The notes under the pieces: generated by a model | Seen by the model: the letters and a program-made list of their open reading frames with translations, nothing else | The model's database searches: none | Told to the model about the DNA's origin: nothing | Program-made: the position numbers and the translations under genes | Part shown: positions 1 to 64,000 of the stretch, piece by piece | How the letters are laid out: every line of letters begins with the position of its first letter | How positions within the stretch are numbered: the stretch's first letter is position 1 | NCBI GenBank assembly: GCA_964596325.1 | Contig: CAZQSQ010000002.1 | Coordinates: 10,820 to 74,819, forward strand | Source: an uncultured Candidatus Saccharibacteria bacterium | GTDB lineage: Bacteria > Patescibacteriota > Minisyncoccia > Minisyncoccales > JAGOPM01 | Reading direction: 5' to 3' | DNA length: 64,000 bases

Positions 1-434
1 AAGAATTAGCGGCTTTTTCGGCTGATAAGCAGGTGGAGATATTTTTCGCCAAACACAATGGGAAGATCGTTTCCGGCGCGATTATTATTTACTGGCAAAA
101 AACCGCCTATTACCACCAAGGCGCCTCGGATAATTCCGGTACCCCGTCCAAGTCGGGCGCTTCCTATTTATTGCAATGGCAGATTATCAAACGCGCCAAA
201 GAGTTGGGGTGCACGGCTTATAATTTTTGGGGTATTGTCCCGCAAATGCGCCGCTTGGAAGATCTTAATAGCCGTAAATTTAAGAATCATCCTTGGTATG
301 GGTTATCCTTATTCAAAATGGGCTTTGGCGGAGGGTGCACTGAGTATATGCCCACGATGAATAAGCCGATCGGGGTTTTTAGCTGGCTATCTTTCCTTTA
401 TGAAAAGCTGGAACGAATTAAAAAAAGGTTATAA
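1..434 (+). CDS. FemAB-family peptidoglycan peptide-bridge aminoacyltransferase, C-terminal part; the 5' end lies outside the window
   Basis: The frame is open from position 3 with no stop. The C-terminal sequence (GIVPQ..FKMGFGG, YNFWGI) resembles the acyl-tRNA-dependent FemX/MurM family. Stop at 432-434. Confidence 0.55.
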   Translation, partial: ELAAFSADKQVEIFFAKHNGKIVSGAIIIYWQKTAYYHQGASDNSGTPSKSGASYLLQWQIIKRAKELGCTAYNFWGIVPQMRRLEDLNSRKFKNHPWYGLSLFKMGFGGGCTEYMPTMNKPIGVFSWLSFLYEKLERIKKRL

Positions 435-440
435 ATTACC

Positions 441-1355
441 GTGGCAAACGTAAAATTGCGCTCTAAACATAAAATCCGCAAACCCAAGCCTCTTTACGCG
501 ACGGCGGCCTTTCGGCTCGGCACGCTTAGTGTTATTTTATTGGTTGGCTCCATTTACTGCATTTTTTTCTTTGATTATTTTAAGATAAAAAATGTGAAAA
601 TCGAAGGTATCCAAAAAATTTCCGCCCAAGAGATACAAAACCAAGTTTGGGAAATTTTGAATGCCAAGGCCGCAATGCCGCAAAACGGAATATTCACCGT
701 TCCGGGCGCCCAAATAACCAAACAGCTGAAAGAACGTTTTCCGGCCGCCCAAAGCGTGTCGGTTGCAAAAAGTTTACCCGCGACAATCGTGATAAAAATC
801 ACGGAGCGGCAGCCTTTGGCCCTTTGGTGCCCCTGCGAAATCCCCAGCGACAGCCTTTTGCCTTCCTACACCTCCAGCACAGCCACCTCAAGCTTGGCTA
901 ATTTCAGCGATTTTCGAACCTTTTTCGCGAAACAGAACTGCCATACAGCGGATAATTTTGATTGCTATTTAGTGGATAAGGATGGCATTAAATTCGAAAA
1001 CTCTCACGAATTTCCGTTTCGGATTGTGGCAGCCAAAAATTCCGCCGCCCTTGGCCAGACGGCTATCGAGGGTAATATTTTGACAACTATTCTAAAGATC
1101 AAGGAAAAAATCAGCCAAAAAATATCGGCCAGCTGCGACCTCGCCTACATTTATTCTCCGGCTCAAATAAATTTTCGGCTTGACGGTTACTGGTGGGCGT
1201 ATTTCAACCCCAAAAAGGATATCGATTGGCAGATAAATGCCTTATCGGCTGTTTTGGAGAAAAAACTCAGCCAGCAAGAGAAGGAAAAACTCGAATACAT
1301 TGATTTGCGCTTCGAAAATATTTCCGTGGTCAGCAAGCCGGAAAACAACAAATAA
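441..1355 (+). CDS. ftsQ: Cell division protein FtsQ/DivIB-like (N-terminal TM helix plus POTRA-like region)
   Basis: N-terminal basic segment followed by a TM helix. A POTRA-like stretch (VKIEGIQKIS..ATIVIKITERQPLALW) is present. The gene sits next to a Fem-family gene. Confidence 0.6.
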   Translation: MANVKLRSKHKIRKPKPLYATAAFRLGTLSVILLVGSIYCIFFFDYFKIKNVKIEGIQKISAQEIQNQVWEILNAKAAMPQNGIFTVPGAQITKQLKERFPAAQSVSVAKSLPATIVIKITERQPLALWCPCEIPSDSLLPSYTSSTATSSLANFSDFRTFFAKQNCHTADNFDCYLVDKDGIKFENSHEFPFRIVAAKNSAALGQTAIEGNILTTILKIKEKISQKISASCDLAYIYSPAQINFRLDGYWWAYFNPKKDIDWQINALSAVLEKKLSQQEKEKLEYIDLRFENISVVSKPENNK

Positions 1356-1366
1356 GTTCAAATCAA

Positions 1367-1394
1367 ATCCCCGTCAATGAGCGGGGATTTTTGT
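1367..1394. terminator. Bidirectional intrinsic terminator hairpin (atccccg-N7-cggggat plus T run) between convergent ftsQ and the GT39 gene
   Basis: Perfect 7-bp GC-rich inverted repeat followed by ttttg; it lies between two convergent stop codons. Confidence 0.5.
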
Positions 1395-1395
1395 T

Positions 1396-3162
1396 TCAGT
1401 CTACCTTGAATAAATATATTGAACGGCCAATGATGGCTGCAGGTTTTACATTGCGCAACCAAGAATAGTAGAGGGCGTCATCGGGGTTATACTTTTTGAT
1501 TTCCGGCAAGGGGATGGCCGTGCCATTTTTATAATAAGTCGCGGAAATCGCAATCCAGCCTTTTTGCGGGCCGCTATAACGATCGATTTTGGTATAACCG
1601 GCGCCGAAAAAATATTGCGGGTCGCTGCCGCCCAAAAAATGCATTTTAATATTCCTAATCCCGTTTTCTTGGATGTAACGGTTTAGCTTATAAAAATCTT
1701 GGCCCCAATCAACATTAGAATCAACGACAAAATTGCGCCCATTTTCCATCGGCCCCACAAGCTCATTAAAGTAGGAAATGTAATCGGGATAAGCCCGCAA
1801 TGGCTGAATTGCATACCAGGCGATCAAAACCCAAAAAATCAAAACCGCCAAGGTTTTGCCGACCCGGTTCTGCGGAGAAAAATGTTTCCAAAAATAAATT
1901 GTGCCCTGGGCTATCAGGATCATCATAAAAGGTATGGCCGGCAAGAGGTGGCGGATACCGATATTGAGATTGCCAAAAACCGAAACCGCCCAATAAATCA
2001 AAATCCATAAAATCAGGGAAGTCATTTCGAAATTGGCTTTCAGGCGATTGAGAAGTTTTTTCTCTCCGGCCCGTTTCGCCCAGGCCCACAGGCCCAAGGC
2101 GGCAAAAACAAAAATTGCCAAAGGCGTTTTGATTGCGTAAACAACCGGAAAGTATTGCCACCAAGCCGTATTGTTTATTTGGCCCATGAAAAATGTCGTA
2201 TTGCCGAATATGGTCCGGTGTCCGGCCTTAAAAAATCCGATGAGATATATCCCCAGGGGCCGCAGAACCGGAATATTGAGAACTTGCAGCGCGATATTGC
2301 GATATAAGCTCATTTGCGGGCCCTCCAATAGGGTATTGGCATCGTAAACAAGCTTGGCGAGCGGCTCATTATAGGATTGGATATGATAAAGGGGGATAAT
2401 AATAAGAAAAACTGCAATCAAGCCGGCTGCCAAACAATAAAAAATATAACGAAAAACGGAAATCGCCGACTTGTCCTTTTTCCACGCATAGCAAATGGCT
2501 AAAAAACCTAAGAAGGGAATTAAAAGAACGGTCGAAAATTTGAAACAGAAGGCAATGCCCAATCCCAAGCCTGCCCAAATTATATTGCCCAGATTTGGCG
2601 CCCGGAACATTTGCAAAAAAAGCATTGTTGCTAAAACGATACCGAAAGTTGCGCCGATATCCGTGGTAACCAGTCTTCCGTGGGCCAAAAAATTCGGGCA
2701 AAAGGCATAAAAGAACAAAGAAAGCAGGGCAACCTTATTGCCGAAATACCGCCGGGCGAAAATAAAAATCACTAAACCTAGAAGTATCGTTAAGGCTATC
2801 ATGGGCAGGCGGGCCGCCAAAATAATGGCAAACGGATCATTGTCCGAGTGCCAGATGAATTGCGTGCCCGTGTCGTATTGTATCCACCACTCATTATTTT
2901 TGATGTCGGAGAATGCGGGATTATCTTTGGGCCAATGCAAATTCATGAACTGCAGGGGCAAAGCGGCTAAATCCTTGGCCAAGGGCGGGTGCTCGGGATT
3001 AATGCGGTAGTCTTTGAGCTTCAAATAAGAATAGCCGGCCGGAATATGCGCCAGTTCATCGTAGGTGAGGGCCGTATCCTTTAAGCTGAAAAACATCAAT
3101 GCCCCCATGGCGCAAAGCAAAAGAAAAGCAAACAAATTTGTCCACTTAGTATTAAGCTCCAT
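1396..3162 (-). CDS. Glycosyltransferase family 39/83 (ArnT/PMT-like) polytopic membrane protein
   Basis: 588 aa with many TM helices. The N-terminal motif DELAHIPAGYSY..NPEHPPLAK is typical of PMT_2/ArnT-type lipid-linked sugar transferases. Confidence 0.75.
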   Translation of the reverse strand: MELNTKWTNLFAFLLLCAMGALMFFSLKDTALTYDELAHIPAGYSYLKLKDYRINPEHPPLAKDLAALPLQFMNLHWPKDNPAFSDIKNNEWWIQYDTGTQFIWHSDNDPFAIILAARLPMIALTILLGLVIFIFARRYFGNKVALLSLFFYAFCPNFLAHGRLVTTDIGATFGIVLATMLFLQMFRAPNLGNIIWAGLGLGIAFCFKFSTVLLIPFLGFLAICYAWKKDKSAISVFRYIFYCLAAGLIAVFLIIIPLYHIQSYNEPLAKLVYDANTLLEGPQMSLYRNIALQVLNIPVLRPLGIYLIGFFKAGHRTIFGNTTFFMGQINNTAWWQYFPVVYAIKTPLAIFVFAALGLWAWAKRAGEKKLLNRLKANFEMTSLILWILIYWAVSVFGNLNIGIRHLLPAIPFMMILIAQGTIYFWKHFSPQNRVGKTLAVLIFWVLIAWYAIQPLRAYPDYISYFNELVGPMENGRNFVVDSNVDWGQDFYKLNRYIQENGIRNIKMHFLGGSDPQYFFGAGYTKIDRYSGPQKGWIAISATYYKNGTAIPLPEIKKYNPDDALYYSWLRNVKPAAIIGRSIYLFKVD

Positions 3163-3219
3163 ATGGCTTTATTATAGTGGACCGCCACAAACTTGCCCGA
3201 AAACTTTTCCACAACATGA

Positions 3220-3246
3220 TTAGCAGTCTAGGGTCTTGACTGCTAA
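3220..3246 (+). promoter_or_regulatory. CIRCE operator (HrcA binding site), TTAGCAGTC-N9-GACTGCTAA
   Basis: Perfect 9-bp inverted repeat with a 9-nt spacer, matching the CIRCE consensus TTAGCACTC-N9-GAGTGCTAA. It is immediately upstream of hrcA-grpE-dnaK-dnaJ. Confidence 0.85.
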
Positions 3247-3263
3247 TTTAGACGCGCTATAAT
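3235..3263 (+). promoter_or_regulatory. Sigma70-like promoter (TTGACT-16-TATAAT) overlapping the CIRCE right arm
   Basis: TTGACT at 3235-3240 and TATAAT at 3258-3263. The transcript would start a few nt before the hrcA start codon. Confidence 0.5.
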
Positions 3264-3275
3264 CCGAGAGTGAAT

Positions 3276-4055
3276 ATGACCACCAGACAAGAAAAAATCT
3301 TAAATGCGGTCATTAGGGAATATGTCAAAAGTGGCCAGCCCGTCGCTTCCTCTTCGCTGATCGGCAAGAGTAAGTTCGACCTAAGCCCGGCCACTATGCG
3401 TTTGGAATTCAACGCTTTGGAAAATGAGGGGATGCTTTTTCAGCCCTATGTTTCAGCGGGCAGCATTCCCACGGATAAGGCTTATCGCTTATTCGTAAAT
3501 AAATTATTGGACAAGGGCGAGGAGCCCCAGATCGTCTCCGCTCCGGCCAGGCGGCTTGGCCAAGAATTGGAATCATATGAGCATGAGGACGACTTCACCA
3601 AATACATGCAGGAATCAGCCCGGCGCCTAGCCCACATGACCTCCTCTTTGGCTTTAGCCTATTTGACCGAAGACGATTTGATTTTGCGGGAAGGCTGGGA
3701 AGAAATAATAAAGATGCACGAATTCGAACAGGCCAATTCCATCCGTAATCTAATCTCGACAATAAGCAAACTCGAGACGCAAATGGATGAATTCGAGGCC
3801 AGTATCGAGGAAATCAGCCCAACGCAAAACGATATTATGGTTTTTATCGGCAAGGAAATAAACCATAGTGGCGCCGCGGATTTCAGCTTGATAATTTCGC
3901 GCTGCCAAAGCCCGGACTGTTCCAAAAAAGGGCTAATCGCCCTTATCGGGCCCAAAAGAATGGAATACGGAAAAAATATCGAATTGTTAAGGACGGCTAA
4001 AAAAGCCATTGAAAAAAAGAAAAAAAATGACCGAAAAAAATCCCAAACACGCTAA
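3276..4055 (+). CDS. hrcA: Heat-inducible transcription repressor HrcA
   Basis: N-terminal winged-helix region with RQEKILNAVIREYVKSGQPVASSSL and GSIPTDKAYR motifs characteristic of HrcA. First gene of a dnaK operon preceded by CIRCE. A GTG at 3270 is an alternative start. Confidence 0.88.
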   Translation: MTTRQEKILNAVIREYVKSGQPVASSSLIGKSKFDLSPATMRLEFNALENEGMLFQPYVSAGSIPTDKAYRLFVNKLLDKGEEPQIVSAPARRLGQELESYEHEDDFTKYMQESARRLAHMTSSLALAYLTEDDLILREGWEEIIKMHEFEQANSIRNLISTISKLETQMDEFEASIEEISPTQNDIMVFIGKEINHSGAADFSLIISRCQSPDCSKKGLIALIGPKRMEYGKNIELLRTAKKAIEKKKKNDRKKSQTR

Positions 4056-4563
4056 ATGCAGCTGCGAAGATCTAAAAACGCAACTGGAAAAAGCCGAGGC
4101 GAAATTGCAAGAGGCATCCGCCCAAAGCGAAGCATTCAAAAGTAACTGGCAGAGAGAGCGCGCCGATTTTCTGAACTATAAAAAAGAAGAAGGCGAACGG
4201 CTTAAACAAATGCGCCAATACGCGCTTGAATCATTGCTAGAACGTTTGCTGCCCGCCCTTGATTCGTTTGACATGGCTAAAAGCCATTTAAGCGAGGCTC
4301 AGTTTAAGGAGGCGGGCACACAGGGGCTCCTGATGACGGGCAAAATGATTGTAGAGGCTTTCAAGAGTATGGGGGTGGAGCCGATAAGTTATCTGGGGCA
4401 GCAATATGATCCGGTGGAATGCGAAGTGATAGAAGAGGTAGAAAATACCGATACAGCACCCGGGACAGTGGTTGAAGAAACGCAAGCAGGTTACAAAACC
4501 AAAGAAAGGCTATTGCGGCCTTGTAAAGTAAAAATCGCAAAGCAGTCCCGTGAAGTCGAATAA
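4027..4563 (+). CDS. grpE: Nucleotide exchange factor GrpE
   Basis: Coiled-coil N-terminus followed by a GrpE-type C-terminal domain. Located between hrcA and dnaK. The start is ambiguous: ATG at 4009 overlaps the hrcA 3' end, ATG at 4027 does not. Confidence 0.82.
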   Translation: MTEKNPKHAKCSCEDLKTQLEKAEAKLQEASAQSEAFKSNWQRERADFLNYKKEEGERLKQMRQYALESLLERLLPALDSFDMAKSHLSEAQFKEAGTQGLLMTGKMIVEAFKSMGVEPISYLGQQYDPVECEVIEEVENTDTAPGTVVEETQAGYKTKERLLRPCKVKIAKQSREVE

Positions 4564-4604
4564 CGATTTCTATACGGGATTCTAAAAACTAAAATAAAAA
4601 TTAT

Positions 4605-6545
4605 ATGGCAAAAATACTTGGAATCGATTTAGGTACCACAATCACCAAAATGGCCACTATTCAAAACGGTGAGCCGAAATGCTTAGAATCACACGAAGGC
4701 AATGTTTTGGTGCCTTCTTATGTGGCTTTGAATAAAAATAACGAAAGATTAGTTGGAATCTTGGCTTACCGCCAAGCAGTTACAAATCCGAAAAATACCA
4801 TTCATGCCGTTAAGCGGTTTATCGGCCGCAAATACAGCGACCCCGAAGTGCAGGAACAGCTTAAAAAACTCTCTTACGAAACCCGCCAAAGTTCTGACGG
4901 CGGCGTAGAAGTGAAAATGGGCGAAAAGTGGTATTCGCCGGTGGAGATTTCCTCCATGATTTTGCAAAAAATCAAAATGGACGCTGAGGAAAAACTTGGC
5001 GAAAAAGTTGAAAATGTTGTCATAACCTGCCCAGCAAACTTTGATGATTCACAGCGCAAAGCCACCAAGGCTGCAGGTGAAATTGCCGGCTTCAATGTTC
5101 TAAAAGTCATCAACGAGCCGACGGCCGCCTCTTTAGCCTATGGCTTGGGTAAAAAACAAAACCAAAAAGTTCTGGTTTATGATTACGGCGGTGGAACTTT
5201 TGACGTAACCATCCTTAATGTCACCCCTGAGGTTGTCGAAGTTATCGCCACTGGCGGTGAAGCGCATTTGGGCGGAAATGATTTTGACCAGGCCATTATG
5301 GATTGGATGATTAATGAATTTAAGAAGGAACAGGGAATTGATCTCTCCAAAGACTCTTTGGCTTTGCAACGCTTAAAAGAAGCGGCGGAAAAAGCTAAAA
5401 TTGAACTCTCCTCGGCTATGGAGACCGAGATTAATTTGCCATTTGTGACTAGCGGCAGCGATGGCCCCAAACACCTGAATTACAAAATTTCCCGAGCAAA
5501 ATTCAATGAAATCACCAGGCATCTGGTTGAGCGTTCTATTGAAAGATGCAAAAAAACCATTGAAGAGGCGGTCAATAAAAAAGACGAGCCGAAATTGGCC
5601 AACCAATCCAATATTGATGAAATTGTTTTTGTCGGTGGGACTACTTTAATCCCGGCTATCAAAGATGCGGTCAAAGCCGCCTTTGGCAAGGAGCCGAATA
5701 AAACCCTTAACCCAGAGGAAGTTGTGGCCATTGGCGCCTCCATCCAAGCGGAAATTTTAACCGCGGCCAAGGAGGGCCGGGCTCCGGAGGGCGATATTAA
5801 AAGCGTTTTACTGTTGGATGTTTTGCCGCTTTCCTTGGGCATTGAAACTATGGGCGGAGTTAATACAGTTATGATATCGAAAAATACAACCATTCCGACT
5901 TCCAAGAGCCAAATATTCTCCACGGCCGCCGACAGCCAGCCCTCAGTGGAAATTAATGTTTTGCAGGGCGAGCGCGCCATGAGCCACGATAATCGTTCCT
6001 TGGGCCGCTTTATGCTTGATGGAATCTTGCCCGCCCCCCGTGGCGTGCCTCAAATCGAAGTGAATTTTGATGTTGATGCTAGCGGTATCGTGACAGTTTC
6101 GGCCAAAGATAAGGGCACGGGTAAAGCCCAATCCATAAAAATCACCGGCAATGTGGGCATTTCCAAAGAGGAAATTGAAAAAATGAAAAAAGAGGCCGAG
6201 CTGCATGCCGAAGAGGACAAAAATAAACGCGAGGCCATTGAGATCAAAAACCAAGCCGAACAGCTGATTTATCTCAACGAAAAAACCCTTAAAGAAAATG
6301 GCGATAAGGTGCCAGCCGAGATAAAAAAGGAAGTGGAGGAAAAAATAGAAAATCTCAAAAAAGTCAAAGACGGCACGGATAGCGCAGCCATTAAAAAGGC
6401 CAGCGATGAGCTGATGGTTTCAATGCAAAAAATCGGCCAAGCGGTTTATCAGGCCCAGCAGCAAACGCAACAAGCCCAAGGCAATCCTGAAAACCAGCAA
6501 CAAAATCCCAATAATGCCCAAGAAGGGGAAGTAAAGGAAAAGTAA
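4605..6545 (+). CDS. dnaK: Chaperone DnaK (Hsp70)
   Basis: Begins MAKILGIDLGTT, carries the DYGGGTFDV signature and an acidic/Gln-rich C-terminal lid. 646 aa. Confidence 0.97.
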   Translation: MAKILGIDLGTTITKMATIQNGEPKCLESHEGNVLVPSYVALNKNNERLVGILAYRQAVTNPKNTIHAVKRFIGRKYSDPEVQEQLKKLSYETRQSSDGGVEVKMGEKWYSPVEISSMILQKIKMDAEEKLGEKVENVVITCPANFDDSQRKATKAAGEIAGFNVLKVINEPTAASLAYGLGKKQNQKVLVYDYGGGTFDVTILNVTPEVVEVIATGGEAHLGGNDFDQAIMDWMINEFKKEQGIDLSKDSLALQRLKEAAEKAKIELSSAMETEINLPFVTSGSDGPKHLNYKISRAKFNEITRHLVERSIERCKKTIEEAVNKKDEPKLANQSNIDEIVFVGGTTLIPAIKDAVKAAFGKEPNKTLNPEEVVAIGASIQAEILTAAKEGRAPEGDIKSVLLLDVLPLSLGIETMGGVNTVMISKNTTIPTSKSQIFSTAADSQPSVEINVLQGERAMSHDNRSLGRFMLDGILPAPRGVPQIEVNFDVDASGIVTVSAKDKGTGKAQSIKITGNVGISKEEIEKMKKEAELHAEEDKNKREAIEIKNQAEQLIYLNEKTLKENGDKVPAEIKKEVEEKIENLKKVKDGTDSAAIKKASDELMVSMQKIGQAVYQAQQQTQQAQGNPENQQQNPNNAQEGEVKEK

Positions 6546-6592
6546 GATACGAAATATCTAACTTCTAATAACTAATGCCTAATTACTAATTT

Positions 6593-7651
6593 GTGTCGAA
6601 GGACTACTACAATATTTTGGGAGTGAGTAAGACTGCCTCGCAAGACGAAATTAAGAAAGCCTATTATAATCTCGCTCACCAGCACCATCCGGATAAGGGC
6701 GGCAGCGCGGAAAAATTCAAAGAAATACACGAAGCGTATCAGGTGCTTTCTGATCCGCAGAAACGCGCCACCTATGATCAGTATGGCGAAATTCCCCAAA
6801 ATCAGGGCTTTGGCGGTTGGGGCCAGGGCGGTTTTACGGAAACTGATTTTGACTTCGGGGGCTTTGGAGATATTTTCGAAGAGTTCTTTGGCGGATATGC
6901 CGGCAATCAAAGAGGCGGCCGCCGCGGATCCGACATCCAAGCCGATTTTGAGCTCACATTAGAGGAGGCATTTTATCCCCAGCATAAAGCCATAAAAGTA
7001 GAAAAGGTTTCCGCTTGCCCCAAGTGTTCGGGCAGCGGGGCTGACCCGGCTTTTGGCATGGAGAGATGCTCAACTTGCGGCGGTTCGGGCGTAGCCCAGA
7101 AAGTTATCCGCACGCCATTTGGCAATGCGGCAACCAGAATTACTTGCCCGGAGTGCCATGGCCAAGGGCAAAAGCCTAAGAAAAAATGCTCTGAATGCCG
7201 CGGGGAAGGCAATGTGCGCCGCACCGAAACAATCGAATTTGATATTCCCGGAGGTATTGATTCCAATAATGTCATAACAATTCGGGGTAAGGGCAATGCC
7301 GGCAAACAAGGCGCCCCGGCCGGAGATTTCCATGCTAGAATTTTTGTTAAACCCAACCCGAATTTCCGCCGGCAAAACGCCGACCTCTATTCGACTATTG
7401 CGATCCCGATGACCAAGGCTGCTCTAGGGGGTGATGCGGAAATCAAAACAATCGAAGGGAAAAATTTATTGTTAAAAATCCCTACCGGCACGCAGCCCGG
7501 AAAAGTGTTCAAAATTTCCGAACGCGGCATGCCAAAATTGCGCGGCAATGGCCGGGGGGATCTCTATGTGGAAGTTGTAGTTAAGGTGCCGACCAAGCTG
7601 TCTAAAGATCAAAAACGGTTATTGGAAGAAATGGCTCTGGAGGAATTGTAA
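6593..7651 (+). CDS. dnaJ: Co-chaperone DnaJ (J domain, G/F region, four CxxCxGxG zinc-finger repeats)
   Basis: HPD motif (HQHHPDKGG), a Gly/Phe-rich linker and four CxxC(x)G motifs. The start is probably GTG. Confidence 0.95.
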
Positions 7652-7710
7652 GATTATTCTCTTGACTGTATAATCTCGGACTGCGTCTTCTCCTTCTGGG
7701 CAAACAAAAA

Positions 7711-7738
7711 AACCGCAAAATGCGGTTGTTTTGTTTGG
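7711..7738 (+). terminator. Intrinsic terminator after dnaJ (aaccgca-aaa-tgcggtt plus gttttgtttgg)
   Basis: 7-bp perfect stem with a T-rich tail about 60 nt after the dnaJ stop. Confidence 0.6.
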
Positions 7739-7838
7739 TGCCCCCGGAAGGGCCACTTCGTGGCATACAAGAAGTTCTAAAGCTCATTTCATTCGCTTTG
7801 AACTTCTAATAAATCGTCCCATCTGCTCGGGTCCTTTT
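7736..7838 (-). other. tRNA-like 3'-end fragment / unassigned structured RNA. On the minus strand it ends ...CCTTCCGGGGGCA-CCA, sharing 14 nt with the tRNA-Lys 3' end
   Basis: The last 14 nt before an encoded CCA are identical to the T-stem-3' plus acceptor-3' strands of the adjacent tRNA-Lys. No T-loop or acceptor 5' strand could be folded. An internal 13-bp hairpin (AGAAGTTC..GAACTTCT) and a GCCAC-GAAG-GTGGC hairpin are present. The plus strand ends in a T6 run. Confidence 0.3.
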
Positions 7839-7849
7839 TTCTTCCGAAT

Positions 7850-7882
7850 ATATAAAAAAGACGGAAAAATCCGTCTTTTTTA
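7850..7882. terminator. Hairpin with flanking A/T runs (aaaaagacgga-aaaa-tccgtcttttt) between tRNA-Lys and the tRNA-like fragment
   Basis: Perfect 7-bp inverted repeat flanked by A6 on one side and T6 on the other, so it could terminate in either direction. Confidence 0.5.
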
Positions 7883-7886
7883 TATG

Positions 7887-7957
7887 TGCCCCCGGAAGGA
7901 ATCGGACCCTCGTCAACGGCTTAAAAGGCCGCTGCTCTACCATTGAGCTACGGGGGC
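7887..7957 (-). tRNA. tRNA-Lys (anticodon TTT), CCA not encoded
   Basis: The reverse complement GCCCCCGTAGCTCAATGGTAGAGCAGCGGCCTTTTAAGCCGTTGACGAGGGTCCGATTCCTTCCGGGGGCA folds as a cloverleaf: 7-bp acceptor stem GCCCCCG/CGGGGGC, D arm GCTC/GAGC, anticodon stem GCGGC/GCCGT with loop CTTTTAA, T arm GAGGG/CCTTC. The T-loop TCCGATT is slightly atypical (C at position 55). Confidence 0.85.
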
Positions 7958-7971
7958 TAAACAACTTTTGT

Positions 7972-8000
7972 ATTTTATTATAAATCAGCAAAAATGTCAA
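7972..8000 (-). promoter_or_regulatory. Sigma70-like promoter for tRNA-Lys (TTGACA-17-TAAAAT on the minus strand)
   Basis: On the minus strand, TTGACA (plus 7995-8000) and TAAAAT (plus 7972-7977) lie about 15 nt upstream of the tRNA 5' end. Confidence 0.4.
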
Positions 8001-8094
8001 CGTATTAGGCGTGTGGATACGTATGATTTTCGTTATATTGCACATTAATACCAATTTGTTAAAATGGCCTAGGTGATAAAGCCTGTTTTATTTT

Positions 8095-9297
8095 ATGGAT
8101 CAGAATACAAAAAATAATCTCCGGAAGTGGTTGACCGTTATTGCCATAATCGGTTTGGCCTTTTGGGGCGGAATGAAATTCCAACAATATCAAAACCCGC
8201 CGCCGAGCAAAATGCCCGTGGATGCGGATTTTTCTATTGTCTGGGATGTTTGGAATCAGTTAGAAAATAAATATGTCGGCAGCTTGGATAAAGAAAAAAT
8301 GGTTTATGGAGCGGCTAAGGGCTTAACTGCCGCCTTAGAAGACCCTTACACGGTCTTTTTGGAACCAGAGATGGCCAAAGCCCTCAATGAAGATATCTCC
8401 GGAAAATTTGAAGGAGTTGGTATGGTTTTGGATGTCAAAGACAGCCAACTGGTCGTGGTTTCGCCGATTAAGGGCACGCCAGCCTATAAAGCCGGGGTCA
8501 AAGCCGGAGACAAAATCCTTAAAATCAATGGCACCTCCACCCAGGATATCCAGCTTGATCAAGCTGTTAAATTTATCCGCGGGCCCAAGGGAACTAAGAT
8601 TACGATAACGATTTTGCGCGGCGCCCTGGATGCCAAAAACATCAAGGAGATTGAGCTTACCCGCGATGTAATCAATGTGCCCTCGGTAGAGCTGGAATAT
8701 AAGAAAAATAAAAATAATGAGGAGATTGCCGTTATTAAAGTTACCCAGTTCCAAGACAATACCGTGCAGGAATTTGAAAAAATTCTGCAAGAGGTAATGC
8801 TTAAAAAATCAAAAAGAATTATCATTGATTTGCGCAATAACCCCGGTGGGCTTTTAGACCAAGCCCAAGCCGTCGCGCAATACTTCCTCAAATCTGGCGA
8901 TCCGATTGTTTACGAGGGCAATAGCAAAATAATGCCCGAAGTCCCATATATATCGCAGATTGATGGCCCGTTCCGCGGTTATCCGTTGGTTGTTTTAATT
9001 AACCAAGGCTCGGCCTCGGGCGCTGAAATTTTGGCCGCGGCTTTAAGTGAAAATGGTGCTGCCAAATTGGTTGGCGAAAATTCCTTTGGCAAAGGCTCGG
9101 TGCAGCTGCCCCAAATGCTACGCAGCAAAAGCATGCTCAAAGTCACTATCGCGCAATGGATGACCCCCAAGCGCAACATCATCGACAAAAAAGGAATCAA
9201 ACCCGATATCGAGGTAAAGATTACCGAGGAAGACGTTAAAAATGAGAAAGACCCCCAGATGGAAAAAGCTATTGAAATTGTTTCGGAAATGCAATAA
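8095..9297 (+). CDS. ctpA: Carboxyl-terminal processing protease (peptidase S41, Ctp/Prc family) with a PDZ domain
   Basis: N-terminal TM anchor, a PDZ-like region (GVKAGDKILKINGTST) and an S41 catalytic region (GSASGAEILAAAL..GKGSVQ). Confidence 0.85.
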   Translation: MDQNTKNNLRKWLTVIAIIGLAFWGGMKFQQYQNPPPSKMPVDADFSIVWDVWNQLENKYVGSLDKEKMVYGAAKGLTAALEDPYTVFLEPEMAKALNEDISGKFEGVGMVLDVKDSQLVVVSPIKGTPAYKAGVKAGDKILKINGTSTQDIQLDQAVKFIRGPKGTKITITILRGALDAKNIKEIELTRDVINVPSVELEYKKNKNNEEIAVIKVTQFQDNTVQEFEKILQEVMLKKSKRIIIDLRNNPGGLLDQAQAVAQYFLKSGDPIVYEGNSKIMPEVPYISQIDGPFRGYPLVVLINQGSASGAEILAAALSENGAAKLVGENSFGKGSVQLPQMLRSKSMLKVTIAQWMTPKRNIIDKKGIKPDIEVKITEEDVKNEKDPQMEKAIEIVSEMQ

Positions 9298-9320
9298 AAT
9301 AGGCATTAGAAATCAAAACT

Positions 9321-9785
9321 ATGAAAGTCATACTCCTAAAAGACATCGAGAACCTCGGCCGCAAATTTGAGGTCAAAGAAGTTTCCGACGGCTACGCCCG
9401 CAATAGGCTTTTCCCGGATAAACTGGCCAAAATGGCTACCCCCGATGAGCTTAAAAAGTTAGAAAAAGAAAAGACAAAGAAAGCCAGCCAGGCGGAGGCT
9501 AATTTGGCTGGTATCGAGGAATTAATCGGCAAGATTGACGGAACCGAGATTGCCATCCCCATGAAGATTGCCAAAACCGGCAAACTCTATGAATCAGTGA
9601 ACGCCCAGAGGATTTCTGTAGAACTTAAAAAGATGGGATTTGAAGTAAAAAAGAGCCAAGTGGCGCTGGAACACCCCATCAAAGAATTAGGAGAATATAA
9701 TGTCAGGCTGGAATTTGATATGGGCTTGGAGGCGGAGATCAGGGTCATTATTACCGAAGATCAAGAACAAAAAAAGGAGGACTAA
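9321..9785 (+). CDS. rplI: 50S ribosomal protein L9
   Basis: Begins [22 protein letters not shown], matching the L9 N-domain consensus. 154 aa. Confidence 0.9.
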
Positions 9786-9798
9786 ATCCTCCTTTTTG
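9773..9798 (+). terminator. Intrinsic terminator overlapping the rplI stop (aggagga-ctaaa-tcctcct plus tttt)
   Basis: 7-bp perfect inverted repeat plus a T run. Confidence 0.55.
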
Positions 9799-9810
9799 CT
9801 TATATAAATT

Positions 9811-10083
9811 TCATTCAACGCTGGCGAATTTAGCAACGCGCTGTGTTCCATCGAACTTGCGTATCCTCTTGGTGCTAAATTTTACCGCGCCGTCGGCCAT
9901 GGCAAAAATCGTATGGTCTTTGCCTAATTTGGTATTCTTACCGGAGCGGATTTTGGTTCCGCGCTGTCGAACGATAACCTGGCCAATTTTGACTTTCTCA
10001 CCGGCGAAAAGCTTAACTCCCAAATATTTGGGGTTGGAATCGCGGCCTAATCTTGTAGAACCACCTGATTTCTTTGTTGCCAT
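9811..10083 (-). CDS. rpmA: 50S ribosomal protein L27
   Basis: Begins [24 protein letters not shown], the L27 signature. 90 aa. Confidence 0.92.
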
Positions 10084-10138
10084 AGTAGTAAATTTCGGTT
10101 AAATTAAGACATACAAATATTAACAGAAAAACCTGAAT

Positions 10139-10867
10139 ATGTCAACAAAATACCCCAAATTCGAGAATTCGCCCCGCCATATTGCCTTTATTCCCGACGG
10201 TAATCGCCGTTGGGCCAAAGCCAGGGGATTAGCCCCTTGGATGGGCCATTACGAGGGCTTTAAGGCCGTAGAAAAGGTCTTCAAGGCTTGTTTTGATATG
10301 AACATAGGCTGCGTTTCGCTTTGGGCGGCCAGCCGCGACAACATCTTAAAAAGAGACCCGGAGGAAATTAAATACTTGCTGAATTTATTCGCAGAAAAAT
10401 TTTCCGAATTGGCGGATGAAAAATTTATTCATAAACAAAAAATAAAAATAACTTTTTTCGGTGATTGGCAGGAGCTTTGCCCGGAAAAAGTGATCAAAGC
10501 AATAGGGAAGTGCCACAAGAAGACCGCCAAATATCACAACAAAAATCTGAATATTTTTGTCGGCTACAGCGGCACTAAAGAAATGGTTGATGCCTGCGCC
10601 TCAATCGCCGCTGCCAAGGCGAAAAATAAAGATCTGCTCATTAATGGCGAGCTGCTCAAAGCCAATTTATATACCAAAGATCTGCCGCCGGTTGATTACG
10701 TAATACGCACAGGAGGGGAGCCGCATAATTCCGATGGTTTTATGATGTGGGATACGGCCAATGCCCAGATCTATAACTCCACCAAACATTGGCCGGATTT
10801 CAAGGAAAAGGAGCTGATAGAAACCTTGGAAGAATATAATAAAAGAGAAAGAAGGTTAGGAAAATAA
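10139..10867 (+). CDS. uppS: Undecaprenyl-diphosphate synthase (isoprenyl transferase)
   Basis: HIAFIPDGNRRWAK and downstream cis-prenyltransferase motifs. 242 aa. Confidence 0.9.
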   Translation: MSTKYPKFENSPRHIAFIPDGNRRWAKARGLAPWMGHYEGFKAVEKVFKACFDMNIGCVSLWAASRDNILKRDPEEIKYLLNLFAEKFSELADEKFIHKQKIKITFFGDWQELCPEKVIKAIGKCHKKTAKYHNKNLNIFVGYSGTKEMVDACASIAAAKAKNKDLLINGELLKANLYTKDLPPVDYVIRTGGEPHNSDGFMMWDTANAQIYNSTKHWPDFKEKELIETLEEYNKRERRLGK

Positions 10868-10876
10868 TAATATAGA

Positions 10877-10907
10877 GACAGCGCCCAAAAGACGCTGTTT
10901 TTGTTTG
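10877..10907 (+). terminator. Intrinsic terminator after uppS (acagcg-N9-cgctgt plus ttttgtttg)
   Basis: 6-bp inverted repeat with a T-rich tail directly after the uppS stop. Confidence 0.5.
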
Positions 10908-10932
10908 ACAATTCCAGAAAATTTTGTATAAT
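10905..10932 (+). promoter_or_regulatory. Canonical sigma70-like promoter TTGACA-16-TATAAT driving the two downstream hypothetical genes
   Basis: TTGACA at 10905-10910 and TATAAT at 10927-10932. Confidence 0.5.
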
Positions 10933-11081
10933 ATATAAAATTAACAACTAAATAAAGGAGGAATAATACCGCACTAGTTGAACATTTCGGCTTGGGGCCA
11001 CAGGCATTATTTTTTGATTTTCGAGAAGATTTTTGGCCCGATAATAATATTTTAAGTGTAAAAAATCAAAAGGAGGGCAAA

Positions 11082-11537
11082 ATGATGCCGATATTGATGT
11101 ATGTTTTTCTTATTTTGCTAGCCGCAGTAAGCTTTGTGTTCCTGAATGGTAAAGGCGATTGGAGGGATACGCTAGCCGGTTTAGGAATGGTCTTTGCAAT
11201 TACAGGAGTGATTCTTATGACGGTTGTATGGCCGGGGCTATATATGCTGACTTCAGCCGCCATTAAGGATGCAGAAGCAACTGCTGAAAAAATGCTTCTA
11301 ATATCCACTGGTGTGCAAACTACAAAAACCATTTATGATTTCGATAAACTTAGAATAGACAAAAATCTTTTTAATTTGAGTAACCCGGTCCATCGGGAAT
11401 TAATTAAGGAGATAGACAGGGCTAACACTGCTATCAGAGATGCCCAAAATGGCAAAAAAGGCCCATGGAGCATGCTCTACCCGAGCATCGATAAATATCC
11501 ACCAATCATTGAATTTGTCGATAATAAGACGCCTTAA
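11082..11537 (+). CDS. Hypothetical small membrane protein (two TM helices)
   Basis: ATG at 11082 preceded by AGGAGGG. The ORF track shows a longer frame from TTG at 10992, which has no RBS. The region is AT-rich. Confidence 0.5.
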   Translation: MMPILMYVFLILLAAVSFVFLNGKGDWRDTLAGLGMVFAITGVILMTVVWPGLYMLTSAAIKDAEATAEKMLLISTGVQTTKTIYDFDKLRIDKNLFNLSNPVHRELIKEIDRANTAIRDAQNGKKGPWSMLYPSIDKYPPIIEFVDNKTP

Positions 11538-11573
11538 ATTAGGCATAAATCAGACACGAAAGGGAGTTGGCAA

Positions 11574-12194
11574 ATGATAATCACAATACTACTCGCTTTG
11601 ATTTGCATCGTGATTATTTTGGGCAGAAACCAGAAAAGGCCTGAAGCGAAAAATCCGCAAGAAGAATTTCTGCAAGATCTGAAAAATATTAAGCGCTGGC
11701 CTAAGATCAAATTCTGGCAAAGAGCTATTTTGTCGCGTAAAAATATGCGCTCTGATTTCGAGAAAATTTGCCAGATGTGTACAGATTCGAAAGAAATTCC
11801 AGATACCGAACTTGCCGGGTTAATAGAAAGGATTATTAATATCCTTTCTATTAACCAATCTTGCTGTGAATATATTGTTCGTGAAAAAATTTGGAATAAC
11901 AAAGAACGTGTTTCGCTGATTGCCAGGGCGCTTTTCAACTCCAATGTTTTTCTGAGTTTCATTGATATGAAAATCCTCGCAATTAGTGTGAACTCTCTTG
12001 GTGATAGGGCGCGCAATTTAGGCGGCAGTAAATCAGACGATGAAAGGATTAAACGGGAAATTTCACACATGGAGAAAATTCAGTTTCAGAGAATAGCCGC
12101 CGACATCATAAGCCAGAAAGAAAAAATAGAGGAAATCGAAAAAGAATTTCAAGAATCAGAGATTATTCTTAAAATTCTAAAAACCGCCCCATAG
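11574..12194 (+). CDS. Hypothetical protein (N-terminal TM helix, Cys-rich middle segment, charged C-terminus)
   Basis: AGGGAG RBS 8 nt upstream of the start. The 178-aa minus-strand ORF it overlaps has no RBS. AT-rich composition. Confidence 0.5.
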   Translation: MIITILLALICIVIILGRNQKRPEAKNPQEEFLQDLKNIKRWPKIKFWQRAILSRKNMRSDFEKICQMCTDSKEIPDTELAGLIERIINILSINQSCCEYIVREKIWNNKERVSLIARALFNSNVFLSFIDMKILAISVNSLGDRARNLGGSKSDDERIKREISHMEKIQFQRIAADIISQKEKIEEIEKEFQESEIILKILKTAP

Positions 12195-12208
12195 GCGGTT
12201 CTTTTTTT
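12181..12208. terminator. Bidirectional terminator hairpin (accgcc..ggcggt plus T7) between the hypothetical gene and the recombinase
   Basis: 6-bp GC stem and ctttttttag directly after the plus-strand stop. Confidence 0.5.
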
Positions 12209-13151
12209 AGGCGTTTAGTGAGTGATGCTTTTTATGAATGTCTTTAAGCCGTTTAGAGGTTACATGAGTATATATTTGGGTGGCAGTAATAGAGCGATGG
12301 CCCAAAAACTCCTGAACAACCCTTAAATCAACCCCTTGGGAGAGCAAATCCGTGGCAAAGCTATGGCGCATGACGTGGGGCGTGGTGTTGGCTGGCAAGC
12401 CCGCCAAAAGCGCACATTTTTTTATCATCTTCTCAATAAAACGCGGCGTAAGCCTCTTGGAATTTCTCGCCCCGCGAAAATTTACGAATAAGGCTTTTTC
12501 CGTATCTTTGTGGCCGCGCATTTTCAAATACCCACGTATCCAATGCAGGGCGCGTTTGGAAAAATAAACCGTGCGGGTATGCGAACCCTTACCGACTATC
12601 GAAAGTTCGAAATCCTCGGCCTCAGGGGCAATTTTGAGCTGCTCGGCGTTAAGCGCGGTAAGCTCGGAAATACGCATTCCGGTGGAAAAAAACGTTTCTA
12701 AAATCGCCCGATCGCGACAACCATTTAATTTTTTTACATCCGGAATGGAAAATAATTTTTCAACTTGCTCAACGGTTAAAAACCTGACGGGTTTTTCTTC
12801 CTTGGCCCGCGCCAATTTTATTTTTTCCGCCGGCAGGGAATTGATATCGTGCTCGGTAAAATAGCTCATTAGCTGCCTTAAGGCGATTAAGTAGTAGTTC
12901 TGGGTAGTCTTTTTAAGCCCAGTCGAGCCGGCGGCGGAGCGACTCAAATAAACCCTATAATCCCAAATATGCTCAGGAGTAAGCTCGTGGGGCTTAAGGG
13001 AAGAGAGTTTTTTAATTTCCAACCATTTCAAAAATTTCCGAAGGAATCTAGAATAATTTTCCTGCGTTTTAGAACCTAATCCTTTTTCTACGTCCAACCA
13101 ATCTAAAAAGTCGTTTAAGTGTTGGGGAAGTGCTTTTTCCGAGTTCTTCAT
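12207..13151 (-). CDS. Tyrosine site-specific recombinase, XerC/XerD family
   Basis: C-terminal catalytic block HVMRHSFATDLL..LGHRSITATQIYTHV (R-H-R-Y residues) and an N-terminal core-binding domain. 314 aa. Confidence 0.85.
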   Translation of the reverse strand: MKNSEKALPQHLNDFLDWLDVEKGLGSKTQENYSRFLRKFLKWLEIKKLSSLKPHELTPEHIWDYRVYLSRSAAGSTGLKKTTQNYYLIALRQLMSYFTEHDINSLPAEKIKLARAKEEKPVRFLTVEQVEKLFSIPDVKKLNGCRDRAILETFFSTGMRISELTALNAEQLKIAPEAEDFELSIVGKGSHTRTVYFSKRALHWIRGYLKMRGHKDTEKALFVNFRGARNSKRLTPRFIEKMIKKCALLAGLPANTTPHVMRHSFATDLLSQGVDLRVVQEFLGHRSITATQIYTHVTSKRLKDIHKKHHSLNA

Positions 13152-13243
13152 TGTATATAGGAAAACAATACTGCCCTATGTTCGCTTAAGTTAAATTATG
13201 CGAACATATATTAATTTCTATTCTTTACTTGCTATTATTCCCT

Positions 13244-13618
13244 CTAAGGCTTAACCGGGGTCTCTTTATTCCCGAAAAATACTCTTATCGCGTTTAAGAT
13301 GCGGTTATTTTCGAAAAAACCTTTCCAGTCATTTTGCAGCTCGTCTTTTTCTGCGGCATATTCCTTGATCGCCATTTCAAAACGAAAAGAAAAAAAATTT
13401 TTTACTGACGCCATGGTAGAGCTTAGGAAGCTACTAGCATCATTGGTGGCGCCCTTGGCCCGGTCTTTGATATCGGTTGGTAGACCACTTCCCTGCAAAA
13501 GCCCTAAATTGCCATTTTCGGCTCCAAGCGCCTGCGTGGGCTTAAAAACATAAAAAGAGAAAACTGTCAAAAAAATAGCAATGAAATAAAAATATTTTTT
13601 ACAATATTTTATTCCCAT
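13244..13618 (-). CDS. Hypothetical small secreted protein (signal peptide)
   Basis: N-terminal hydrophobic signal-like segment ending ..TQALGA. No recognisable motifs. Confidence 0.4.
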   Translation of the reverse strand: MGIKYCKKYFYFIAIFLTVFSFYVFKPTQALGAENGNLGLLQGSGLPTDIKDRAKGATNDASSFLSSTMASVKNFFSFRFEMAIKEYAAEKDELQNDWKGFFENNRILNAIRVFFGNKETPVKP

Positions 13619-15093
13619 AATTTTTTTGCATAATTTACCCGGCGGATAAACTGGTCTTTGCCCAAAACCGCACCGACCTCAAAGGGCCCGGCTGAGGCCT
13701 TTTTCCCAGTCAAAAGGACGCGCATCGGCCAAAGTAACTGACCGCGGATCTTAACCTTGGCCTCAGGCAAGTCAACGTACCCCAAATAGGTTTTTTCCAG
13801 AACTTCTTTGCTCCATTGCGAATCAGAAATGGTATCAGCCAGTTCCCCTATTACCTGAAGGGAATTTTTAACATCTTGGTCAGTCATATCTTTCCAGCGC
13901 AAAAGCTCTTTCTCGTAAGTAATCTCCGGCTTAAAAAAGAAATCTGCGATATCAGGAAATTCCGCCAAAGTGACCAAACGATCTTTATAGAGCGCAATTG
14001 CCGCCTCCAAGTACTGCTCATTGGAAAAAGTTTCCCCGATTAGCCCGGCTTTGGCTAGAAATGGCTTAAGCAGGCCTGCCAGCTCCGTTAATGGTTTGGT
14101 GCGGATATACATGCCGTTAAACCAATTAAGTTTTTGAACATTGAATATTGCGCCACTGGGCCTCACCCGCTCGATGCTAAACTCCTTCACTAATTGCTCC
14201 AAGGAAAACATTTCCCGCTCATCTCCGGGATTCCAGCCTAAAAACACAATAAAATTATTAATAGCTTCTGGCAAATACCCTTGATTGAAATAAAAATTTA
14301 CCGGTTCGGCGTTATGACGCTTAGAAAGTTTAGACTTATCCGGACCTAAAATCATAGGCATGTGCGCGTAAATAATGCCGGGAAAGCCCAAGGCCTCCTG
14401 TAATTGGATTTGCTTGGGGGTATTAGGAATATGGTCTTCACCGCGAATGACGTGGCTGATTCTCATTTCGTAGTCATCGATTACACAAGCGAGATTATAA
14501 AGCGGCGTTGAAATATCGGTGGCAATAACCGTATCCCCGAACAAGGAGGTATCGAATTCCACCTTGCCCCTAATTAAATCATTAAATGAAACTTTTTTAT
14601 TATTGCTTTTGAAGCGAATGACACAAGGCAGGCCCTTTTGCAGATTGTCTTTTATGGTTTGCGGGGGCAAATCAGCACATTTGCCGTCATATTTGGGCTG
14701 TATCCCCTGCTCAATTTGATAATTTTTCTTTGCCTCCAATTCGTCTTTGGTGCAAAAACAATAATAGGCCTTGCCCTCGGCAATTAATTTTTCTAAATAT
14801 TTTTTATAAATTTCCCGCCTTTCACTTTGCCGATACGGGCCGTATTCGCCGCCGATATCTGGCCCTTCATCGTAATTAAGCCCCAACCATTTAAGTCCGG
14901 CGAGTATATCCAGCTCAAACTCCTTTTTGCTTCTTAAAATGTCGGTATCCTCCACACGCAAAACAAATTTGCCTCCGTATTTTTTGGCAAAAAGATAATT
15001 ATAGAGCGCGGCCCGCACGCTGCCGATATGCAAAAAACCGGTTGGGCTAGGGGCAAAACGGGTCCGTAGATTTTTTGTCTCTGAATCAGACAT
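13609..15093 (-). CDS. gltX: Glutamate--tRNA ligase
   Basis: RFAPSPTGFLHIGSVRAALYNYLFAKK..LRVEDTD class I HIGH region and a KLSKR (KMSKS-like) motif. Start taken at MSDSETK; the longer ORF start lacks homology. Confidence 0.92.
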   Translation of the reverse strand: MSDSETKNLRTRFAPSPTGFLHIGSVRAALYNYLFAKKYGGKFVLRVEDTDILRSKKEFELDILAGLKWLGLNYDEGPDIGGEYGPYRQSERREIYKKYLEKLIAEGKAYYCFCTKDELEAKKNYQIEQGIQPKYDGKCADLPPQTIKDNLQKGLPCVIRFKSNNKKVSFNDLIRGKVEFDTSLFGDTVIATDISTPLYNLACVIDDYEMRISHVIRGEDHIPNTPKQIQLQEALGFPGIIYAHMPMILGPDKSKLSKRHNAEPVNFYFNQGYLPEAINNFIVFLGWNPGDEREMFSLEQLVKEFSIERVRPSGAIFNVQKLNWFNGMYIRTKPLTELAGLLKPFLAKAGLIGETFSNEQYLEAAIALYKDRLVTLAEFPDIADFFFKPEITYEKELLRWKDMTDQDVKNSLQVIGELADTISDSQWSKEVLEKTYLGYVDLPEAKVKIRGQLLWPMRVLLTGKKASAGPFEVGAVLGKDQFIRRVNYAKKLWE

Positions 15094-15141
15094 AATTGTT
15101 TGTTCGCATAATTTATACCCTAAAAAAGGCAAAAATTCAAC

Positions 15142-16302
15142 TTACGAAAGTAGAGAATAAATATCCGAGGCGATTATTTGGGCGGCGTTAATCTTGGCAA
15201 ATTCTTTGGCAGCCCGGCTCATTTGTTCCCGTTTAGCTGAATCATTAGCGATAACCCGGATTTGTTCCAAAAATAAATTGGGCGTGAAGTTCCCCTCCTC
15301 CATAATTGTTGCCGCTCCGGCGCGGGAATAAATAAAAGCATTCATAGACTGGTGGTTCTGAGCGGATTCAGGCAAAGGAATCAAAATACTAGGCTTGCCG
15401 GCTTTGGCGATTTCAAAAATACTGCCAGAACCGGCCCGGCTGATAACAACATCGGCGGCCGCCAAGGCATTGGCATACTGCGCATCATCCAAAAAGCCGG
15501 CCAAATGATAGTATTTGCATAAATTTTCCGGCATTAAGCGCTCACACATTTGCAAATATTGTTTGATATTAGCCGTACCGCACTGATGGATAACTTCAAA
15601 CTCGAGCAAAATTTGGTCCAAGACATTGAGCACCATGTCATTGAACCTTTGCGAGCCTTGAGAGCCGCCAACAATCAGAACTATCGGCTTCTCAAAACTC
15701 AAAGAAAACATTTGCCCGGCCGTGCCCTTATTGCCCATGAGCAATGATTCTCTGACCGGATTGCCCACCAAAGTGGTTTTCTGAGGCGGAAACCATAATT
15801 TCTTTTGCACGAAAGAAATATAAATTTTATCGGCAAAAGTCCCTATCAGGCGATTGGCAGCCCCGGGAATGGAATCAGACTCATGGAGATAAACTTTTTT
15901 ATAAAGCAGCCAACCGGCCAATGAGGCTGGCACCGCCCCATAACCTCCTTTGCAAAAAATCAGCTTAATGGAAAATAAATTAAACAAAATCCAAAAATAA
16001 GCCTGAATAAGGCCGAGAGGAATTCGAAAAACTATATCGATAAAATTATTAAAAACATCCAAAACACCTGCCGTCCGGCGGAATTTCCCAGAGGAAATAT
16101 TTACAACCTTGATCCCCTCCTCAAGTAACAAATAATCTAATTCACCCTTTGGGCCCAAAAATACATATTCCAGCGTATCGTAAACCACGCCTTTTTTGGT
16201 TTGCTTGGCAATGGTCTGCTCGTATTTTTTTAACTCGCGGACAATGGCAATAATGGGAATGATATGCCCGCCAGAGCCGCCGCCCGCAAAAACAATTTTC
16301 AT
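15142..16302 (-). CDS. murG: Undecaprenyldiphospho-muramoylpentapeptide beta-N-acetylglucosaminyltransferase MurG
   Basis: MKIVFAGGGSGGHIIP and a C-terminal GT-B domain. Start set at the internal Met because the 52-codon extension overlaps ftsW. Confidence 0.9.
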   Translation of the reverse strand: MKIVFAGGGSGGHIIPIIAIVRELKKYEQTIAKQTKKGVVYDTLEYVFLGPKGELDYLLLEEGIKVVNISSGKFRRTAGVLDVFNNFIDIVFRIPLGLIQAYFWILFNLFSIKLIFCKGGYGAVPASLAGWLLYKKVYLHESDSIPGAANRLIGTFADKIYISFVQKKLWFPPQKTTLVGNPVRESLLMGNKGTAGQMFSLSFEKPIVLIVGGSQGSQRFNDMVLNVLDQILLEFEVIHQCGTANIKQYLQMCERLMPENLCKYYHLAGFLDDAQYANALAAADVVISRAGSGSIFEIAKAGKPSILIPLPESAQNHQSMNAFIYSRAGAATIMEEGNFTPNLFLEQIRVIANDSAKREQMSRAAKEFAKINAAQIIASDIYSLLS

Positions 16303-17390
16303 GTTTGGGATTTTGAAATATTTAATATTACGCCACACGCCGTCAGAACCAAAAGTAAAGCCGTGCCCCCGGCACTCATAAAAGGCAACGGTAAACCCGT
16401 GACCGGCAAAAATCCGATTGAAGAAAAAATATGGATAAAGGCCTGAATGCCGATCCAAGAAGTAATCCCAGCAGAGAGCATTTTACTGAAAGTATCGCGC
16501 GAATGGATGGCAATGCTTATTCCCTGCCAAATGAACCATACGTATAGGGCAACCACGCATAGGGCCCCGAAAAATCCCGTTTCCTCGGCAATAATGGCAA
16601 AAATAGAATCAGTGGCGGCCTGCGGCACTCCACCATACTTTTGGCGGCTCATATTCAAGCCGACCCCGGTAACGCCCCCCGAACCCACGGTAATCATTAA
16701 TTGTTTTTGATGGTAACCCACGCTGGAGGGATCAGAATCGTTTGTAATCAGAGCCTTAATACGGGCAAAACGATAAGCTTCAGTAAAAGCCAAAAAGGAA
16801 ATCAAGATTCCGATACAACAAAAAATAACGGCAATATGTTTAAGCTTGGCCTCGGAAAACAAGTAAATCACGCCGATTGAAAACATCGTAACAATAAGAG
16901 TACTCAAATCTTTTTGCAAAATAATCGGCAAAGCCGCGGCTAAGGCAATGCCCAAAAAAATAAAAGAATCTTTCAGTTTTTTGACCCGGCGGATGCTAAA
17001 ATAATACGAAAAATAAATTATTAACGCCAGTTTGAAAAACTCAGATGGCTGAATAGTTGTAAAATGCAAATTAATCCAACGGGTAGCACCCCCGGCGCTC
17101 ATACCTATGACTGGCAAAAAAACCGCAAACATCAAAGCATAACATGCCAAAGCAAAATGGAAAGCGTACTTTTTCAAAATATCCAAATTACGCAGCCCTA
17201 AAATTGTGAACATTATCACCAAGCCAGGAATAATAGCAAAAACCAGCTGCTTAATGATTACCGAATAAGGATTAGCAGTCCCGCGGATCGAAGCCGAGGC
17301 TGTGGAGATGCCGGCCAAAATCGCAAAACCCAAAATCAAAAGCAGTAGGATACAGCTTAAAAAAGAAATGGTGGCTTGTGGTAATTTCAT
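16299..17390 (-). CDS. ftsW: SEDS-family peptidoglycan polymerase FtsW/RodA
   Basis: Ten-TM SEDS architecture. Lies between murD and murG in a dcw-type gene order. Confidence 0.88.
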   Translation of the reverse strand: MKLPQATISFLSCILLLLILGFAILAGISTASASIRGTANPYSVIIKQLVFAIIPGLVIMFTILGLRNLDILKKYAFHFALACYALMFAVFLPVIGMSAGGATRWINLHFTTIQPSEFFKLALIIYFSYYFSIRRVKKLKDSFIFLGIALAAALPIILQKDLSTLIVTMFSIGVIYLFSEAKLKHIAVIFCCIGILISFLAFTEAYRFARIKALITNDSDPSSVGYHQKQLMITVGSGGVTGVGLNMSRQKYGGVPQAATDSIFAIIAEETGFFGALCVVALYVWFIWQGISIAIHSRDTFSKMLSAGITSWIGIQAFIHIFSSIGFLPVTGLPLPFMSAGGTALLLVLTACGVILNISKSQT

Positions 17391-18724
17391 TGGTATTTTA
17401 TGATCTCGTTCTTAAATTGCTCGCCGCGATCCCTATAATCCCTGAATAATCCGAAACTGGGCGCGGCGCAGGAAAGCAAACAGGACATTCCTTGGGGCGT
17501 GTGCTTGATGCAAAATTCTACCGCCTGGCGCATATTGCTGGCAAAAATATAATCGGGCAGTGGGATTTCGCGTTTCTTGCATAAATCCCCTATCGCAGAA
17601 AGCATAAATTTTCCCGACTCGGGGAAAAAGGCGATTTTTTTGATATTGGCCTCAGTGATAGCAAGGGCTAACTGATCATATTTAATTTTTCGATCGTAAC
17701 CCCCCAAAATTATCGAGCCGACTTTGCCGTTAAGCGACTTGATGGCGGCAATCGTGGCCTCCGGGATAGTCGCCAAGCTATCATCGTAAAAATCAATGCC
17801 ATGATAGTTGCCCAGATACTGCATCCGATGTTGGAGGGGTTTGAAACTTTTAAGCGCCTTTTCAATTTTCTCCACCTCTAAACGCAAAGCCAAAGCGACC
17901 ACAATGGCGGCTTGGATATTTTCCCGATAAATTTCTGGCGATATCGGCAAATCGTTTTCCTCGACAAAATTAGAAATTACTATCTGGTTAAAATCAATGG
18001 CGCTGGCCTTGGTTTTTTTGACAAGCTTGGTGATTAATTCCGAATTGCCGTTATAAACAAAAATCCCGTTCTTTTTCTGCCATAAGACAATATTGGCTTT
18101 GGCCTTAAAATATTCGTTGAAATCCTTATAGTAATCCAAATGCTCCGGGTAAATATTAAGAAAAACAGAAATGTCCGGGCTGATTTCCAAGCGATCTAAT
18201 TGATGTGAAGACATTTCGTAGACGCACCATTGCCCGGCACGCAATTTTGGTAAAATGGAAAGCGGCGGGATGCCGATATTGCCCAAAAGCTGCGTTTTGA
18301 ATCCGGCGGTTTTCAGAATGTGATAAATGAGCGAAGCGGTAGTGCTTTTACCTTTTGTACCCGTTACCCCGATAACCCAGGCCGGACAATTTTTCAAAAA
18401 TATTTCAGTTTCCGAGGTGACTTTACAGCCCCGAGGCAACAGTTTCTGAATTTTGCGCAAAGGTAATCCCGGGGTTTTTATAACCACATCGATCCCTTCA
18501 AAAGCCAAAGGGAAATCCGTGCCCAAAAATAATTTAATTTTGGCTTTGCGCGCTTTTTTCAAAAGCCGCCGCCCCTCCAAATCAAAATCATCAAAGGCCT
18601 TTTCATCAGCAATGGCGACTTTACGCGAAATCTTCGTCTCAAAAATCCACTTTAAGGTTTCCCGGCCTTCCCGGCCGAAACCCAAGACTAATATTTTTTT
18701 CTGTTTCAAGTCGGCGATTTTCAT
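17387..18724 (-). CDS. murD: UDP-N-acetylmuramoylalanine--D-glutamate ligase MurD
   Basis: Mur ligase P-loop VIGVTGTKGKSTT and the typical three-domain length. 445 aa. Confidence 0.9.
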   Translation of the reverse strand: MKIADLKQKKILVLGFGREGRETLKWIFETKISRKVAIADEKAFDDFDLEGRRLLKKARKAKIKLFLGTDFPLAFEGIDVVIKTPGLPLRKIQKLLPRGCKVTSETEIFLKNCPAWVIGVTGTKGKSTTASLIYHILKTAGFKTQLLGNIGIPPLSILPKLRAGQWCVYEMSSHQLDRLEISPDISVFLNIYPEHLDYYKDFNEYFKAKANIVLWQKKNGIFVYNGNSELITKLVKKTKASAIDFNQIVISNFVEENDLPISPEIYRENIQAAIVVALALRLEVEKIEKALKSFKPLQHRMQYLGNYHGIDFYDDSLATIPEATIAAIKSLNGKVGSIILGGYDRKIKYDQLALAITEANIKKIAFFPESGKFMLSAIGDLCKKREIPLPDYIFASNMRQAVEFCIKHTPQGMSCLLSCAAPSFGLFRDYRDRGEQFKNEIIKYQ

Positions 18725-20109
18725 AGCAAAGCCTTAAGACCGGCCAATAATTTTTTCGGCAAAAAATTCTTATGCAATTTGAATAATGCTTTTAATCGAA
18801 CTTCGGAAATCTTTTTCTTGGCCAATATTTCCTGGGCCCGTTTCAAGAGCGGCTGATTGGGCAGGGCATTTTCTCGATTATATTCCAAACTCAGTTTTAA
18901 CGCGGCCAAGGTTTCCAAACGCATCCCCACGCATTCCAAGGGCTTGCCTTTGACATACCCGCTAAGCGCTTCCAAATCCCCTCGCAAGGCGCTGTTTTCA
19001 AATAAATCGCGACCAAAAATTTCTACGGCCTTTTCTTTGCCTAAAAACGGATAAAGTATCAGATAGGCAAATAGGCACTTACTGCAATTACCGCACCAAG
19101 AAAATGTCGGTTTTTTTGTGCCCGAATAGGAGCGCTGAGCCACATTGCAGCTTAAAAATATTTTATTATACTGCCCAAGCGAAGAAAAAATTTGTGCGCA
19201 CTTTATCTCATTTAGGGGCCGGATGATACTGAAATATTCCAAGTCGCGGGAAATATTTTCCACCAAATAACGGCGAAAATCCTTTTCAAATGCCAGACTC
19301 TTGGAATACTGGTGGTTTATCTTTTTTCCTCGCCAAATCAGCGATTCTTCATTGGCACTGTTTTCATTGGCGACAACAAAGCCTTTATAGCCCCCCAAAA
19401 CCACGCATAATGCGCCCAAAAAAGCCAAATAGGCGGAAAACGGGGTATGGCCGTTCAAAAATCCCTGCTGGTTTAATTCCAAAAGCTTGGGACAAATTTT
19501 GCGTTCAATAACAATCTGGTCTTGCGCCCCGCTGATTTTAGCCATTTCCAAACTCGAAGGAATCGGGTTAAGCATCAAGACAGAAAAATCTTCCGAGGCC
19601 TTTTTGAACACCTCTATCCCCACAGCCGAATCCTTTCCCCCGCCAAGGCCAAAAAGATAATTGCGAGTCCGAAAATATTTTGACGGCACGGATTTTCCTT
19701 TGGAAAAAGAAAAATCTACAAAATTTTTCTTCGAAAAATCGACAATATTGTTCTCATAAAAATATTGCCCCATTCCCTGCAAAAGCAGTTTTTTCCAAAA
19801 GGCAGCCTGACTTCGGCTGAGCGTCCCTTTTTCGATGACAATCTTTGGACTGCAAAAGGCTTTCCAATAAGAAAATGATTCGATTAAGCCTAAGTTAAAA
19901 ACCAAAGAGTCGATAAGCGGTTTATTGGCTGCTTGTGTGGCTAAGGCCGCAAGGCCGGCAATATTTTTTATCCGCACCTGCGGAAAAAATTCATATTCCC
20001 CAGCGGCAAAAGCAAAATCAATAACAAAATCGTTGTTCTCATCCACCCGCCAAGAATAATCACGATAATGAAAGGTCTTAAATTTTTTTTGCAGCTCTTG
20101 GTATGTCAT
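18721..20109 (-). CDS. PP-loop (adenine-nucleotide alpha-hydrolase-like) ATPase with a C-terminal CxxCxxC cluster, inserted between mraY and murD
   Basis: LFGLGGGKDSAVG resembles the SGGxDS PP-loop, and SWCGNCSKC resembles the QueC/N-acetyl-sugar-amidotransferase zinc motif. The 463-aa protein has start and stop codons that both overlap the flanking mur genes. Confidence 0.6.
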   Translation of the reverse strand: MTYQELQKKFKTFHYRDYSWRVDENNDFVIDFAFAAGEYEFFPQVRIKNIAGLAALATQAANKPLIDSLVFNLGLIESFSYWKAFCSPKIVIEKGTLSRSQAAFWKKLLLQGMGQYFYENNIVDFSKKNFVDFSFSKGKSVPSKYFRTRNYLFGLGGGKDSAVGIEVFKKASEDFSVLMLNPIPSSLEMAKISGAQDQIVIERKICPKLLELNQQGFLNGHTPFSAYLAFLGALCVVLGGYKGFVVANENSANEESLIWRGKKINHQYSKSLAFEKDFRRYLVENISRDLEYFSIIRPLNEIKCAQIFSSLGQYNKIFLSCNVAQRSYSGTKKPTFSWCGNCSKCLFAYLILYPFLGKEKAVEIFGRDLFENSALRGDLEALSGYVKGKPLECVGMRLETLAALKLSLEYNRENALPNQPLLKRAQEILAKKKISEVRLKALFKLHKNFLPKKLLAGLKALL

Positions 20110-21173
20110 CTTAAAACAGCCAGGCGCGCGATAATGCCTAAAATGGCACAAATGACGCCAATGACCCAAAATCTCATCGTTACTTTATAGGGCGGCCATC
20201 CTTTGGCTTCATAATGCAAATGGATGGGCGCAGCCAGAAAAAACTTTTTCTTCAAAAACTTTTTGGAAAGTAATTGGATAATGACCGAAAGTGATTCCCA
20301 AACCAGCAAAAAGCCGATTAGCGGCAGATACATTACCGAGTTGGTAAAAAAGGCCACGACCGCCAAACTGGCGCACAAAGCCATGGAGCCGGTTTCCCCC
20401 ATATAAAATTTGGCCGGCGGGATATTAAACCACAAATAAGTCAAAAGCGAACCAAAAACCGCAAAGCAGAACGAGGCCAAATCATATTGATGGAACATCC
20501 AGGCAATCAAGCCGTAGGCGCCAAACATCGAAAGGAAAGAGCCGGCCGCCAAACCGTCGATACCGTCAATAACCCCGCCGCTATAAGTGGCCATCATCAC
20601 GACAATGAAAAACAAGATATAAAATATTCCGAAATTGACATCTCCGACAAAAGGAATATAAACTGTGCTCCAACCGAGCTTGTAATAGCACCACCACCCG
20701 CCGACAAAACCCATAAATGCGAACAAAAGCAAGCGATAGCGCAGGCTCAAGCCGCCGGCGATATAATCGCCTTTGCCCTTAACCTGCAGGAGGTCATCAA
20801 CCAAGCCGACAATGGCCGCCACCACAAGCGCAAAAAAAGGTATCCAAGTTTGGTCGCGAGTGAAAAAATCCAAACTGGCCAGCCCGGGAACGCCGAACTT
20901 GGCACAAATATGCAAAATAAAGGCCACAACCAAAGGTGGAAGCCAAATAAGCACACCGCCCATGCGCGGAGTTTTAATTTCGCCCTCCCCATGCAGCTTT
21001 TGGAAATTAGAAACATCCTGCCCGTCGATAGCTTTGGTGCGCACGCTCTTGCGCCAAAACTTATTTTTATAAAGAAACTCGGTCACGATCGGGACCAAGA
21101 TTTGCGCGGTTAAAAAACTGAAAGCCGCGATGGTTAAAACCTTAAAGGCTGCAATGGTGTTAATAAAAGCCAT
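20106..21173 (-). CDS. mraY: Phospho-N-acetylmuramoyl-pentapeptide transferase MraY
   Basis: Ten-TM protein with conserved MraY Asp and His loops. 355 aa. Confidence 0.92.
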   Translation of the reverse strand: MAFINTIAAFKVLTIAAFSFLTAQILVPIVTEFLYKNKFWRKSVRTKAIDGQDVSNFQKLHGEGEIKTPRMGGVLIWLPPLVVAFILHICAKFGVPGLASLDFFTRDQTWIPFFALVVAAIVGLVDDLLQVKGKGDYIAGGLSLRYRLLLFAFMGFVGGWWCYYKLGWSTVYIPFVGDVNFGIFYILFFIVVMMATYSGGVIDGIDGLAAGSFLSMFGAYGLIAWMFHQYDLASFCFAVFGSLLTYLWFNIPPAKFYMGETGSMALCASLAVVAFFTNSVMYLPLIGFLLVWESLSVIIQLLSKKFLKKKFFLAAPIHLHYEAKGWPPYKVTMRFWVIGVICAILGIIARLAVLR

Positions 21174-22507
21174 TATTGTTTCTTAGTTTTTCTTTCTTGG
21201 ACCGTGGAGAGCCTTATATCAATGCGCTCCATATCGCGCGGGAAAAGCGAAGCATTGGCCACATTATCCAGCCCCAAAAATTGCTTAGTCACCCGCTCAA
21301 TGCCAACGGCAAACCCGCCCTCCGGCGGCATGCCATACTTGAAAGCCTCCAAATACATTTCAAAATCTTCGGGCTTATTGCCCCACTTTTTGATATTGGC
21401 CAGAAGCTCCTCGTAATCATTAATGCGTTGCCCGCCGGTTACGACTTCTAAGCCGCGGAAAAGCAAATCAAAGCCCAAAGTGTATTGAGGGTTTTCCGGA
21501 TCAGGATAAGTGTAGAACGGGCGCTTTTTGGTTGGAAAATGCGTTATGAAAATAAAATCGGAACCATATTCTTTTTTGGCCCATTCGCAAATTTTGCGCT
21601 CATCCTCAGGCGCCAAATCCGGCTCCTCGGTGGAAACGCCTAAAAGTTTTTGTGCGTCGCGCAACTTAATTTTGGGAAATGGCTTGCTTAAATCTAAATC
21701 TTGCACATTATAAAGTTTGCATGCTTCCTTATCCTCTAAAGCCTTACTCATCATGGCCTTTAAGGTGCCCTCGCACATAACCATGATATCTTCCCAAGAA
21801 TCAATAAAACCCATTTCCGCATCAAGGCTCACATACTCGCTTAAGTGCCGAGAAGTAGCGTGCGGCTCAGCGCGGTAGGCCTTAGTAACTGTCATGACGC
21901 GTTCGTATACGCCCACCAGCATCTGTTTGTGAAATTGCGGGCTTTGCGCTAAGTAAGCATCGTAATCGTAATAATCAACATGGAAAACCTCGCTGCCCCC
22001 TTCGGTCGCCACACCCACTAAGCCAGAAGCTTGGAATTCAGTAAAATCGTTTGCCTTAAGATATTCGCGGAAGCCGTCAATTAGTTTTTCTTGTACCTTA
22101 AAAATCGCTTTCAGCTCTGGCGCGCGCAAAGAAAATGGGCGGTGGTCCAAAACTACTGGCATGCTGACTTCCTTGATATTTTTTAACTCAAAAGGCAAAA
22201 CTTCAGATTTGGCTAAGACAACAACTTCACTAGCCTGCATTTCGACGCCTCCAGTAGCAGAATCCTTATTGATTAATTTTTCGGGCCGCTTAGCGATTTT
22301 GCCTTTTATCTGCAAAACCCATTGCTCTTTGATGCCCTCGGGCAGTGCCATATTTTTCAATTCGCAAACCACCTGCAAAGCGCCCGTTCTATCGCCCAAA
22401 TCCAAGAAAACCAGCTTGCCCAAATCGCGGCGGGTCAAAACCCAGCCCTGGACCAGAACTTCCTCGCCGACTTTCCCGATTGTTTCCTTGATTAATATTC
22501 GTGGCAT
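21173..22507 (-). CDS. aspS: Aspartate--tRNA ligase, archaeal/eukaryal type (probably non-discriminating)
   Basis: Class II motifs. The C-terminus FKYGMPPEGGFAVGIERV..FPRDMERI matches archaeal-type AspRS (SFRYGMPPHAGWGLGLERL..FPRD). 444 aa. Confidence 0.8.
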   Translation of the reverse strand: MPRILIKETIGKVGEEVLVQGWVLTRRDLGKLVFLDLGDRTGALQVVCELKNMALPEGIKEQWVLQIKGKIAKRPEKLINKDSATGGVEMQASEVVVLAKSEVLPFELKNIKEVSMPVVLDHRPFSLRAPELKAIFKVQEKLIDGFREYLKANDFTEFQASGLVGVATEGGSEVFHVDYYDYDAYLAQSPQFHKQMLVGVYERVMTVTKAYRAEPHATSRHLSEYVSLDAEMGFIDSWEDIMVMCEGTLKAMMSKALEDKEACKLYNVQDLDLSKPFPKIKLRDAQKLLGVSTEEPDLAPEDERKICEWAKKEYGSDFIFITHFPTKKRPFYTYPDPENPQYTLGFDLLFRGLEVVTGGQRINDYEELLANIKKWGNKPEDFEMYLEAFKYGMPPEGGFAVGIERVTKQFLGLDNVANASLFPRDMERIDIRLSTVQERKTKKQ

Positions 22508-22508
22508 T

Positions 22509-23519
22509 TTATTTAAGCAAATTTTTATAGTCCAATTTCATGGCTTGCTTGACCAAGTCCAAAGTTTCCTGCGCTTCAGCTCTAGCGCGCTTATTGCTGG
22601 TTGCCAAAATATCAGCAATCAGCTTATCGTTCTTTTCAAATTTTGCGCGGCGCTCGCGGATAGGATCTAAAAACTCATTAATCCTCTTGGCAATTTCTTT
22701 TTTGCATTCCACGCAGCCGATTTTGCCTTCGCGGCACTGCCGTGCCCTTTGCTCGACTAAATCTTTGGCAAAAACTTGGTAATATTTATAAATATTGCAA
22801 ATCTCAGGATCTCCCGGATCGTCCTTTTTTATTTTTTTCGGATCGGTCACGGCTTTGGAAATTTTTTCTTCCACTTCCTTGGCACTATCGGATAAATAAA
22901 TGGCATTGCCCAAAGACTTGCTCATTTTGCGTCCATCGGGGCCCAAAAGCCTTGGCGTACTACCCACGATTGGCTCCGGTTCGGTAAAAATTTCTTGGAA
23001 GTTAGAATTAAAATATCTGGCAATTTCGCGTGTTTGCTCGACATGGGGCAGCTGGTCTTCGCCCACGGGCACCACATCGGCCCGCACACATAAAATATCA
23101 GCGGCTTGGATAATGGGCCAACCAATATAGCCGAAAGTCGGGCCCTCCACGCCTTTATTTTTGATTTCATCCTTGATGGTTGGGTTGCGCACTACGCGGG
23201 ACATTTTAACCATCATGGAAAATATCAAATTAAGCTCGGCAATTTGGGGCACCTGCGACTCCACAAAAATACTGCACTTCTCCGGATCGATGCCCACAGA
23301 AAGGTAATCCAAAACCAAATCGGAAATATTTTTTTCAAAGGCAGCCGTGTTCTCGACATTATCGGTCAAATATTCATAATCAGCGATTATAAAAAAGCAG
23401 TCATAGTCGTTTTGCAGCTTGAGCCTGTTTTCCAGAGAACCAACATAGTGGCCCAAGTGAAGGCGGCCGCTGGGCCGATCACCTGTTAAGATGCGTTTTT
23501 TATTTGCGCTTTTTGGCAT
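22509..23519 (-). CDS. trpS: Tryptophan--tRNA ligase
   Basis: GDRPSGRLHLGHY HIGH region and KMSKSLGNAI. 336 aa. Confidence 0.9.
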   Translation of the reverse strand: MPKSANKKRILTGDRPSGRLHLGHYVGSLENRLKLQNDYDCFFIIADYEYLTDNVENTAAFEKNISDLVLDYLSVGIDPEKCSIFVESQVPQIAELNLIFSMMVKMSRVVRNPTIKDEIKNKGVEGPTFGYIGWPIIQAADILCVRADVVPVGEDQLPHVEQTREIARYFNSNFQEIFTEPEPIVGSTPRLLGPDGRKMSKSLGNAIYLSDSAKEVEEKISKAVTDPKKIKKDDPGDPEICNIYKYYQVFAKDLVEQRARQCREGKIGCVECKKEIAKRINEFLDPIRERRAKFEKNDKLIADILATSNKRARAEAQETLDLVKQAMKLDYKNLLK

Positions 23520-25845
23520 GTTTTTTGGCTGATTTTTTTGCTTTGGGCTTACTCTTTACAACCTTCTTAACTTGTTTTTTAACAGGCTTTTTAGCCACTT
23601 TCTTAGGTTGAGCCTTTCTTAAAATGGGCTTTTTAACCGGTTTAACGGCCTTTGCTGCGGGCTTTGGGGCCAAGTCGGCCACTTGCGCTACCTGTTGCAC
23701 TGTAGGCCATTTTTCGATAATTAAAGCCTTAGCTTTATTCTCAATGGGCAGCTTTTGGTAAAGCGCTTCAGTCACAAACGGCATAAAGGGATGTAAAAGC
23801 GCCAAGGAGTTTTTCAAGACGTAAAGCAAAATCTTCAACGTATTTTCTTTTTCTTCTTCGCTTTTGGCATTTTTTATCTGCTCTTTGGATTTCTCAATAT
23901 AGATATCGCAGAACTGGTGCCAAAAATATTCGTAAATATCACGGATGGCCGTGCCAAAAGCAAATTTAGAAATATTTTCCGTGGTTGATTCGATAAGGGC
24001 GTCGAGCTTACTTAAAATATCTTTATCAGCTTCTGTTTTGGCGACTGGTTTTTGCTTAATATCATAAGTTTTGCCTTCCGGAATATCCATGATGGCAAAA
24101 CGGGTCGCGTTCCAAACTTTGTTGGCAAATTTTTTGCCTGCAATAATAGCATCTTCACTGAAATGGATATCTTGCAAATCAGTGGCCTGCCAAGCCAAAC
24201 CCATACGCGTGGCATCAGCCCCGTAATTTTCCACCAAACCAATCGGGTCAATACCTGTACCCAAAGACTTGCTCATGCGCTTGCCATCCTTGGTCAAAAC
24301 CGTGGCATGGATTATGACATTTTTGAAAGGTTCGCTTCCGGTAAACTCCAATCCAGAAAATATCATCCGACTCACCCATAAATTAATAATATCGCGGGCC
24401 GTGGAAAGCGTGCTGGTGGGATAAAAATCCTGCAAATCTTTGGTGCTCTCAGGCCAGCCAAAGACCGCAAACGGCCACAGGGCGGAAGAAAACCAAGTGT
24501 CAAAAACATCTTCGACTTGCTTGGGCTCGCAGTTCCCGCACTTAGGGCACTTGCTTGGCACCTCCGTCGCGCAAAAAAATTCTTGGCTTTCTTGGCACTG
24601 CCAAATGGGCATCTGGTGTCCCCACCAAAGCTGGCGCGAAATGCACCAATCTTGGATATTTTCCATCCAATTAAACATGAGCTTTTCCCAGCTCTTTGGG
24701 TGGAATTTTACCTTGCCGCTTTTAACCGAAGCTAAAGCTGCCTCTGCCAAAGGCTTCATTTTTATAAACCATTGCTCGGAGGGCAGCGGCTCAATCACGG
24801 TATGGCATCTGGCGCAATGCGGCTTTTGGTGCACATGATCTTCAATCTTCACGAGTAAATCGAGCTGCTTTAGATCTTCCACAATAATCTCTCGCGCTTG
24901 GGCGGCTTTAAGACCTTGGTATTTGGGCGGAACATTTTTATTCAAACGGCCAAACTGGTCCATTATCTCAATCATCTCCAACTTATGGCGCACACCCATT
25001 TGATAATCAGTGAAATCGTGGAAAGGCGTGACCTTAACCATGCCTGTCCCAAATTCTTTGTCCACAGAATCATCAGCAATCACGGGCAATTCTTTATTAA
25101 CCAAAGGCAAAATAACAGTCTTGCCAATTAAATGCTTATAGCGGGCGTCACCGGGATTAACGGCCACGGCCGTGTCCCCTAACATGGTTTCCGGCCTGGT
25201 AGTGGCCACAATAACAAACTCCTTACCGTCTTTGGTAATCGGATATTTAATATGCCAAAGTTTTCCCTTTTCCTCTTCGCTTTCCACTTCCAAATCCGAA
25301 AGAGAAGTTTGGCAGCGAGTGCACCAATTAATAACGCGCTTGCCCCGATAAACCAAACCTTTGTTGTAATAGGCCGCAAAAGCCGCCTGCACAGCCTTGA
25401 CGTAGCCCTCATCCATGGTAAAGCGGGTGCGGCTCCAGTCGCAGGAAGCGCCCATGCGCCTAATTTGGTTCAAAATTATATCGCCGTATTTATTTTTCCA
25501 CTCCCAAACTTTCTTAACGAATTCTTCGCGACCAATTTGGTGGCGAGTGATATTTTGTTTGCGCAATTCCTTTTCAACGACATTTTGGGTCGCAATGCCA
25601 GCATGATCAATGCCCGGAACCCAAACTGTCCGGTATCCCTGCATGCGTTTGCTGCGAATGAGGACATCTTGAATAACCAAATTGAGGGCATGTCCCATAT
25701 GCAAATTACCCGTGACATTAGGCGGTGGTAAGGTGATGCTATATGTTTTTTTCCCAGTATCCGAAGGCTGGAAGAACTTTGAGCTCTCCCAAAAATTATA
25801 AATTTCCCCCTCGTTTTTCTTGGGGTCGTATTGCGGATCTATCAT
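23500..25845 (-). CDS. valS: Valine--tRNA ligase with an unusual lysine-rich C-terminal tail
   Basis: PPPNVTGNLHMGHA HIGH and KMSKSLGTGIDP motifs plus an editing domain. It ends in a roughly 55-aa K/P/A/V-rich tail rather than the usual coiled coil. It overlaps the trpS start by 20 nt. Confidence 0.9.
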   Translation of the reverse strand: MIDPQYDPKKNEGEIYNFWESSKFFQPSDTGKKTYSITLPPPNVTGNLHMGHALNLVIQDVLIRSKRMQGYRTVWVPGIDHAGIATQNVVEKELRKQNITRHQIGREEFVKKVWEWKNKYGDIILNQIRRMGASCDWSRTRFTMDEGYVKAVQAAFAAYYNKGLVYRGKRVINWCTRCQTSLSDLEVESEEEKGKLWHIKYPITKDGKEFVIVATTRPETMLGDTAVAVNPGDARYKHLIGKTVILPLVNKELPVIADDSVDKEFGTGMVKVTPFHDFTDYQMGVRHKLEMIEIMDQFGRLNKNVPPKYQGLKAAQAREIIVEDLKQLDLLVKIEDHVHQKPHCARCHTVIEPLPSEQWFIKMKPLAEAALASVKSGKVKFHPKSWEKLMFNWMENIQDWCISRQLWWGHQMPIWQCQESQEFFCATEVPSKCPKCGNCEPKQVEDVFDTWFSSALWPFAVFGWPESTKDLQDFYPTSTLSTARDIINLWVSRMIFSGLEFTGSEPFKNVIIHATVLTKDGKRMSKSLGTGIDPIGLVENYGADATRMGLAWQATDLQDIHFSEDAIIAGKKFANKVWNATRFAIMDIPEGKTYDIKQKPVAKTEADKDILSKLDALIESTTENISKFAFGTAIRDIYEYFWHQFCDIYIEKSKEQIKNAKSEEEKENTLKILLYVLKNSLALLHPFMPFVTEALYQKLPIENKAKALIIEKWPTVQQVAQVADLAPKPAAKAVKPVKKPILRKAQPKKVAKKPVKKQVKKVVKSKPKAKKSAKKHAKKRK

Positions 25846-26016
25846 ATCGAATTGTCAGATATACCATAGCACTTTTAGCTAAATATTTCAAAGGCTTTTA
25901 TGGCTGTGGAGAATGTGAAAAAGCCAATAACCGCGACAAGTTTCTTCTATTGATTTTTACATAAAAATATGCTATAATATAAGTATATTGTACTATAAAA
26001 ATTTTGGAGGACTAGA

Positions 26017-26463
26017 ATGAATGAAAGTGTAGGTACTGCGAATATGTTGGACAGGCTCGGGAAGGCCATAAATGATTTTCGTTGCACAAAGGAAAAGTTG
26101 CCCTCGAAACTTGAAGAGTATCATGATGGTGGAGACGATTCGGAATACTTTGAAGACGGTTATGTCTTAGGGAGGGTGGCAATTTTTGAACGCGAGAACT
26201 TCTTGGCTCTCGACGTCCAAATGAGGCATCGATGCGGCGAAGACACACTCTGGGCGTATTGTATGCTCTTGCGCCAATGTTCGTTTACGCATATTGGTCA
26301 AGTTGGTTCCGGCATTCATCGCTTCGTACCGACAAAGTTCCAGGATAGGCCAGCCGCTTTTCAAAAACAATATCTTGGCTGGACGGCTATGGATATTCAA
26401 GCACAATTTCTGGCATGCCAATTTTTCGACGATACATATACATTTGATTTGAATAGATACTAG
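26017..26463 (+). CDS. Hypothetical protein (orphan, monocistronic)
   Basis: GGAGG RBS, an upstream TATAAT and a strong terminator downstream. No recognisable motifs. Acidic N-terminal half. Confidence 0.45.
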   Translation: MNESVGTANMLDRLGKAINDFRCTKEKLPSKLEEYHDGGDDSEYFEDGYVLGRVAIFERENFLALDVQMRHRCGEDTLWAYCMLLRQCSFTHIGQVGSGIHRFVPTKFQDRPAAFQKQYLGWTAMDIQAQFLACQFFDDTYTFDLNRY

Positions 26464-26476
26464 CTACATAACAAAT

Positions 26477-26505
26477 CCCGCTCGATGAGCGGGACCTTTT
26501 TTTTC
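26477..26505 (+). terminator. Intrinsic terminator (cccgctc-gat-gagcggg plus T8)
   Basis: 7-bp GC-rich stem followed by eight T residues. Confidence 0.65.
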
Positions 26506-26532
26506 GACATTGGACTTTTAATATTGGCCTCC

Positions 26533-27510
26533 TTACTTATCCCACTTGAAACCATTGCCAAAGTGCCCATACATGGCAGTCTGCCTGAATTGGGGCTTGC
26601 GTAAATTCAAAAATTTAATGATTCCAGCCGGAGTCAGATCGTATCCCTTAATGTGGGAGATAAAATTAATTTTGCCCTTTTTGTGAACCTCGGCACAAGC
26701 CATGACTGGCTCGGCTACGCCAATCGCATAAGCCAAGCGCACAAACACCTGCTCGGCTTTTTCTTTTTTAAGCAGATCCACGGCAATTTTGCGCGCCATA
26801 TAGGCCGCCGACCTGTCCACTTTAGTATTATCCTTGCCCGAAAAGCACCCGCCGCCAATGGAAACATTGGGACCGTAATTATCCACAATCAATTTGCGCC
26901 CGGTGAGCCCGGTATCAGCGGCAAATCCGCCGATTGTCCATTCGCCGGCCGGGTTTTTAAGCCAACGGGTATCACCCTCTTTAATCCCCCACTTTTTCAA
27001 AAGCTTCAGCAATTCCGCTGGGTAATCCCCGCAAACACTGGTGACAACTTTGGTAATTTTGCCGTCTTCGACGGTTACTTGGCTTTTGCCGTCGCGCGGC
27101 CCCATGGCTTTGCTGAGCTGGCGGGAAAGCATAACCTCCAACGGCATCATTTCTTTGGTTTCATTGCACGCATAACCAACCATTATACCCTGATCCCCGG
27201 CCCCTCCCACATCGACCCCGGCCTTAATTTGGGGCGATTGCTGCACAATATGGACAGTTATACTGACTGCGTCTTCATTGCCACATGATTTATAAACGTC
27301 CTTGGCAATTTGTTCAAAATCGATTTTGGCATGGCTCGTAATTTCTCCCACAATGAAAATTTTGTTATGCCCGCCCATGGTTTCCACCGCCACCCTTGAG
27401 TAAGGGTCCTGGCGCAACGCTTCGTCTAAAATAGCATCGCTGATTTGATCGCAAATTTTGTCAGGATGCCCAATAGCAACACTTTCCGCTGTTTTGATTA
27501 TATGTTTCAT
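26533..27510 (-). CDS. metK: S-adenosylmethionine synthase (short form, 325 aa)
   Basis: ESVAIGHPDKICDQISDAILD and GGAGDQGIMVGYA MetK signatures. Confidence 0.92.
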   Translation of the reverse strand: MKHIIKTAESVAIGHPDKICDQISDAILDEALRQDPYSRVAVETMGGHNKIFIVGEITSHAKIDFEQIAKDVYKSCGNEDAVSITVHIVQQSPQIKAGVDVGGAGDQGIMVGYACNETKEMMPLEVMLSRQLSKAMGPRDGKSQVTVEDGKITKVVTSVCGDYPAELLKLLKKWGIKEGDTRWLKNPAGEWTIGGFAADTGLTGRKLIVDNYGPNVSIGGGCFSGKDNTKVDRSAAYMARKIAVDLLKKEKAEQVFVRLAYAIGVAEPVMACAEVHKKGKINFISHIKGYDLTPAGIIKFLNLRKPQFRQTAMYGHFGNGFKWDK

Positions 27511-27529
27511 AATGATTTTTTATTGAAAA

Positions 27530-27685
27530 AACGCCTGCAGGAAAAGAAAGCGTTGTAACGATTATCTTTCCCCTGGGGGTTTTAGATTTGGCACCTTCTG
27601 CGCTGGCAGGGTTGCCGGGTGGTCATCGGGCTAAATCCCGCGTTCGCCCATTGGCGAAACTCGCACCGCTCTTGATAATTTATTT
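27530..27685 (-). ncRNA. SAM-I (S-box) riboswitch in the metK 5' leader; aptamer about 27560-27682 plus a putative terminator/expression platform
   Basis: The minus-strand RNA reads UUAUCAAGAG...UAGCCCGAUGACCACCCGGCAACC...AAGGUGCCAAAUC...GAAAGAUAAU. This matches the SAM-I core: P1 UUAUC/GAUAA, the AAGAG junction, P3 GCCCGAUGA..CCGGCAACC and the GGUGCCAAAUC strand. An extra UUCGCC-AAUG-GGCGAA hairpin is inserted in P2. A weak stem plus U6 follows before the metK start. Confidence 0.75.
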
Positions 27686-27697
27686 GGTTGTTAATTA

Positions 27698-27725
27698 ATT
27701 ATAAATATCCAAAAGATTTTGGCAA
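27698..27725 (-). promoter_or_regulatory. Sigma70-like promoter (TTGCCA-16-TATAAT on the minus strand) upstream of the SAM riboswitch
   Basis: Reverse-complement hexamers lie at plus 27720-27725 and 27698-27703, placing the TSS just 5' of the riboswitch P1. Confidence 0.4.
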
Positions 27726-27779
27726 ATCCTTCTCATTGCCAATAAAGATAATTTATGGTACAATATAAATAACAGAAAT

Positions 27780-28748
27780 ATGCTGATTGATGATGTCAAA
27801 ATAACCGTATATGCCGGCAAAGGCGGCGCCGGCGAAGTCGCATGGTCCAGAATTAAACTCCAAAAGGGCCCGATGGGTGGAGATGGCGGCAAAGGAGGCA
27901 GCGTTTACGCTGTCGGTGTTTCTAATTTGGGAGCCCTCAACCAATTCCGCTATATCAAAGATATCAAAGCCGAAAACGGCAAAGCCGGCGAAGGTTATTT
28001 GCGCCGGGGCCAAACCGGCAGCGACAAATTCATCAATGTACCGGTGGGAACGGTCATCCATTTTTTAGATAAAGATCAAAAAATAGAAATCACTAAAATC
28101 GGCGAAAAAGAACTTTTAGCCAAGGGTGGCAATGGCGGCTGGGGCAATTATCGCTTCCAATCCTCGACTAACCGCTCACCCAAAAATGCCAATCCGGGCC
28201 TGCCTGGCGAAACCGTTAAATTGCGCCTCGAGTTAAAAATGATGGCCGATATCGGTTTAATCGGCTTGCCCAATGCTGGCAAATCCAGTTTGATAAACGA
28301 AATTACCAATGCCCAGAGCCGGGTGGCCAATTATCCTTTTACCACCCTTGAGCCTCACTTGGGAGTTTTCCAAGATTTGGTCATTGCCGACATTCCCGGA
28401 ATTATCGAAGGCGCGGCCAGCGGCAAAGGCTTGGGAATCAAGTTTTTGCGCCATGTGGAGAGAACCAAAACCCTTTTCCACCTGATTTCTGCCGAATCAA
28501 GCACCCCGATTAAAGATTACAAGGCTATTCGCAAAGAATTGGGCAAGTACAATAAAGCGCTATTGGAAAAAGACGAATACATTTTTATAACCAAGAGCGA
28601 TGCCACTAATCCCAAAGATGTGGCGAGAAAATTGGCCAAGCTCAAAAAAATGAATCCGGGCGCCATTGCCATTTCTATTTACGACTACGACAGCATTCAA
28701 AACGTCAGCCGCATTCTGGAAAAACTTAACAGCGAAAAGCAAGCCTAA
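27780..28748 (+). CDS. obg: GTPase Obg/CgtA
   Basis: Gly-rich Obg fold (GKGGAGEV..GGDGGKGGSV) followed by a G domain (GLPNAGKSSL, DIPGIIEGA). Confidence 0.92.
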   Translation: MLIDDVKITVYAGKGGAGEVAWSRIKLQKGPMGGDGGKGGSVYAVGVSNLGALNQFRYIKDIKAENGKAGEGYLRRGQTGSDKFINVPVGTVIHFLDKDQKIEITKIGEKELLAKGGNGGWGNYRFQSSTNRSPKNANPGLPGETVKLRLELKMMADIGLIGLPNAGKSSLINEITNAQSRVANYPFTTLEPHLGVFQDLVIADIPGIIEGAASGKGLGIKFLRHVERTKTLFHLISAESSTPIKDYKAIRKELGKYNKALLEKDEYIFITKSDATNPKDVARKLAKLKKMNPGAIAISIYDYDSIQNVSRILEKLNSEKQA

Positions 28749-28775
28749 AACTTTCCAGTATTTTAGACAAACAAA

Positions 28776-28800
28776 AAATCCCCTCACGGGGATTTTTTTA
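28776..28800. terminator. Bidirectional terminator (aaatcccc-tcac-ggggattt flanked by A/T runs) between obg and the convergent secreted-protein gene
   Basis: 8-bp perfect stem with an A6 run 5' and a T7 run 3'. Confidence 0.55.
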
Positions 28801-28807
28801 TAAACAA

Positions 28808-29545
28808 TTACTTCTTGTTCTGCACCATCTTTTCCAGTTGCTTCTGAGCCAGAAAATATTGGGCGTTTTGATTGGCGTCTTGAAAATTAACAAAAGATGC
28901 GCCCAGTTGCTTGCGGAAAATCAAAGTGGCAATAACGGCTAAAATAAACGGCAGAATGATAAAATCTCCCAAATTGGCAGTCAACCCGGTATTTAAGGCG
29001 CTAGCCTGCACCGGCCCGGTCGTGGTTCCGGCCAAACCCTGCCTCCAAACAAAAGCCGTGGCAGTATCGGCAACCGGCACATGGCTCTTATCGAGCACGA
29101 AAACTGCGATTAATTCGTTTTGTCCATAAACCAAATTTTCATTTTTGCCCACGGTCGCAGTTAAGGTAATAACCTTGGTTTGCCCTTTGGCAATATCGCC
29201 CAAGAAAATCCCTTTCTTCTGGTCATAGGTGACAGCTTTCCCGTCAACCTTGATGTCTTTTTGCATGGTCAGGTTACGGCCCAAAATCGTCTGCACATAC
29301 ACCTGCTTTTGCACTTCTTTAGAAATGTTTTCCACGTCCACGCGGTATTGGAGAGTGTCCTTTGGCGCGGCTTTAACCGCTTCCTGCCAAGGGGCTTGAT
29401 TATTACCCGAGACTTTTATCCAGCTGCCAATGCTAATGGTGGGCGGCTGTTTAGAAACAATGGAATTGCTAGTCGAAGTAGCGCCCAAAGCAGTGCCGGC
29501 CATTAATATCCCCAAAAGCGCGAATAAAAATAAGGTCTTTTTCAT
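28808..29545 (-). CDS. Hypothetical bitopic surface protein (signal peptide, beta-rich ectodomain, C-terminal TM anchor)
   Basis: MKKTLFLFALLGILMAGTALG signal and a C-proximal hydrophobic helix FIILPFILAVIATLIF followed by RKQ. Confidence 0.5.
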   Translation of the reverse strand: MKKTLFLFALLGILMAGTALGATSTSNSIVSKQPPTISIGSWIKVSGNNQAPWQEAVKAAPKDTLQYRVDVENISKEVQKQVYVQTILGRNLTMQKDIKVDGKAVTYDQKKGIFLGDIAKGQTKVITLTATVGKNENLVYGQNELIAVFVLDKSHVPVADTATAFVWRQGLAGTTTGPVQASALNTGLTANLGDFIILPFILAVIATLIFRKQLGASFVNFQDANQNAQYFLAQKQLEKMVQNKK

Positions 29546-29634
29546 ATATTTGTTTTCTGCCCACATAATTGCACAAAACCCATGGCCTGTAAAGGGCGAA
29601 TCGGCCGCAAAAAAAGCCCTGAAAAAGGGCGTTA

Positions 29635-30162
29635 TTATGCTTTATTTGCTACTTTGCTTTGGGCACTTTGAAGGATTTTTTTGTAGGTAGGCTTGCATTT
29701 TTTCGGTATCTTGGAAACAACTTCGGGTTTCGAAACAATGCGCATGAAGCTCAAATCATCATAAGAAAAATCTTTGACAAGTTCCAAAATATCCAGACCC
29801 TTGGCAATGGCTTTTTTCATGACCTTGAGGTCTTCGCGAATTTCGTAGACGTATAGGATCAGAGCTTCGGGCCTAATCGCATTTGGCTCGCCCGAAAGTA
29901 TTTTGGTGGTTTGCGGCAGGGGGTAACTGTCAGCCAAGGTTTTGAGCGCTTTATAGCTCTCCTTAAAAGTAATAATCATTTCAATGCAGCGCGAAAGGGT
30001 GATTTTACCCGATTCCAATTCCTTCCGGGCAGCCTTTCTGGCATCAACTCGGCCAAAGCGCAATTTCCAAGTTTGGCTGTTCTCAAAATTCTGCCGATCA
30101 TCCAAATCTCCGGGGCGTAAACTGTCAACCTTGCCCTTCGTCTCCTCCTTACATTCAACCAT
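29635..30162 (-). CDS. Hypothetical protein
   Basis: AAGGAGG RBS 11 nt upstream of the ATG at 30162. The longer ORF start at 30213 has no RBS. No motifs recognised. Confidence 0.45.
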   Translation of the reverse strand: MVECKEETKGKVDSLRPGDLDDRQNFENSQTWKLRFGRVDARKAARKELESGKITLSRCIEMIITFKESYKALKTLADSYPLPQTTKILSGEPNAIRPEALILYVYEIREDLKVMKKAIAKGLDILELVKDFSYDDLSFMRIVSKPEVVSKIPKKCKPTYKKILQSAQSKVANKA

Positions 30163-30254
30163 GATTTTACAATCCTCCTTTAGTAGTGTCGATTTTTTTG
30201 AATAAAGGTACACTAAATTATATCATTATTAAAATATCTGTCAACTCGAAAGTC

Positions 30255-30286
30255 CCAAATAAAAAACCCGCCCCAAAAGAGGCGGG
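30255..30286 (-). terminator. Intrinsic terminator downstream of the ferredoxin gene (GGCGGG..CCCGCC stem plus U6 on the minus strand)
   Basis: 6-bp GC stem with an 8-nt loop followed by TTTTTTATTT on the minus strand. Confidence 0.55.
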
Positions 30287-30303
30287 CTCCTTATTTTGTT
30301 GAA

Positions 30304-30522
30304 TTATTTCTCAGTTTTAATGGCCTGCACTGGGCAACCATTAACCGCATCGTCAATTCCATTGATCGGCTCGTCGGAAACCAATTCCTCCCTTCCGGCT
30401 GGGCCTTTTGTGCCTTTAATTAAATGGGATTTGCCATCCGTGCCGATTTCGAAAACCTGGGGGCAGATGGCAGCGCAAGCGCCGCATCCGATACATTTGC
30501 TGGTCTCTAAAATTACCTTCAT
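30304..30522 (-). CDS. Small ferredoxin (single 4Fe-4S cluster, 72 aa)
   Basis: CIGCGACAAICP motif plus a distal CP motif. Confidence 0.75.
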   Translation of the reverse strand: MKVILETSKCIGCGACAAICPQVFEIGTDGKSHLIKGTKGPAGREELVSDEPINGIDDAVNGCPVQAIKTEK

Positions 30523-30570
30523 ATTTTTTATTTACTTATTCTACAATTTTTAGGCTTAGCTAGTCAATGA

Positions 30571-31548
30571 TTAAACCGATTTCACAATAACTTTCACTTT
30601 TGTCCACTTTTTGGCAGGATCTTGGAAATTCCACTTGGCACCCATGGTTTTGACATTGGCCGTGGCATTAGCCGTGCCGAATTGCAAACCGTCCACAATA
30701 CTCCCAGTCCGCATATACGCGTATAAAAATCCAGCATTAAAAGAGTCTCCTGCTCCGGTTTTATCAACCACTTTAGCCGGGAGAATCCCCGCCTTATAAA
30801 TGCTTTGCCCATCACAAGCCATGGCACCATCCTTACCTAAAGTCAAAACTGCAAGGCCGCCGGTTAACTTGCAAATCTCCCTAGCCATCTCCTCATATTT
30901 TTTACCGCTTCCGCAAAGCACCTCCGCCTCTTCCTCATTAAGGCTGATGATATCAATGCCTTTGAGAGCCTTTTTATTCTTGGAATAATATTCAGCTTGC
31001 GGCTTACTGGGGTTGGCATAAATCTTTGCCCCATTTTCTTTGGCAAACTTGAAAACCGTCGGCATGATGGTCAGATTTTTGCCCGTCATCGGCCCGACAA
31101 AAATCCATTTGGCCGAAAGGCCGGATAAATCCAAATCTTTTTTGGAAAATTCCGAAGAAGCGCCCCGATAAACCAAGATGGTCCTGTCCACCCCGGGGTG
31201 AATCAACACGATTGATTGATTGGTTGGAACCTTTTTATTCTTTTTTACCAAAGAGACGTCGGCACCATACTTCTTAAGTTCGGTTAAAACATTGTCTCCG
31301 GGCAAATCATCGCCGACCATGCCCGCCCATGCGGTTTTTACGCCAAAAAAGGCCAACGCTGCCGAAACATTACTGCCGCCCCCGCCGGTAAATGACATTA
31401 ACGTCTGGGCGTCAACTTTCGAGCCGAGCCGGAAACAATAAGCGACTTTTAAGTCCGCGACATGGTTATAAACATGATCCTCCTTAAAAAACAGATAAGT
31501 GTCGCGCGTACCCGAACCAATGGCGACTACATCAAATTCTTTGCTCAT
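30571..31548 (-). CDS. PfkB-family carbohydrate kinase (ribokinase-like fold)
   Basis: GGGGSNVSAALAFFG and TGAGDSFNAGFLYAY motifs. 325 aa. Confidence 0.8.
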   Translation of the reverse strand: MSKEFDVVAIGSGTRDTYLFFKEDHVYNHVADLKVAYCFRLGSKVDAQTLMSFTGGGGSNVSAALAFFGVKTAWAGMVGDDLPGDNVLTELKKYGADVSLVKKNKKVPTNQSIVLIHPGVDRTILVYRGASSEFSKKDLDLSGLSAKWIFVGPMTGKNLTIMPTVFKFAKENGAKIYANPSKPQAEYYSKNKKALKGIDIISLNEEEAEVLCGSGKKYEEMAREICKLTGGLAVLTLGKDGAMACDGQSIYKAGILPAKVVDKTGAGDSFNAGFLYAYMRTGSIVDGLQFGTANATANVKTMGAKWNFQDPAKKWTKVKVIVKSV

Positions 31549-33950
31549 TTTGTTTGTTTTTGCTTTTGCGATTGCGCCAAAGCATATAAAGTTTTCACCA
31601 CTGCGTCGGGAGACAAGGAAATTGATTTAATCCCCGCCTCAATTAGGAAATCCGCAAAACCCTCAATCGTTGAGGGCGCATCCCCGCAGATACCTACATA
31701 TTTGTTGTTTGTCACGCATTTGTCAACCGCCATCTTAATCAGTTTCTTCACAGCTCCATTGGTTTCATTGCCAATGACAGCCAAACCGCCATTATCACGG
31801 TCCAAACCCAAGGCGCATTGGGTCAAATCATTGGAGCCGATTGAAAAGCCGTCGCAGATCGCCAAAAACTCATCAGCCAACATGACATTGCTGGGTATTT
31901 CGCACATAATATAAACTTTCAAACCGTTTTTGCCGCGGGCCAAATCCGCTTCCTTCATCACTTCCATTACCTTTAGCGCCTCCTCGGGTGTGCGGCAGAA
32001 TGGGATCATGACATGCAGATTGTCCAAGCCGTAAACCTCGCGCACCTTTTTCATGGCCAAACATTCTAATTTGAACGCCTCCTTAAAACGGGGGTCATAA
32101 TAGCGGGAGGCACCGCGCCAACCGATCATGGGGTTTTCTTCCTTGGGTTCAAATAGCTTTCCGCCCAAAAGCGATTCGTATTCATTGGTCTTGAAGTCGG
32201 AAAAGCGCACAATTACTTCGCGCGGGTAAAAGGCCGCGGCAATTTGGCTGACCCCTTCGGCCAATTCGTCGATAAAATACTGGGTTTTGCTCGGATAGCC
32301 GGCCGTGAGCTCGTCTAATTTTTGCTTGATTTGCATATCGGCGATTTTATCATAGTCGACAAGCGCCATAGGATGAGCTTTAATTTTTTCCGCAATAATA
32401 AACTCCTCCCGTGCCAAGCCCACGCCTTCCACTGGCAAATAGGAATATTTGAAAGCGCCGTCGGGCGTGCCGATATTCATGGCAATTTTAACCGGCAGCT
32501 CGGGAATTTCCTTCAAGTCATAACGCTGCATATCAAAAGGCACCTGCCCTTCGTAAACCACACCCTTACGCCCTTGCGAGCAATCAACGGTTATTTCTTT
32601 GCCGCTCGCAAGTTTTTTGGAACCATCTTTAGTCCCGACGATACAGGGCACTCCCAGCTCGCGCGACACAATGGCGGCATGCGAAGTGGTCCCGCCCTCA
32701 TCAGTGACAATCGCCCCGGCGATGCGCATAATCGGCACCCAATCCGGATCAGTCATTTTCGTGACCAAAACCTCCCCTTTCTTAAACTCGGCAATTTTGG
32801 CCACATCTTGAATGATATGCACCTTGCCCTGCCCGATCTTATTACCTACGGCAATTCCCTGAACCAACTCCTTAAAGCCTTGGGGCTTAGTTTTGTATTC
32901 CACAAAATAACGGCCGACTTCCTCCTGGGCATGCACGGTTTCGGGCCTGGCCTGCACAATAAAAAGCTTTCCGGTTTGCCCGTCTTTGGCCCATTCCATA
33001 TCCATGGGCAATTTGTAATGTTCTTCAATTATTATTGCCCACTCCGCGAGCTTCAAGGCCTCATCTTGGGTAAGACAAAACTGTTTCCATTCTTTTTCCG
33101 GCACAGAAACTTCCTTGATGCCGTTATTGCCCGCATAAACATATTTCTGATCTTTACGGCCGAGATTTTTGACAATTAAAGACTTAAAACCTTTTTTGAA
33201 AGTCGGTTTATGCACGATAAAAGTATCCGGCGTAATCCGCCCTTTGACAATCATTTCGCCAATACCATAAATACCATTAATGACCACCACGTCGCGGAAG
33301 CCCGATTCAGTATCCAGGGAAAACATCACGCCCGAGGAAGCCAAATCCGAGCGCACCATTTTCTGTACCAAAACCGAAATGGCCACGCTTAGCTGGTCAA
33401 AGCCCTTTTCGTCGCGGTAAGCGATGGCGCGAGCCGTAAAAAGCGAAGCCATGCAATCCTTGACCGCATTAAGCAGTTGGCTCTCGCCGGAAATGTTGAG
33501 CATAGTTTCGTGCTGACCGGCAAAGCTGGCATTGGGCAAATCTTCGGCCGTGGCCGAGGAGCGCACCGCCACATCGGCATTTTTCAAACCATACTCTTGG
33601 CAAAGTATTTTATAATTTTCCAAAATTTGTTGTTTCAAATCATCAGGAAAACGGCCCCAGCGCACCTTAGCCATCAATTCCCGCGAAGTCTTTTGCAAAA
33701 GGGGAATATTTTTGGCATCAAAATTGGCAAAAGTCTTTTTCAAATGCTCGTCAATTTTATTGTGCGCCAAAAAATACCAAAACGAATCTGAAGTCAAAGC
33801 AAAAGCATTGGGAATGGGCACACCCTTGGCTGAAAGCTGCGAATACATTTCTCCCATCGAGGAATTTTTTCCGCCCACAAGTGCTACGTCTTCGCGGCGT
33901 AGATCTTTTATCCAAATGATTAACTTTTTATCCATATTTATTTTCTTCAT
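31545..33950 (-). CDS. ppsA: Phosphoenolpyruvate synthase (pyruvate, water dikinase)
   Basis: N-terminal ATP-grasp region (EDVALVGGKNSSMGEM), central phosphohistidine domain (GGTTSHAAIVSRELGVPCIVG) and a C-terminal PEP-utilising TIM barrel. About 800 aa. The start could be 33974, 33950 or 33935. Confidence 0.85.
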   Translation of the reverse strand: MKKINMDKKLIIWIKDLRREDVALVGGKNSSMGEMYSQLSAKGVPIPNAFALTSDSFWYFLAHNKIDEHLKKTFANFDAKNIPLLQKTSRELMAKVRWGRFPDDLKQQILENYKILCQEYGLKNADVAVRSSATAEDLPNASFAGQHETMLNISGESQLLNAVKDCMASLFTARAIAYRDEKGFDQLSVAISVLVQKMVRSDLASSGVMFSLDTESGFRDVVVINGIYGIGEMIVKGRITPDTFIVHKPTFKKGFKSLIVKNLGRKDQKYVYAGNNGIKEVSVPEKEWKQFCLTQDEALKLAEWAIIIEEHYKLPMDMEWAKDGQTGKLFIVQARPETVHAQEEVGRYFVEYKTKPQGFKELVQGIAVGNKIGQGKVHIIQDVAKIAEFKKGEVLVTKMTDPDWVPIMRIAGAIVTDEGGTTSHAAIVSRELGVPCIVGTKDGSKKLASGKEITVDCSQGRKGVVYEGQVPFDMQRYDLKEIPELPVKIAMNIGTPDGAFKYSYLPVEGVGLAREEFIIAEKIKAHPMALVDYDKIADMQIKQKLDELTAGYPSKTQYFIDELAEGVSQIAAAFYPREVIVRFSDFKTNEYESLLGGKLFEPKEENPMIGWRGASRYYDPRFKEAFKLECLAMKKVREVYGLDNLHVMIPFCRTPEEALKVMEVMKEADLARGKNGLKVYIMCEIPSNVMLADEFLAICDGFSIGSNDLTQCALGLDRDNGGLAVIGNETNGAVKKLIKMAVDKCVTNNKYVGICGDAPSTIEGFADFLIEAGIKSISLSPDAVVKTLYALAQSQKQKQTK

Positions 33951-34012
33951 TATAGCCTGAATTTGTAAAAACAAAAAAGCAGGATTTCAACATCCTGCTT
34001 TTTTCGCATTGT

Positions 34013-35215
34013 TTAGTTGCAAGAACCGCTGCTGCTGTCAGTGGTTCCCTCTCCGATTCCGGGACTGGCTACGGTTTTAGCCAAGACTGTCTCGCACTCC
34101 TTGGGCTTAACCGTGAAGGCCGCACAAACCGCTTTCTTAAACTCCTCGGGGGAGCGGTCCACTTGGACTTCTTCGCCATTAATGATGATTGTCGGCGAGC
34201 CTTGGACGTTATACTTCTTATTCAGTTCCTCATAAATCGGGAAAGCTTCAGACTTGTCATTGATATTGTATTTCTTCATTGTCGCCGCAAAGCAGGCGGC
34301 CAATTTAGCCTCATCAACCTGGGCTTGCTTGGCGCAATCTGCATGCTTGTCGGTTTTTACAAAGCAAGAAAGGTATTTGGAAAACTTCTCGGTTTGTTCG
34401 CTGGAAATGCAATACTGCCTGACATTTTGTTCCGCTTCGGTAAAACCATGCATGGTGTAATTCACATAATAAACACCCATGGAAGCCTTGTCTTTAAGTA
34501 AATCGTAAACCGGCAAAAACATTTTTTCCGCCTGTAAGCCGAATGGGCAATACGACATCACAAAAAGCTGCACCTCCGGCTTTGCCGTGGCCTTAACTTG
34601 CACGCTCGCCGCCTCAGTTTTGGTGGCAGCTCCCTTAACCTCGGCCGTTGGCTTGATTGGCTCCAAGGAATTTATGGCCGCGGGAAAAATGTATTTTCCG
34701 TCTTCGCTGACATAAACCAAACCGCGACTTTCTTTGGTTTTGCCGTCTACCAGAGTGATTTCATAAACCCCACCCTCTTTCTTGTATGACTTGAAAGCCA
34801 AATCCGGTAATTGCTCGGATTTAAGCTCGCTATTTATATACTTAACAGTCTTCAGAGCCACCAAATAAGACAACAAAGGCTCGAACTTATTGGTTTTTTC
34901 CGAAACTATTATTTGGGCTTGGCCCGCTGGGGCACAAGAGCAGGCTCCATCTTTAGCCACAGAAATTTTTGTAGTTTCTTGGCTGGCAGGCGCCGTCTCA
35001 TCCTCGGGGGCCTTTTGGGTCTCGCTTGGCAAGTTGCAAGCAGCGTTTTGTTCGCTGTTATTGGCTTGGGCGCGAGCCTCATCTAGGGCTTTTTGCAACC
35101 CTTGGTTGTTGCCATAAAGCGTCAGGAGGAAGATGGCGCTTATTGCCAACAACGAAATCAAGATAACATTTAAGCTAACTTTCCCTTTCGGGCTTTCGTG
35201 TTGCATAACTGTCAT
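34013..35215 (-). CDS. Extracytoplasmic DsbA-like thioredoxin-fold protein with a degenerate CPFG motif (paralog A)
   Basis: N-terminal TM helix, a low-complexity linker, then FVMSYCPFGLQAEK (CPxC-like with the second Cys replaced by Gly) and a cis-Pro-type QGSPTIIINGEEV block. Extra Cys pairs and a C-terminal ..GSCN. Homologous to ORF 38373..39473. Confidence 0.55.
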   Translation of the reverse strand: MTVMQHESPKGKVSLNVILISLLAISAIFLLTLYGNNQGLQKALDEARAQANNSEQNAACNLPSETQKAPEDETAPASQETTKISVAKDGACSCAPAGQAQIIVSEKTNKFEPLLSYLVALKTVKYINSELKSEQLPDLAFKSYKKEGGVYEITLVDGKTKESRGLVYVSEDGKYIFPAAINSLEPIKPTAEVKGAATKTEAASVQVKATAKPEVQLFVMSYCPFGLQAEKMFLPVYDLLKDKASMGVYYVNYTMHGFTEAEQNVRQYCISSEQTEKFSKYLSCFVKTDKHADCAKQAQVDEAKLAACFAATMKKYNINDKSEAFPIYEELNKKYNVQGSPTIIINGEEVQVDRSPEEFKKAVCAAFTVKPKECETVLAKTVASPGIGEGTTDSSSGSCN

Positions 35216-36567
35216 TTATTTTTCATCTTTGCTAAAATATTGGCCGCTTTGCGGGGATCGGAGAAATTGGGGATTTTGTTTTCCTCCAAAACATTTATTC
35301 CCGGCAATGTCATCTTGCCCCCTAAAAAGCAGCAAACTATTGGTTTATCCGCATGCCCTTTTGCAGCATGTGCGGTTATGTTAGCATTCTCGATTGGATT
35401 TGTCATTATTTGCATGGTCTGCAAAACTATCAGAGCAGAAATGTCTTTTTGGTCAAGTAAAGCATTTATGGCCGCTTCGTATTTTTGAGCCGTGGCATCA
35501 CCCACAACGTCTACAGGGTTGGCCTTTGACCAGGCCGGATGCATAACACCGGGCGCCTCCAAAATCTTCAGGGTTTTACCGTCTAAATTTGCCAGTTCCA
35601 AACCAAACTCTTGGCAGGCATCAGCCGTTAAAACACCCACCCCGCCGCCATTGGTCACTATCCCGATTTTGCCAGTAAAACGCGGCTGCCAAGCCAAGGC
35701 CTTGCACAAATCCAGCAGCTCTTCCACGCTTTGAGCCTCGATGGCGCCGGCTTTTTGGAATGCGGCCTGATAAATCTTATACTCTCCGGCCAAGGAACCG
35801 GTATGCGTGCTGGCTGCCTTTTTGCCCACCTCTCCTTTGCCGGCTTTGATAACCACGATTGGCTTGCTTTGGCTGACTTCCTGGCAAGCTTTGACGAATT
35901 CCCGGCCGTTGTTAATTCCTTCAATATAAATTCCAATAACTTTTGTTTGCGGGTCTTTGCCGCAGGCCAGAATCAATTCCGACAGATTAATATCGCCCTC
36001 ATTGCCAATGGAGATAATTTTTGAAAAACCGTAATTTTGCGCCAGCGACACATCAATTATCGAGTCAATCATGGCACCACTTTGCGAAATCAAGGCGATT
36101 GCTCCGGCCTTGGGGCTCGCCGGGGCAAATGAAGCATTAAGATTGGCCCAGGGATTAAGAACGCCCAAACAGTTCGGACCCAAAAGCGGAATACCCGCCT
36201 TTTTCAAAGCCGCTACCAAACCTTCTTGAATTTTTTGGCCTTCAGCTCCGGTTTCGGCAAACCCAGCGGAAATTATTATGACCGCTCCAACCTTATTAGT
36301 AATGCATTCGTCGATAATCATGGGCACAATTTTTGCCGGTACTGCAATGACCGCCAAATCAATTACTGCCCCGATATCTGAAAGCGACTTATGCGTCTTG
36401 ATGCCAAAAATTTCCGCCTCATTAGGATTGACAAAATATATCTCCCTGTGTTCCTTCCCTTCAAGGACATTTTTTGCCAAGCCCGAGCCGACTGTATTAG
36501 CCAGGCTGTTGGCCCCGATAATGGCGATGCTTTTTGGTTCAAATAACGCCTGAAAATTTCTGGGCAT
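35212..36567 (-). CDS. Acetate--CoA ligase (ADP-forming), alpha subunit (CoA-binding plus ligase-CoA domains)
   Basis: KSIAIIGANSLANTVG Rossmann/CoA-binding motif, and the succinyl-CoA-synthetase-alpha-like phosphohistidine loop GTHTGSLAGEYKIYQAAF. Start set at MPRNFQ because the 60-codon extension overlaps the upstream gene. Confidence 0.8.
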   Translation of the reverse strand: MPRNFQALFEPKSIAIIGANSLANTVGSGLAKNVLEGKEHREIYFVNPNEAEIFGIKTHKSLSDIGAVIDLAVIAVPAKIVPMIIDECITNKVGAVIIISAGFAETGAEGQKIQEGLVAALKKAGIPLLGPNCLGVLNPWANLNASFAPASPKAGAIALISQSGAMIDSIIDVSLAQNYGFSKIISIGNEGDINLSELILACGKDPQTKVIGIYIEGINNGREFVKACQEVSQSKPIVVIKAGKGEVGKKAASTHTGSLAGEYKIYQAAFQKAGAIEAQSVEELLDLCKALAWQPRFTGKIGIVTNGGGVGVLTADACQEFGLELANLDGKTLKILEAPGVMHPAWSKANPVDVVGDATAQKYEAAINALLDQKDISALIVLQTMQIMTNPIENANITAHAAKGHADKPIVCCFLGGKMTLPGINVLEENKIPNFSDPRKAANILAKMKNK

Positions 36568-36568
36568 A

Positions 36569-37183
36569 TTATTGTAAAATTTTGAAATCCACGGCAATGG
36601 TAGCATGTTTGGCGGCCATGACCGGATTAAAATCAATTTCGGAAATGTTTGTCTCGTTTTCCGCCAACCGGCTGACTTTGCTGATAAAGCCGGCCAGAGC
36701 TTCCAAATCGGCCTGTTCGCCCCCGCGCTCGCCCTGCAATACCGCAAAACCTTTAATTTCCCGTATCATGCCCAACGCCTCCTCCTTGCTGACTGGGCAA
36801 AGCCGAAAGGAAACGTCTTTTAAGATTTCGACAAAAATCCCGCCTAAACCGAACATGATTACCGGCCCAAATTGCCTATCATACTTGACGCCAATGGACA
36901 CTTGGTGCCCGCTTTCCATTTTTTGCACCATTATTTGTTTGGCCTTGCCTTGCAAATCCTTAAAGGCCAGCTCCAACTCAGCAGCGTTTTTAATATTAAT
37001 TTTAACCCCACCAAGTTCCGAGCGGTGCAGAACATCATCGCCCCAAATTTTTGCCACGACCGGATAGCCGATTTTTTGCGCATAGTTTTTGGCTTGGCCA
37101 AAGTCTTCAAATATCTCTGAGGGTGCGACTGGTATTGAATATTTTTCCAACAGCTCCTTGCTCTTTTGAAAATCTAAAAGCAT
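36569..37183 (-). CDS. Acetate--CoA ligase (ADP-forming), beta/ATP-grasp subunit
   Basis: ATP-grasp-like block (YPVVAKIWGDDVLHRSELGGVKINIKN). Tail-to-head with the alpha-subunit gene (stop and start overlap). Confidence 0.7.
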   Translation of the reverse strand: MLLDFQKSKELLEKYSIPVAPSEIFEDFGQAKNYAQKIGYPVVAKIWGDDVLHRSELGGVKINIKNAAELELAFKDLQGKAKQIMVQKMESGHQVSIGVKYDRQFGPVIMFGLGGIFVEILKDVSFRLCPVSKEEALGMIREIKGFAVLQGERGGEQADLEALAGFISKVSRLAENETNISEIDFNPVMAAKHATIAVDFKILQ

Positions 37184-37297
37184 ATTGCTTATATTATAGC
37201 AAATGATTAAAAATTTACTAAAAGCCCCTTTTATAAGGGGCAATTTTCTGAAATTTTGACGATTAGCCCTTATTAGCGGCTTTTAAGTACCTTCGCA

Positions 37298-38293
37298 TCA
37301 TGCTTCGGCGGCTCGAAGACAAAATTCTCCCAACCTGCAAGAATATGCCCACTCATTATCATACCAAGCGACAACCTTTACCAGATTCCCGCTAGCCATA
37401 GTTAAAGGTGCATCTAAAATCGAGGAATAAGTATCGCCTTTGAAGTCCATGGAAACCAATTGCTCTTCGCTGACGCGGAAAACACCTTTAATTTCATTGG
37501 CCTTAAAAACATCATTGAGCTCTTCCTTGGTCGTCTCCTTTTTAAGAGTGCAAACAAAATCAACTATGGAAACCGTGGGCGTGGGCACACGCAAAGAAAG
37601 GCCATCAAGCTTGCCGGATTTTTCGCCCAAAACTTTGCCAACCGTTTTGGCGGCACCTGTGCTGGTGGGAATAATATTCAAACCGGCAGCGCGGGCACGG
37701 CGCAAATCCTTGTGCGGCAAATCCAATATATTCTGGTCGTTGGTATAGCTGTGGACCGTGGTCATAAACCCTTTCTCGATGCCAAAATTATCCGCGAGGA
37801 TTTTGACAACGGGAGCCAAACAATTCGTGGTGCAAGAACCCATATCAATAACATCATCAGAGCAACCGGCTAAATCCTGGTCATTGATTCCAATAACAAA
37901 TGATTTTACTTTATCGGGCGTTTTTGACGGCGCCGACAAGATAACCCTTTTAGCTCCGGCTTCGATGTGCTTATGCGCGTCTTCGTATTTGGTGAAAGCG
38001 CCAGTGCACTCCAAAACAACATCGACTCCCAGCTCCTTCCACGGCAATTTAGTGGGATCTTTTTCGGAAAGGAGTTTTATTTCTTTCCCGTCTATCACCA
38101 TCGCCCCCTCCTTTTCTTCGACTTCGAAGCCGCAATAGCCATACGAAGAATCATATTGGAGAAGGTGCACCAAAGTGTGGTTATCAGTGAGGTCGTTGAT
38201 GGCCACTACTTCGATTTGCGGGATATTTTTGATGATATTACGGAAAGTTAAACGGCCAATTCTCCCAAAGCCGTTGATTGCAATTTTTGGCAT
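37298..38293 (-). CDS. gap: Glyceraldehyde-3-phosphate dehydrogenase (type I)
   Basis: MPKIAINGFGRIGR NAD-binding start and the SCTTNCLAP catalytic Cys motif. The ORF-track N-terminal 65-aa extension overlaps the upstream gene and has no homology, so it is not included. Confidence 0.92.
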   Translation of the reverse strand: MPKIAINGFGRIGRLTFRNIIKNIPQIEVVAINDLTDNHTLVHLLQYDSSYGYCGFEVEEKEGAMVIDGKEIKLLSEKDPTKLPWKELGVDVVLECTGAFTKYEDAHKHIEAGAKRVILSAPSKTPDKVKSFVIGINDQDLAGCSDDVIDMGSCTTNCLAPVVKILADNFGIEKGFMTTVHSYTNDQNILDLPHKDLRRARAAGLNIIPTSTGAAKTVGKVLGEKSGKLDGLSLRVPTPTVSIVDFVCTLKKETTKEELNDVFKANEIKGVFRVSEEQLVSMDFKGDTYSSILDAPLTMASGNLVKVVAWYDNEWAYSCRLGEFCLRAAEA

Positions 38294-38372
38294 AGTATTT
38301 ATTTCAAACAAATTATAGCAAATGCGTTCTAAAAAGCAAAAACCTCCGCTCGCGCGGAGGTTTAAGAAAAAA

Positions 38373-39473
38373 TCAGTTACAGGAAGCGTTGCTGGAAGCA
38401 GCCGCGCCAGTGTTGGGCCCCATACCGGCCGAAGCTGCAGACTCGGAAAGCTTTTGGTCGCACTCTGCCGGCTTGTTATTGAAAGCATTGCAAATGGCGG
38501 TCTTAAATCCTTCCGGTGAACGAGTCACATTAGAAACCTCCGTACCATTAATAACCAAAGTCGGAGAACCCTGAACAGCGAATTGCTTGTTTAGCTCATC
38601 GTGTAAGGCAAAGGCCGGAAAGCCCTTCTCTTGGCTGTATTCGTAATCCTTGGCATTGGCGGAAAGCTTAAGCTCGGAAAAAGTCTTGCTATAGCAGCTC
38701 TCCAGCTTGGCGGTATCAATACCCGCTTTGCTTGCACAGCTGCTGTGGGCGGGATTATAGCAAGCCTCGGCGGCTGCTTGGGCTGCAGCGGCATCTTTGA
38801 GCGCGGCCGCAGCCTTTTGGCAGGCGCTGACATCGTAAGTGGCAAAGCAAGTCAAGTAAGCATTATATTTATCATTCTGCTCCTTTTCAATGCAATACTG
38901 CCGAATATTTTGATCAGCTTCTTTTTTGCCGTGCATTATATAATTCACATAATAAATGCCGATATCAGCCTTATCCTTGAGCAGCTGCATCGCGGGCAAA
39001 ATAGCCTTCTCGGCCTGCAAGCCGAATGGGCAAAAAGACATGACAAATAATTTAACCTCGGGCTTGTCACTCTTTTTTACTTCTTTGGTAGCCGCGGCAT
39101 TTCCTTCTTTATTGGCATCTTCTTTCTTTTTAATCTCGATCAATTCGCCGGGGAAAATTGCTTGGCCGTCCTTGGTAACCGACAAGACACCTACTTCAAT
39201 CTCTGTGCCCTTATCATCCTTGGTTTTAATTTTAACCGTGTAAAGACCATGGCTTTCGCTAATGGTTTTTTCGTCATAAAAATATTCCGGAGATTCTGGC
39301 GTGCGGAAATTCTCATTGACATATTTCATCGCGTCTTTAATCGCGACACCTTTGGAAACGCCTCCAATAGAAAGACCTCCCTTCATCGCGAAAGCAAATA
39401 CGATTGCGAGCAGCAGCAATACCGCTACTATCGGCCAAAGTAAATTCTGGCCCTTTTGTTGTTCTTCTGCCAT
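38373..39473 (-). CDS. Extracytoplasmic DsbA-like thioredoxin-fold protein with a degenerate CPFG motif (paralog B)
   Basis: N-terminal TM helix, FVMSFCPFGLQAEK, YYVNYIMHG, QGSPTLVINGTEV and a C-terminal ..ASCN. Collinear with paralog A over the whole C-terminal region. Confidence 0.55.
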   Translation of the reverse strand: MAEEQQKGQNLLWPIVAVLLLLAIVFAFAMKGGLSIGGVSKGVAIKDAMKYVNENFRTPESPEYFYDEKTISESHGLYTVKIKTKDDKGTEIEVGVLSVTKDGQAIFPGELIEIKKKEDANKEGNAAATKEVKKSDKPEVKLFVMSFCPFGLQAEKAILPAMQLLKDKADIGIYYVNYIMHGKKEADQNIRQYCIEKEQNDKYNAYLTCFATYDVSACQKAAAALKDAAAAQAAAEACYNPAHSSCASKAGIDTAKLESCYSKTFSELKLSANAKDYEYSQEKGFPAFALHDELNKQFAVQGSPTLVINGTEVSNVTRSPEGFKTAICNAFNNKPAECDQKLSESAASAGMGPNTGAAASSNASCN

Positions 39474-39561
39474 AAATGTTGTGTTTTATTTTTTATTTTA
39501 TTTTTTGACTATTTAATTATGGTCCGGGAATAAAAACTGTAAAGATTGAAAAATATCAAAT

Positions 39562-41085
39562 TTATGTTGTTATCAAGCTTTGGCCGGTCATTTCTCTTGG
39601 TTGAGGTAAAGACAGTATCTGTAAAGCCGTGGGGGCGATATCTTTGAGCTCGCCATCGGCCTTCAACTTGGCTTTGGCTAAAGCGGCCTCGCGCGAAACC
39701 AAGACAAATTCTACCGGATTGGTTGTGTGGCTAGTCGCGGTTAATTCACTTTTATCCTCCGCATTGCCGTGATCGGCGAAGACAAAAACTGTGTAACCGT
39801 TTTGTAAAGCCGCGGTGACAATATCTTTGCAAGCGTTATCCACCGCCTTAATCGCTACCTCAATAGCCTCCTTTTTGGCCGTATGGCCAACCATGTCAGC
39901 ATTAACCAAATTAGTCACAACTAAATCATATTCTTTCTTATCAAGCTCACCACAAAGGCGCTGAGCAATTTCTGGCGCCGCCATTTGCGGCTGCAAATCA
40001 TAAGTGGCCACCTTGGGAGAATTTATCAAAATCCTTTGTTCATTCTCAAAAGGCTTCTCGATTTGGCCATTGAAAAAGAATGTGACGTGCGCATACTTTT
40101 CCGTTTCAGAAATTCTTAACTGCTTTAATCCCGCTTGACTGACTACCTCGCCCAAAAAGTTAATGGGCTTTTCTTCGGTAAAGGCGACCAAACAGGGCAT
40201 GGGCGTATAATACTGCGTCATGGCCACAAAAACACCCTTAAATTTACTACGCGCAAACGGAGTAAATTCTTCTTCGATTAGCGCTTGGGTGATCTGGCGG
40301 GTTCGATCAGTCCGGAAATTGAAAAATATCAAAGAGTCGCTGTCGCTCAAACCGCAATACCCTTCTTTGCAAGCCGGGATAATAAACTCATCGGTCACTT
40401 CCTGTGCATAACAGCCCTTTAGATAATCGAAAGGTAAAGAAAATTTTTCCGCGGCTTTGGCATCTTTCAAGCATTGGTAATATTTTTGCGTGCGCTCAAA
40501 ACGCTTGTCGCGATCCATGGCATAATAGCGCCCGGATATCGTGGCGATTTCGCCAAAACCGATAACATTGAGCTTTTCCTGAATCTTGCACAAATTATCG
40601 ATGCCGGCCTTGGGGGGCGCATCCCGGCCATCGGTTATGACATGGACTAAAACCTTGCGAAAGCCCTTTTCCTTGCATAAATCCAAAAGCGCGAACAAAT
40701 GGTCTAAATGGCTGTGCACGCCCTCAAATTGCGCCAAACCCATCAGATGCAAATACCCGTTGTTCTTAGAAGCGTGATCGAGGGCTGCCAAAAAAGCTGC
40801 ATTGGAAAAAAATGTCCTGTCCTCAATGGCATGCAAAATGCGGGGCAGTGATTGGTAGACAACCCGCCCGCCGCCGATAGTCATATGCCCGACTTCGGAA
40901 TTGCCCTGATAGCCTTTGGGCAAACCCACAGCCTCACCGCTACACTTCAAAAGCGTGTGCGGGTATTGCGCAGCCAAAGAAAAGCAAAAAGGCGCATTGG
41001 AAGCATTGATAAAATTATGTTCGGAATTTTCCGAATAGCCCCAACCGTCGCGGATTAGAAATAAAACGGGATCTTTCGCCTTCAT
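39562..41085 (-). CDS. gpmI: 2,3-bisphosphoglycerate-independent phosphoglycerate mutase
   Basis: iPGM N-terminal phosphatase-domain motifs ([25 protein letters not shown]). 507 aa. Confidence 0.9.
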
Positions 41086-42380
41086 CTTATTTGGCGGAAA
41101 TTATTGCCGGCATATTCGCAATTAAGGCCCAATTCCTCCTCGATGCGCATAAGCTGATTATATTTTGCCAGCCTTTCGGAGCGGCAAGGTGCGCCGGTTT
41201 TAATCTGCCCGGCCATGATGCCCACAACCAAATCCGCAATAAAGCTATCTTCTGTCTCGCCTGAGCGATGCGAAACCATTACGCCCCAATTAGCCCCCTT
41301 GGCATCGATGCAAGCCTGAACCGCTTCCGAAACAGTGCCAATCTGGTTGACCTTAAGCAACAAGGCATTGCAGGCCTTTTTTTCAATAGCTGTGGCGATT
41401 CTCTTGGGATTAGTAACCAGCAAATCATCTCCGACAATTTGAACCTTCTCACCCAAAACCTCGGTTAATTTTTGGTAAGACTGCCAGTCGTCCTGATCGA
41501 ATGGATCTTCAATGGAGATAATGTCGTATTTTTCCACAAATCCTTTATAAATCTCCACCATCTCATCCCCGGTCTTCCAATCCGCTTGGGCAGCCTCGCC
41601 CTTAAAATTCAAATTATATTTTCCTTCTTGAAAAAATTCCGAAGCGGCCACGTCCATGCCGATTTTTACCTTGCCCGAATAGCCGGCCTTTTTAATGGCC
41701 TCGCTTAAAATATCCAAAGCTTCGTGGGCGTCCTGCACGTCCGGAGCAAAACCGCCTTCATCCCCGACGTTAGTGGCATTCAGGCCGTATTTGGCTTTGA
41801 GAATGGATTTGAGAGTTTGATAAATTTCCGCCCCGTAGCGCATCGCCTCGCGGAAATTGGGTGCACCAACAGGCAAAATCATAAATTCCTGCATGGCCAA
41901 TTTATTACCCGCATGGCTGCCCCCATTAATGACATTTAAGCTGGGCACGGGCAAAACAAATTTGTGCACATCGAAATTTTTGGCTAAAAACGCATACAAT
42001 GGCAATCCCTCTTGCGCCGCCAGAGCTTTGCAAGCAGCCATGGAAACCGCCAAAATCGCATTGGCTCCGAATTTACTTTTATTCTCCGTTCCATCAGCGT
42101 GCAAAAGCAAAGCGTCGATTTCAGCAATAGTGGCCACTTCCCGATTTTCTAAAAGCCGGGCAATCGCTTCGTTGACATTTTTTACCGCCTTAAGCACTCC
42201 TTTGCCGCCGAAACGGGCTTTATCGCCATCGCGCATTTCCAAGGCTTCATAAATACCGGTGCTGGCCCCTGAGGGCACGGAAGAACGGAACAAGCCTTTT
42301 TCGGTCAGTAAATCAACCTCCACAGTGGGGTTTCCGCGAGAATCTAAAATCTCGCGGGCAATTATTCTTTGTATTTTCAT
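41082..42380 (-). CDS. eno: Enolase
   Basis: Begins [23 protein letters not shown]; carries the enolase signature and catalytic loop. 432 aa. Confidence 0.95.
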
Positions 42381-43255
42381 AAATCTAATTTTTTGAGATA
42401 ATCTTTGAATTCCGTGAATTCGGGATCTTGCACCGCAAATTCAACTACAGTTTTAAGATATTCTACCTTATTGCCAGTATCGTAATATTTGCCGTCATCT
42501 AAAACGATAGTATAAACCGGCACACCTTCGGATTGCAATAAATTAATAGCATCCACCAACCAAACTTCCCCGCCCTTGCCAGGCTTGATGCGCTTAAGGG
42601 CATCGATAATTTCGGGAGGCAAGATATAAGCACCGTGTGTAGCAATATTGGATGGTGCTTCATCGGGCTCGGGTTTTTCCACAATTTTTTTGACTTTATA
42701 AATATTGCCCTCGACCGGCTCCAAATCAGCAATGCCATACCGGCGCAAATCTTCCTTTTTCTCAATGCGCACACCCGAGATAACAATGCCGCCAAGCTTC
42801 TCATAAACTTCAATCATCTGTTTGAGTCGCGGCGGGTTGGCATGGATAAATTCATCTCCCCAGAGCACGGCAAAAGGCTCATTTTTTATAACCGGTTCAG
42901 CGCACAAAACCGGTGTGCCATTGCCATAGGCACCCTTTTGCCTGATATAAATAAAATTGGCCATGGTGGCGATATCAGTAATCTCTTTAAGTATTTTTTC
43001 CTTGCCACCGGCTTGCAAATTATTAACCAAATCCTGATTGGGCACGTCAAAATGATCCTCAATGGCGCGCTTGTTGGCGCCAGTCACAATCACGACATTT
43101 TCCAACCCGGATTCAACAATTTCCTCGACCACGTATTGAATAACCGGTTTGTCGACAATAGGGAGCATCTCTTTGGGCATGGCTTTGGTCTGCGGCAAAA
43201 ATCGCGTTCCCATTCCGGCGGCCGGAATTACTGCTGTTCTAATTTTCTTTTGCAT
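42377..43255 (-). CDS. galU: UTP--glucose-1-phosphate uridylyltransferase
   Basis: [34 protein letters not shown] nucleotidyltransferase N-terminus typical of GalU. Confidence 0.85.
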
Positions 43256-43261
43256 ATTTTT

Positions 43262-44629
43262 TTACTTTTTAATTCTTAAAAATGCGGGGATATCCCATTT
43301 CTTTTCCTGCTCAGACATTTTCTTTTCGCTATCTTCGGCCTCGCGCTTAATCTCAATAGCATTCTTGCGCAAATTGTCACTGCCCTTATCGGGTGCAGGA
43401 TGAGTGGTAATGGTAATTTTTTGAGCCGGCTTGCTCGCTGCTTTTTTTACGGGCTTTTTGTGCTTGGCTTTGGGTGTCGGCGGCTTTACTTCGGGCTTAA
43501 CTTCTGGTTTGCTTTCGCGAAAAATGGCGTCCCGGATATTTTTGACAGGACTGCCCTCACCGATAGCTAAAAGCGTTACCCGAATCTTGTCGCTTTTGTC
43601 CGAACGCAGCAAAATTCCAAAAATTATTTTGGCTTTGATGTTGGGCGAAGTGATGCGTTGGGCGATTTCTTCAACCTCCATCATTTTCAAATCGGCTGGA
43701 CCGGTAATATTAAACATTATCCTTTCAACCTCGATGGCTTTGGCTTCCCGGCCGCTGACAATACCATTGTCCACCAAAGGATTATCCAAAAGCTTTTCAA
43801 TCATGGTATTGAGGTCTTTGCGCTCCCCCTCAATGCTATTTTGGTAAGCGGTTTTTCCATAACCCTCCAAGATGCTCCGAAAATCCGCAAAATCAATATT
43901 GATCAAACCCGCCTCGTAAAGCGTTTCCAAAAGACCCTTGATGGTCATGGCCAAGCTTTTATTGATGGCAGAAAACGATTGCTTGATGGCCGTGCGCGGG
44001 TCGATTACCTTGAATATTTTTTCATTAGGAATAACTAAAGAAGCGGAAAGATGCGGCCGGATATTTTCCAAAGACTCTTGGGCAATGCGGCGGCGCTTTT
44101 CTCCCTCAAATTCGAACGGGAGGGTAAAAATTCCCAAGCTAATTTTGTGTGCTAAGCGTGACGCTTCGGCAAAAATTGGCATCGCGCCCGAGCCAGTTCC
44201 CCCGCCCAAGCCGGAGATAAAAATGCACAAATCACAATTTGCCACTTCTCTTTTTATTTCTTCTTTGGATTGCTCGGCAGCTTGGCGGGCCAAATCAGGA
44301 TTCATACCGCAGCCCAAGCCGTTAGTTAAACCCTTGCCCAAAACCAATTTGCGAACATTTTCCGGTAAAGATTCCAAACTTTGAATATCGGTATTGGCAG
44401 CCAAAAAAGAAATTTTCTTATTCGGGGCAACAATATTGGCAATCTCCCCGACAATCGAGCAACCTCCGCCGCCCACTCCAAAAACCTTTATTTTAATTGC
44501 GGGGTTTTCCATGGAGTGCGCCTTGGCTTGTTCGATTATCTCCTTGGCAATATCCTGAGATAAAGGGGCCGGAGCTTTGGTTTGATTTTTTTTATCCGCT
44601 TTTTCCATAAAATTTGGCAGAATTACCAT
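43262..44629 (-). CDS. ftsZ: Cell division GTPase FtsZ with a long K/P-rich C-terminal linker
   Basis: GVGGGGCS, the tubulin signature GGGTGSG and the T7 loop. The C-terminal roughly 100 aa are lysine/proline-rich. The start could be 44629 or 44608. Confidence 0.9.
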   Translation of the reverse strand: MVILPNFMEKADKKNQTKAPAPLSQDIAKEIIEQAKAHSMENPAIKIKVFGVGGGGCSIVGEIANIVAPNKKISFLAANTDIQSLESLPENVRKLVLGKGLTNGLGCGMNPDLARQAAEQSKEEIKREVANCDLCIFISGLGGGTGSGAMPIFAEASRLAHKISLGIFTLPFEFEGEKRRRIAQESLENIRPHLSASLVIPNEKIFKVIDPRTAIKQSFSAINKSLAMTIKGLLETLYEAGLINIDFADFRSILEGYGKTAYQNSIEGERKDLNTMIEKLLDNPLVDNGIVSGREAKAIEVERIMFNITGPADLKMMEVEEIAQRITSPNIKAKIIFGILLRSDKSDKIRVTLLAIGEGSPVKNIRDAIFRESKPEVKPEVKPPTPKAKHKKPVKKAASKPAQKITITTHPAPDKGSDNLRKNAIEIKREAEDSEKKMSEQEKKWDIPAFLRIKK

Positions 44630-45183
44630 TCTGCCCGGTTAATTTTCAAATAAAAACCGATTTTGTTGATAATGACGTGTAAAATAAAAGTGAAGACCAG
44701 TAAAATTACCCAAATCCGGATATCGGCCAGCTTGCCGATAAGAAAAAATACGAAGCCTACACCAATGACATAATTGATTTGGTCCCAAATAATCCAGCTT
44801 TCCCCGGGCTCCAAATTAATCCGTCTCTTAATAAAGCTGAAAAGCAAATCGCCGCAGAGCGCGCCTAAAGGAATAAGAATGCCCAACCATAAAGGTTCTT
44901 TGCTGTAATCAAGAATGGAGATGGCTTGGAAAAAATCAGCGACGTAAAGCAGCTTTTGCACAACATAAATCAGAAAACCGACCAAAGTCCCTAGAATAAG
45001 TCCGCGCCAAGTTTTATGGTCTCCAAAAATATCATTGCCCCGGAATTTCCTTCCCCCATCAACGGGCTTGTTCAAAAATTCCGCAATACCTAAAAAACGC
45101 AAAACCGGCGGCGTCATATTGGCAAAATACGCCGGCAAAAAAAAGTATAAACACTGGACGATTAATTGGGAGGAAAAATTCAT
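44623..45183 (-). CDS. CDP-archaeol synthase-like (DUF46/CarS family) CTP-dependent membrane protein
   Basis: Five or six TM helices and a GDHKTWRG motif like the CarS family. 186 aa. Confidence 0.55.
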   Translation of the reverse strand: MNFSSQLIVQCLYFFLPAYFANMTPPVLRFLGIAEFLNKPVDGGRKFRGNDIFGDHKTWRGLILGTLVGFLIYVVQKLLYVADFFQAISILDYSKEPLWLGILIPLGALCGDLLFSFIKRRINLEPGESWIIWDQINYVIGVGFVFFLIGKLADIRIWVILLVFTFILHVIINKIGFYLKINRAEW

Positions 45184-46436
45184 CAGATAAGCTTTGATTG
45201 TTTTTTTTCTTTGCGATGAGCCGCTTCCAAACCTTTCAACTTGCCGTAAACCCCATCATAGCCGGCCTCCATTTGCACTTTATCCAAACGCACTAGCTCG
45301 ACAGCTGCGGCAATTCCTTCATCAGAATGGCGGGCAATGTCGGCTATCGGCGTTTCAAGCAATAATTCAAACTCACTGGCGACATTTTGGACCAGTTTTT
45401 CATATTGCTCTTTCACCTTGCGGCTAGTGGGGCCAACACCAAAAACATAAGCAATTATCTCTTCGAGCGGGACAATATGCTTAAAGCCAATAGCACCCTC
45501 GGGCTTGAAACCTGAAGGATGTTGGGCGATTTGCTCAACCCGGCTCAGCACGCCAATTGTGAGTTTTTGCCCGCAAACCGGACATAGGCCATTATAGCGC
45601 GCAGTTTCTTTTGGGTCAAAGCTTATTTGACAATTAGCATGCCCGTCATTGTAATATTTACCCTCTTGCGGAAAAAACTCGATTGTGTTCAAAAATTGGC
45701 TATTGTCACGTTTTTTAATTGCCCCGATAATGAAAGTGTAATCCAAATCGCAGGCAAAAACATTGGCCTCCCGGCCTAATTTTTGGATAGAGTGCGCGTC
45801 AGAGTTGCTTAACAGCGAAAGGCGGCTGCCATCAGATGTACGCCAAACCATGGCCGGGTCGGCAGAGAGCCCGGTTTCCAAAGCATAAATTTCTGGAGTC
45901 AGTTCCTCAAAACATTCCTGCAAGGAATCAAAACCGGATTTGCTGCCAAAAACCGAAAACCACGGCGTAAAACAATGTCCGGGAACAAAAAGCCCTTGCG
46001 GTGCGCAATCCAAAAAAATTTTTAGCAGTTCTTTGGTATCCAAGCCCAAAATCGGCCGTCCATCGGAATGCAAATTAAATTTTGACAACCTTTCGTTGAA
46101 TTTTTTTGCCGCGGCAATATCAGGAAAAATTACGACAATATGGATCTTGCGCACTTTGCCTCCCTTGCTGTAGATGCAGCTAATTTCCCCAGTAACGGCA
46201 AAATGCACTTGCTTTTCGGGCTCTAAAAGCGAATCGCGCAAAAGATAAAAACCGCTACCCGTTTGTTCCAATTTGGTTTCCATCTCTTTCATCCACAAAG
46301 GATGGGTACAGTCCCCTGTACCCAAAACTTTGATGCCTTTGCGGCACGCACCTTGTTCAAGCGCCTCCAAAGTAATGGCACTGGAAGTGGCGCGCGAATA
46401 TCGGGAATGAATGTGGAAATCGGCTATCAGCTTCAT
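45183..46436 (-). CDS. Endonuclease Q-like PHP-domain nuclease
   Basis: MKLIADFHIHSRYSRATS..VLGTGDCTHPLW closely parallels the archaeal EndoQ N-terminus (DLHIHSxYS..LVGTGD). C-terminal Zn-ribbon-like CPVCGQKL. Start set at the internal Met because the extension overlaps the upstream gene. Confidence 0.65.
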   Translation of the reverse strand: MKLIADFHIHSRYSRATSSAITLEALEQGACRKGIKVLGTGDCTHPLWMKEMETKLEQTGSGFYLLRDSLLEPEKQVHFAVTGEISCIYSKGGKVRKIHIVVIFPDIAAAKKFNERLSKFNLHSDGRPILGLDTKELLKIFLDCAPQGLFVPGHCFTPWFSVFGSKSGFDSLQECFEELTPEIYALETGLSADPAMVWRTSDGSRLSLLSNSDAHSIQKLGREANVFACDLDYTFIIGAIKKRDNSQFLNTIEFFPQEGKYYNDGHANCQISFDPKETARYNGLCPVCGQKLTIGVLSRVEQIAQHPSGFKPEGAIGFKHIVPLEEIIAYVFGVGPTSRKVKEQYEKLVQNVASEFELLLETPIADIARHSDEGIAAAVELVRLDKVQMEAGYDGVYGKLKGLEAAHRKEKKQSKLI

Positions 46437-46437
46437 A

Positions 46438-49400
46438 CTATTTGAATTCCTGGCAGCTGCCCGCATACGGACACCATTTGTCCGTGGCTCTGGTAACTGT
46501 AAGGTCTAAATACTTTTCTACTTGTTTCCTACCTTGCAGGCAAGTGATATAGAAACGGACCGGGCTTTCCACTTCCTTCATGCCAAAGGGCGCGGAAGCA
46601 TAAAAGGAGAAATCGAATTGCTGATAATTAACCGACATTTTCTTGGAAATCGGGAAAATAATTTTTTGCGGGTTGACTCCGATTACCTCGGCCGCCACGG
46701 CCGCTCCTTTGGATTTAGCGCTGCCGGTGATAAATTTCAGACCGCTGGGCAAAATTCCCTCGATAGTCATCTTGCTATCCCTGTCGCAGCCAAATGCCTT
46801 GGCTAATGCGCTCGAACCGTCGTCAGGGTTAAAATAGGGCAGATTTCCGCTGTTTTGGAAATAGCCAAGCCTCTCCATAATACCCTTGCCCACCGCTTTA
46901 GCCACTGCTTTGTCTTTGATGTCGCGGGCATCCTCGCTCCATTTGGGAGTTTCTTCAAAAATATCAAATTTACGCTCTCGGCTCGGATCGGTTTCGTAAA
47001 TATACCAAGCCGCATACATATCGATCTTATTCTTCTGGGCGGCTCGGGCTTCCCGAATTGCGGCTGAAACGCACTGGTCGGACATAAAATTAGCCGTAGT
47101 CAGCGAACCGTGGCAAACAGCCTTAGCCACGCTATTACGTGTTTCACTGTCCGTATAACCGCCATCTTCGGTAGGCAAGCCTTCGGAAAGAATAAGCATG
47201 ACTTTTACATCACCGGCGCGGCCGGCAGTTATCAAGGCTTGGTGGGCCATATTGATTGCCTTGGCCAAATTGGTTGTCCCGCCGTAAGAAAGCGAATCCA
47301 CGGCCGAATTCCAAGTATTAATATTCTGGGTAAAAGCCAAAGGAATGCCGTTATTAGTCATCTTCAACTTGGCTGTACCGTGGCTGGCTTCGATGATACC
47401 GATATTATCCTTACCGCTCTCCGTATTTATTTGGCCATACAACCCCTTAATAACCTGACGATATTGCTCCAAGAATTTTGCACGGTCCGGGGCATTGGCC
47501 GGGACATTCATAGATTCGGAAAGATCGGCCACAATCATCACATAGCGGGAAATGTCAAAATCTTCAGCTTTTAAGTTGCTGCCGCGGGTTAGCTCACCGC
47601 TGAATTGATAGCAGCCGCAATATTCTTCCAAGGGCAAAAGGATTGTCTGGTTTTCCGATATCTTGTCGAGCTGGCCACCTTGGGAGGTCGCCATATATTC
47701 CAAAGTAATATCGAATTTTTTATCCTTATCCAAATCCATGCTGGCCTTATCCAAAGAAAATTTGATATTAAACGGCTGCGTTTCGCCGAATTTCATTTCT
47801 CTGTTAAAGGCAACCGCGTAACTGACTGTCCCGTCAGGCGACTCGCTGGCCTTGCGCGCTCCGGCTACCGTTACTTTTTTAGGCGCTCTCACAACCACGC
47901 TCAGAGAACTGCAACCCTCGTTGAATTTGCACATGATAGCACCCTTAAAATACGTATAAGCAAATTTTCCTTGCGTGCCGCATTCCGTGCAAAAATCCGC
48001 TTTAACTTCCACGCGGGGCGGAGGCGGGCGGCGACAAAGAGCAAACTCTTGCGGGCTAGGCAGGCTCTGCGCTGCTGGCTCGGCCACGGAAGAAGCCGTA
48101 ACTACGTCTTTCCCGGCAAAAACTGAAGCCTTGATATTGAATAATGCCGCGTTATTTTTCAACGAAGATCCCGTAATCAGCTTCTCAAGATTTTCATGGT
48201 CCACCTGCCACTTGAGGTTGACATATTCGGTTTCACCGGCGGCAAGCAAGGGTATGGAAAAGCGTAAATTGCCCGGCTTAATCTCAGAAAATTCCACTTT
48301 ATCTAAGGCGCTTTCAAAACCGGCATAGCGGACCAAATATTTTGGCGAGTAGGCCACATTTACACTGACGTTTTGGCAATTCAGCTGGCCTTCGCATTTA
48401 AGGGCGATACTGCTTGTGCCGATATAATTTACCGAACCGGGATTATAGCAATCAAATTCCGTTTTAACGCTGGAGACTATATTTATCTTGGGCAATTCGC
48501 CCTTGGGCGGCTCCTTGCACTCTTCGGGAATGGGCATGGCAAAAGTGATATTTTCTATCTTGCCATACTGGCGGGTGTAGCCATTGGTATAATTTAGTTG
48601 CGCCTTAGCCAAACCGGATTGCGGCAAGCTGCCCGAGTAGTTGAGGCTGACATCAAACTCAATGGTTTTGGATTCTCCGGGCACCATATCACCCAAAGAA
48701 AAGCGCACCCCGTTCATGCCGTCAAAAGAATTGTCGTAAACCGCCCCTCCGCCTTGCAGGCTGCTTGAATATTTGAAAGTTTTGGCAATATAAGAGGCGT
48801 AAACCGGAAACTTATCGGAAAGATAAATGTCTTGGCATTTGAATTGCGGATAATTGCCTATGCAGGTTACCTTGAAAGTTAAATGAGCGACACACTTGTT
48901 TAACGCAATATTGCGCTCGATGGCAATGTCTAAACCGCCCTCCTTTTTATCCTCGGGTTTTACGCACATGGAGGCCTTATTCATTCCCAAATCCAATTCC
49001 CGCTTATAGCCGCTGGAATCGACGAAACGATAAAGACTCTTGGGAAAATCCACAAGATTGCCCGGATTGCTCACCTTATAATCCTTGTCGAAAATCACTT
49101 GAAAATTCATGATTTCCCCCATAGTCATATTCCCCGTATTCCATTTAACGACGGAATTATTCTGCTCCATACCCAAAAGCTTGGCCTTACTTGGATAATT
49201 AACCGTGCTGAATTTATAATTGCCCTTGGCGCGCAATTCCAAAGAAGAATTGTCGCAGACCGGCGGCGGAGAAGTTTTTGACTTGGTGATAATTTTGTCA
49301 AAAATGGAATTAAGATCGGAAAGCGTCTCAGACTCAAAATAATAATCATCGCCCTTGGCCATATCGCGCAACAGTTGCCTGGCATTCTTAGCTGCCTCTT

Positions 49401-50481
49401 CGGGCACATTAACGGTCAAAAACCCGGCTTCGGTTTTTATCCGCAAAGTTTGACCTTCGCTTGACTCGAGCTCTTGCAAGGCGTAACCCACGACATTGAG
49501 CTGAATATCATTTTTGGCCACAGCCGTCTTTGCCCGATCGCGAGAATCGACAACGCATTTATTATTGCCTGAAGGCGGGTTAGTTTTGGGAGAAGGATAA
49601 GATTCGTCGCACTCGCCATTGGTGGAATTGTTAGGCACGCCATCGGAAAGGAGAATCAAAACTTTTTTACTCCCCGATTTGGGATTGGCGGCAAAAAGAT
49701 CCATGGCCTTTTTTAAGCCGTCGGCAATATTGGTCGTGCGCTCTCCCGCTACTAAAGAAGAAATTGCGCCGCGGCTTTTAGGGAATTTGGCCGAAGCATC
49801 AAAGCCACCCGAAACTATTTTCCCGGCATTGCCAAAAGTGACAATACCCACCCGATCGAATTTTGAATCAAATTTATCCATGGCCGCCAGCAAATGCTGC
49901 TTGGCATAATCAATGCGGCGTTTGCCATTGGCCAAAGGTTGGCCCATGGTCCCGGAAATGTCCACCAGAAAAACCACATCGATATTATTACGGACTATCT
50001 TTGTGGTGTTGGGGCTGCCGCAAACTATGCCAAAGCAAACCGCCGAACGCCCCGAAACATCTTCGTATTCTTTTTCGCCAGTATCTTCATTGGGTAAAAC
50101 CTCCCCACCCTCGGGGCGCGAAACTTCAAGGGCAGGAGACTGGTCCTGAGCTAAATCAGAGCTGAGCGCTTCTGGTATCTGGCCAGCCTCAGTTGTCGGG
50201 GCGCAGGCCGCGCGCACATCGTCACCGTATTGCAAAAAAGTATTGGCGACAAATTCGCCAAGCGCACTGCCCGAGGGCACGTGCAAGGGCCCGACTTTGG
50301 TAGATTGCCCTTTGCTTAAAATATCCAATAAAATATCCTGCCCGTCGCGAAAAATGCTCTGGGTGGAAAAATATGTCCCCTCTTCATTGGTCTGATAAAA
50401 AATCTTTGGGCAGTCCTGCGCTAGGGCAAGCGGCGCAATACAGAATAATGCAAATGCGGCGGCAATAATTTCTTTTTTCAT
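46438..50481 (-). CDS. Giant secreted protein (1347 aa) with two von Willebrand factor A domains
   Basis: Signal peptide MKKEIIAAAFALFCIAPLALA. VWA/MIDAS blocks VDVVFLVDISGTMG..ILLSDGVPN and VMIVADLSESMN..MLILSEGLPT. Many Cys residues. Confidence 0.7.
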   Translation of the reverse strand: MKKEIIAAAFALFCIAPLALAQDCPKIFYQTNEEGTYFSTQSIFRDGQDILLDILSKGQSTKVGPLHVPSGSALGEFVANTFLQYGDDVRAACAPTTEAGQIPEALSSDLAQDQSPALEVSRPEGGEVLPNEDTGEKEYEDVSGRSAVCFGIVCGSPNTTKIVRNNIDVVFLVDISGTMGQPLANGKRRIDYAKQHLLAAMDKFDSKFDRVGIVTFGNAGKIVSGGFDASAKFPKSRGAISSLVAGERTTNIADGLKKAMDLFAANPKSGSKKVLILLSDGVPNNSTNGECDESYPSPKTNPPSGNNKCVVDSRDRAKTAVAKNDIQLNVVGYALQELESSEGQTLRIKTEAGFLTVNVPEEAAKNARQLLRDMAKGDDYYFESETLSDLNSIFDKIITKSKTSPPPVCDNSSLELRAKGNYKFSTVNYPSKAKLLGMEQNNSVVKWNTGNMTMGEIMNFQVIFDKDYKVSNPGNLVDFPKSLYRFVDSSGYKRELDLGMNKASMCVKPEDKKEGGLDIAIERNIALNKCVAHLTFKVTCIGNYPQFKCQDIYLSDKFPVYASYIAKTFKYSSSLQGGGAVYDNSFDGMNGVRFSLGDMVPGESKTIEFDVSLNYSGSLPQSGLAKAQLNYTNGYTRQYGKIENITFAMPIPEECKEPPKGELPKINIVSSVKTEFDCYNPGSVNYIGTSSIALKCEGQLNCQNVSVNVAYSPKYLVRYAGFESALDKVEFSEIKPGNLRFSIPLLAAGETEYVNLKWQVDHENLEKLITGSSLKNNAALFNIKASVFAGKDVVTASSVAEPAAQSLPSPQEFALCRRPPPPRVEVKADFCTECGTQGKFAYTYFKGAIMCKFNEGCSSLSVVVRAPKKVTVAGARKASESPDGTVSYAVAFNREMKFGETQPFNIKFSLDKASMDLDKDKKFDITLEYMATSQGGQLDKISENQTILLPLEEYCGCYQFSGELTRGSNLKAEDFDISRYVMIVADLSESMNVPANAPDRAKFLEQYRQVIKGLYGQINTESGKDNIGIIEASHGTAKLKMTNNGIPLAFTQNINTWNSAVDSLSYGGTTNLAKAINMAHQALITAGRAGDVKVMLILSEGLPTEDGGYTDSETRNSVAKAVCHGSLTTANFMSDQCVSAAIREARAAQKNKIDMYAAWYIYETDPSRERKFDIFEETPKWSEDARDIKDKAVAKAVGKGIMERLGYFQNSGNLPYFNPDDGSSALAKAFGCDRDSKMTIEGILPSGLKFITGSAKSKGAAVAAEVIGVNPQKIIFPISKKMSVNYQQFDFSFYASAPFGMKEVESPVRFYITCLQGRKQVEKYLDLTVTRATDKWCPYAGSCQEFK

Positions 50482-50483
50482 AT

Positions 50484-51263
50484 TTAATTATGTAGATTTT
50501 TTGGATAATTTTTTATCTGCCCTAAAAACTTTCGATTGGCCCATTCCCAAAGATCCTTGGCGGAAAGGAAGGCCCGATACGACTCATCCATCCCTTTCAT
50601 TTTTTTGAACTCAATTTCTCCCATGGGCGCATTAAAATCGTGTTGGCAAAAATATTTCCCACCCGTAATCTTGATGTGCCCTTCTTTATCGCGGCGCTTG
50701 GCGCCGCAAATATCACAAACTTCATATTTGTCGAGGCGCAATATCCAGCTGGCAGTCGCTTTTTGGTCTTTGGCAGCAGCTTTATTATGAGCATGGGCGT
50801 AGGCCGCAGTTTGCAAGCCGTATTCCTCCCAAATCCCGCTGCCTGTTTTTATATCGACTATTCCGACCTCCCCGTCTATCCGGGCCAAAATATCGGCCGT
50901 CCCGCAATAGAAATGCTCCTGATTGTCGATAATCTTTTTTTCTACCGCGATTACTTCAATGTCATGCTTGGCGCGCCATTTGACCAATTCTTGCATTATG
51001 GGTTTAAGCTTCGGGTCGAACCCGTCTTTGCCCTGCAAAAAATTTTCGGCGGCATCATGCACCTTTATTCCGTTTTCCGCGGCCAAACGCATAGCCTCTT
51101 GGGCTGCGGTAAAATTTTTCTGCTGCGCATAATAACGCAAAAGCCCGGGCTTGGCGACAATCTGCAAAATCGAGGTAACCCGCGGCAACCAAAAATCCTC
51201 AACCTCGTAACCGTGCTTGGCACGGAATTCCTTAAGCATTTTTCCTTCTTCCTTGTTAGTCAT
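50484..51263 (-). CDS. Cytoplasmic PD-(D/E)xK nuclease, RecB/Cas4-like PDDEXK_1 family
   Basis: GTADILARIDGEVGIVDIKTG (D...DxK) and the YGLQTAAYAHA QxxxY motif. No signal peptide. C-terminal CxxC..C..H. Embedded between genes for giant secreted proteins, with 2-10 nt spacings. Confidence 0.6.
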   Translation of the reverse strand: MTNKEEGKMLKEFRAKHGYEVEDFWLPRVTSILQIVAKPGLLRYYAQQKNFTAAQEAMRLAAENGIKVHDAAENFLQGKDGFDPKLKPIMQELVKWRAKHDIEVIAVEKKIIDNQEHFYCGTADILARIDGEVGIVDIKTGSGIWEEYGLQTAAYAHAHNKAAAKDQKATASWILRLDKYEVCDICGAKRRDKEGHIKITGGKYFCQHDFNAPMGEIEFKKMKGMDESYRAFLSAKDLWEWANRKFLGQIKNYPKNLHN

Positions 51264-51273
51264 CTTTCCTTTT

Positions 51274-54200
51274 TCATCTGACCGGCGGTCTTATGCCGAT
51301 AAATTCATCCGGAGCATAAAGCGTTATATTGCAATTATCAAAGCGTAATTTGCCATAACCGTTATCGCCCCAAGTAGTTCCCCAACTGTTTTTAATTATC
51401 CAATACCTGTCTTTTTTGTTGTAACCGACAACAATGACTCCATGGTTTACTGATGAGCTAGAATCCTTCTCGCACTCGAAAACCCCGTCATCGCCAATCC
51501 TAAAGGCGGCCAAAATTTTTCCAACAAAAGGCCCGCGCTGATCCAAAACTTTCATCATATACTCGGTTGTAGCCGTAGAAGGGCCCAAGTCCGGGCTAAC
51601 AAACTGCGGGGTGGCTTTTGTGCCCCGAGTCTGCCAATCGGCGCATTGCGCTTTGGCAATCGCTTCCCCAAAAGGATATTTTTCTCCGGGCATGCAAGCC
51701 TCGTCAACAATACCATTGCCCATCAGAGCCCACTCCTTGGTGGTCTGATAGGGCGCGATACTGAGGCCATTAGGCAAAGGAAATTTATCCGCTGAATAAA
51801 GCCAAATTTCCGAAAGGTCCAAATTTTTGCCAGCATCCCTTTGCTCAATTTTATAGCGCGATTCGATGGTCCCGCAATACGCATAGGCCCAACAGTTGCC
51901 GATGCCATCCTGATCTTTAACTGAAGTCAACCAATTTTTCCCGTCTTTATTGCGCCAGTCGACATCGTCTTTATTGGCACTGGAACGGAAATTTATTGTC
52001 GCAACCACTCCACTTTCATCTTGGCCGTCAAACTTCCCGTCAAAGTTCCTATCCAAGCACCAATAATGGGTTTGGGCCTGCTCCGTTCTGGCAAACTCAT
52101 AGGAAACTTGGCAAAAAGCACTGCTACCCAAATCACAGTTGCCCAACTCCGGACCGCTGCAAGAATCTTTTTTGACAGAAATTTTCATTTTCCGGCAATC
52201 ATCAAATATTTCTATTATCCCATCTTTGCCAATTGCCGAGAGCGCCCAATGCAAACGAATATTCCCTGCGCTGGGCAAATAATCATAGTAAAGCGCCTTT
52301 TTATCATTTTCTGATTTATAAGGCTGCGTGCTATCGCTGCTCCAAAACAAAGTTTTTACCGGCGCGGTGCAATTATTAACCGGGAGCAATAATTTGCTGG
52401 CATCAAAAACATAAGATTTCTCATCGCAGAAAATTTGGCGCATTTCATCTTTGACGCAAGCGCGATAACCGTATTTCAGATCAGCCGGCTGGGCTTTGAG
52501 CTTGGCAATATTGATATCAAACCAGAATTTTTCAGCCTTCGAGCGATAATCCAATGGCAAAGCTATACTGTCATCCCAAACATATTCTACCCCGCCCGCT
52601 TCCCCGGCCGCAGCTGACCAAATGGCAAAGCCGCCATAAACTTCCGGATATTCGTCCAAATTATTAACTTGGCCAGTCAGAATGATCGCCTTGGACCCGT
52701 CAAAATGCACGGCAGTTTTAGCCTCAGCGCTAAGCGTTTCCACTATGGGCGTAATCTTGGTTGTCAGCCCAAGCCAATCATTGGCACAATAATACTTCTC
52801 ATCCTCCCAATATTGCTTGGCGCAAAGCCTCAACTTAAATTTCCCCTCCCGATTATTAGTTTTAATATTGGCAAAGCCCAACCAAACTTTTATATCCCCG
52901 GTGCCGGCTGTATTTTTGAGAATGCTGTCATTTTCGAAAGCCACAGCTTTATCGGCTGGATTAGCCGTGTTGTAATATTCATAGCCCAAATAAAGCCGAT
53001 TAAAATCCCGCCAATTATCCACAACTCCATCGATCTTATATCCGGGATAACCGCCACCCTGATACTTCAAGGCGACATTGCGGACTATCGGGACTTTTAT
53101 ATCGGAAATCGCAAAACAATAATCTTCCTTGGCGCAAACCAAATATGTGTCAGGCGTTCCCTCAAATAAAGGCGTGATGCAGGCCCGATAGCAGAACCTC
53201 GCTTCTCCCTTGCTCGGCTTGATGGGCGATAAGGGCTCCATATCCAAAGCCTCCGGCGTAGTATCCAGTTCACGATAAGCGGTTTTCTCTGACGAAAAAA
53301 CGCTTTGGTTGCGATAATCGAAACTTTGCCAAGTGAAAAATGTTCTGAGTATCGGGAATTTGCCCGTGTTGGTAATACGCCCTTGGGGCAAAATCGTGCC
53401 ATCGGCGAGCATTTTGGGCGGTAAATTAATAACATCAATATCCTCTAAGCCCCTCACCCGCTCGCTGACAATCTCACCGCAAACTTTGTCTTTAGGGTTT
53501 TTAGTCGGCGAGGCGCAGGCCGCGTAAGTGATATTTTCATAATTATCGAGGGGCAAAAATGATTTGGAGTCTATTGTTTTCTTAAAGGCGACATTTCTGC
53601 CTTGATTAAGTGGTTTGTCGAGCCAAATGAAACTATCCTCCTCAATGCTAGCCCAGTCAATCCACGGCTCGTGGTGTGCGATATAAGTCAACTCCTTGCC
53701 AAACATACCGATTTGGCCCGTGGGAATATCTTCATGCACGGTTTCGGAATATTTTTTCGTATCATAAATCGCGAAGCCCGCGTAAAGCTGTTTGGCGCCC
53801 CAAAAAGAATTCACCCGGCCGTTAAGATCAACTGTCTTGGCGGTGATATTGCTTGGGGCAAATGTTTGGACATAAGGCAAATCCGGAAAGCAAAAATACG
53901 GCGAGGAAAAAATATTAGTTCCGGTTTGCCGGGCGTAAATTTTCACACAGGCCTTGTCGCCCTTGTCCAAATAAATCCCCTTGGGCGAGAAGCTGACAAT
54001 TTTTTTGTTCGGTAAAATCTGGGTCCTTGAGGAAAAATACCCGTTGACCGGTTCAATTTTTTGGCCATTAGCCTTCTTAATCGTCAAATCAAAACAATAT
54101 TCCACGAAGGAATCGGCCTTATTCCCCGGATAAAGGCTGGCCGAAATTTGCAGACTGCCGTCATTTTTATTGATTTTTGCATCCTCAATAATTGCCTTAG

Positions 54201-54591
54201 GGCTGGGGTAAAGCTCTTCCCGGTCCATATCGCGCATGGCTTCGAAGCAGTAAGGTTTTTCCGAATCATTCAAATTAAAAATTTTGGCCTTAAGCGCATA
54301 ACCGCTGCGCAGTAAAAAATTAGCGGCAAAAAACGTGAATCGCCCGTTGTATTTAACCCGAGAATTGCCGATTACAAAAGCCGCCTTATTGCTGCCTTTA
54401 GGAAAGACTTCATAAGCCACGCTCACGCCCTGATTTTCAGCCAAACCGCTGGCCGTGGCGCTGATAAGCGTGCCATTATTTTTGGTTTGATAGGAATTGA
54501 TCGTGACTGCTGGCGCCGCCAGAACCGGCCATGCAAAAAAAACAGAACAGATTATGGCAAGAATAATATTTTTTTTGCCCATAACGCTCAT
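51274..54591 (-). CDS. Giant secreted protein (1105 aa) with a C-terminal papain-like (C1A) cysteine peptidase domain
   Basis: Signal peptide. The C-terminal domain carries the papain triad contexts: DQDGIGNCWAYA (Gln plus 5 residues then the catalytic Cys), NHGVIVVGY (His) and YWIIKNSWGTTWGDNGY (Asn). Confidence 0.7.
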   Translation of the reverse strand: MSVMGKKNIILAIICSVFFAWPVLAAPAVTINSYQTKNNGTLISATASGLAENQGVSVAYEVFPKGSNKAAFVIGNSRVKYNGRFTFFAANFLLRSGYALKAKIFNLNDSEKPYCFEAMRDMDREELYPSPKAIIEDAKINKNDGSLQISASLYPGNKADSFVEYCFDLTIKKANGQKIEPVNGYFSSRTQILPNKKIVSFSPKGIYLDKGDKACVKIYARQTGTNIFSSPYFCFPDLPYVQTFAPSNITAKTVDLNGRVNSFWGAKQLYAGFAIYDTKKYSETVHEDIPTGQIGMFGKELTYIAHHEPWIDWASIEEDSFIWLDKPLNQGRNVAFKKTIDSKSFLPLDNYENITYAACASPTKNPKDKVCGEIVSERVRGLEDIDVINLPPKMLADGTILPQGRITNTGKFPILRTFFTWQSFDYRNQSVFSSEKTAYRELDTTPEALDMEPLSPIKPSKGEARFCYRACITPLFEGTPDTYLVCAKEDYCFAISDIKVPIVRNVALKYQGGGYPGYKIDGVVDNWRDFNRLYLGYEYYNTANPADKAVAFENDSILKNTAGTGDIKVWLGFANIKTNNREGKFKLRLCAKQYWEDEKYYCANDWLGLTTKITPIVETLSAEAKTAVHFDGSKAIILTGQVNNLDEYPEVYGGFAIWSAAAGEAGGVEYVWDDSIALPLDYRSKAEKFWFDINIAKLKAQPADLKYGYRACVKDEMRQIFCDEKSYVFDASKLLLPVNNCTAPVKTLFWSSDSTQPYKSENDKKALYYDYLPSAGNIRLHWALSAIGKDGIIEIFDDCRKMKISVKKDSCSGPELGNCDLGSSAFCQVSYEFARTEQAQTHYWCLDRNFDGKFDGQDESGVVATINFRSSANKDDVDWRNKDGKNWLTSVKDQDGIGNCWAYAYCGTIESRYKIEQRDAGKNLDLSEIWLYSADKFPLPNGLSIAPYQTTKEWALMGNGIVDEACMPGEKYPFGEAIAKAQCADWQTRGTKATPQFVSPDLGPSTATTEYMMKVLDQRGPFVGKILAAFRIGDDGVFECEKDSSSSVNHGVIVVGYNKKDRYWIIKNSWGTTWGDNGYGKLRFDNCNITLYAPDEFIGIRPPVR

Positions 54592-54592
54592 A

Positions 54593-56053
54593 TTATTTGC
54601 AATTTGTTAAAAATTGGATTGCGGCAATATTTTTAATCCCGCCAAATTTGGAAGACCAGTACGACTTGGCCGAATCATTGGCCGCTCCGGAATTTTGGCC
54701 ACTCCCATTGGCCAAGTTCAGCGTAAAATTGACTTTTTGGCCGCTTGCAACATTGCCCACGGCTATGCCCAAAGAATTAAGCTGCGAGTTGTAGTTGATA
54801 GTATAAGGAGAGGCAACATTGCTACCAAGATATGAAATGCCCGGGTTTAGCCGAAGGTAAGCAAAAACATCTTCGCAATTTTTTGGAAGGGATTTTTCTT
54901 GGGCAAACATACTGCCAAGCGTGATGGAGATTTTTGACAAATCTTCCGATTCGGAAAATGTAGCCGGCAAACTGGCCATATTCTTCATCAGACTTTTGGC
55001 GAAAGCCCCAGCATTGGGTTTGATTTTATCAGTTTGGGCAAAATTAAAACCAATAGTATAAATCTTGGCCGGGGATTTATCGGAGAATTTAGCGTAAAAG
55101 GCTTGGTTTAAGGCATCTTTGGTGCAGGTATTGGCGCTTGTCGGATAAGATTGCCAGTCTGGGCACTCACCCTTGGTGTAGGCATTAGCAACCCCGTCAG
55201 AAACGAGCACGATAATATTGCGCCTAGAATTTGGCGTGGAGCTTATCGGCAGCGCTGAAAGCAAATTGCGGGCCTGCAAAATTCCATCGGCAATATTGGT
55301 TAATCTTTCATTAGCCGCAAAAGCCTCAAGGGTGGCGGCGGCCTTGGTGTAATCGCTACTCATACCCAAAAGAATTTTCCCCTTGGCGCCAAAGCCCACG
55401 AGCGCCACCTTATCAAAATTTTTATCCAATTTGGCCAACAGCCCTTTGATGGCCGCCTTGGCATTATTAAGTGGAGCTCCGCGCATAGTGGCTGATTGGT
55501 CAAGCACAAAAACTATATTGAGCGCGGGCCGCACATATTGAAGATTTTCGCTGGGGCAAGAAAATTCAATATTGCCAGAAAATCGGCAGCTCGCCGCAGG
55601 CTTGGCAAATGTTTTAGGCATTGGCTTGGCTACCAAAGGCAAATAACTTTGTGCTCCCGTAGGGCGAAAGCCATCGTCTAGATTTGGAAAATATCCTGAG
55701 GCCCGCATCGTGGCTATCATTTCTGTTTTTTTACCCACAGCATCTACGCAGGCAAAACAATTTTTAGAAAATGCCGAACCGCAAAGCTTTGGGTCACTAA
55801 GAACTTGCTGTTTAAGGCCGTAAAGCTCGCAGTAATTATACTTGGTGGAAATTTTGCCATTGACCAAGCCCCAAGAATCGGCTTGCTTGCCATCGGGCAG
55901 CGTACAGAGGGAATATTGGCCCGCCGCCGTAGTGATAACTTTTGAGGGAAAACCCATTTGCAGGCAATAGGCGGTCGAGGGGTTGTGCATGGCACCCGCC
56001 CCCAAAGGCAAAAGCGCCGCCAAGGCAATTATTGCAAATATTTTTTTAGACAT
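54593..56053 (-). CDS. Secreted DUF333 (putative hemolysin-like) plus VWA domain protein
   Basis: Signal peptide, then HNPSTAYCLQMGF..YSLCTLPDGKQADSWGLVNG matching the DUF333 pattern (NPAS.YC...G..CTLPDG..W). VWA/MIDAS block IVFVLDQSATMRG..IIVLVSDGVAN. Confidence 0.65.
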   Translation of the reverse strand: MSKKIFAIIALAALLPLGAGAMHNPSTAYCLQMGFPSKVITTAAGQYSLCTLPDGKQADSWGLVNGKISTKYNYCELYGLKQQVLSDPKLCGSAFSKNCFACVDAVGKKTEMIATMRASGYFPNLDDGFRPTGAQSYLPLVAKPMPKTFAKPAASCRFSGNIEFSCPSENLQYVRPALNIVFVLDQSATMRGAPLNNAKAAIKGLLAKLDKNFDKVALVGFGAKGKILLGMSSDYTKAAATLEAFAANERLTNIADGILQARNLLSALPISSTPNSRRNIIVLVSDGVANAYTKGECPDWQSYPTSANTCTKDALNQAFYAKFSDKSPAKIYTIGFNFAQTDKIKPNAGAFAKSLMKNMASLPATFSESEDLSKISITLGSMFAQEKSLPKNCEDVFAYLRLNPGISYLGSNVASPYTINYNSQLNSLGIAVGNVASGQKVNFTLNLANGSGQNSGAANDSAKSYWSSKFGGIKNIAAIQFLTNCK

Positions 56054-56068
56054 ATTTTTGAAAAATTT

Positions 56069-58111
56069 TTAGGGTTTTATCGCCTCCCCGGGCGCATTAA
56101 CTTTTTGCACGGAGATAACCTCATCTTTGAAATTAGGAACCATGCCACACTCGCCATAAGGAATGTGAATAAATCCGCCGTCCCCCCAGCCAGTGCCCCA
56201 ACTATTTTTGATAATCCAACTTCCGTCTAGCTGACTATAACCAACAATTAAAACCGCATGCGAATATATGGCATCGGCCCGCCAATTTGCCCCGCAGCGC
56301 AGGCGGCCGGCCTCATCGAAGTAGGCGTCGGAATGAAAAATATGCCCGTGAATCGGCCCATACTTGCGGATAGCCGCTTTTATTTGATCCAAACCGATAG
56401 TGCCTTTATCCCCGATTATCTTTTCCCACCCGATAAAAAGCCTTTGTTGCCAATCCGCACAGCGATTGGCGCAATGGTCACCGGGTAACGGATAACCGTC
56501 TTTATCCAAAATTCCGGCATTATACGGAAAACAATTTTCATCCACTGTGCGCATTGGAAATTGCCAATCAACCTCGTTCTGATTGGCATATTTTTGGTTT
56601 TCATTAGCACAAGCCGAGAAAAAACTTTCCGAAAGATCAATATCGGTATTAGGCAAATCCCTCTCAATCAAATAGCGAGATTCAATGGCGCCCGTAGTCC
56701 TGAAATCCGCACACGTTCCGGAACCGTCTTGGTCTTTAACGCGCGTTACATAGCTGCCCTTGGGCCGATTGCGCCAATCAAAATACAGCCAATCAGCCTG
56801 CTCGTAGATGTCATATTGGGCAAAAACCGATTCCCCGAAGCGATCAAATTTGCCATCCCCATTTTTATCTACGCAAGCAAAAACCTTATGCCCGCCAACT
56901 TTAGTCTCGAGATTTCTCAACATTAAAAGGCAGCCTAAACTTTTCTCCCCAATGTTATAATTATAACCGGTATTACACCAAGTTATCATCTCACCTTGGC
57001 AGGACTCTTTGCGCAACTGTATCTCCTTATTTTGGCAATCCAATTTTAAGCGGACATCAATATGGGAAATTTTGGCCTCCTCGGTTGTAAAATTTGTTTG
57101 CCCGAGAAATTCCATGCTCAAATTCGAAGAGCAGGCTTCCACCCCCTCGGCGATTATCGGCTCCTCATCGTAACACTTGATATAAATTTCTTTTAGCTTA
57201 TATTTGGCTTTATTATCCTTGCTATACTTCAACAAATTCACTTCGCATTCCTGCGAATCCTGATACTGGCTGGAGGTTTTAATTACCACTTTTTTCCCGG
57301 CCAAATCTTTAGCAATGTAATAGTACTGCCTAGCTACTCTTTTCTTAGCAAGGTCATAATTACCGCTGGCAAAAGCATTAAGGCAATCATTTTCACTTAA
57401 ATAACAACCGTGGATGGCGGCCCCGGCCAAATTATCCGCCTGCCAATAATGGCAAAGGGCGCGGCGGGCAAACACTTGCGTTGAAAGTTGGGCGTTGGCT
57501 GAGCCGTTATTTAAGGCACAATACCACATGGGTTGGGCCAAGTACCCGCAATCGTAGAGCGGCCCGAAGCCGGAAGCATAAATCAAATCCACCGTATCCA
57601 TGGCCGAGCCGGTATCATTGGCAAAAGAAGAAGCATCGGGATATTTTTGCGAAAAGCCGACAGGGAATTCTTTGGCAAAATAATAACCCACAATCTGCCC
57701 GTCGCTGGCGCGCCGGCTAATCCTGATCATGGCCCCGCGGTAACAATAATAATCCCCGTCGCTGTCGCTGGAAGTTTTAAGCTCGGGCATTCCCAAAACC
57801 GGATTGACGGCATACTGGGCCATATTGGAAAAACTTAAATCATAAGAAAAACTCCCTCTGTTCACCAGTTTGCCGGTTTTGATCGTCACAATCTCGCTTG
57901 GCCGGCGCCGCAAAAGGACCTCGAACCACGGCTCCAAAGTAAAGGAAGTCGGGTTGATAATTTGGCCGGAAAGGGTCGCCCCGTTTTGATTTGTTATTTT
58001 CTTCAAATTCGTAAAACGCGGAAAATTACTCTCCGCCAAAACGTGATTGAATGCCAAAAATAACAGGCACGCCGAATATGCAATTATGTGCAAAAATTGG
58101 CGCTTGCTCAT
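56069..58111 (-). CDS. Secreted protein (about 680 aa) with a C-terminal divergent papain-like (C1) peptidase domain
   Basis: Signal peptide MSKRQFLHIIAYSACLLFLAFNHVLA. C-terminal VKDQDGSGTCADF (Q plus 5 residues then Cys, but W/A/F context altered), SHAVLIVGY and SWIIKNSWGTGWGDGGF. The longer ORF start at 58192 (GTG) falls inside the GC-rich repeat region. Confidence 0.6.
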   Translation of the reverse strand: MSKRQFLHIIAYSACLLFLAFNHVLAESNFPRFTNLKKITNQNGATLSGQIINPTSFTLEPWFEVLLRRRPSEIVTIKTGKLVNRGSFSYDLSFSNMAQYAVNPVLGMPELKTSSDSDGDYYCYRGAMIRISRRASDGQIVGYYFAKEFPVGFSQKYPDASSFANDTGSAMDTVDLIYASGFGPLYDCGYLAQPMWYCALNNGSANAQLSTQVFARRALCHYWQADNLAGAAIHGCYLSENDCLNAFASGNYDLAKKRVARQYYYIAKDLAGKKVVIKTSSQYQDSQECEVNLLKYSKDNKAKYKLKEIYIKCYDEEPIIAEGVEACSSNLSMEFLGQTNFTTEEAKISHIDVRLKLDCQNKEIQLRKESCQGEMITWCNTGYNYNIGEKSLGCLLMLRNLETKVGGHKVFACVDKNGDGKFDRFGESVFAQYDIYEQADWLYFDWRNRPKGSYVTRVKDQDGSGTCADFRTTGAIESRYLIERDLPNTDIDLSESFFSACANENQKYANQNEVDWQFPMRTVDENCFPYNAGILDKDGYPLPGDHCANRCADWQQRLFIGWEKIIGDKGTIGLDQIKAAIRKYGPIHGHIFHSDAYFDEAGRLRCGANWRADAIYSHAVLIVGYSQLDGSWIIKNSWGTGWGDGGFIHIPYGECGMVPNFKDEVISVQKVNAPGEAIKP

Positions 58112-58149
58112 GCCTGCTTTAATTATAGTATTTTGTTGCCTTAAAAGAA

Positions 58150-58250
58150 GTGGAAAACCCTGCCGCGTGCGAAGTCGCGTATAGCTCCGCACGCGACAAG
58201 CTATACGAGGGAAGCCGCGTGCGAGTATGGCGAGCTATACGCGGCTATTC
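58150..58250. repeat. GC-rich intergenic element with nested inverted and direct repeats (CGCGTATAGCT / AGCTATACGCG; GCCGCGTGCGA x2)
   Basis: CGCGTATAGCT occurs once and its reverse complement twice. GCCGCGTGCGA is directly repeated about 52 nt apart. CCGCGTGCG and CGCACGCGG can pair. Local GC is far above the window average. Lies between the helicase-nuclease stop and the protease-gene start. Confidence 0.4.
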
Positions 58251-61200
58251 GCGAAACTCGCAAATATCGCGATAGTCGCACCAATCGCAATGGCGTCCCG
58301 GAGTGGCGGCAAAATTGCTCTGCTCCAAGGCTTGAGAAAAATCCTCAAACTCTTGGATTAAGTTTTCAATATCCTCATCGCTGCCCAAAAACGATAAAGT
58401 TGAACCATCTTCCAAATAATAATAAATCAGCTCCACGGGTTCGGCTTTATGCACTTGCTTGGCCGCTATTTGATAAATCAAAAGCTGCGCCTTGGTCTGG
58501 TCGTCCAGCTTATCCTTGGGCGTACCGGTTTTATAATCAATAATGGCAATTTTTCCTTGTCCTCTATCATCAATGCGGTCAATTTTTCCATAAACAGCTT
58601 TGTCCCCTATCTTAATTGTAAAGGAAGATTCCAATGCCCCCCTACCATCGATTTGATATAGTTTAGGCGGGTTGGTTTTCAGGTTCTCATAAAAATTCTT
58701 CAATATTTCCCGGCCTTTTTGGTAATAATCCTCTTTTTGTTTTTTTGATTCAAACCACTCATCCTGCCAGTGCTTATCATAAAGCTTGTAAAGCTCTTCG
58801 ATATCGGGGAATTGTCCCCTGTCCTTAGTGGAACCGAACAGGTCTTTTTGCTCCGACTTGCGGGCACAAAGGTCGACAAACTCCTCAACTGTGGAATGGA
58901 TGGAGCGGCCAAAGGTTGTCGAGGCGCGGCCACGTTTAGGCACGCGCATGATATGCTCCAATTTATATTGGTAAGGACATTTTTCAAAGGCGGCCAGCTG
59001 GGTATAAGAAAGGGTTTCGGGCAGCTTGTAGCTAAGGGAATTTTTCTCCGGGTTTTTATGATTGGGCTTAAGCGCGGAAATGTCGGCGGATTCCACTTTT
59101 TTGGCTTTGCAGACTTGGGCCAAGCCGATTTCTGAGAGAAACTTACTGGGCACGCGCGTGCGCTTAAGGCCGGGCTCAACTTGGGCATGGCTTAAATACA
59201 GCCCCAAACGAGCCCGGGTTAAGGCCACATAAAATAACCGGCGCTCTTCCTGCTCGTGAAAAATTTTATCATCGCCTTGCAGCTGGACTGCCTCGAGAGC
59301 ATCGCCCTCCTTTTGGCGGCGCGCGTAAAGCAAGCTCTGGGGTATTTCAAGCCCGCCCCCGCGGTTATAAGTCGGGAAATGCGACTGCACCAAATCAATC
59401 ACAAAAACATGGTTGAATTCCAAACCTTTGGCCTTGTGCACAGTCATCACCTGCACTTGTTCAAAACTGGCTTGAGCCAGATCGGAACGGATTGTGCCCT
59501 TTTCCCCGGACTCGATTTCAAAATTCACCTGCTCCAAAAAGTCGGAAAGCCGGCACTGGACTTGCGACTCTTCGAATTCCTTGAGCTGTTCCAAAAATTG
59601 ATTAAGCAAATCGACATTTTCTTTGGCTTGGCGCGGATTAGTTTTTTCGTCCTGCAATATCCATGAGAAGTATCCGGCTTCCTCCAAATAAACCGTGAAT
59701 GTTTCGCTTAAAGTATGCTCTTTGAGCATTTCGCGGTGCCGCTCCACCAGAGAAGTGATTTTATTGCACGCCGCCAGAGCTTGGCCCGAAATTTGCGGCA
59801 CTGAGCCGGCTAGCTTCAAGCCTTCGTAGAGCGATAAAGTTTTTTTCCGGCAATGCTCGGTAATCTTAGAGATGTCATCCTCAGGCACATCAAAAACCGG
59901 AGCGCGCAAAACCTTATAAACCGCCGCGCTTTCGTGGTAATTATCCAACAGTTTCAAATAAGAAAGAGCCTCCAAGATTATCGGCTTTTGGTAAAAGCCC
60001 TTGCTCGCCAAAAAACGAAAATCAATGCCTTCGCGCTGCAAAACTGAGCAAATTTTCTGCGCCTGCGCATTGGTGCGCGCCAAAATGGCAAAATCGGGGT
60101 ATTCCAAATCCTGCGGGCTTTTATTGGGAGTAAAACACTTTTGCAATTCTTTTATTTTTTGCACCACGCGCCTGGCCTCTTCCTCCACATCTTGGCACTG
60201 CCAAACTTCAAATGCTCCAACCTGCCCAGAATCAGCACAAAGTCTTTTTAACTCTTCCAGCCGAATTTGCTGTTTCAAAAAATTATCCGCGACTTCCTTT
60301 TTATGCGCCACATAATGCTCCAAACGATTGGGATTATTGTTAACAATGCTTTTGTAAGCCCAATCCAAAATACTTTGCGTTGAACGATAATTGGTTTTAA
60401 GAACCACGATTTTGGCCTCGGGAAAATCATGGCAAAAATCCAAAACATTTTCCAAAACTGCCCCGCGAAAACGGTAAATGGATTGGTCGTCATCGCCCAC
60501 CACACTCAAATTGTTTTTGGGCGCAGCCAAAATTTTGACCAGCTCGTATTGGATGCGGTTAGTATCTTGAAATTCATCGACTAAAATATATTTGAACTTA
60601 TCCCGGTAAATTTTAAGCGTAGCCGGGCTTTTTTTGAAAAGTTTCAGGCAATAGTTAAGCTGGTCGCCGAAATCCAAAGAGTTATTGTCGAGCAATGTCT
60701 TTTGATACATGGCATAGGCTCTGGCCACCTCGGCGGCCTTTTCCATTTCCTCGCGCATAACATCCAAATCGTCCCCGGCCTTTGCCCCGTTATCGGTTAA
60801 GTCTACGCGCAAGCTGTCGGCATATTCCAAATAATGCTCGGGATAAATTCCCTCTTCCTTGCATTCCTTAAAATGATAGCTCAGCTGGTCTAAAAATTTG
60901 GCGGGATTGCCCAAGGATTGGTAATGCTTAAAATCAAACTTATCCAAATTCTTGCGCATCAAAATCCACCCTTGGTTGTCGCTTAGTATTTTGAAATCAT
61001 CGGCAAGGCCGATATCAAAGCAATGCCGGCGCAAAATTTTGTCGCAAAAAGCGTGAAAAGTCTGAATCCACAAATCGCAATAAGCCCAATCGGTATTTTC
61101 CTCGATAATTTTATCCTCCAAATGCGCGGCGGCATCTTCATTGAACACAAGGCAGAGAATTTCTTCCGGCTTGGCTTTTCCCGAATTAACCAAATACTTA

Positions 61201-61310
61201 AACCGCTCCTTCAGCACGGTGGTTTTGCCCGTTCCGGCTCCGGCCACGATCAGGAGGGGGCCCTGCCCATGTTCGATTGCTTTTTTTTGCTCCAAATTTG
61301 GACTGCTCAT
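58245..61310 (-). CDS. UvrD/PcrA-family SF1 helicase fused to a C-terminal Cas4/AddB-like PD-(D/E)xK nuclease with an Fe-S Cys cluster
   Basis: N-terminal Walker A VAGAGTGKTT and UvrD helicase motifs. The C-terminus has IDYKTG and CDWCDYRDIC (Cas4/AddB-type nuclease with a CxxC..C cluster). 1021 aa. Confidence 0.85.
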   Translation of the reverse strand: MSSPNLEQKKAIEHGQGPLLIVAGAGTGKTTVLKERFKYLVNSGKAKPEEILCLVFNEDAAAHLEDKIIEENTDWAYCDLWIQTFHAFCDKILRRHCFDIGLADDFKILSDNQGWILMRKNLDKFDFKHYQSLGNPAKFLDQLSYHFKECKEEGIYPEHYLEYADSLRVDLTDNGAKAGDDLDVMREEMEKAAEVARAYAMYQKTLLDNNSLDFGDQLNYCLKLFKKSPATLKIYRDKFKYILVDEFQDTNRIQYELVKILAAPKNNLSVVGDDDQSIYRFRGAVLENVLDFCHDFPEAKIVVLKTNYRSTQSILDWAYKSIVNNNPNRLEHYVAHKKEVADNFLKQQIRLEELKRLCADSGQVGAFEVWQCQDVEEEARRVVQKIKELQKCFTPNKSPQDLEYPDFAILARTNAQAQKICSVLQREGIDFRFLASKGFYQKPIILEALSYLKLLDNYHESAAVYKVLRAPVFDVPEDDISKITEHCRKKTLSLYEGLKLAGSVPQISGQALAACNKITSLVERHREMLKEHTLSETFTVYLEEAGYFSWILQDEKTNPRQAKENVDLLNQFLEQLKEFEESQVQCRLSDFLEQVNFEIESGEKGTIRSDLAQASFEQVQVMTVHKAKGLEFNHVFVIDLVQSHFPTYNRGGGLEIPQSLLYARRQKEGDALEAVQLQGDDKIFHEQEERRLFYVALTRARLGLYLSHAQVEPGLKRTRVPSKFLSEIGLAQVCKAKKVESADISALKPNHKNPEKNSLSYKLPETLSYTQLAAFEKCPYQYKLEHIMRVPKRGRASTTFGRSIHSTVEEFVDLCARKSEQKDLFGSTKDRGQFPDIEELYKLYDKHWQDEWFESKKQKEDYYQKGREILKNFYENLKTNPPKLYQIDGRGALESSFTIKIGDKAVYGKIDRIDDRGQGKIAIIDYKTGTPKDKLDDQTKAQLLIYQIAAKQVHKAEPVELIYYYLEDGSTLSFLGSDEDIENLIQEFEDFSQALEQSNFAATPGRHCDWCDYRDICEFRE

Positions 61311-61343
61311 GTATTAGATTATGGCATAAACAAAGCCTCTTTT

Positions 61344-61375
61344 CAAAATTAAAAAAATCCCAATTTCTGGGATTT
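61344..61375 (-). terminator. Intrinsic terminator (AUCCCA-GAAAU-UGGGAU plus U7 on the minus strand)
   Basis: 6-bp stem and a U-run immediately downstream of ORF 61381..61947 on the minus strand. TTGAAA-18-ATAATC promoter-like hexamers for the helicase gene follow it. Confidence 0.6.
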
Positions 61376-61380
61376 ATGCG

Positions 61381-61947
61381 CTAATCTTGAGGCGTTTCGC
61401 CGTGCAAGAAAGCATCCTCGAGGGCCGAGCAAAGATCATTGACTTGTTCTGACGGAAAATTGTAAAGCGGGTCGTTTCCTTCTTTACTTAGGGTTACGTT
61501 TTTGTTGAGATCGCTGATAATCTCCTCAATCTTTCCGCAATCAAAATGCTTGATATCCCGTGACCAAACCGAGATAATCTCCGGCGGACAATCATTCTTA
61601 ACCCAAAAAACTGAATGCCGCAGCATTTCCCCTTTAGCTGAAATGGCTTGGCCGACATTTTTCTTGTCCTTATCTTCAAGCAAAAATGCCGCCAAGGCGC
61701 CATTGACCAAAGTTTTGGGGCAGGCACTAAGCTGCGCAAGCAACCACTGCTTTTCGCCAAAGATTGAATTAAAAGACAAGATGCAAGGCTTATGCAACGA
61801 AGCATAGCGGACATGCGAAGTGTGCGCATCACTGACCCGGAATAACACCACACTTCTGCCCTCTAATTCTGGCAAATCAGCAATCTTTTGGGGAGCGAAA
61901 AATTCAGCGACCGTGGAAACGATTTCTCTATCTTTTACTACTCCCAT
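61381..61947 (-). CDS. Hypothetical protein (189 aa)
   Basis: AGGAGG RBS before the ATG at 61947. Weak SDAHTSH segment. No confident family assignment. Confidence 0.45.
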   Translation of the reverse strand: MGVVKDREIVSTVAEFFAPQKIADLPELEGRSVVLFRVSDAHTSHVRYASLHKPCILSFNSIFGEKQWLLAQLSACPKTLVNGALAAFLLEDKDKKNVGQAISAKGEMLRHSVFWVKNDCPPEIISVWSRDIKHFDCGKIEEIISDLNKNVTLSKEGNDPLYNFPSEQVNDLCSALEDAFLHGETPQD

Positions 61948-62070
61948 TTTCACCTCCTTTTTTAAGGTAATAACTGAGCTTGCCAAACAAAATTAACCCT
62001 GTCAACAATTATTTATTCCCCGGCTGTAGTAAGGAATTTTTTTATCCAAAAACCCGCCTCAACAGGCGGG

Positions 62071-62826
62071 TTATTTATATGAAGCGATAAAATAGCGGGG
62101 TTTTTTGAATTGATCTTTGCAAATTTCCGCCTTGTAGCCTTCTTTTTTAAGCAAGACCCGCAAATCTTTGGCCGTGCGCGAATCAAATTCGCAAAATAGC
62201 TTTCCGCCGGGCTTGAGATGCTTTTTGGCTTGCGTAAGCAGCTTGCGGATATATTGCAGGCCATCCTTGCCCCCGAATAAAAACGAACTGCTCTCATGGC
62301 GCAAAACAGAATCTTGCACGTCTTTGGCAAATATTTCCGGAATGTAAGGCGGGTTGGCAAAAATATAATCAAAACCGCCTTCCAAATCCTCCAAGATATC
62401 GCTTTGTTTGATAGCGGCGCGGGAAAGCCCGATCTTGTTGAGTTTGATATTTTTAGCCGTCTGCATCAGGCAAAAAGGATCAAGGTCGGCAAAAATCACT
62501 TTGGCCTTTTTTAATTTTTTTAGTGCCGCAATACCAATGCAACCCGAGCCGCAAAAAACATCCAAAATAAAAAGCTCTTTTCCCTGGGGCAAATCCGCCA
62601 AAATCTTTTCTACCCAAAACTCGGTTTCGTCCCTAGGGATAAGCGGCCTAAATTCTAAATCGATTTTGTTGCACAAAAATGGCCGCCAGCCGATAACATA
62701 ATCCAAAAGCTCGCCCTTCATCAAAAGCGCAACGTCCTTCCAAAAGGTCTGGGACTGCTTCCCTTTATATTTCTCCCGAAGAAGAATGGATATGTCGCGC
62801 TCGATTGTCGAGATTTTGGGTTTCAT
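62071..62826 (-). CDS. prmC: Release factor glutamine N5-methyltransferase PrmC/HemK
   Basis: SAM-binding LDVFCGSGCIGIA and the NPPY catalytic motif (IFANPPYIP). Confidence 0.8.
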   Translation of the reverse strand: MKPKISTIERDISILLREKYKGKQSQTFWKDVALLMKGELLDYVIGWRPFLCNKIDLEFRPLIPRDETEFWVEKILADLPQGKELFILDVFCGSGCIGIAALKKLKKAKVIFADLDPFCLMQTAKNIKLNKIGLSRAAIKQSDILEDLEGGFDYIFANPPYIPEIFAKDVQDSVLRHESSSFLFGGKDGLQYIRKLLTQAKKHLKPGGKLFCEFDSRTAKDLRVLLKKEGYKAEICKDQFKKPRYFIASYK

Positions 62827-62903
62827 AAATCCAAATATCAAATTACAAATGTAAACCAATTAAAGTGAATTTTTGAAATTTGGCATTTGATATCGGCCTT
62901 AAA

Positions 62904-63164
62904 TTACATTCCCATCTTGCCCTTGAGCATTGGGGCCATTTGCATCAGGCGCATTTGCAGTTGCTTATTAGCTTCAGAAATTGCTTCTTTGAGAAGTTTT
63001 TCCAATTTTGCCGTATCGTGAGCCGGATTAAGCTTGATATCCTCAATTTCCATCAGGCCATTAATAACAACCTTAACGCCTTCTTTGTCTACTTCAATCT
63101 TTTCTTTTTTGAGCTGGCTTTGCAGGTCCAGAGCCTGTTTCATTTGTTTGATTTGATCGAACAT
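62904..63164 (-). CDS. YbaB/EbfC-family nucleoid-associated protein (short, 86 aa)
   Basis: MFDQIKQMKQ..VKVVINGLMEIEDIKLNP..LEKLLKEAISEANKQL resembles the YbaB N-terminal helix plus dimerisation core. Confidence 0.55.
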   Translation of the reverse strand: MFDQIKQMKQALDLQSQLKKEKIEVDKEGVKVVINGLMEIEDIKLNPAHDTAKLEKLLKEAISEANKQLQMRLMQMAPMLKGKMGM

Positions 63165-63251
63165 AGTTTTTTGATAATACCAAATTCAAATGACAAAGTC
63201 CAAATTTCAAATTATTCCCCTTTGCTTTGACATTTGCAATTTGATTTTCGT

Positions 63252-64000
63252 TTATTTATGGTTTTCTAATAGCCGCACCAACATTCTTACCGGCGCTCCC
63301 GTGGCTCCCTTGGCCAAATATTCATCATCAGCAGGCAACATTCTTGGCGCGATATCGATATGAGCCCAAGGATAATCTTTGGCAAACTGCCATAAAAAGG
63401 CTGCGGCCGTGCAGGCACCGCCCCGGCGGGTTTTGGCCGTGTTGGTCAAATCCGCAAATTGGCCGCGAATTTCCTCTTCGAATTCTTCCCATAGAGGCAG
63501 CGGCCAAATATAATCTCCGGCCAGCTCACCGCTGGATTTCAGGTCGTGCTCTATGGCATGATCCTTGGTAAAAACCGCACTGGCGCGGCTGCCCAAGGCC
63601 GAATGGGCTGCCCCAGTCAATGTGGCCACATCGATGACCAATTTGGGACGAAATTTTTTGGCATAAGTCAGAGCATCGGCTAAAATTAAACGGCCTTCCG
63701 CATCAGTAGACATTACTTCCACGGTCTTGCCTGACAAAGTTTTGAGCACATCTCCCGGACGGTAGCTATTACCCGAGGGCATATTTTCGGTAGCCGGAAT
63801 CAAAGCGATAATATTTTTGCGCAAACCCAAGCGAGCGGCCGCCTCCAAGGTATGCAAAACCGCGCCCGCGCCGGCCATATCCATATGCATGTCGCAAAGC
63901 GCCTCATCAGGCTTGATATTAATGCCGCCCGAATCAAAGGTTACACCCTTACCAACCAAAACAATCGGCTTACCGGAATTGGGCGCGCCCCAATATTCCA
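63252..64000 (-). CDS. pepA: Leucyl aminopeptidase (peptidase M17) C-terminal catalytic domain; the N-terminus lies beyond the window end
   Basis: GKGVTFDSGG, NTDAEGRL-like STDAEGRLILADAL and other M17 metal-ligand motifs. The frame stays open to position 64000. Confidence 0.85.
   Translation of the reverse strand, partial: EYWGAPNSGKPIVLVGKGVTFDSGGINIKPDEALCDMHMDMAGAGAVLHTLEAAARLGLRKNIIALIPATENMPSGNSYRPGDVLKTLSGKTVEVMSTDAEGRLILADALTYAKKFRPKLVIDVATLTGAAHSALGSRASAVFTKDHAIEHDLKSSGELAGDYIWPLPLWEEFEEEIRGQFADLTNTAKTRRGGACTAAAFLWQFAKDYPWAHIDIAPRMLPADDEYLAKGATGAPVRMLVRLLENHK

Follow-up and report, generated by a model that had tools for sequence, protein, structure and literature searches.

The window (the whole stretch of 64,000 nucleotides that was analysed) carries on its minus strand a dcw cell-wall operon in which an additional gene, a murL homologue, lies between mraY and murD. 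The genes of this block are as follows.

20106..21173, minus strand: mraY, matched by TIGR00445 (E=4e-49) as well as by Pfam Glycos_transf_4; its stop codon, TGA, runs into the murL ATG (ATGA).
18721-20109, minus strand: murL-homologue open reading frame, with ATG at 20109-20107 and TGA at 18723-18721; 462 aa plus stop.
17387..18724, minus strand: murD-family ligase, matching TIGR01087 at 288 bits, above the cut-off.
16299..17390, minus strand: ftsW, ATGA-coupled to murD and murG.
15142..16302, minus strand: murG, the final gene of the coupled mraY-murL-murD-ftsW-murG block.

Both junctions of the additional gene are 4-nt ATGA overlaps, in agreement with the preliminary description, which had noted an extra gene whose start and stop overlap the flanking genes. 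The mraY TGA (20108-20106) shares bases with the murL ATG, the murL TGA shares bases with the murD ATG (18724-18722), and the murD/ftsW and ftsW/murG pairs are joined by ATGA coupling too. The mraY product scores 167.7 bits against TIGR00445, under the curated cut-off of 192, and its match to Pfam Glycos_transf_4 is over threshold. The murL-homologue ORF is a genuine gene and not a chance reading frame: 7626 homologues of its product are listed at E<=1e-3, 2354 representative clusters are listed at 50% identity, the AlphaFold2 model has a pLDDT of 95, and dN/dS is 0.09 (relative to an orthologue that is 89% identical). The length of 463 aa given previously for this real ORF includes the stop codon, and the protein itself has 462 aa.

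On sequence comparison the product is a homologue of MurL, a known ATP-dependent epimerase that converts L-Glu to D-Glu on a cell-wall precursor. The suggestion that it is uncharacterised and carries out an undescribed step of peptidoglycan modification does not hold, since the protein belongs to a known family (NCBIfam NF041275, E=5.5e-77). MurL is the sole match in the NCBIfam scan, with aa 30-460 aligned to profile positions 26-445 of 447. An identical database protein has precomputed Pfam assignments to PF26299 (MurL_N) and PF26298 (MurL_epimerase_C), as do orthologues, and one source labels a homologue 'UDP-N-acetyl-alpha-D-muramoyl-L-alanyl-L-glutamate epimerase'. The MurL annotated by PGAP in Xanthomonas sacchari is 31.5% identical to the window protein over 390 aa (E=4e-57), and is identical at 51 of the 68 family positions conserved at >=95%, every motif included. 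The NF041275 score of the window protein is 259 bits, far under the curated equivalog cut-off of 700, which is tuned to Xanthomonadales and marks that subgroup, not the wider family; ten other homologues, both CPR and non-CPR, score 226-274 bits. Because the score lies below this Xanthomonadales-tuned cut-off, isofunctionality, at 31% identity, is something that we infer. A local Pfam scan gave no match at E<=1, which is not evidence of novelty because the Pfam set scanned is without the newer MurL models. A single-sequence phmmer search against PDB chains returned noise only, no MurL structure was found in the PDB, and no detailed mechanism was found in the literature searched; reviews describe MurL as a protein that 'lacks known conserved domains'. 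MurL (XOO_1319) has been characterised in Xanthomonas oryzae and has orthologues in Micromonospora and Salinispora; its activity is an ATP- and Mg-dependent, unidirectional L-to-D epimerisation in which AMP is formed (PMC8788868).

There are several conserved motifs in the window protein.

19627..19644, minus strand: PP-loop GGGKDS, aa 156-161, predicted to be the site of ATP pyrophosphatase / adenylation activity.
19144..19152, minus strand: SCN, aa 320-322, with the invariant first Cys of a putative four-Cys site.
19075..19098, minus strand: WCGNCSKC, aa 338-345, which with C321 forms C-x17-C-x2-C-x2-C, a probable Zn (or Fe-S) site.
18925..18945, minus strand: KPLECVG, aa 389-395, with a fifth invariant Cys, C393, which is a candidate for the catalytic acid/base.

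Among 82 homologues from several phyla, G158, D160, C321, C339, C342 and C345 are invariant, and G157 and K159 are conserved at >=95%, some members having SGGKDS. Within WCGNCSKC the three cysteines, W338 and K344 are invariant in the 82 homologues and in Xanthomonas MurL; within KPLECVG, P390 and C393 are invariant while K389, V394 and G395 reach >=95% conservation, and each of these residues is present in Xanthomonas MurL too. A structural Zn is predicted on C321/C339/C342/C345, and C393 may act as the catalytic acid/base. A QueC-like CxxCxxC motif had been described here. The pattern is indeed present and matches the C...CxxCxxC motif of QueC, which we take to be a zinc site, but a match to the QueC family is absent: hhalign sets WCGNCSKC on TCY...GCGHCAAC of E. 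coli QueC with a probability of only 2.8%, which is not significant (a single QueC sequence was compared).

The PP-loop reported earlier as GLGGGKDSA is present, and several observations place it in a fold of the expected type. First, GGGKDS is aligned to the SGGKDS loop of TtuA in a profile match (E=1e-5). Second, it sits in the AlphaFold2 model between a strand (149-154) and a helix (159-170). Third, all seven Foldseek hits to a domain-only model (pLDDT 87.5) at E<=1e-3 are PP-loop enzymes (TtuA, 2.9e-4; 3k32, TMt 0.50, rmsd 5.3; YcfA), with MnmA, ASS and NAD synthetase next in line. The full-length model gave nothing at E<=1e-3 and a mixture of PP-loop enzymes with Rossmann dehydrogenases, QueC (3bl5) appearing with prob 0.99, TMt 0.55 and E=0.03. 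The modelled structure thus confirms a PP-loop (AANH superfamily) core. With TtuA, MnmA, the QueC-like YcfA and QueC as the nearest solved structures, and with two JGI records in which homologues are named '7-cyano-7-deazaguanine synthase', the protein might be taken for a PP-loop enzyme of nucleoside or tRNA modification (QueC/TtuA/MnmA-like) whose place in the dcw operon is incidental. This is hardly credible, however, as the structural matches are at superfamily level only (E of about 3e-4, 12-17% identity), the hhalign comparison with E. coli QueC is as poor as noted above, the window protein has MurL-specific N- and C-terminal domains, and linkage and fusion to MurD/MurE are conserved across phyla.

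The murD-family ligase encoded immediately downstream is atypical, with L-Glu-type MurD2 residues, a trait that had been passed over in the preliminary description. Its specificity residues are located as follows.

18143-18145, minus strand: E194 of the window MurD.
17774-17776, minus strand: L317.
17690-17692, minus strand: R345.
17459-17461, minus strand: P422.
17453-17455, minus strand: F424.

At E. coli MurD positions 182/319/348/414/416/422 the alignment shows D/K/K/A/L/F for the E. coli enzyme, E/I/R/P/F/Y for MurD2 of X. sacchari and E/L/R/P/F/Y for the window MurD. The window enzyme agrees with X. sacchari MurD2 at five of these six discriminating positions, with Leu rather than Ile at 319, and both are without K319. 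The E, R, P and F positions set MurD2 apart from E. coli MurD, E197D/R358K turns MurD2 to D-Glu, K319T makes E. coli MurD accept L-Glu, and L-Glu ligation by MurD2 has been shown experimentally in homologues (PMC8788868). Where the residue could be aligned in MurL-linked MurDs, 68 of 72 have E182, every one has R348 and not one has K319; E. coli MurD and four solved canonical MurDs carry K319 together with D or T at position 182. The window MurD is most likely a MurD2-type (L-Glu) ligase, a call that rests on a handful of residues. Its overall similarity is higher to the Thermotoga enzyme, a canonical D-Glu ligase (165 bits), than to MurD2 of Xanthomonas (125 bits), and Arg at position 348 is found in streptococcal D-Glu ligases also.

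Conservation of the insertion across CPR dcw clusters had been proposed as a check, and it is seen: in 70 of 80 species-level related loci a murD on the same strand is found downstream of murL, and mraY lies upstream in 33 of the 41 CPR-type loci having room for it. Gene order matches in Curtissbacteria and Xanthomonas, and the mraY-murL-murD arrangement recurs in Minisyncoccus archaeiphilus PMX.108, a CPR bacterium in culture. Fusion proteins of three kinds (MurL-MurD, MurD-MurL and MurE-MurL) were also found. MurL matches come from CPR, Bacteroidales, Acidobacteriota and other groups, with at least 600 species-level genomes represented. The family is far wider, extending to CPR, Bacteroidales and Acidobacteriota, than the literature states. 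In the published view the alternative pathway occurs only in a few genera and is hence a narrow-spectrum antibiotic target (PMC8788868). A literature search for a link between MurL/MurD2 and CPR/Patescibacteria found nothing relevant. MurL-like paralogues without murD linkage occur on Pseudonocardia plasmids.

Family membership, the PP-loop fold, the MurD2-type residues of the partner, the conserved linkage and the gene fusions are computed here, and biochemical knowledge of MurL epimerisation is confined to the enzymes of Xanthomonas, Micromonospora and Salinispora (PMC8788868). We propose, with a probability of roughly 80%, that the window MurL and the downstream MurD2-type ligase act in sequence, such that L-Glu is added, adenylated and epimerised to D-Glu, bypassing glutamate racemase. 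The ligase would join L-glutamate, not D-Glu, with UDP-MurNAc-L-Ala, and MurL would bind ATP at its PP-loop and there adenylate the alpha-carboxylate of the terminal L-Glu, with release of PPi. Adenylation would acidify the C-alpha proton, and the centre would be inverted via an enzyme base (C393, H221 and K270 are candidates) or an oxazolone-type intermediate; the product would then be used normally by MurE, MurF, MraY and MurG. By such a MurD2-then-MurL route peptidoglycan D-Glu would therefore be made with neither glutamate racemase nor a pool of free D-Glu. The PP-loop fold fits the reported ATP-to-AMP stoichiometry, and the earlier proposal of a peptidoglycan-precursor enzyme, most probably adenylating a UDP-MurNAc-peptide carboxylate, is retained.

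The amidation step that had been attached to that proposal is not. An amidotransferase of the PP-loop type, first adenylating and then amidating a carboxylate of the UDP-MurNAc-peptide or lipid II (D-iGlu or mDAP; cf. AsnB1/LtsA and MurT/GatD), would suit both the fold and the position in a cell-wall operon. Moreover, NAD synthetase is among the structural neighbours found by Foldseek, and Asn synthetase, NAD synthetase and QueC all use PP-loop adenylation followed by NH3 attack. Nonetheless this is very improbable. Even at E<=1 Pfam gives no Asn_synthase, GATase, glutaminase or QueC match, and NCBIfam gives MurL only; at its N-terminus the protein has MurL_N and no glutaminase domain. A GatD-like glutaminase gene was not found among the genes of the window, and no glutaminase partner was found in loci L001 and L003 or at conserved positions. 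Finally, characterised members of the family epimerise without a nitrogen donor, and a MurD2-type partner would leave an L-Glu needing inversion.

As to other sources of D-Glu, no MurI homologue was found in the 64-kb window (phmmer --max gave noise at E>3) or in the 80 related loci, there is no second MurD in the window, and NCBIfam and Pfam scans of about 40 window ORFs turned up no D-amino-acid aminotransferase. Glutamate racemase activity is reported in at least one CPR bacterium, Saccharimonas (Penalver et al. 2024, as cited in PMC11974145), and the literature searched for CPR and glutamate racemase gave nothing else of relevance. Alternatively, the window protein would be a MurL-family paralogue with another role, acting on another stem residue or on a lipid-linked or recycled muropeptide, or repairing mis-incorporated L-Glu, with MurD an ordinary D-Glu ligase fed by a racemase encoded elsewhere. 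Such a paralogue would be in keeping with the reported CPR racemase, with only 31% identity to the annotated MurL of Xanthomonas (a genus with a characterised MurL), with the sub-cut-off NCBIfam score, with the murD-unlinked relatives on Pseudonocardia plasmids and with the closeness of the window MurD to the canonical Thermotoga enzyme. We consider it unlikely, however, given that all MurL motifs are kept, that the partner MurD has all four MurD2 specificity residues and is without K319, that murL is tightly paired with murD and often fused to MurD/MurE at the protein level, and that the window holds a single MurD and no MurI.

A broader reading of the epimerisation route has about even odds. 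In this reading the MurD2/MurL route would be the main means of D-Glu installation in much of the Patescibacteria/CPR and in many Bacteroidales and Acidobacteriota, hard-wired in CPR into the dcw operon in place of the canonical murD, and MurL would resemble QueC as a PP-loop enzyme, bearing a Cys4 metal site as well as a fifth conserved Cys, a picture that would provide a first structural and mechanistic frame for an ATP-driven peptide epimerase. A likely pair of mis-annotations in CPR genomes would be corrected (MurL as 'hypothetical protein' at NCBI and its partner as 'D-glutamate ligase' under TIGR01087), and the route would explain D-Glu peptidoglycan in reduced CPR genomes without a racemase. 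The picture of a narrow-spectrum target confined to a few genera (PMC8788868) is at odds with at least 600 species-level genomes and about 2,350 clusters at 50% identity. Targets for mutagenesis of MurL are provided by its assignment to the PP-loop enzymes, by the Cys4+1 pattern, which is invariant, and by a short list of invariant polar residues, and the prediction is testable in cultured CPR because Minisyncoccus archaeiphilus has the mraY-murL-murD order. The practical consequences are modest but real.

Comparison with known systems brings out both likenesses and differences. The window protein is homologous over its full length to Xanthomonas oryzae MurL (XOO_1319), with the same three-part architecture; GGGKDS, NGHxP, SNExS, NHQxSK, SCN, WCxxCxKC and KPxECVG are common to MurL and the window protein, and the gene, like Xanthomonas murL, lies directly upstream of a gene for a MurD2-type ligase, which it overlaps. 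It is, however, only about 31% identical to Xanthomonas MurL and under the NCBIfam equivalog cut-off, its activity being predicted. Its gene is inside a dcw operon (mraY / murD-ftsW-murG), whereas known MurL is encoded in a stand-alone murL-murD2 pair, and its host is a CPR (Paceibacterota-like) bacterium, CPR being absent from the published MurL distribution. The window MurD is 25.6% identical overall to Xanthomonas MurD2 and, unlike it, is encoded where the canonical murD of a dcw cluster would stand; TIGR01087 calls both of them ordinary D-Glu ligases.

With the PP-loop ATP pyrophosphatases (TtuA, MnmA, QueC/YcfA, argininosuccinate synthetase and NAD+ synthetase) MurL shares a predicted Rossmann-like core, the (S/G)GGxDS loop after strand 1 and AMP-forming chemistry, and the Cys motif of E. 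coli QueC resembles the C...CxxCxxC cluster of MurL in pattern. Unlike them it has no family-level sequence match and carries extra MurL_N and C-terminal helical domains; its substrate is a UDP-sugar dipeptide and the outcome stereoinversion with hydrolysis, in contrast to the N or S transfer of other PP-loop enzymes. MurT/GatD and AsnB1/LtsA, like MurL, activate a stem-peptide carboxylate of the precursor in an ATP-dependent manner (MurT being a Mur-ligase-fold enzyme with acyl-phosphate chemistry), but they need a glutaminase domain or subunit and give an amide, and the window protein is without these features. In output, MurL resembles MurI and D-amino-acid aminotransferase, all of which place D-Glu at position 2 of the stem peptide. 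MurI, described as cofactor-independent (PMC6927343), is not homologous to MurL. It converts free L-Glu and D-Glu into each other, whereas the action of MurL comes after ligation, uses ATP and is unidirectional.

The gene lying between mraY and murD is coupled to both of its neighbors, as the preliminary description had claimed. Its ATG (20109–20107) shares bases with the mraY TGA (20108–20106) when checked against the sequence, and its TGA (18723–18721) shares bases with the ATG of the murD-family gene (18724–18722). The murD/ftsW and ftsW/murG junctions each have an ATGA overlap like those at the murL ends, and the AspRS/mraY junction is TAATG; ValRS-TrpRS-AspRS-mraY-murL-murD-ftsW-murG is therefore a single tightly coupled minus-strand unit. 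No Shine-Dalgarno-like sequence is evident 5′ of murL, murD, ftsW or murG in the window, consistent with ATGA-overlap coupling. The two motifs previously described, GLGGGKDSA and CxxCxxC, are both present (sequence check):

18721–20109, minus strand: murL, 462 amino acids plus stop
Amino acids 156–161 of the window protein, minus strand: PP-loop GGGKDS, within FGLGGGKDSAV
Amino acids 338–345 of the window protein, minus strand: Cys motif WCGNCSKC

The murL ORF is a real gene. Public data contain 7626 homologues at E≤1e-3 and one protein identical to it, and an exhaustive HMMER pass places the family in 2354 clusters at 50% identity, 1074 of them at E≤1e-30. The AlphaFold2 model has a pLDDT of 95 and a pTM of 0.93, and dN/dS against an 89%-identical orthologue is 0.09 (0.005–0.044 for neighboring genes).

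The surrounding DNA has several features of its own. The cell-wall block and aminoacyl-tRNA synthetase run occupy 15142–25845 (minus strand), with ValRS, TrpRS and AspRS upstream and GltX downstream; ftsZ (43262–44629) is 27 kb from this block, and the dcw cluster of this genome is broken up. Directly upstream of ftsZ, and overlapping it, is a gene for a CarS-like protein of the CDP-archaeol synthase family (44623–45183, minus strand), with a Pfam E-value of 6e-29 and an NCBIfam score of 138 bits (cut-off 148); the family consists of archaeal-type lipid enzymes, and here it sits amid bacterial division genes. At the window edge, 33–434 (plus strand) encodes the C-terminal part of a protein of the FemAB family of peptidoglycan interpeptide-bridge transferases (Pfam E=2e-11), followed by a weak FtsQ-like gene (441–1355, plus strand); the FemAB-family gene suggests that the organism may build a branched stem peptide. 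Four very large predicted proteins (1347, 1105, 486 and 707 aa) are encoded in succession at 46438–58192 (minus strand), two with vWA-like regions and two with papain-family (Peptidase_C1) C-terminal domains (E=5e-28 and 6e-23); they may be host-interaction proteins, secreted or at the cell surface.

The proposal that the gene encodes an undescribed peptidoglycan-modifying amidotransferase does not hold, as three lines of evidence place the protein in the MurL family. First, its single NCBIfam match is NF041275, 'UDP-N-acetyl-alpha-D-muramoyl-L-alanyl-L-glutamate epimerase' (MurL; E=5.5e-77), with a full-length alignment (aa 30–460 against profile positions 26–445 of 447) and a score of 259 bits, below the 700-bit cut-off of this Xanthomonadales-specific model. 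Second, PF26299 (MurL_N) and PF26298 (MurL_epimerase_C) are precomputed on the identical protein and on each listed homologue. An older Pfam-A copy gave no match for the window protein; both families are absent from that version, and the lack of a Pfam hit is an artefact of the library version. Third, the window protein shares 31.5% identity over 390 aa (E=4e-57) with the annotated MurL of Xanthomonas sacchari, whose gene lies on a replicon in the plasmid collection and overlaps the murD that follows it. No glutaminase genes were found within the 64-kb window.

Residue conservation extends across the family. In an alignment of 82 homologues from CPR, Bacteroidota, Acidobacteriota and other groups, 68 positions are conserved at ≥95%, and the Xanthomonas MurL is identical at 51 of them, including G157-G158-K159-D160, R203, N219-G220-H221-x-P223, E249/S251, N265-H266-Q267-x-S269-K270, E275, S320-C321-N322, W338-C339-xx-C342-x-K344-C345 and K389-P390-xx-C393-V394-G395. 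Among homologues, one JGI record is named as a MurL-type epimerase and two others as QueC, and the NCBI records shown are 'hypothetical protein'.

MurL 'lacks known conserved domains' according to its discoverers (PMC8788868, PMC5808125), and sequence and structure searches found no MurL structure in the PDB. A profile of 41 homologues matches the TtuA PP-loop (E=1e-5; 'ilvpiGGGKDSavt' versus 'ilvavSGGKDSavt'), with MnmA next, weakly. Foldseek with the full-length model gave weak matches, the best by probability and TM-score being QueC, argininosuccinate synthetase, the PP-loop protein 3k32 and TtuA. A domain-only model (aa 128–400, pLDDT 87.5) gave seven matches at E≤1e-3, all PP-loop enzymes (TtuA-type sulfurtransferases, 3k32 and YcfA), followed by MnmA, argininosuccinate synthase and NAD+ synthetase. 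These profile and structure matches thus confirm the suggested PP-loop enzyme at the superfamily level; the accompanying idea that it adenylates a carboxylate is a good one, and would apply to MurL. The spacing C321-x17-C339-xx-C342-xx-C345 is similar to that of the Cys motif in E. coli QueC, and hhalign aligns it to TCY...GCGHCAAC of that protein with a non-significant probability of 2.8%. These four cysteines probably bind a structural Zn rather than an Fe-S cluster, since recombinant MurL is active with ATP and Mg2+ and no need for another cofactor is mentioned (PMC8788868, PMC5808125).

Xanthomonas oryzae is without glutamate racemase and D-amino-acid aminotransferase, and two of its adjacent genes complement an E. 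coli D-Glu auxotroph; MurL uses one ATP, requires Mg2+, forms AMP and acts in the L-to-D direction only, and its discoverers proposed α-carboxyl adenylation (PMC8788868, PMC5808125). A PP-loop core fits the AMP-forming stoichiometry. Following L-Glu addition by MurD2, MurL would adenylate the α-carboxylate at the PP-loop, releasing PPi; the Cα would be inverted, with the invariant C393, H221 and K270 as candidate bases, or alternatively through an oxazolone formed with the Ala carbonyl; water would then free AMP and the D-Glu product, which MurE would take onward. The first (MurD2) and last (MurE) steps have been established by experiment for homologues only, as has the net MurL reaction; the PP-loop assignment, residues and intermediate are what we infer.

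The neighboring murD bears on the first step. Published specificity changes from E. coli MurD to MurD2 are D182 to E197, K348 to R358, A414 to P433 and L416 to F435; MurD2 carrying both E197D and R358K switches to D-Glu, and K319T allows E. coli MurD to accept L-Glu (PMC8788868, PMC5808125). Numbering in this literature is gene numbering minus the initiator Met, which was checked before aligning E. coli MurD, X. sacchari MurD2, the window MurD and MurDs of related loci. At E. coli positions 182/319/348/414/416/422 the residues are:

E. coli MurD: D/K/K/A/L/F
Xanthomonas MurD2: E/I/R/P/F/Y
Window MurD (codons checked in the window): E/L/R/P/F/Y

Of the MurL-linked MurDs in which the residue could be aligned, 68 of 72 have E182, all have R348 and none has Lys319. 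The canonical MurDs of E. coli and of Thermotoga, Acinetobacter and Pseudomonas (solved structures) have D182 and K348, that of Streptococcus (also solved) has T182 and R348, and all five have K319. In overall similarity the window MurD scores 165 bits against Thermotoga MurD and only 125 bits against Xanthomonas MurD2, and its L-Glu assignment therefore rests on the specificity positions, by which it is MurD2-like. TIGR01087 calls both it and Xanthomonas MurD2 D-Glu ligases, so automated names cannot separate the two specificities. The 64-kb window contains no MurI homologue and no second MurD-type Mur ligase, and family-scan matches of its ORFs include no D-amino-acid aminotransferase. D-glutamate racemase activity is reported for the CPR member Ca. 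Saccharimonas aalborgensis (Penalver et al. 2024, as cited in PMC11974145); going by that citation, CPR are not uniformly racemase-free, the MurL route should not be extended to all of them, and both D-Glu routes may occur within CPR.

Many database homologues of 800–1250 aa are fusion proteins:

MurL-MurD: P0128, P0216 and P0133
MurD-MurL: P0134
MurE-MurL: P0154
MurL-MurD-amidohydrolase (M20-family amidohydrolase/carboxypeptidase domain; sole case): P0222

Fusions to MurD, which makes the proposed substrate, and to MurE, which uses the proposed product, are predicted by the MurL reaction; the triple fusion may point to one more linked step. Fused MurL ORFs are also present in loci L044, L059, L068, L073 and L084. 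Several Paceibacterota genomes (loci L021, L016, L019, L023 and L031) have 0.5–3.9 kb of DNA inserted between murL and murD, which nonetheless keep the same strand; in a complete Nealsonbacteria genome (L021:6377–9784) the spacer contains a 302-aa ORF (7586–8494) whose Cys-rich N-terminal motif makes it a candidate transposase. A MurL-like gene annotated as hypothetical on Pseudonocardia sp. plasmid pFRP1-2 (L090:3764–5158; 29% identity, most motifs retained) adjoins a gene for a large WD40-repeat protein, and neither it nor those of other actinomycete plasmids (hits H3 and H4) have an adjacent murD. It may be a MurL paralogue that acts on a different substrate, and the MurL family may thus include members with other roles.

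The published range of MurL takes in Xanthomonadales, rare actinomycetes and a few Alphaproteobacteria; weak homologues are described from cyanobacteria, an amoeba and a fungus (PMC8788868, PMC5808125). Species-representative genomes contain at least 598 confirmed matches, and the best 80 loci, analyzed here, include CPR (Paceibacterota, 'Saccharibacteria', Nealson-, Roizman-, Gottesman-, Curtiss-, Beckwith- and Daviesbacteria, and the cultured Minisyncoccus archaeiphilus PMX.108), many Bacteroidales/Lentimicrobium and Acidobacteriota, and some Actinomycetota and proteobacterial MAGs. The main value of these findings is in showing that the 'alternative' D-Glu pathway has a far wider distribution than published accounts give it, and that MurL has a recognizable PP-loop catalytic core. 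We conclude that the window gene encodes a putative MurL-family epimerase with a predicted MurD2-type partner, in the dcw operon of a Paceibacterota-like CPR bacterium. The insertion is conserved across CPR dcw clusters: murD is downstream on the same strand in 70 of these 80 loci (the contig ends within 700 bp in five of the other ten), and mraY is upstream in 33 of 41 CPR-type loci with room for it (within 300 bp in 29), as in the Curtissbacteria order murB-murA-ddl-(mur ligase)-mraY-murL-murD-ftsW-murG-...-ftsA-...-ftsZ. With mraY upstream in only 1 of 35 non-CPR loci, the mraY-murL-murD-ftsW-murG layout is a CPR feature; the other phyla, like Xanthomonas, have a stand-alone murL-murD pair, whereas CPR carry murL inside this cluster.

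What the first reader, a model, noticed from the sequence alone, without database searches (positions are those of the whole stretch)
34013..39473. Two paralogous extracytoplasmic DsbA-like proteins with a monothiol CPFG motif bracketing the ACD-GAPDH block
ORFs 34013..35215 and 38373..39473 share a collinear C-terminal domain: KPEV(Q/K)LFVMS(Y/F)CPFGLQAEK, YYVNY.MHG, RQYCI, and QGSPT(I/L).ING.EV as a cis-Pro loop. The second Cys of the usual CPxC motif is replaced by Gly. Both have additional conserved Cys pairs, a C-terminal SCN and N-terminal membrane anchors. They flank the genes for ADP-forming acetyl-CoA synthetase and GAPDH. A monothiol DsbA-like fold suggests isomerase, chaperone or mixed-disulfide-carrier roles rather than oxidase activity.
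Basis: seen in the sequence. Interest (0 to 1): 0.55.

Follow-up and report, generated by a model that had tools for sequence, protein, structure and literature searches.

The report
Bacterial GILT-like thiol enzymes, split active site
The two genes encode membrane-anchored, outward-facing relatives of the animal lysosomal disulfide reductase GILT (a DsbA-type thioredoxin fold) that have lost the second active-site cysteine but always carry a cysteine at the tip of a flexible tail, an uncharacterised enzyme design found in hundreds of Patescibacteria (CPR) genomes.

Summary
ORFs 34013-35215 and 38373-39473 (both on the - strand) are paralogs (40% identity, E 2e-76). Each has an N-terminal membrane anchor and a C-terminal DsbA-type thioredoxin fold (AlphaFold2 pLDDT >90; best PDB matches are M. 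tuberculosis and S. aureus DsbA and BdbD). They bracket GAPDH and the two ACD subunits.

- **Conservation:** C-P-[YF]-G is invariant in about 200 homologs, nearly all from records titled as Patescibacteria.
- **Family:** the closest specific family is GILT, not DsbA proper. A profile-profile comparison gives 95% probability (E 2e-8; column-shuffled controls 8% or less). Six extra invariant cysteines and the H-G-x2-E-x3-N-x4-C signature align one-to-one. A bacterial protein that passes Pfam's GILT cut-off bridges the two (BLASTP E 5e-13).
- **"Monothiol" is doubtful:** 169 of 172 members have a cysteine about two residues from the C-terminus. It sits on a Gly/Ser-rich tail 24-27 residues long in 165 of those 169.
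- **Context:** the order GILT-like, glutaredoxin, GAPDH is conserved in about 55 of 79 other genomes, but this window has no glutaredoxin.

Best reading (unproven, about 0.45): an extracytoplasmic thiol-disulfide exchange catalyst whose resolving cysteine has moved to a swinging C-terminal arm. This is a new variant of a known kind.

The parts
34013..35215 (-). Paralog A, 400 aa: membrane anchor, A-specific low-complexity extension, small alpha/beta N-domain, linker, GILT/DsbA-like thioredoxin domain, Gly/Ser tail ending in Cys-Asn
   Evidence: ORF. Pfam Thioredoxin_4 30 bits, above the cut-off of 23.2. AF2 model with domain pLDDT >90. Foldseek matches to DsbA structures. The start ATG overlaps the ACD alpha stop codon.
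35117..35179 (-). A: N-terminal transmembrane signal-anchor (residues 13-33)
   Evidence: Predicted helix 15-33. In the family, net charge is more positive on the N-terminal flank than on the C-terminal flank in 77 members and the reverse in 19, which favours N-in/C-out. This is an inference.
34898..35050 (-). A-specific disordered extension with 3 extra Cys (residues 56-106)
   Evidence: pLDDT <50. Absent from typical ~325-aa family members. Cys at 60, 92 and 94.
34670..34897 (-). A: N-domain (residues 107-182), one helix packed on a 3-stranded sheet; function unknown
   Evidence: AF2 model of the domain alone, pLDDT 87. No significant PDB fold match. Only the short motif YVSEDGKYIF resembles DsbC_N.
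34052..34588 (-). A: GILT-like / DsbA-type thioredoxin domain (residues 210-388)
   Evidence: AF2 pLDDT 91-98. Foldseek: Mtb DsbA, SaDsbA, BdbD, VSR1 TRX domain. hhalign to a GILT profile: probability 95%, E 2e-8, with a shuffle control.
34538..34549 (-). A: active-site motif C223-P-F-G226 at the N-terminus of helix alpha1
   Evidence: Translation. C, P and G are invariant in the family. The motif aligns in register with the GILT C-P-x-C.
34409..34459 (-). A: Y-x-M-H-G-x2-E-x3-N-x4-C (residues 253-269), counterpart of the GILT signature CQHGx2ECx2Nx4C without its first two Cys
   Evidence: M255, H256, E260, N264 and C269 are invariant. Alignment to GILT H119, E123, N127 and C132.
34190..34201 (-). 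A: G-S-P-T loop (residues 339-342), predicted cis-Pro loop with an invariant hydroxyl residue (Ser) before the Pro
   Evidence: G339, S340 and P341 are invariant. The loop aligns with GILT V-P-W. The role of the residue before the cis-Pro is from PMC2665069.
34016..34051 (-). A: flexible Gly/Ser/Thr-rich C-terminal tail (residues 389-400) ending in Cys399-Asn
   Evidence: Low pLDDT. A tail Cys is present in 169/172 unique members. Its distance from the last structural Cys is 24-27 aa in 165/169.
38373..39473 (-). Paralog B, 366 aa: same architecture; occupies the ancestral syntenic position between iPGM and GAPDH
   Evidence: ORF. 40% identity to A. Weak DSBA and GILT Pfam hits. BLASTP to a bacterial GILT protein, E 1.3e-11. 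Synteny.
39384..39443 (-). B: N-terminal transmembrane anchor (residues 11-30)
   Evidence: Hydrophobicity scan.
39021..39032 (-). B: active-site motif C148-P-F-G151
   Evidence: Translation.
38376..38417 (-). B: Gly/Ala/Ser-rich tail ending in Cys365-Asn
   Evidence: Translation. Family-wide tail Cys.
38340..38363 (-). Terminator-like hairpin directly after B
   Evidence: 10-bp stem with 6 GC pairs and a T-rich tail. This is a consensus scan only.
33973..34004 (-). Terminator-like hairpin directly after A
   Evidence: 13-bp stem and a T run. This is a consensus scan only.
37298..38293 (-). GAPDH (context gene; conserved neighbour of the family)
   Evidence: Pfam Gp_dh_N/C. [GILT-like]-Grx-GAPDH in ~55 of 79 loci.
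35212..37183 (-). ACD beta (ATP-grasp_5) and ACD alpha (CoA-binding/Succ_CoA_lig) (context genes between the paralogs)
   Evidence: Pfam. Gene calls on an identical contig.

Best explanation
A and B are single-pass, N-in/C-out membrane-anchored proteins. Their outward-facing catalytic domain is a bacterial member of the GILT branch of the DsbA-like thioredoxin-fold superfamily.

**Proposed mechanism (inferred)**
- Cys223 sits at the N-terminus of helix alpha1, next to the Ser-cisPro loop and the invariant Met-His. It is the nucleophile that attacks disulfides, or is attacked by thiols, in exported proteins and forms a mixed disulfide.
- The canonical resolving cysteine has been replaced by an invariant glycine.
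- Its role is taken by the invariant penultimate cysteine (Cys399 in A, Cys365 in B). That cysteine is carried on a flexible Gly/Ser arm of fixed length, acting in cis or between subunits.
- The enzyme therefore works as a 'split CxxC' thiol-disulfide exchange catalyst (reductase/isomerase type).
- The other six invariant cysteines are structural disulfides inherited from the GILT ancestor.
- Likely clients are the organism's Cys-rich exported proteins.

**Shown here:** the fold, the homology to GILT, the invariance of the motifs, the constraint on tail length, the synteny and the paralogy.

**Inferred:** the topology, which cysteines pair, the direction of electron flow, and the substrates.
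For: - **Fold:** AF2 pLDDT >90 in the domain. Foldseek top hits are M. tuberculosis DsbA (E 2.7e-6, TM 0.63), S. aureus DsbA, BdbD and the VSR1 TRX domain.
- **GILT homology:**
  - Pfam GILT is the family hit by most members (82/92).
  - hhalign against a broad GILT profile gives probability 95.3%, E 2.1e-8, over 155 columns with the active site in register.
  - 30 column-shuffled controls score 8% or less.
  - The bridging bacterial protein in L094 passes Pfam GILT at 77 bits. It matches A at E 4.8e-13 and the family HMM at E 2.7e-28.
  - All six non-active-site invariant Cys align with GILT's conserved Cys.
- **Active site:** C-P-[YF]-G is present in 100% of ~200 sequences. An invariant Gly, rather than the Ser/Thr usual in monothiol variants, suggests a steric requirement (inference).
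- **Ser before the cis-Pro:** it is invariant. A hydroxyl residue at this position hydrogen-bonds and activates the nucleophilic Cys in DsbC, DsbG and SaDsbA (PMC2665069).
- **Tail Cys:**
  - It is present in 169/172 unique members, 24-27 residues after the last structural Cys in 165/169, although the tail is 64% Gly+Ser.
  - The one bacterial relative found that keeps CPYC (L094 domain 2) has no tail and no tail Cys.
  - Eukaryotic CxxS GILTs show no such tail Cys.
- **Outward orientation:** the charge bias favours N-in, and the structural Cys are homologous to those of a lysosomal protein.
- **Possible clients:** four exported proteins with 12-29 Cys each lie in the same window, two of them with papain-family domains.
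Against: - No coordinates were available, so the reach of the tail to Cys223 was not measured. AF2 gives the last ~10 residues low confidence.
- Cys223 and Cys399 are both near-invariant, so no covariation test is possible. The 'CxxC means no tail Cys' support rests on a single sequence.
- The mouse GILT structure 6NWX was not among the top 50 Foldseek hits. The window proteins themselves fall below Pfam's GILT cut-off.
- No membrane electron-transfer partner (DsbB, VKOR, CcdA) was seen in the window by a crude scan for multi-TM and CxxC proteins or in the flanks of related loci, so the source or sink of electrons is unknown.
- The conserved neighbour is a cytoplasmic glutaredoxin. It cannot directly contact an outward-facing domain.
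- mosGILT (CxxS) has no reductase activity and acts non-enzymatically (PMC6060088).
Confidence: 0.45

Rival explanations
1. True monothiol enzyme or holder. Cys223 alone forms mixed disulfides with client proteins or with a low-molecular-weight thiol. These are resolved by an external thiol (glutaredoxin-like monothiol mechanism) or persist (ERp44-like retention or chaperone role). On this reading the tail Cys only makes an intermolecular disulfide, for example a covalent homodimer or an attachment to another envelope protein.
For: - The second CxxC position is Gly in every member.
- A CxxS mutant of mouse GILT retains partial reducing activity and stalls at the mixed disulfide (PMC6060088).
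- Vertebrate GILT precursors also carry a near-invariant Cys close to the C-terminus. From my own recollection of Phan et al. 2002 (not checked here), that Cys mediates precursor dimerisation.
- The tail has low AF2 confidence.
Against: - The tightly constrained tail length (24-27 aa in 165/169) is more easily explained by a fixed intramolecular target, though a symmetric dimer could also constrain it.
- No low-molecular-weight thiol pathway was identified.
- An invariant Gly instead of Ser/Thr/Ala is unusual for simple monothiol variants (one search shows that eukaryotic variants use Ser or Trp).
Confidence: 0.25
2. Non-redox scaffold. The thioredoxin fold is used as a binding or adaptor module, as in mosGILT, YjbH or the plant VSR TRX domain, and the cysteines are structural only.
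For: - mosGILT (CxxS) has no detectable reductase activity, and its function does not need the active-site Cys (PMC6060088).
- The VSR1 TRX domain is among the best structural matches (PMC11052993).
Against: Absolute conservation of Cys223, Pro224, Gly226, Ser340-Pro341, His256, Glu260 and Asn264 across ~200 divergent sequences argues for a chemically active site. So does the conserved operon partnership with a small CxxC redoxin.
Confidence: 0.1
3. Metal-handling protein. Cys223, the tail Cys and the adjacent invariant Met255-His256 bind Cu(I), Zn or an Fe-S cluster, by analogy with Sco-type or monothiol-glutaredoxin-type thioredoxin folds.
For: An invariant Met-His next to the active site plus two thiols is a plausible soft-metal ligand set. 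This is inference only.
Against: - His, Glu and Asn are inherited from GILT, which is a reductase.
- No metal transporter or cuproenzyme genes are nearby.
- No similarity to Sco or PCuAC families was found.
Confidence: 0.07
4. Cytoplasm-facing redox protein. It is anchored to the inner face of the membrane and works directly with the co-transcribed glutaredoxin (and thioredoxin reductase) on glycolytic enzymes such as GAPDH.
For: - Same-strand [GILT-like]-Grx-GAPDH is conserved in ~55 of 79 loci, often translationally coupled.
- Thioredoxin or thioredoxin reductase lies nearby in several loci.
- B's own flanking charges are ambiguous.
Against: - The family-wide charge bias favours N-in/C-out (77 vs 19).
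- Six invariant Cys are homologous to the structural Cys of a lysosomal protein, and these would not stay oxidised next to Trx/Grx systems.
- In this window the paralogs persist with no Grx or Trx anywhere in 64 kb.
Confidence: 0.08

Closest known systems
[quoted passage not shown]
   Same: - Thioredoxin fold with a helical insertion.
- Active-site Cys-Pro at the start of helix alpha1. Many eukaryotic GILTs read CP[YF]C, against CP[YF]G here.
- The H-G-x2-E-x3-N-x4-C signature.
- Six further conserved Cys at aligned positions, including the C-x2-[FY]-x3-4-P-x2-C pair near the C-terminus.
- The cis-Pro loop.
- Location in a non-cytosolic compartment.

   Different: - The second active-site Cys is Gly.
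- The GILT-specific pair C117/C124 is absent.
- The window proteins fall below Pfam's GILT cut-off.
- They have an N-terminal membrane anchor plus an extra N-domain instead of propeptides.
- They have an invariant penultimate Cys on a Gly/Ser tail.
- They are prokaryotic (Patescibacteria), and nothing indicates acidic-pH function.
- 6NWX was not in the Foldseek top 50.
Gram-positive/actinobacterial DsbA-type oxidases (S. aureus DsbA 3BCI, B. subtilis BdbD 3EU3/4, M. tuberculosis DsbA 4JR6; Pfam Thioredoxin_4/DSBA)
   Same: - Best structural matches.
- Pfam Thioredoxin_4 above its cut-off for A.
- Membrane-tethered and extracytoplasmic in monoderm bacteria.
- A hydroxyl residue before the cis-Pro, as in SaDsbA.
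   Different: - No CxxC.
- A GILT-type cysteine pattern that these DsbAs lack.
- No DsbB/BdbC/VKOR partner seen nearby.
- A bona fide GILT-family protein (L094) cross-hits Thioredoxin_4 and DSBA at the same ~33-36 bits. The Thioredoxin_4 hit therefore reflects superfamily-level similarity.
Natural CxxS members of the fold: mosGILT (Anopheles), ERp44
   Same: Only the N-terminal active-site Cys is kept. The expected behaviour is long-lived mixed disulfides or non-catalytic binding (PMC6060088; ERp44 is cited from general knowledge).
   Different: - Those proteins use Ser, not Gly.
- Eukaryotic CxxS GILTs show no associated conserved tail Cys (2 of 9).
- mosGILT acts through a hydrophobic C-terminus, not a Gly/Ser-Cys tail.
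Redox enzymes with a cysteine or selenocysteine on a flexible C-terminal arm (mammalian thioredoxin reductase GCUG tail, class I ribonucleotide reductase C-terminal Cys pair, Erv2 CGC tail)
   Same: The design principle: a redox-active residue on a flexible terminal arm shuttles between a buried or fixed active site and partners. These examples are from general knowledge and were not tested here.
   Different: Unrelated folds. In those enzymes the arm supplements a complete active site, whereas here it would replace the missing half of a CxxC.
DsbC/DsbG (dimeric periplasmic isomerases)
   Same: An N-terminal extra domain followed by a linker and a thioredoxin domain. A short motif (Y-V-S/T-x-D-G-K-x-L-F) resembles DsbC residues 34-48. 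A hydroxyl residue precedes the cis-Pro.
   Different: The N-domain model gives no significant fold match to DsbC_N or to anything else. All sequence hits are below threshold. The catalytic domain is DsbA/GILT-type with no CxxC.
Two-domain bacterial GILT-family lipoprotein on metagenome contig JAAUYD010106425.1 (L094:1367-3067, - strand)
   Same: It is the closest sequence-level relative outside the Patescibacteria family (30% identity, E 5e-13). It shares the SxHG..E..N..C signature without the C117/C124 pair. Its domain 1 is also monothiol (CPFF).
   Different: - It passes Pfam GILT (77 bits).
- Domain 2 keeps CPYC and has neither a tail nor a tail Cys.
- It has a lipoprotein-type N-terminus and tandem domains.
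- Its contig carries ordinary bacterial genes (AI-2E transporter, PPDK, histidine kinase).

Membership tests
GILT family (Pfam PF03227) | Score above Pfam's curated cut-off (22.4 bits) | tested here: not met
   A has no GILT hit at E<=1. B scores 13.1 bits, E 0.12. 82 of 92 family members hit GILT at E<=1, the best at 1.7e-4.
GILT family (Pfam PF03227) | Homology detectable by profile-profile comparison or through intermediate sequences | tested here: met
   hhalign probability 95.3%, E 2.1e-8, 155 columns. Shuffled controls reach 8% or less. The bridge protein in L094 scores 77 bits on Pfam GILT, matches A by BLASTP at E 4.8e-13, and matches the family HMM at E 2.7e-28.
GILT family (Pfam PF03227) | CxxC active site with both cysteines needed for reduction | tested here: not met
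   C-P-[YF]-G in all ~200 members. GILT requires both Cys (PMC6818130; PMC6060088).
GILT family (Pfam PF03227) | GILT signature CQHGx2ECx2Nx4C | tested here: inconclusive
   H, G, E, N and the last C are kept with exact spacing (M-H-G-x2-E-x3-N-x4-C). The first two Cys are replaced by [IY]/[IL].
GILT family (Pfam PF03227) | Conserved structural cysteines outside the active site | tested here: met
   C269, C284, C294, C308, C364 and C374 align with GILT C132, C148, C162, C178, C226 and C237. That is six of GILT's eight. Actual disulfide pairing was not determined.
GILT family (Pfam PF03227) | Thiol reductase activity with an acidic optimum in an endolysosomal compartment | not testable with these tools
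   Needs biochemistry. Prokaryotes have no lysosome.
DsbA-like oxidoreductases (Pfam DSBA / Thioredoxin_4) | Thioredoxin fold with an inserted helical domain | tested here: met
   AF2 secondary-structure order beta-alpha-beta, helical insertion (257-334), beta-beta-alpha. Foldseek matches to DsbA structures with TM ~0.5-0.63 on the target. Thioredoxin_4 scores 30 bits against a cut-off of 23.2 for A.
DsbA-like oxidoreductases (Pfam DSBA / Thioredoxin_4) | Redox-active CxxC (CPHC-type) | tested here: not met
   CP[YF]G.
DsbA-like oxidoreductases (Pfam DSBA / Thioredoxin_4) | cis-Pro loop opposite the active site | tested here: met
   Invariant G-S-P-T immediately before beta3. The cis conformation itself is inferred.
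DsbA-like oxidoreductases (Pfam DSBA / Thioredoxin_4) | Membrane re-oxidising partner (DsbB, BdbC or VKOR) | tested here: inconclusive
   No multi-TM CxxC protein in the 64-kb window or in the flanks of related loci. The rest of the genome could not be examined.
DsbC/DsbG isomerases | N-terminal dimerisation domain (DsbC_N) homologous in sequence or fold | tested here: not met
   Only sub-threshold motif hits. Foldseek with the N-domain model gives a best E of 0.15 and no DsbC.
Monothiol thioredoxin-fold proteins (CxxS type, e.g. ERp44, mosGILT) | A single reactive Cys with no second Cys able to resolve the mixed disulfide | tested here: inconclusive
   The CxxC position 4 is Gly, but a near-invariant tail Cys at a fixed distance exists. 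Whether it reaches Cys223 could not be computed.

The most novel reading that the evidence does not exclude
Patescibacteria (and some genomes whose records are titled as DPANN archaea) carry a prokaryotic GILT lineage. It works with a split active site: the nucleophilic Cys on helix alpha1 and the resolving Cys on a swinging C-terminal arm. Together with secreted papain-family proteases, such as the two encoded 12-20 kb away in this window, it would form an extracellular 'lysosome-like' module that unfolds and digests disulfide-rich host or environmental proteins for these auxotrophic episymbionts. A bacterial GILT clade of this kind could also bear on the origin of eukaryotic GILT.
Probability: 0.12. 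Interest if true: 0.8.

Novelty: new variant of a known kind. Interest (0 to 1): 0.58.

Why it matters
- **Gap in CPR biology:** how CPR/Patescibacteria, a large share of bacterial diversity with tiny genomes and Cys-rich surface proteins, handle extracytoplasmic thiol-disulfide chemistry is, as far as I know, uncharacterised; four full-text literature searches found no paper on CPR DsbA- or GILT-like proteins. This family is found in at least 532 stretches of GTDB representative genomes. It sits in a conserved operon context and is a strong candidate for that role.
- **Enzymology:** an invariant CxxG plus a fixed-length Cys-tipped arm would be a new way to build a thioredoxin-fold redox site, and it is directly testable with two point mutants.
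- **Evolution:** the result extends GILT, which is treated in the literature as a eukaryotic immune and lysosomal enzyme, to bacteria.
- **Open question:** the conserved GILT-like, glutaredoxin, GAPDH cluster poses a concrete, unexplained link between envelope redox chemistry and central metabolism.

Tried and rejected
1. **DsbC-like architecture.** Weak DsbC_N and PRK10877 hits suggested an N-terminal dimerisation domain. The N-domain was folded on its own (pLDDT 87) and has no significant PDB match. Rejected as unsupported.
2. **Vertebrate-only GILT profile.** It gave only 28-52% hhalign probability and weak HMM hits. A broad GILT profile built from 50%-identity representatives was needed.
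4. **Search for CxxC-type prokaryotic relatives.** The metagenome DNA-pattern scan gave one real hit, L094. A protein search with L094 domain 2 found nothing.
5. **Glutaredoxin or thioredoxin in the window.** None was found by tblastn.
6. **DsbB/VKOR/CcdA-like genes in the window.** None was found by a TM/CxxC scan, and Pfam on the multi-TM candidates gave PMT-like and CarS-like families.
7. **Papain-like peptidases next to the family in other genomes.** None lies within ±4 kb.
8. **Tail Cys linked to monothiol variants in eukaryotic GILT.** No association was found.
9. **Sequence search of the PDB.** Only weak BdbD and glutaredoxin-like hits.
10. **Literature.** No paper on CPR DsbA- or GILT-like proteins or on prokaryotic GILT was found.

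Full report
**Observation**

The two ORFs are real and lie at the stated coordinates on the minus strand: A is 34013-35215 (400 aa) and B is 38373-39473 (366 aa). BLASTP aligns them collinearly over 332 residues at 40% identity, E 2e-76. Each protein has one hydrophobic helix near the N-terminus.

The genes between them are GAPDH, ACD beta (ATP-grasp_5) and ACD alpha (CoA_binding_2, Succ_CoA_lig, Ligase_CoA_2). The wider minus-strand block reads FtsZ, UGPase, enolase, iPGM, B, GAPDH, ACD beta, ACD alpha, A, PEP synthase, PfkB. Terminator-like hairpins follow B (38363-38340) and A (34004-33973) directly. A's ATG overlaps the ACD alpha stop codon as ATGA. Each paralog therefore appears to be the last gene of its transcription unit. 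That is inferred from consensus scans only.

**Family and conservation**

A protein search with A returned 543 homologs. They are typically ~325 aa, and the few records that carry an organism name are titled Patescibacteria/Paceibacterota. A scan of one genome per GTDB species found 532 encoding stretches. Nearly all are in records titled Paceibacterota, Parcubacteria, Minisyncoccales, Nealsonbacteria, Shapirobacteria, Magasanikbacteria and similar. A few are in MAGs titled as DPANN archaea. The best match is 88% identical and lies on a 957-kb Paceibacterota scaffold.

In alignments of 92-122 members the following are invariant (A numbering): C223, P224, G226, Q228, M255, H256, E260, N264, C269, C284, C294, C308, G339, S340, P341, N346, R354, C364 and C374. 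C399 is 98% conserved. In 88 genes taken from loci, all have CP[YF]G and 87 have a Cys within the last four residues, 66 of them at the penultimate position. Three further loci that my first pattern search missed also have CPxG and the tail Cys.

**Fold**

AlphaFold2 with the family alignment gives the following for A:
- a transmembrane helix (15-33);
- an A-specific disordered stretch (56-106);
- a small N-domain (109-178; one helix plus three strands; pLDDT about 90);
- a disordered linker;
- a thioredoxin domain (210-388; pLDDT 91-98) with the order beta-alpha-beta, helical insertion, beta-beta-alpha;
- a low-confidence tail.

Foldseek against the PDB returns M. tuberculosis DsbA (E 2.7e-6, target TM 0.63), S. 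aureus DsbA, BdbD, many Gram-negative DsbAs, and the TRX domain of plant VSR1. Pfam Thioredoxin_4 is above its cut-off for A (30 against 23.2 bits). The 'DsbA-like fold' claim is correct.

**The closer relative is GILT**

1. When all 92 members were scanned, GILT (PF03227) was the Pfam family hit by the most members (82 of 92), though always below its cut-off. VSR_TRX also appeared. The VSR1 TRX domain is reported to be structurally closest to GILT 6NWX (PMC11052993).
2. A profile built from vertebrate GILTs alone gave only 28-52% hhalign probability. A broad profile of 99 diverse GILT representatives gave probability 95.3%, E 2.1e-8, over 155 columns spanning the whole domain, with the active site in register (MSYCPyG against ESLCPxC). 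Thirty column-shuffled controls scored 9-24 (probability 8% or less) against 54-55 for the real profile.
3. The alignment pairs the family's residues with GILT's as follows:
   - H256, E260 and N264 with GILT H119, E123 and N127;
   - all six non-active-site invariant Cys (269, 284, 294, 308, 364, 374) with GILT's conserved C132, C148, C162, C178, C226 and C237;
   - only GILT's C117/C124 pair is missing.
4. A metagenome DNA-pattern scan for a CxxC version of the motif found a 566-aa lipoprotein-like protein (L094:1367-3067, - strand) on a bacterial contig whose neighbours are an AI-2E transporter, PPDK and a histidine kinase. It has two GILT domains with active sites CPFF and CPYC, and it passes Pfam GILT at 77 bits, E 1.5e-21. 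Window A matches its second domain at E 4.8e-13 (30% identity) and its first at E 1e-10. B matches at E 1.3e-11. The Patescibacteria family HMM scores 85.9 bits (E 2.7e-28).

This intermediate sequence closes the link. The same bona fide GILT protein cross-hits DSBA and Thioredoxin_4 at 33-36 bits, so A's Thioredoxin_4 hit does not argue against GILT affinity.

**Is it really monothiol?**

The fourth position of the CxxC is Gly in every member. Eukaryotic GILTs mostly read CP[GDYF]C, with about 10% natural CxxS or CxxW variants. mosGILT (CxxS) lacks reductase activity, while a CxxS mutant of mouse GILT retains reduced activity (PMC6060088).

What is unique to the Patescibacteria family is the tail:
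- After the last structural Cys comes a conserved L-S-x4-S-P-G-[FI]-G segment that AF2 models as ordered.
- About 10 Gly/Ser-rich residues follow (64% G+S), then a Cys, and usually one more residue.
- The distance from the last structural Cys to the tail Cys is 24-27 residues in 165 of 169 unique sequences (median 25). Only 3 of 172 lack the tail Cys.

Such a tight length constraint on a low-complexity tail implies a defined geometric target. The single CxxC-type bacterial relative found (L094 domain 2) stops three residues after the last structural Cys, with neither tail nor tail Cys. Eukaryotic CxxS GILTs show no enrichment of tail Cys.

I therefore favour a 'split CxxC', in which the tail Cys resolves mixed disulfides formed by Cys223. 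This is an inference. I had no model coordinates, the tail has low pLDDT, and both cysteines are too conserved for covariation analysis. The invariant Ser before the predicted cis-Pro is consistent with an activated Cys223 thiolate. A hydroxyl residue at that position hydrogen-bonds the nucleophilic Cys and is typical of DsbC, DsbG and S. aureus DsbA (PMC2665069).

**Topology**

Across 119 members with a clear hydrophobic helix, net charge is more positive on the short N-terminal flank than on the C-terminal flank in 77 cases and the reverse in 19. Together with six invariant Cys homologous to those of a lysosomal protein, this favours N-in/C-out. This is inferred, and B on its own is ambiguous.

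**N-domain**

Weak hits to DsbC_N rest on a short Y-V-[ST]-x-D-G-K-x-[LI]-F motif. Folded alone (pLDDT 87), the domain has no significant PDB match; the best E is 0.15, and a designed 'cystatin fold' reaches TM 0.48. Homology to the DsbC dimerisation domain is not supported. One member (L080) lacks the domain.

**Genomic context**

- In four long contigs the order is (thioredoxin reductase), enolase, PGM, GILT-like, glutaredoxin (77 aa, CPYC), GAPDH, ACS or ACD, PEP synthase.
- Across 79 GTDB loci, same-strand [GILT-like]-Grx-GAPDH occurs in about 55. Three loci titled Aenigmatarchaeota have [GILT-like]-Trx instead.
- B occupies this ancestral position, but the window has no Grx or Trx anywhere in 64 kb.
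- A sits between ACD alpha and PEP synthase. The two-copy arrangement recurs on related contigs (L006, L008), and a distinct lineage (L014) shows a second copy as well.
- A small NJ tree puts the A and B clades as sisters, so the duplication arose within this Paceibacterota lineage (limited sampling).
- The link to a cytoplasmic glutaredoxin and to GAPDH is conserved but mechanistically unexplained.
- No DsbB-, VKOR- or CcdA-like gene was seen in the window or in the flanks of related loci.

**Possible clients**

The window also encodes four large exported proteins with 12-29 Cys each. Two carry papain-family Peptidase_C1 domains and two carry VWA domains. This shows that the organism exports Cys-rich proteins, and it recalls the GILT-cathepsin pairing of lysosomes. 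These genes are 7-19 kb from B, and no such peptidase lies within ±4 kb of the family in other genomes. This is a lead, not evidence.

**Verdict**

The finding is better described as a large, uncharacterised Patescibacteria clade of the GILT/DsbA-like superfamily. It has an invariant CP[YF]G site and a Cys-tipped C-terminal arm of fixed length.

The most likely function is extracytoplasmic thiol-disulfide exchange with a relocated resolving cysteine (confidence about 0.45). The rivals are a true monothiol or holdase with a dimerising tail Cys (0.25), a non-redox scaffold (0.10), a cytoplasm-facing partner of Grx and GAPDH (0.08) and metal handling (0.07).

No paper on such proteins was found in the held library. 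I rate it a new variant of a known kind, with interest 0.58.

Noticed in passing
window 46438-58192 (- strand): Four large exported, Cys-rich proteins lie in a row. They are 46438-50481 (1347 aa, VWA, 29 Cys), 51274-54591 (1105 aa, papain-family Peptidase_C1 at residues 875-1090, 27 Cys), 54593-56053 (486 aa, DUF333+VWA, 12 Cys, also with a penultimate Cys, ...LTNCK) and 56069-58192 (707 aa, Peptidase_C1, 22 Cys). They are possible clients of the GILT-like proteins, and the pairing recalls lysosomal GILT and cathepsins.
   Followed up: partly
window 38294-38372, and the whole window: The 77-85 aa CPYC glutaredoxin that follows the GILT-like gene in ~55 of 79 other genomes is missing here. The B-GAPDH spacer is 79 bp and holds a terminator-like hairpin. 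No Grx or Trx homolog was found anywhere in the 64 kb.
   Followed up: yes
L094:1367-3067 (- strand; contig JAAUYD010106425.1): A bacterial lipoprotein-like protein has two tandem GILT domains (active sites CPFF and CPYC), separated by a Cys-rich CxDGxDN-type segment. It passes Pfam GILT at 77 bits. This shows that GILT-family proteins exist in bacteria outside Patescibacteria.
   Followed up: partly
window 38800-38920 (B residues ~210-246); L020, L083, L086: B carries an Ala-rich ~27-residue insertion with two extra Cys in the helical sub-domain. Insertions with two or more extra Cys occur at the same place in other members. A instead has a disordered N-terminal extension with three extra Cys (residues 56-106).
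   Followed up: no
L039, L053, L055, L060, L066, L082 (MAGs titled Aenigmatarchaeota or archaeon); L018, L020 (titled Pacearchaeota): Full-length family members with the same architecture, CP[YF]G and tail Cys occur in MAGs titled as DPANN archaea. Three of these are followed by a thioredoxin-like gene instead of a glutaredoxin. This could reflect inter-domain transfer or mis-binning. It was not resolved.
   Followed up: partly
window 44623-45183 and 45183-46466 (- strand): A CarS-like (CDP-archaeol synthase family, 4 TM) gene and a 427-aa gene with no Pfam hit here (marked MJ0043_C on identical contigs L009 and L010) lie directly downstream of FtsZ (43262-44629, - strand) in this bacterial-type genome.
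   Followed up: no
L003:1156-3306: In a related Patescibacteria contig, the thioredoxin-reductase-like gene upstream of enolase carries an intein (Intein_splicing + LAGLIDADG_3 within Pyr_redox_2).
   Followed up: no
window 37224-37241 and 37183-37243: A terminator-like hairpin after GAPDH lies inside the mechanically listed N-terminus of the ACD beta ORF (TTG at 37243), so the real ACD beta start is probably 37183. Likewise, the listed GAPDH ORF (to 38488) overlaps B and probably starts at 38293.
   Followed up: partly
window 1396-3162 (- strand): A 10-TM PMT-family (dolichyl-phosphate-mannose protein mannosyltransferase-like) glycosyltransferase is encoded here. It suggests glycosylation of envelope proteins.
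   Followed up: no

Follow-up and report, generated by a model that had tools for sequence, protein, structure and literature searches.

A variable locus of predicted secreted peptidases and VWA proteins around a probable resident repair nuclease in Paceibacteria

Bacterial surface adhesins built on VWA domains with MIDAS residues include the sortase-anchored pilus-tip adhesins of the RrgA/GBS104 type, secreted multi-domain proteins in which the VWA domain sits between beta-rich modules. Papain-like C1A peptidases, for which cathepsins K, L, S and H are the closest solved structures to the proteins described here, share a full C-terminal C1 domain with a Gln/Cys/His/Asn set and an IIKNSWG motif. 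Human MGME1 and the phage PD-(D/E)xK exonucleases (phrog_298) share a fold and an E...D...DxK...QxxxY motif set. Methanogen-parasitising Paceibacteria express signal-peptide peptidase-like and adhesion-domain proteins, the secreted peptidases and adhesion-domain proteins being proposed for host interaction (Kuroda et al. 2024, PMC10936435). That study concerns the same bacterial class and is likened to the present locus by concept; it stresses peptidoglycan-binding, Ig-like and PKD domains, and "Willebrand" is absent from its text.

Genes for C1A peptidases, VWA proteins and an MGME1-like nuclease occur side by side in the window, the 64,000-nucleotide stretch of DNA analysed here (Table 1). 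We regard the arrangement as probably a variable surface-protein locus around a resident repair nuclease, rather than an adhesin island that has recruited a nuclease.

Table 1. Coordinates of the features discussed, in window positions ("secreted" and "cytoplasmic" are predicted locations).
Feature	Position	Strand	Evidence or remark
UvrD/PcrA-type SF1 helicase (1021 aa) with C-terminal PD-(D/E)xK nuclease and Cys cluster	58245..61310	-	Pfam UvrD-helicase 2.3e-72, UvrD_C 3e-52, PDDEXK_1 1.3e-38; NCBIfam PcrA/AddA partial matches
Structured (palindromic) 87-nt insertion	58158..58244	-	directly 3' of helicase stop codon
Promoter-like -10 element ACTATAATT	58121..58129	-	ahead of first protease gene; putative function
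Secreted C1A papain-like peptidase, 680 aa	56069..58111	-	Pfam Peptidase_C1 5.6e-23
C1 domain of 680-aa peptidase	56141..56782	-	Q461/C467/H618/N636
Secreted DUF333 + VWA protein, 486 aa	54593..56053	-	Pfam DUF333 6.8e-11 (42.7 bits), VWA_2 3.9e-14
DUF333 of 486-aa protein	55856..55990	-
VWA of 486-aa protein	55010..55519	-	MIDAS D185-Q-S-A-T
Secreted C1A papain-like peptidase, 1105 aa	51274..54591	-	Pfam Peptidase_C1 5.3e-28
C1 domain of 1105-aa peptidase	51322..51969	-	Q894/C900/H1050/N1068
Cytoplasmic PD-(D/E)xK nuclease, 259 aa	50484..51263	-	PDDEXK_1 23.7 bits against a cut-off of 22
Secreted giant 2xVWA protein, 1347 aa	46438..50481	-	Pfam VWA 1.7e-24, two stretches
VWA-1 of 1347-aa protein	49303..49980	-	MIDAS D174xS176xT178, T250, D280
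VWA-2 of 1347-aa protein	about 47032..47544	-	D986xS988xS990, T1070, E1100
Endonuclease Q homologue	45183..46436	-	PDB PfuEndoQ 5zb8 2.5e-47; TIGR00375 1.2e-51

The five minus-strand ORFs that the initial annotation placed at 46438-58192 were recovered at the coordinates it gave, with the 1-15 nt gaps (spacers of 15, 1, 10 and 2 nt). The most upstream ORF (56069-58192, opening codon GTG) almost certainly begins at an internal ATG, position 58111, and then encodes 680 aa. This start is called in the near-identical contig L001, and the upstream context is kept in a sister species; the context TTTTCCACTT...ACTATAAT...GGCATGAGCAAGCGCCA is common to the window and to L094/L096, in which the protein is just 53% identical. 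The start of endonuclease Q (EndoQ) likewise likely lies at M11 of a 427-aa ORF, 1 nt past the stop codon of the VWA giant, since homologues align from residue 11. Close spacing is no peculiarity of the five genes: all 13 genes in a row between 39562 and 58111 are packed at -7 to +15 nt. No terminators above chance were found between genes of this packed string, and since the gaps around the nuclease are 2-10 nt, it is likely co-transcribed with the secreted genes and may be regulated jointly with them.

Pfam searches back each domain named initially, the two C1 peptidases, VWA, DUF333 and PDDEXK_1, and the C1 matches, at 99.0 and 82.6 bits, exceed the 20.7-bit cut-off. The 680-aa peptidase consists of a signal-peptide-like leader, an N-terminal region of about 410 aa with no Pfam match, and the C1 domain; it has 22 Cys and an EF-hand-like loop, DKNGDGKFD, and its best PDB match is cathepsin H (1.6e-17), with the catalytic residues lining up. 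In the 1105-aa protein, a leader and about 840 aa that are predicted to form all-beta modules and match no Pfam family precede the C1 domain, and the corresponding loop reads DRNFDGKFD. Its catalytic residues, described at the outset as intact, align with those of cathepsin K (1.5e-16) and are invariant in 5 orthologues. The AF2 model of this protein is poor (pLDDT 47.6), its N-terminus almost wholly strands, and weak internal repeats were detected (hhalign probability 72% and 47%). With 31% identity over 322 aa, the two proteases appear to be old paralogues of one another. They differ from other C1A peptidases in having no recognisable I29-type propeptide, in the 410-840 aa of predicted all-beta, Cys-rich sequence and DxNxDGKFD loop ahead of the domain, and in one paralogue by Ala instead of Trp right after the catalytic Cys. 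Full-length relatives are nearly absent among 1.84e9 representatives, where just 9 proteins match the 1105-aa peptidase at E<=1e-30.

The giant VWA protein has a Cys-rich middle of about 570 aa with no Pfam match, and orthologues down to 27% identity all keep its MIDAS residues and 18 of its Cys. The 486-aa protein ends in about 140 aa with no domain assignment. The two are 31% identical over 324 aa and appear, like the proteases, to be old paralogues of one another. Unlike adhesins of the RrgA/GBS104 type, they lack an LPxTG motif or C-terminal anchor and adjoin no pilin or sortase genes; the two VWA domains of the giant lie 800 aa apart, and the DUF333-VWA fusion is seen in 4 protein clusters only, all from the same clade, among 8000 scored candidates from a word-indexed database of 5.8e9 proteins.

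Each of the four large proteins carries one N-terminal hydrophobic segment and 2.2-3.2% Cys, no further TM-like segment occurs in any of them, and about 60% of their residues fall outside recognisable domains. The signal peptides first assigned to all four are upheld by a hydrophobic-segment heuristic, and the proteins look secreted. No LPxTG motif, lipobox or other surface anchor was found in them, so "surface" may mean freely secreted. Their leaders and many conserved Cys argue for an extracytoplasmic location. An intracellular system for conflict or defence, similar to vWA-MoxR/VMAP, in which the VWA and protease proteins would employ the nuclease and helicase as effectors, is extremely improbable. 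Published conflict systems do contain peptidases and VWA domains as well as nucleases and UvrD-like helicases; the helicase here matches GajB/DRT helicase models, and Cas4 models give weak matches to the nuclease. However, no MoxR AAA+ ATPase was found, the four large proteins have no PADLOC match, the helicase matches reflect generic SF1 similarity, and the helicase, nuclease and EndoQ lie within conserved core synteny.

The 259-aa nuclease has no leader peptide. Its predicted catalytic set is E108, D124, D137-x-K139 and Q151...Y155, the motifs being invariant in 66 homologues, and it contains an inserted CxxC...CxH zinc ribbon (C183, C186, C206, H208). The AF2 model has a pLDDT of 94.5, and Foldseek places human MGME1 on top (E 2e-8, TM 0.54-0.68); profile searches find MGME1 in the PDB at 8e-9 and the exonuclease family phrog_298 in PHROG at 4.8e-28. 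Identity to MGME1 and phrog_298 is only 15-18%, the inserted zinc ribbon is a further difference, and the window nuclease, whose activity is putative, is a chromosomal Paceibacteria core gene syntenic with EndoQ and the UvrD-nuclease fusion. Relatives of the family occur in 562 Paceibacteria species. Its dN/dS is 0.011-0.013, and all five ORFs are genuine genes under purifying selection (dN/dS 0.011-0.075).

Gene order was compared with relatives ranked by nuclease identity, not by phylogeny. EndoQ lies within 3 kb downstream of the nuclease in 15 of 17 loci whose nuclease is at least 45% identical (adjoining in 25/58 overall), and the UvrD-nuclease lies within 3 kb upstream in 9 of 10 such relatives; the order is UvrD-helicase/nuclease, nuclease, EndoQ, then CarS and FtsZ. 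The full five-gene order is confined to a narrow clade with nucleases at least 85% identical (L001-L007, L087, L092, L094-96), and in 79 other species the 10 kb around the nuclease showed neither C1 nor VWA genes; the five genes travel together in that clade only. The nuclease has thus long belonged to a string of DNA-repair and cell-division genes, with the secreted genes lineage-specific on both sides. The domains, intact active sites and secreted look reported initially stand, but the view of the nuclease as an unexpected insert, co-regulated with DNA uptake or processing, is not upheld: its synteny with EndoQ and the UvrD-nuclease shows the reverse.

Functional coupling of the nuclease to the surface proteins, with host attack or attachment joined to a co-regulated RecB-like enzyme that processes incoming DNA, is accordingly hard to sustain, and we consider it very unlikely. 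The short gaps and missing intergenic terminators favour co-transcription, and nucleic-acid scavenging is attributed to CPR bacteria, with ComEC and pili cited as important (PMC10936435). But equal packing reaches FtsZ and glycolysis genes, so co-transcription carries no specific meaning; across the class, the nuclease keeps the UvrD-nuclease and EndoQ as its conserved partners rather than secreted proteins; it has the fold of an MGME1-type ssDNA repair exonuclease and would stay in the cytoplasm; and no com or pilus genes for DNA uptake occur among the annotated neighbours.

Between the window and L092, identity is 37-53% for the secreted genes (dN 0.41-0.69), against 76-93% (dN 0.05-0.20) for the nuclease, EndoQ, CarS, FtsZ, an NTP-transferase-like gene (42377-43255) and enolase; the secreted genes diverge 3-6x faster than their neighbours, with dN/dS of 0.047-0.075 compared with 0.011-0.054. 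Their GC, GC3 and synonymous codon usage equal those of the flanking core genes, and the "island" of the initial annotation has no compositional signature. That mobile DNA recently landed around the nuclease as a horizontal genomic island is quite unlikely in our judgement, even though the spread is patchy (one narrow clade against the 79 species above), homologues are very few anywhere, and the upstream junction shows recurrent assembly breaks and the strain-specific palindromic insertion. The latter (RNA fold -42.9 kcal/mol, z -3.0) is missing at the same junction in L001 and L007, with one copy in the window and none further in the 93 loci compared. Against such an acquisition, orthologues have diverged to 37-53% identity yet remain in place, so the arrangement is old; the genes fill two separate slots, not a single block; no integrase, transposase or flanking tRNA was found; the large proteins have no PHROG or PADLOC signatures except the peptidase core; and no closely related copies (>70% identity) were seen in unrelated taxa or in phage or plasmid contigs.

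A more serious alternative, possible though on the unlikely side, is that the ancestor of the family-level clade already had the secreted genes and that losses or replacements then recurred; the window would be a retained state and not a gain. In L089, whose nuclease is 59% identical, a Cys-rich ORF is followed by the nuclease, a 1246-aa 2xVWA protein and EndoQ; the 1246-aa protein is full-length and collinear with the 1347-aa giant, in the same slot, with the 18 Cys and MIDAS residues conserved. Slot 1, between helicase and nuclease, holds other Cys-rich secreted proteins in L088, L089 and L099 (an unrelated Cys-rich ORF in L088, two tandem secreted paralogues in L099, each followed by nuclease and EndoQ), one of which weakly resembles the N-terminus of the 1105-aa protease (24% over 203 aa, E 4e-5). 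On the other hand, the VWA giant is missing in L088 (68%), L090 and L097/98 (57%) and L008 (53%), and the 57% and 53% relatives have an "empty" order, UvrD, a conserved 109-120-aa TM protein, nuclease, EndoQ. Farther relatives encode small TM proteins on the upstream side, and downstream they have an HD hydrolase, at times with a HEPN/NT pair; neither the slot-1 TM protein nor the HD hydrolase has a homologue in the window. Because L089 has the collinear giant, though the closer L088 lacks it, the comparison argues that slot 2 at least was filled at an earlier stage.

A variable surface-protein locus around a resident nuclease remains the reading we favour. A Paceibacteria (CPR) housekeeping string of UvrD-helicase/nuclease, MGME1-like nuclease, EndoQ, CarS-like, FtsZ and glycolysis genes would carry, in one genus-level lineage, four quickly evolving genes for disulfide-rich secreted proteins in two short slots beside the small nuclease: C1A protease, DUF333-VWA protein and second C1A protease in slot 1, and the giant 2xVWA protein in slot 2, between nuclease and EndoQ. 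In the cytoplasm, the nuclease would join the helicase-nuclease and EndoQ to process DNA ends and repair DNA. Its place beside the secreted genes would be historical adjacency; its co-transcription is probable only because close packing runs through all 13 genes of the string, and so need imply no functional coupling.

The four large proteins would leave the cell through Sec and work extracellularly, where VWA/MIDAS modules may provide metal-dependent ligand binding on a host or partner surface, and papain-like domains on long beta-rich stalks may cut surface or environmental proteins, for the benefit of attachment, access or the scavenging of amino acids. That an episymbiont with a reduced genome uses them as binding and protease factors outside its cells fits these findings, because the proteins are lineage-restricted, Cys-rich and quickly evolving, and still under purifying selection; the idea also agrees with the expression reported for methanogen-parasitising Paceibacteria (PMC10936435). 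Judged from sequence, a role in host attachment or feeding is plausible.

All five minus-strand open reading frames described in the initial annotation are present exactly as stated, and Pfam confirms the domains assigned to them: two VWA domains in the 1347-aa protein, PDDEXK_1 in the 259-aa nuclease, a C-terminal Peptidase_C1 domain in the 1105-aa and 680-aa proteins (the latter an open reading frame of 707 aa), and DUF333 plus VWA in the 486-aa protein. The most likely start of the 680-aa protease is an ATG at 58111, preferred because it is called in a near-identical public contig and because its upstream context is kept in the sister species. Signal peptides had also been assigned to the four large proteins. 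What stands is a single hydrophobic segment in four of four, N-terminal only, with an Ala-x-Ala-like end; secretion itself is predicted from such heuristics, and the proteins are called secreted here in that putative sense. Cysteine content is 2.2-3.2% in each, and a motif scan together with a hydrophobic-segment scan found no LPxTG signal, lipobox or C-terminal anchor in any of the four. The spacing of 1-15 nt is not specific to the five genes, since gaps of -7 to +15 nt are common to 13 consecutive genes of the window. Promoter- and terminator-like sites occur at chance level in a scan of the window. One promoter-like site lies at 58121-58129. The nuclease and the secreted genes are probably co-transcribed, but co-transcription is uninformative here.

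Comparative synteny assigns the nuclease different partners. A tblastn search compared all window proteins with 79 loci of other species, each reaching up to 10 kb to either side of the homologous nuclease; in none of the 79 was a C1 or VWA gene found near it. At nuclease identities of 45% or more, 15 of 17 loci have endonuclease Q (EndoQ) no more than 3 kb downstream, and 9 of 10 have the UvrD-helicase/nuclease fusion no more than 3 kb upstream; overall, the EndoQ link is kept in 25 of 58 loci. The closest "empty" relatives (loci L008, L090 and L097/98, nuclease 53-57% identical) show the order M17 peptidase, methyltransferase, UvrD-nuclease, a 109-120-aa protein with two transmembrane segments, nuclease, EndoQ, CarS, FtsZ, NTP-transferase and enolase, which is the order of the window minus the four secreted genes. 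In remoter relatives the nuclease is preceded by a few small genes for membrane or unknown proteins and followed by an HD hydrolase, sometimes with a HEPN/nucleotidyltransferase pair; none of the small genes beside the nuclease in relatives has a homologue in the window. The earlier view of a nuclease unexpectedly embedded among surface-protein genes is thereby reversed, its conserved partners being repair genes; tight adjacency in these compact genomes does not imply shared function.

Features of the window and of relatives' loci (L numbers) around the homologous nuclease
Feature	Location	Placement	Remarks
UvrD/PcrA-type helicase fused to PD-(D/E)xK nuclease		upstream neighbour of the five genes	
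Endonuclease Q homologue	45183-46436	downstream neighbour of the five genes	PfuEndoQ 5zb8, E 2.5e-47, residues 4-402
CarS-like gene	44623-45183	between EndoQ and FtsZ; position kept in relatives	138 bits vs equivalog cut-off 148
Genes beyond EndoQ		in order: CarS-like, FtsZ, NTP-transferase-like, enolase, phosphoglycerate mutase	
87-nt palindromic insertion	58158-58244	directly 3' of the helicase stop codon	-42.9 kcal/mol, z -3.0
tRNA	7886		only one in the window
HEPN + nucleotidyltransferase pair	L012:10798-11528; L017:4788-5518	between nuclease and HD-hydrolase gene	toxin-antitoxin-like
EndoQ with insertion of about 400 aa	L017:6074-8572		several Paceibacteria relatives; also L052, L055, L074
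Assembly ends, sister species	L094:1-166; L095 and L096:1-138	140-166 nt upstream of first protease gene	three independent runs (ERR3438387-9)
Tandem Cys-rich secreted proteins	L099:3-3529 (and L100)	upstream of nuclease	641+ and 516 aa; no Pfam match

The nuclease is one of a family whose relatives are spread over 562 species in the genome collection. Its PDDEXK_1 match is just above the cut-off (23.7 bits vs 22), and residues E108, D124, D137-x-K139, Q151 and Y155 show no variation among 66 sequences; an inserted CxxC...CxH ribbon is nearly invariant in the family. An AF2 model (pLDDT 94.5) compared with known folds by Foldseek gave human MGME1 as the best match (E 2e-8, TM 0.54-0.68), followed by RecE, AdnAB, Dna2 and Cas4. 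A profile search of PDB sequences also returned MGME1, and PHROGs a phage exonuclease family (4.8e-28). Identification as Cas4 itself was rejected: TIGR00372 scores 23 bits against a cut-off of 65, the four-Cys Fe-S pattern is missing, the only four Cys/His ligands are those of the inserted ribbon, and no cas genes occur among the annotated neighbours. By its predicted activity, the MGME1-like protein would work in the cytoplasm as an ssDNA exonuclease, together with the helicase-nuclease and EndoQ. The EndoQ frame of 427 aa (45183-46466) seems to share 29 nt with the VWA gene; its start is probably at 46436, 1 nt past the VWA stop codon, since homologues align only from residue 11 (MKLIADFHIHS). 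The EndoQ matches split by about 1.2-1.3 kb in some relatives (see table) reflect an insertion that, in L017, is an intein, as it contains Intein_splicing and LAGLIDADG domains. CarS is the archaeal CDP-archaeol synthase family. The remainder of the window is housekeeping (DnaK/DnaJ, tRNA synthetases, MurG, PPDK). The conserved grouping hints that the MGME1-like nuclease, EndoQ and the UvrD-nuclease fusion may form a compact DNA-repair module in Paceibacteria; no description of it was found in the literature searched, which did not target the module specifically.

The five-gene order has a narrow distribution. A contig of GCA_029562315.1 matches the window at about 100% identity, and a 957-kb contig, JBAZJI010000001.1, from a Candidatus Paceibacterota MAG is 94-99% identical to it in its proteins. 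Digester or lake samples such as JGI 3300010357 and 3300029288 carry the organism. The order is found in the near-identical strains (L001-L007), in a relative at 90% identity (L087) and in a sister species (L092, L094-96), and is confined to this clade, with nuclease at least 85% identical, and absent from the 79 other species. Co-conservation of the five genes thus stands within a narrow clade that includes the sister species and fails beyond the genus level. Between the window and the sister species, the nuclease is 85-87% identical, EndoQ, CarS, FtsZ, the NTP-transferase-like protein and enolase 76-93%, and the secreted proteins 53, 48, 37 and 42%. Pairwise dN/dS for closer relatives is 0.047-0.075 in the secreted genes, 0.011-0.013 in the nuclease and 0.012-0.016 in FtsZ. 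All of them are functional and under purifying selection, with replacements gathering 3-6 times faster in the secreted genes.

Two slots flank the nuclease, one on the side of the UvrD-nuclease gene and one on the side of EndoQ, and their contents differ in intermediate relatives, which marks them as labile. In L088 (nuclease 68% identical) the upstream slot holds an unrelated Cys-rich open reading frame, and EndoQ follows the nuclease directly. In L089 (59%) a different Cys-rich frame lies upstream and, downstream, a collinear 1246-aa giant with two VWA domains, 24-27% identical to that of the window. In L099/L100 (56%) two tandem paralogous Cys-rich secreted proteins lie upstream; one shows weak similarity to the N-terminal region of the 1105-aa protease, at residues 126-315. 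In the L099 pair the first 140 or so aligned residues are 85% identical, which suggests a recent partial duplication or gene conversion. The HEPN/nucleotidyltransferase pair inserted downstream of the nuclease in some relatives is a further sign that this slot is labile.

The junction upstream of the first protease gene also varies. The 87-nt insertion is absent from L001, a strain about 100% identical, and from L007, and a search of the window and of 93 loci gave no further copies. It may represent a REP-like or miniature mobile element or, alternatively, a terminator peculiar to this strain. The sister-species assemblies break off between genes, in sequence with hairpins, at the junction where the window has the insertion; this suggests strain heterogeneity or a repeat there.

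Both peptidases match PF00112 well above its gathering score of 20.7 (99.0 bits for the 1105-aa and 82.6 bits for the 680-aa protein). Alignment of both domains with cathepsins K, L, S and H shows the Gln/Cys/His/Asn set to be complete; the residues, Q894/C900/H1050/N1068 and Q461/C467/H618/N636 as aligned to cathepsins K and H, are invariant in five orthologues. An I29-type propeptide is typical of C1A zymogens, although not strictly defining; none was found, the N-terminal regions having no Pfam match even at E<=5. The sole match in a lenient Pfam scan of unassigned regions was a sub-threshold EF-hand loop. The two proteases are paralogous, with 31% identity over the last 320 or so residues, a region that takes in, ahead of the C1 domain, some 80 residues and an EF-hand-like DxNxDGKFD loop. 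Structure prediction for the 1105-aa protease, from an alignment of five sequences, reached pLDDT 47.6; the fold is unreliable and only the secondary-structure content was used, by which the first 870 or so residues are modelled as nearly pure beta strands in units of about 100 residues. There are hints of internal repeats from comparing profiles (probability 72% and 47%). The architecture of the proteases, in which 410-840 aa of novel beta sequence precede the C1 domain and an I29 propeptide is lacking, is lineage-specific.

PF00092/PF13519 match the VWA proteins above gathering score, at 87.4 bits over two stretches of the 1347-aa protein and at 44.2/53.6 bits in the 486-aa protein. In the former, the MIDAS residues (D174xS176xT178, T250 and D280; D986xS988xS990 and T1070) and 18 cysteines are invariant down to 27% identity; at E1100 of the window's protein orthologues have D. 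The MIDAS of the 486-aa protein reads D185-Q-S-A-T, and its DUF333 (PF03891) covers residues 22-66 at 42.7 bits vs a gathering score of 25. The two VWA proteins are paralogous over about 320 residues. Since the proteases are paralogous as well, the four secreted genes look like two old protease-VWA pairs.

Homologue searches place the secreted proteins, as far as sequence comparison reaches, as almost orphan. About 60% of their residues, in the N-terminal and middle regions, match no Pfam family. For the 1105-aa protease a word-indexed search returned one protein, 90% identical, a yield too small for family analysis, and an exhaustive phmmer search of 1.84e9 representatives was used; this gave 14,111 C1-domain matches, 9 of them at E<=1e-30, with similarity extending beyond the C1 domain in three proteins only. 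A metagenome scan with the 680-aa protease returned its source genome only. DUF333-VWA homologues amount to four clusters among 8000 scored candidates from a word-indexed database of 5.8e9 proteins. The DUF333-VWA fusion and the giant with two VWA domains are lineage-specific architectures.

Several known systems were considered and rejected. A recent, horizontally acquired genomic island would share with the secreted genes their patchy phylogenetic distribution. Their composition is native, with GC of 0.456-0.477 where most neighbouring genes have 0.41-0.48, and their GC3 and synonymous codon usage lie inside the spread of core neighbours; Pfam annotation of the window contains no integrase or transposase domain, and no tRNA lies near the five genes. 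In a vWA-MoxR (VMAP) conflict system the VWA proteins would be cytoplasmic and have an AAA+ MoxR partner, which is absent among the annotated neighbours; here they have leaders and conserved cysteines, and PADLOC returned no match for the secreted proteins, for which reason a defence-system reading was rejected. A sortase-anchored VWA adhesin was set aside, as the last 80 residues contain no LPxTG and no C-terminal hydrophobic segment is present. The individual parts are known families (C1A peptidase, VWA/MIDAS, DUF333, MGME1-type PD-(D/E)xK and EndoQ); together they make up no known system, the assembly being neither a compositional island, vWA-MoxR, a sortase-pilus adhesin locus nor CRISPR-associated Cas4.

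We propose an extracellular role for the four secreted proteins: the VWA proteins would be MIDAS-dependent binders, and the papain-like domains, carried on long beta-rich stalks, would work as endopeptidases. They would help an amino-acid-auxotrophic episymbiont to attach to host or environmental proteins or to digest them. The position of the nuclease among the secreted genes would be a historical accident of where variable genes gathered. High expression of signal-peptide peptidase-like and adhesion-domain proteins has been reported in methanogen-parasitising Paceibacteria (PMC10936435), a pattern the proposed extracellular role matches. Literature searches on CPR or Parcubacteria with papain or VWA gave nothing specific, the mentions of VWA concerning other organisms or systems. 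A fuller joint reading, which we regard as improbable, would make the slots a dedicated labile "surface-protein cassette site" of this Paceibacteria family and the protease-VWA pairs a new extracellular "bind-and-cut" module for episymbiotic feeding or attachment; each lineage would load the slots with Cys-rich secreted proteins of its own, be they pairs of C1 protease and VWA protein, VWA giants or beta-module proteins in tandem, constitutively expressed by read-through with essential genes.

Little is known about the ways in which CPR/Patescibacteria episymbionts attach to their hosts and feed on them. The methodological lesson on adjacency is more solid than any candidacy of these genes for host attachment. 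Lineage-specific, fast-evolving secreted proteases with MIDAS-type binders are nevertheless reasonable candidates for host attachment or feeding, and the locus offers concrete targets for proteomics in anaerobic-digester communities.
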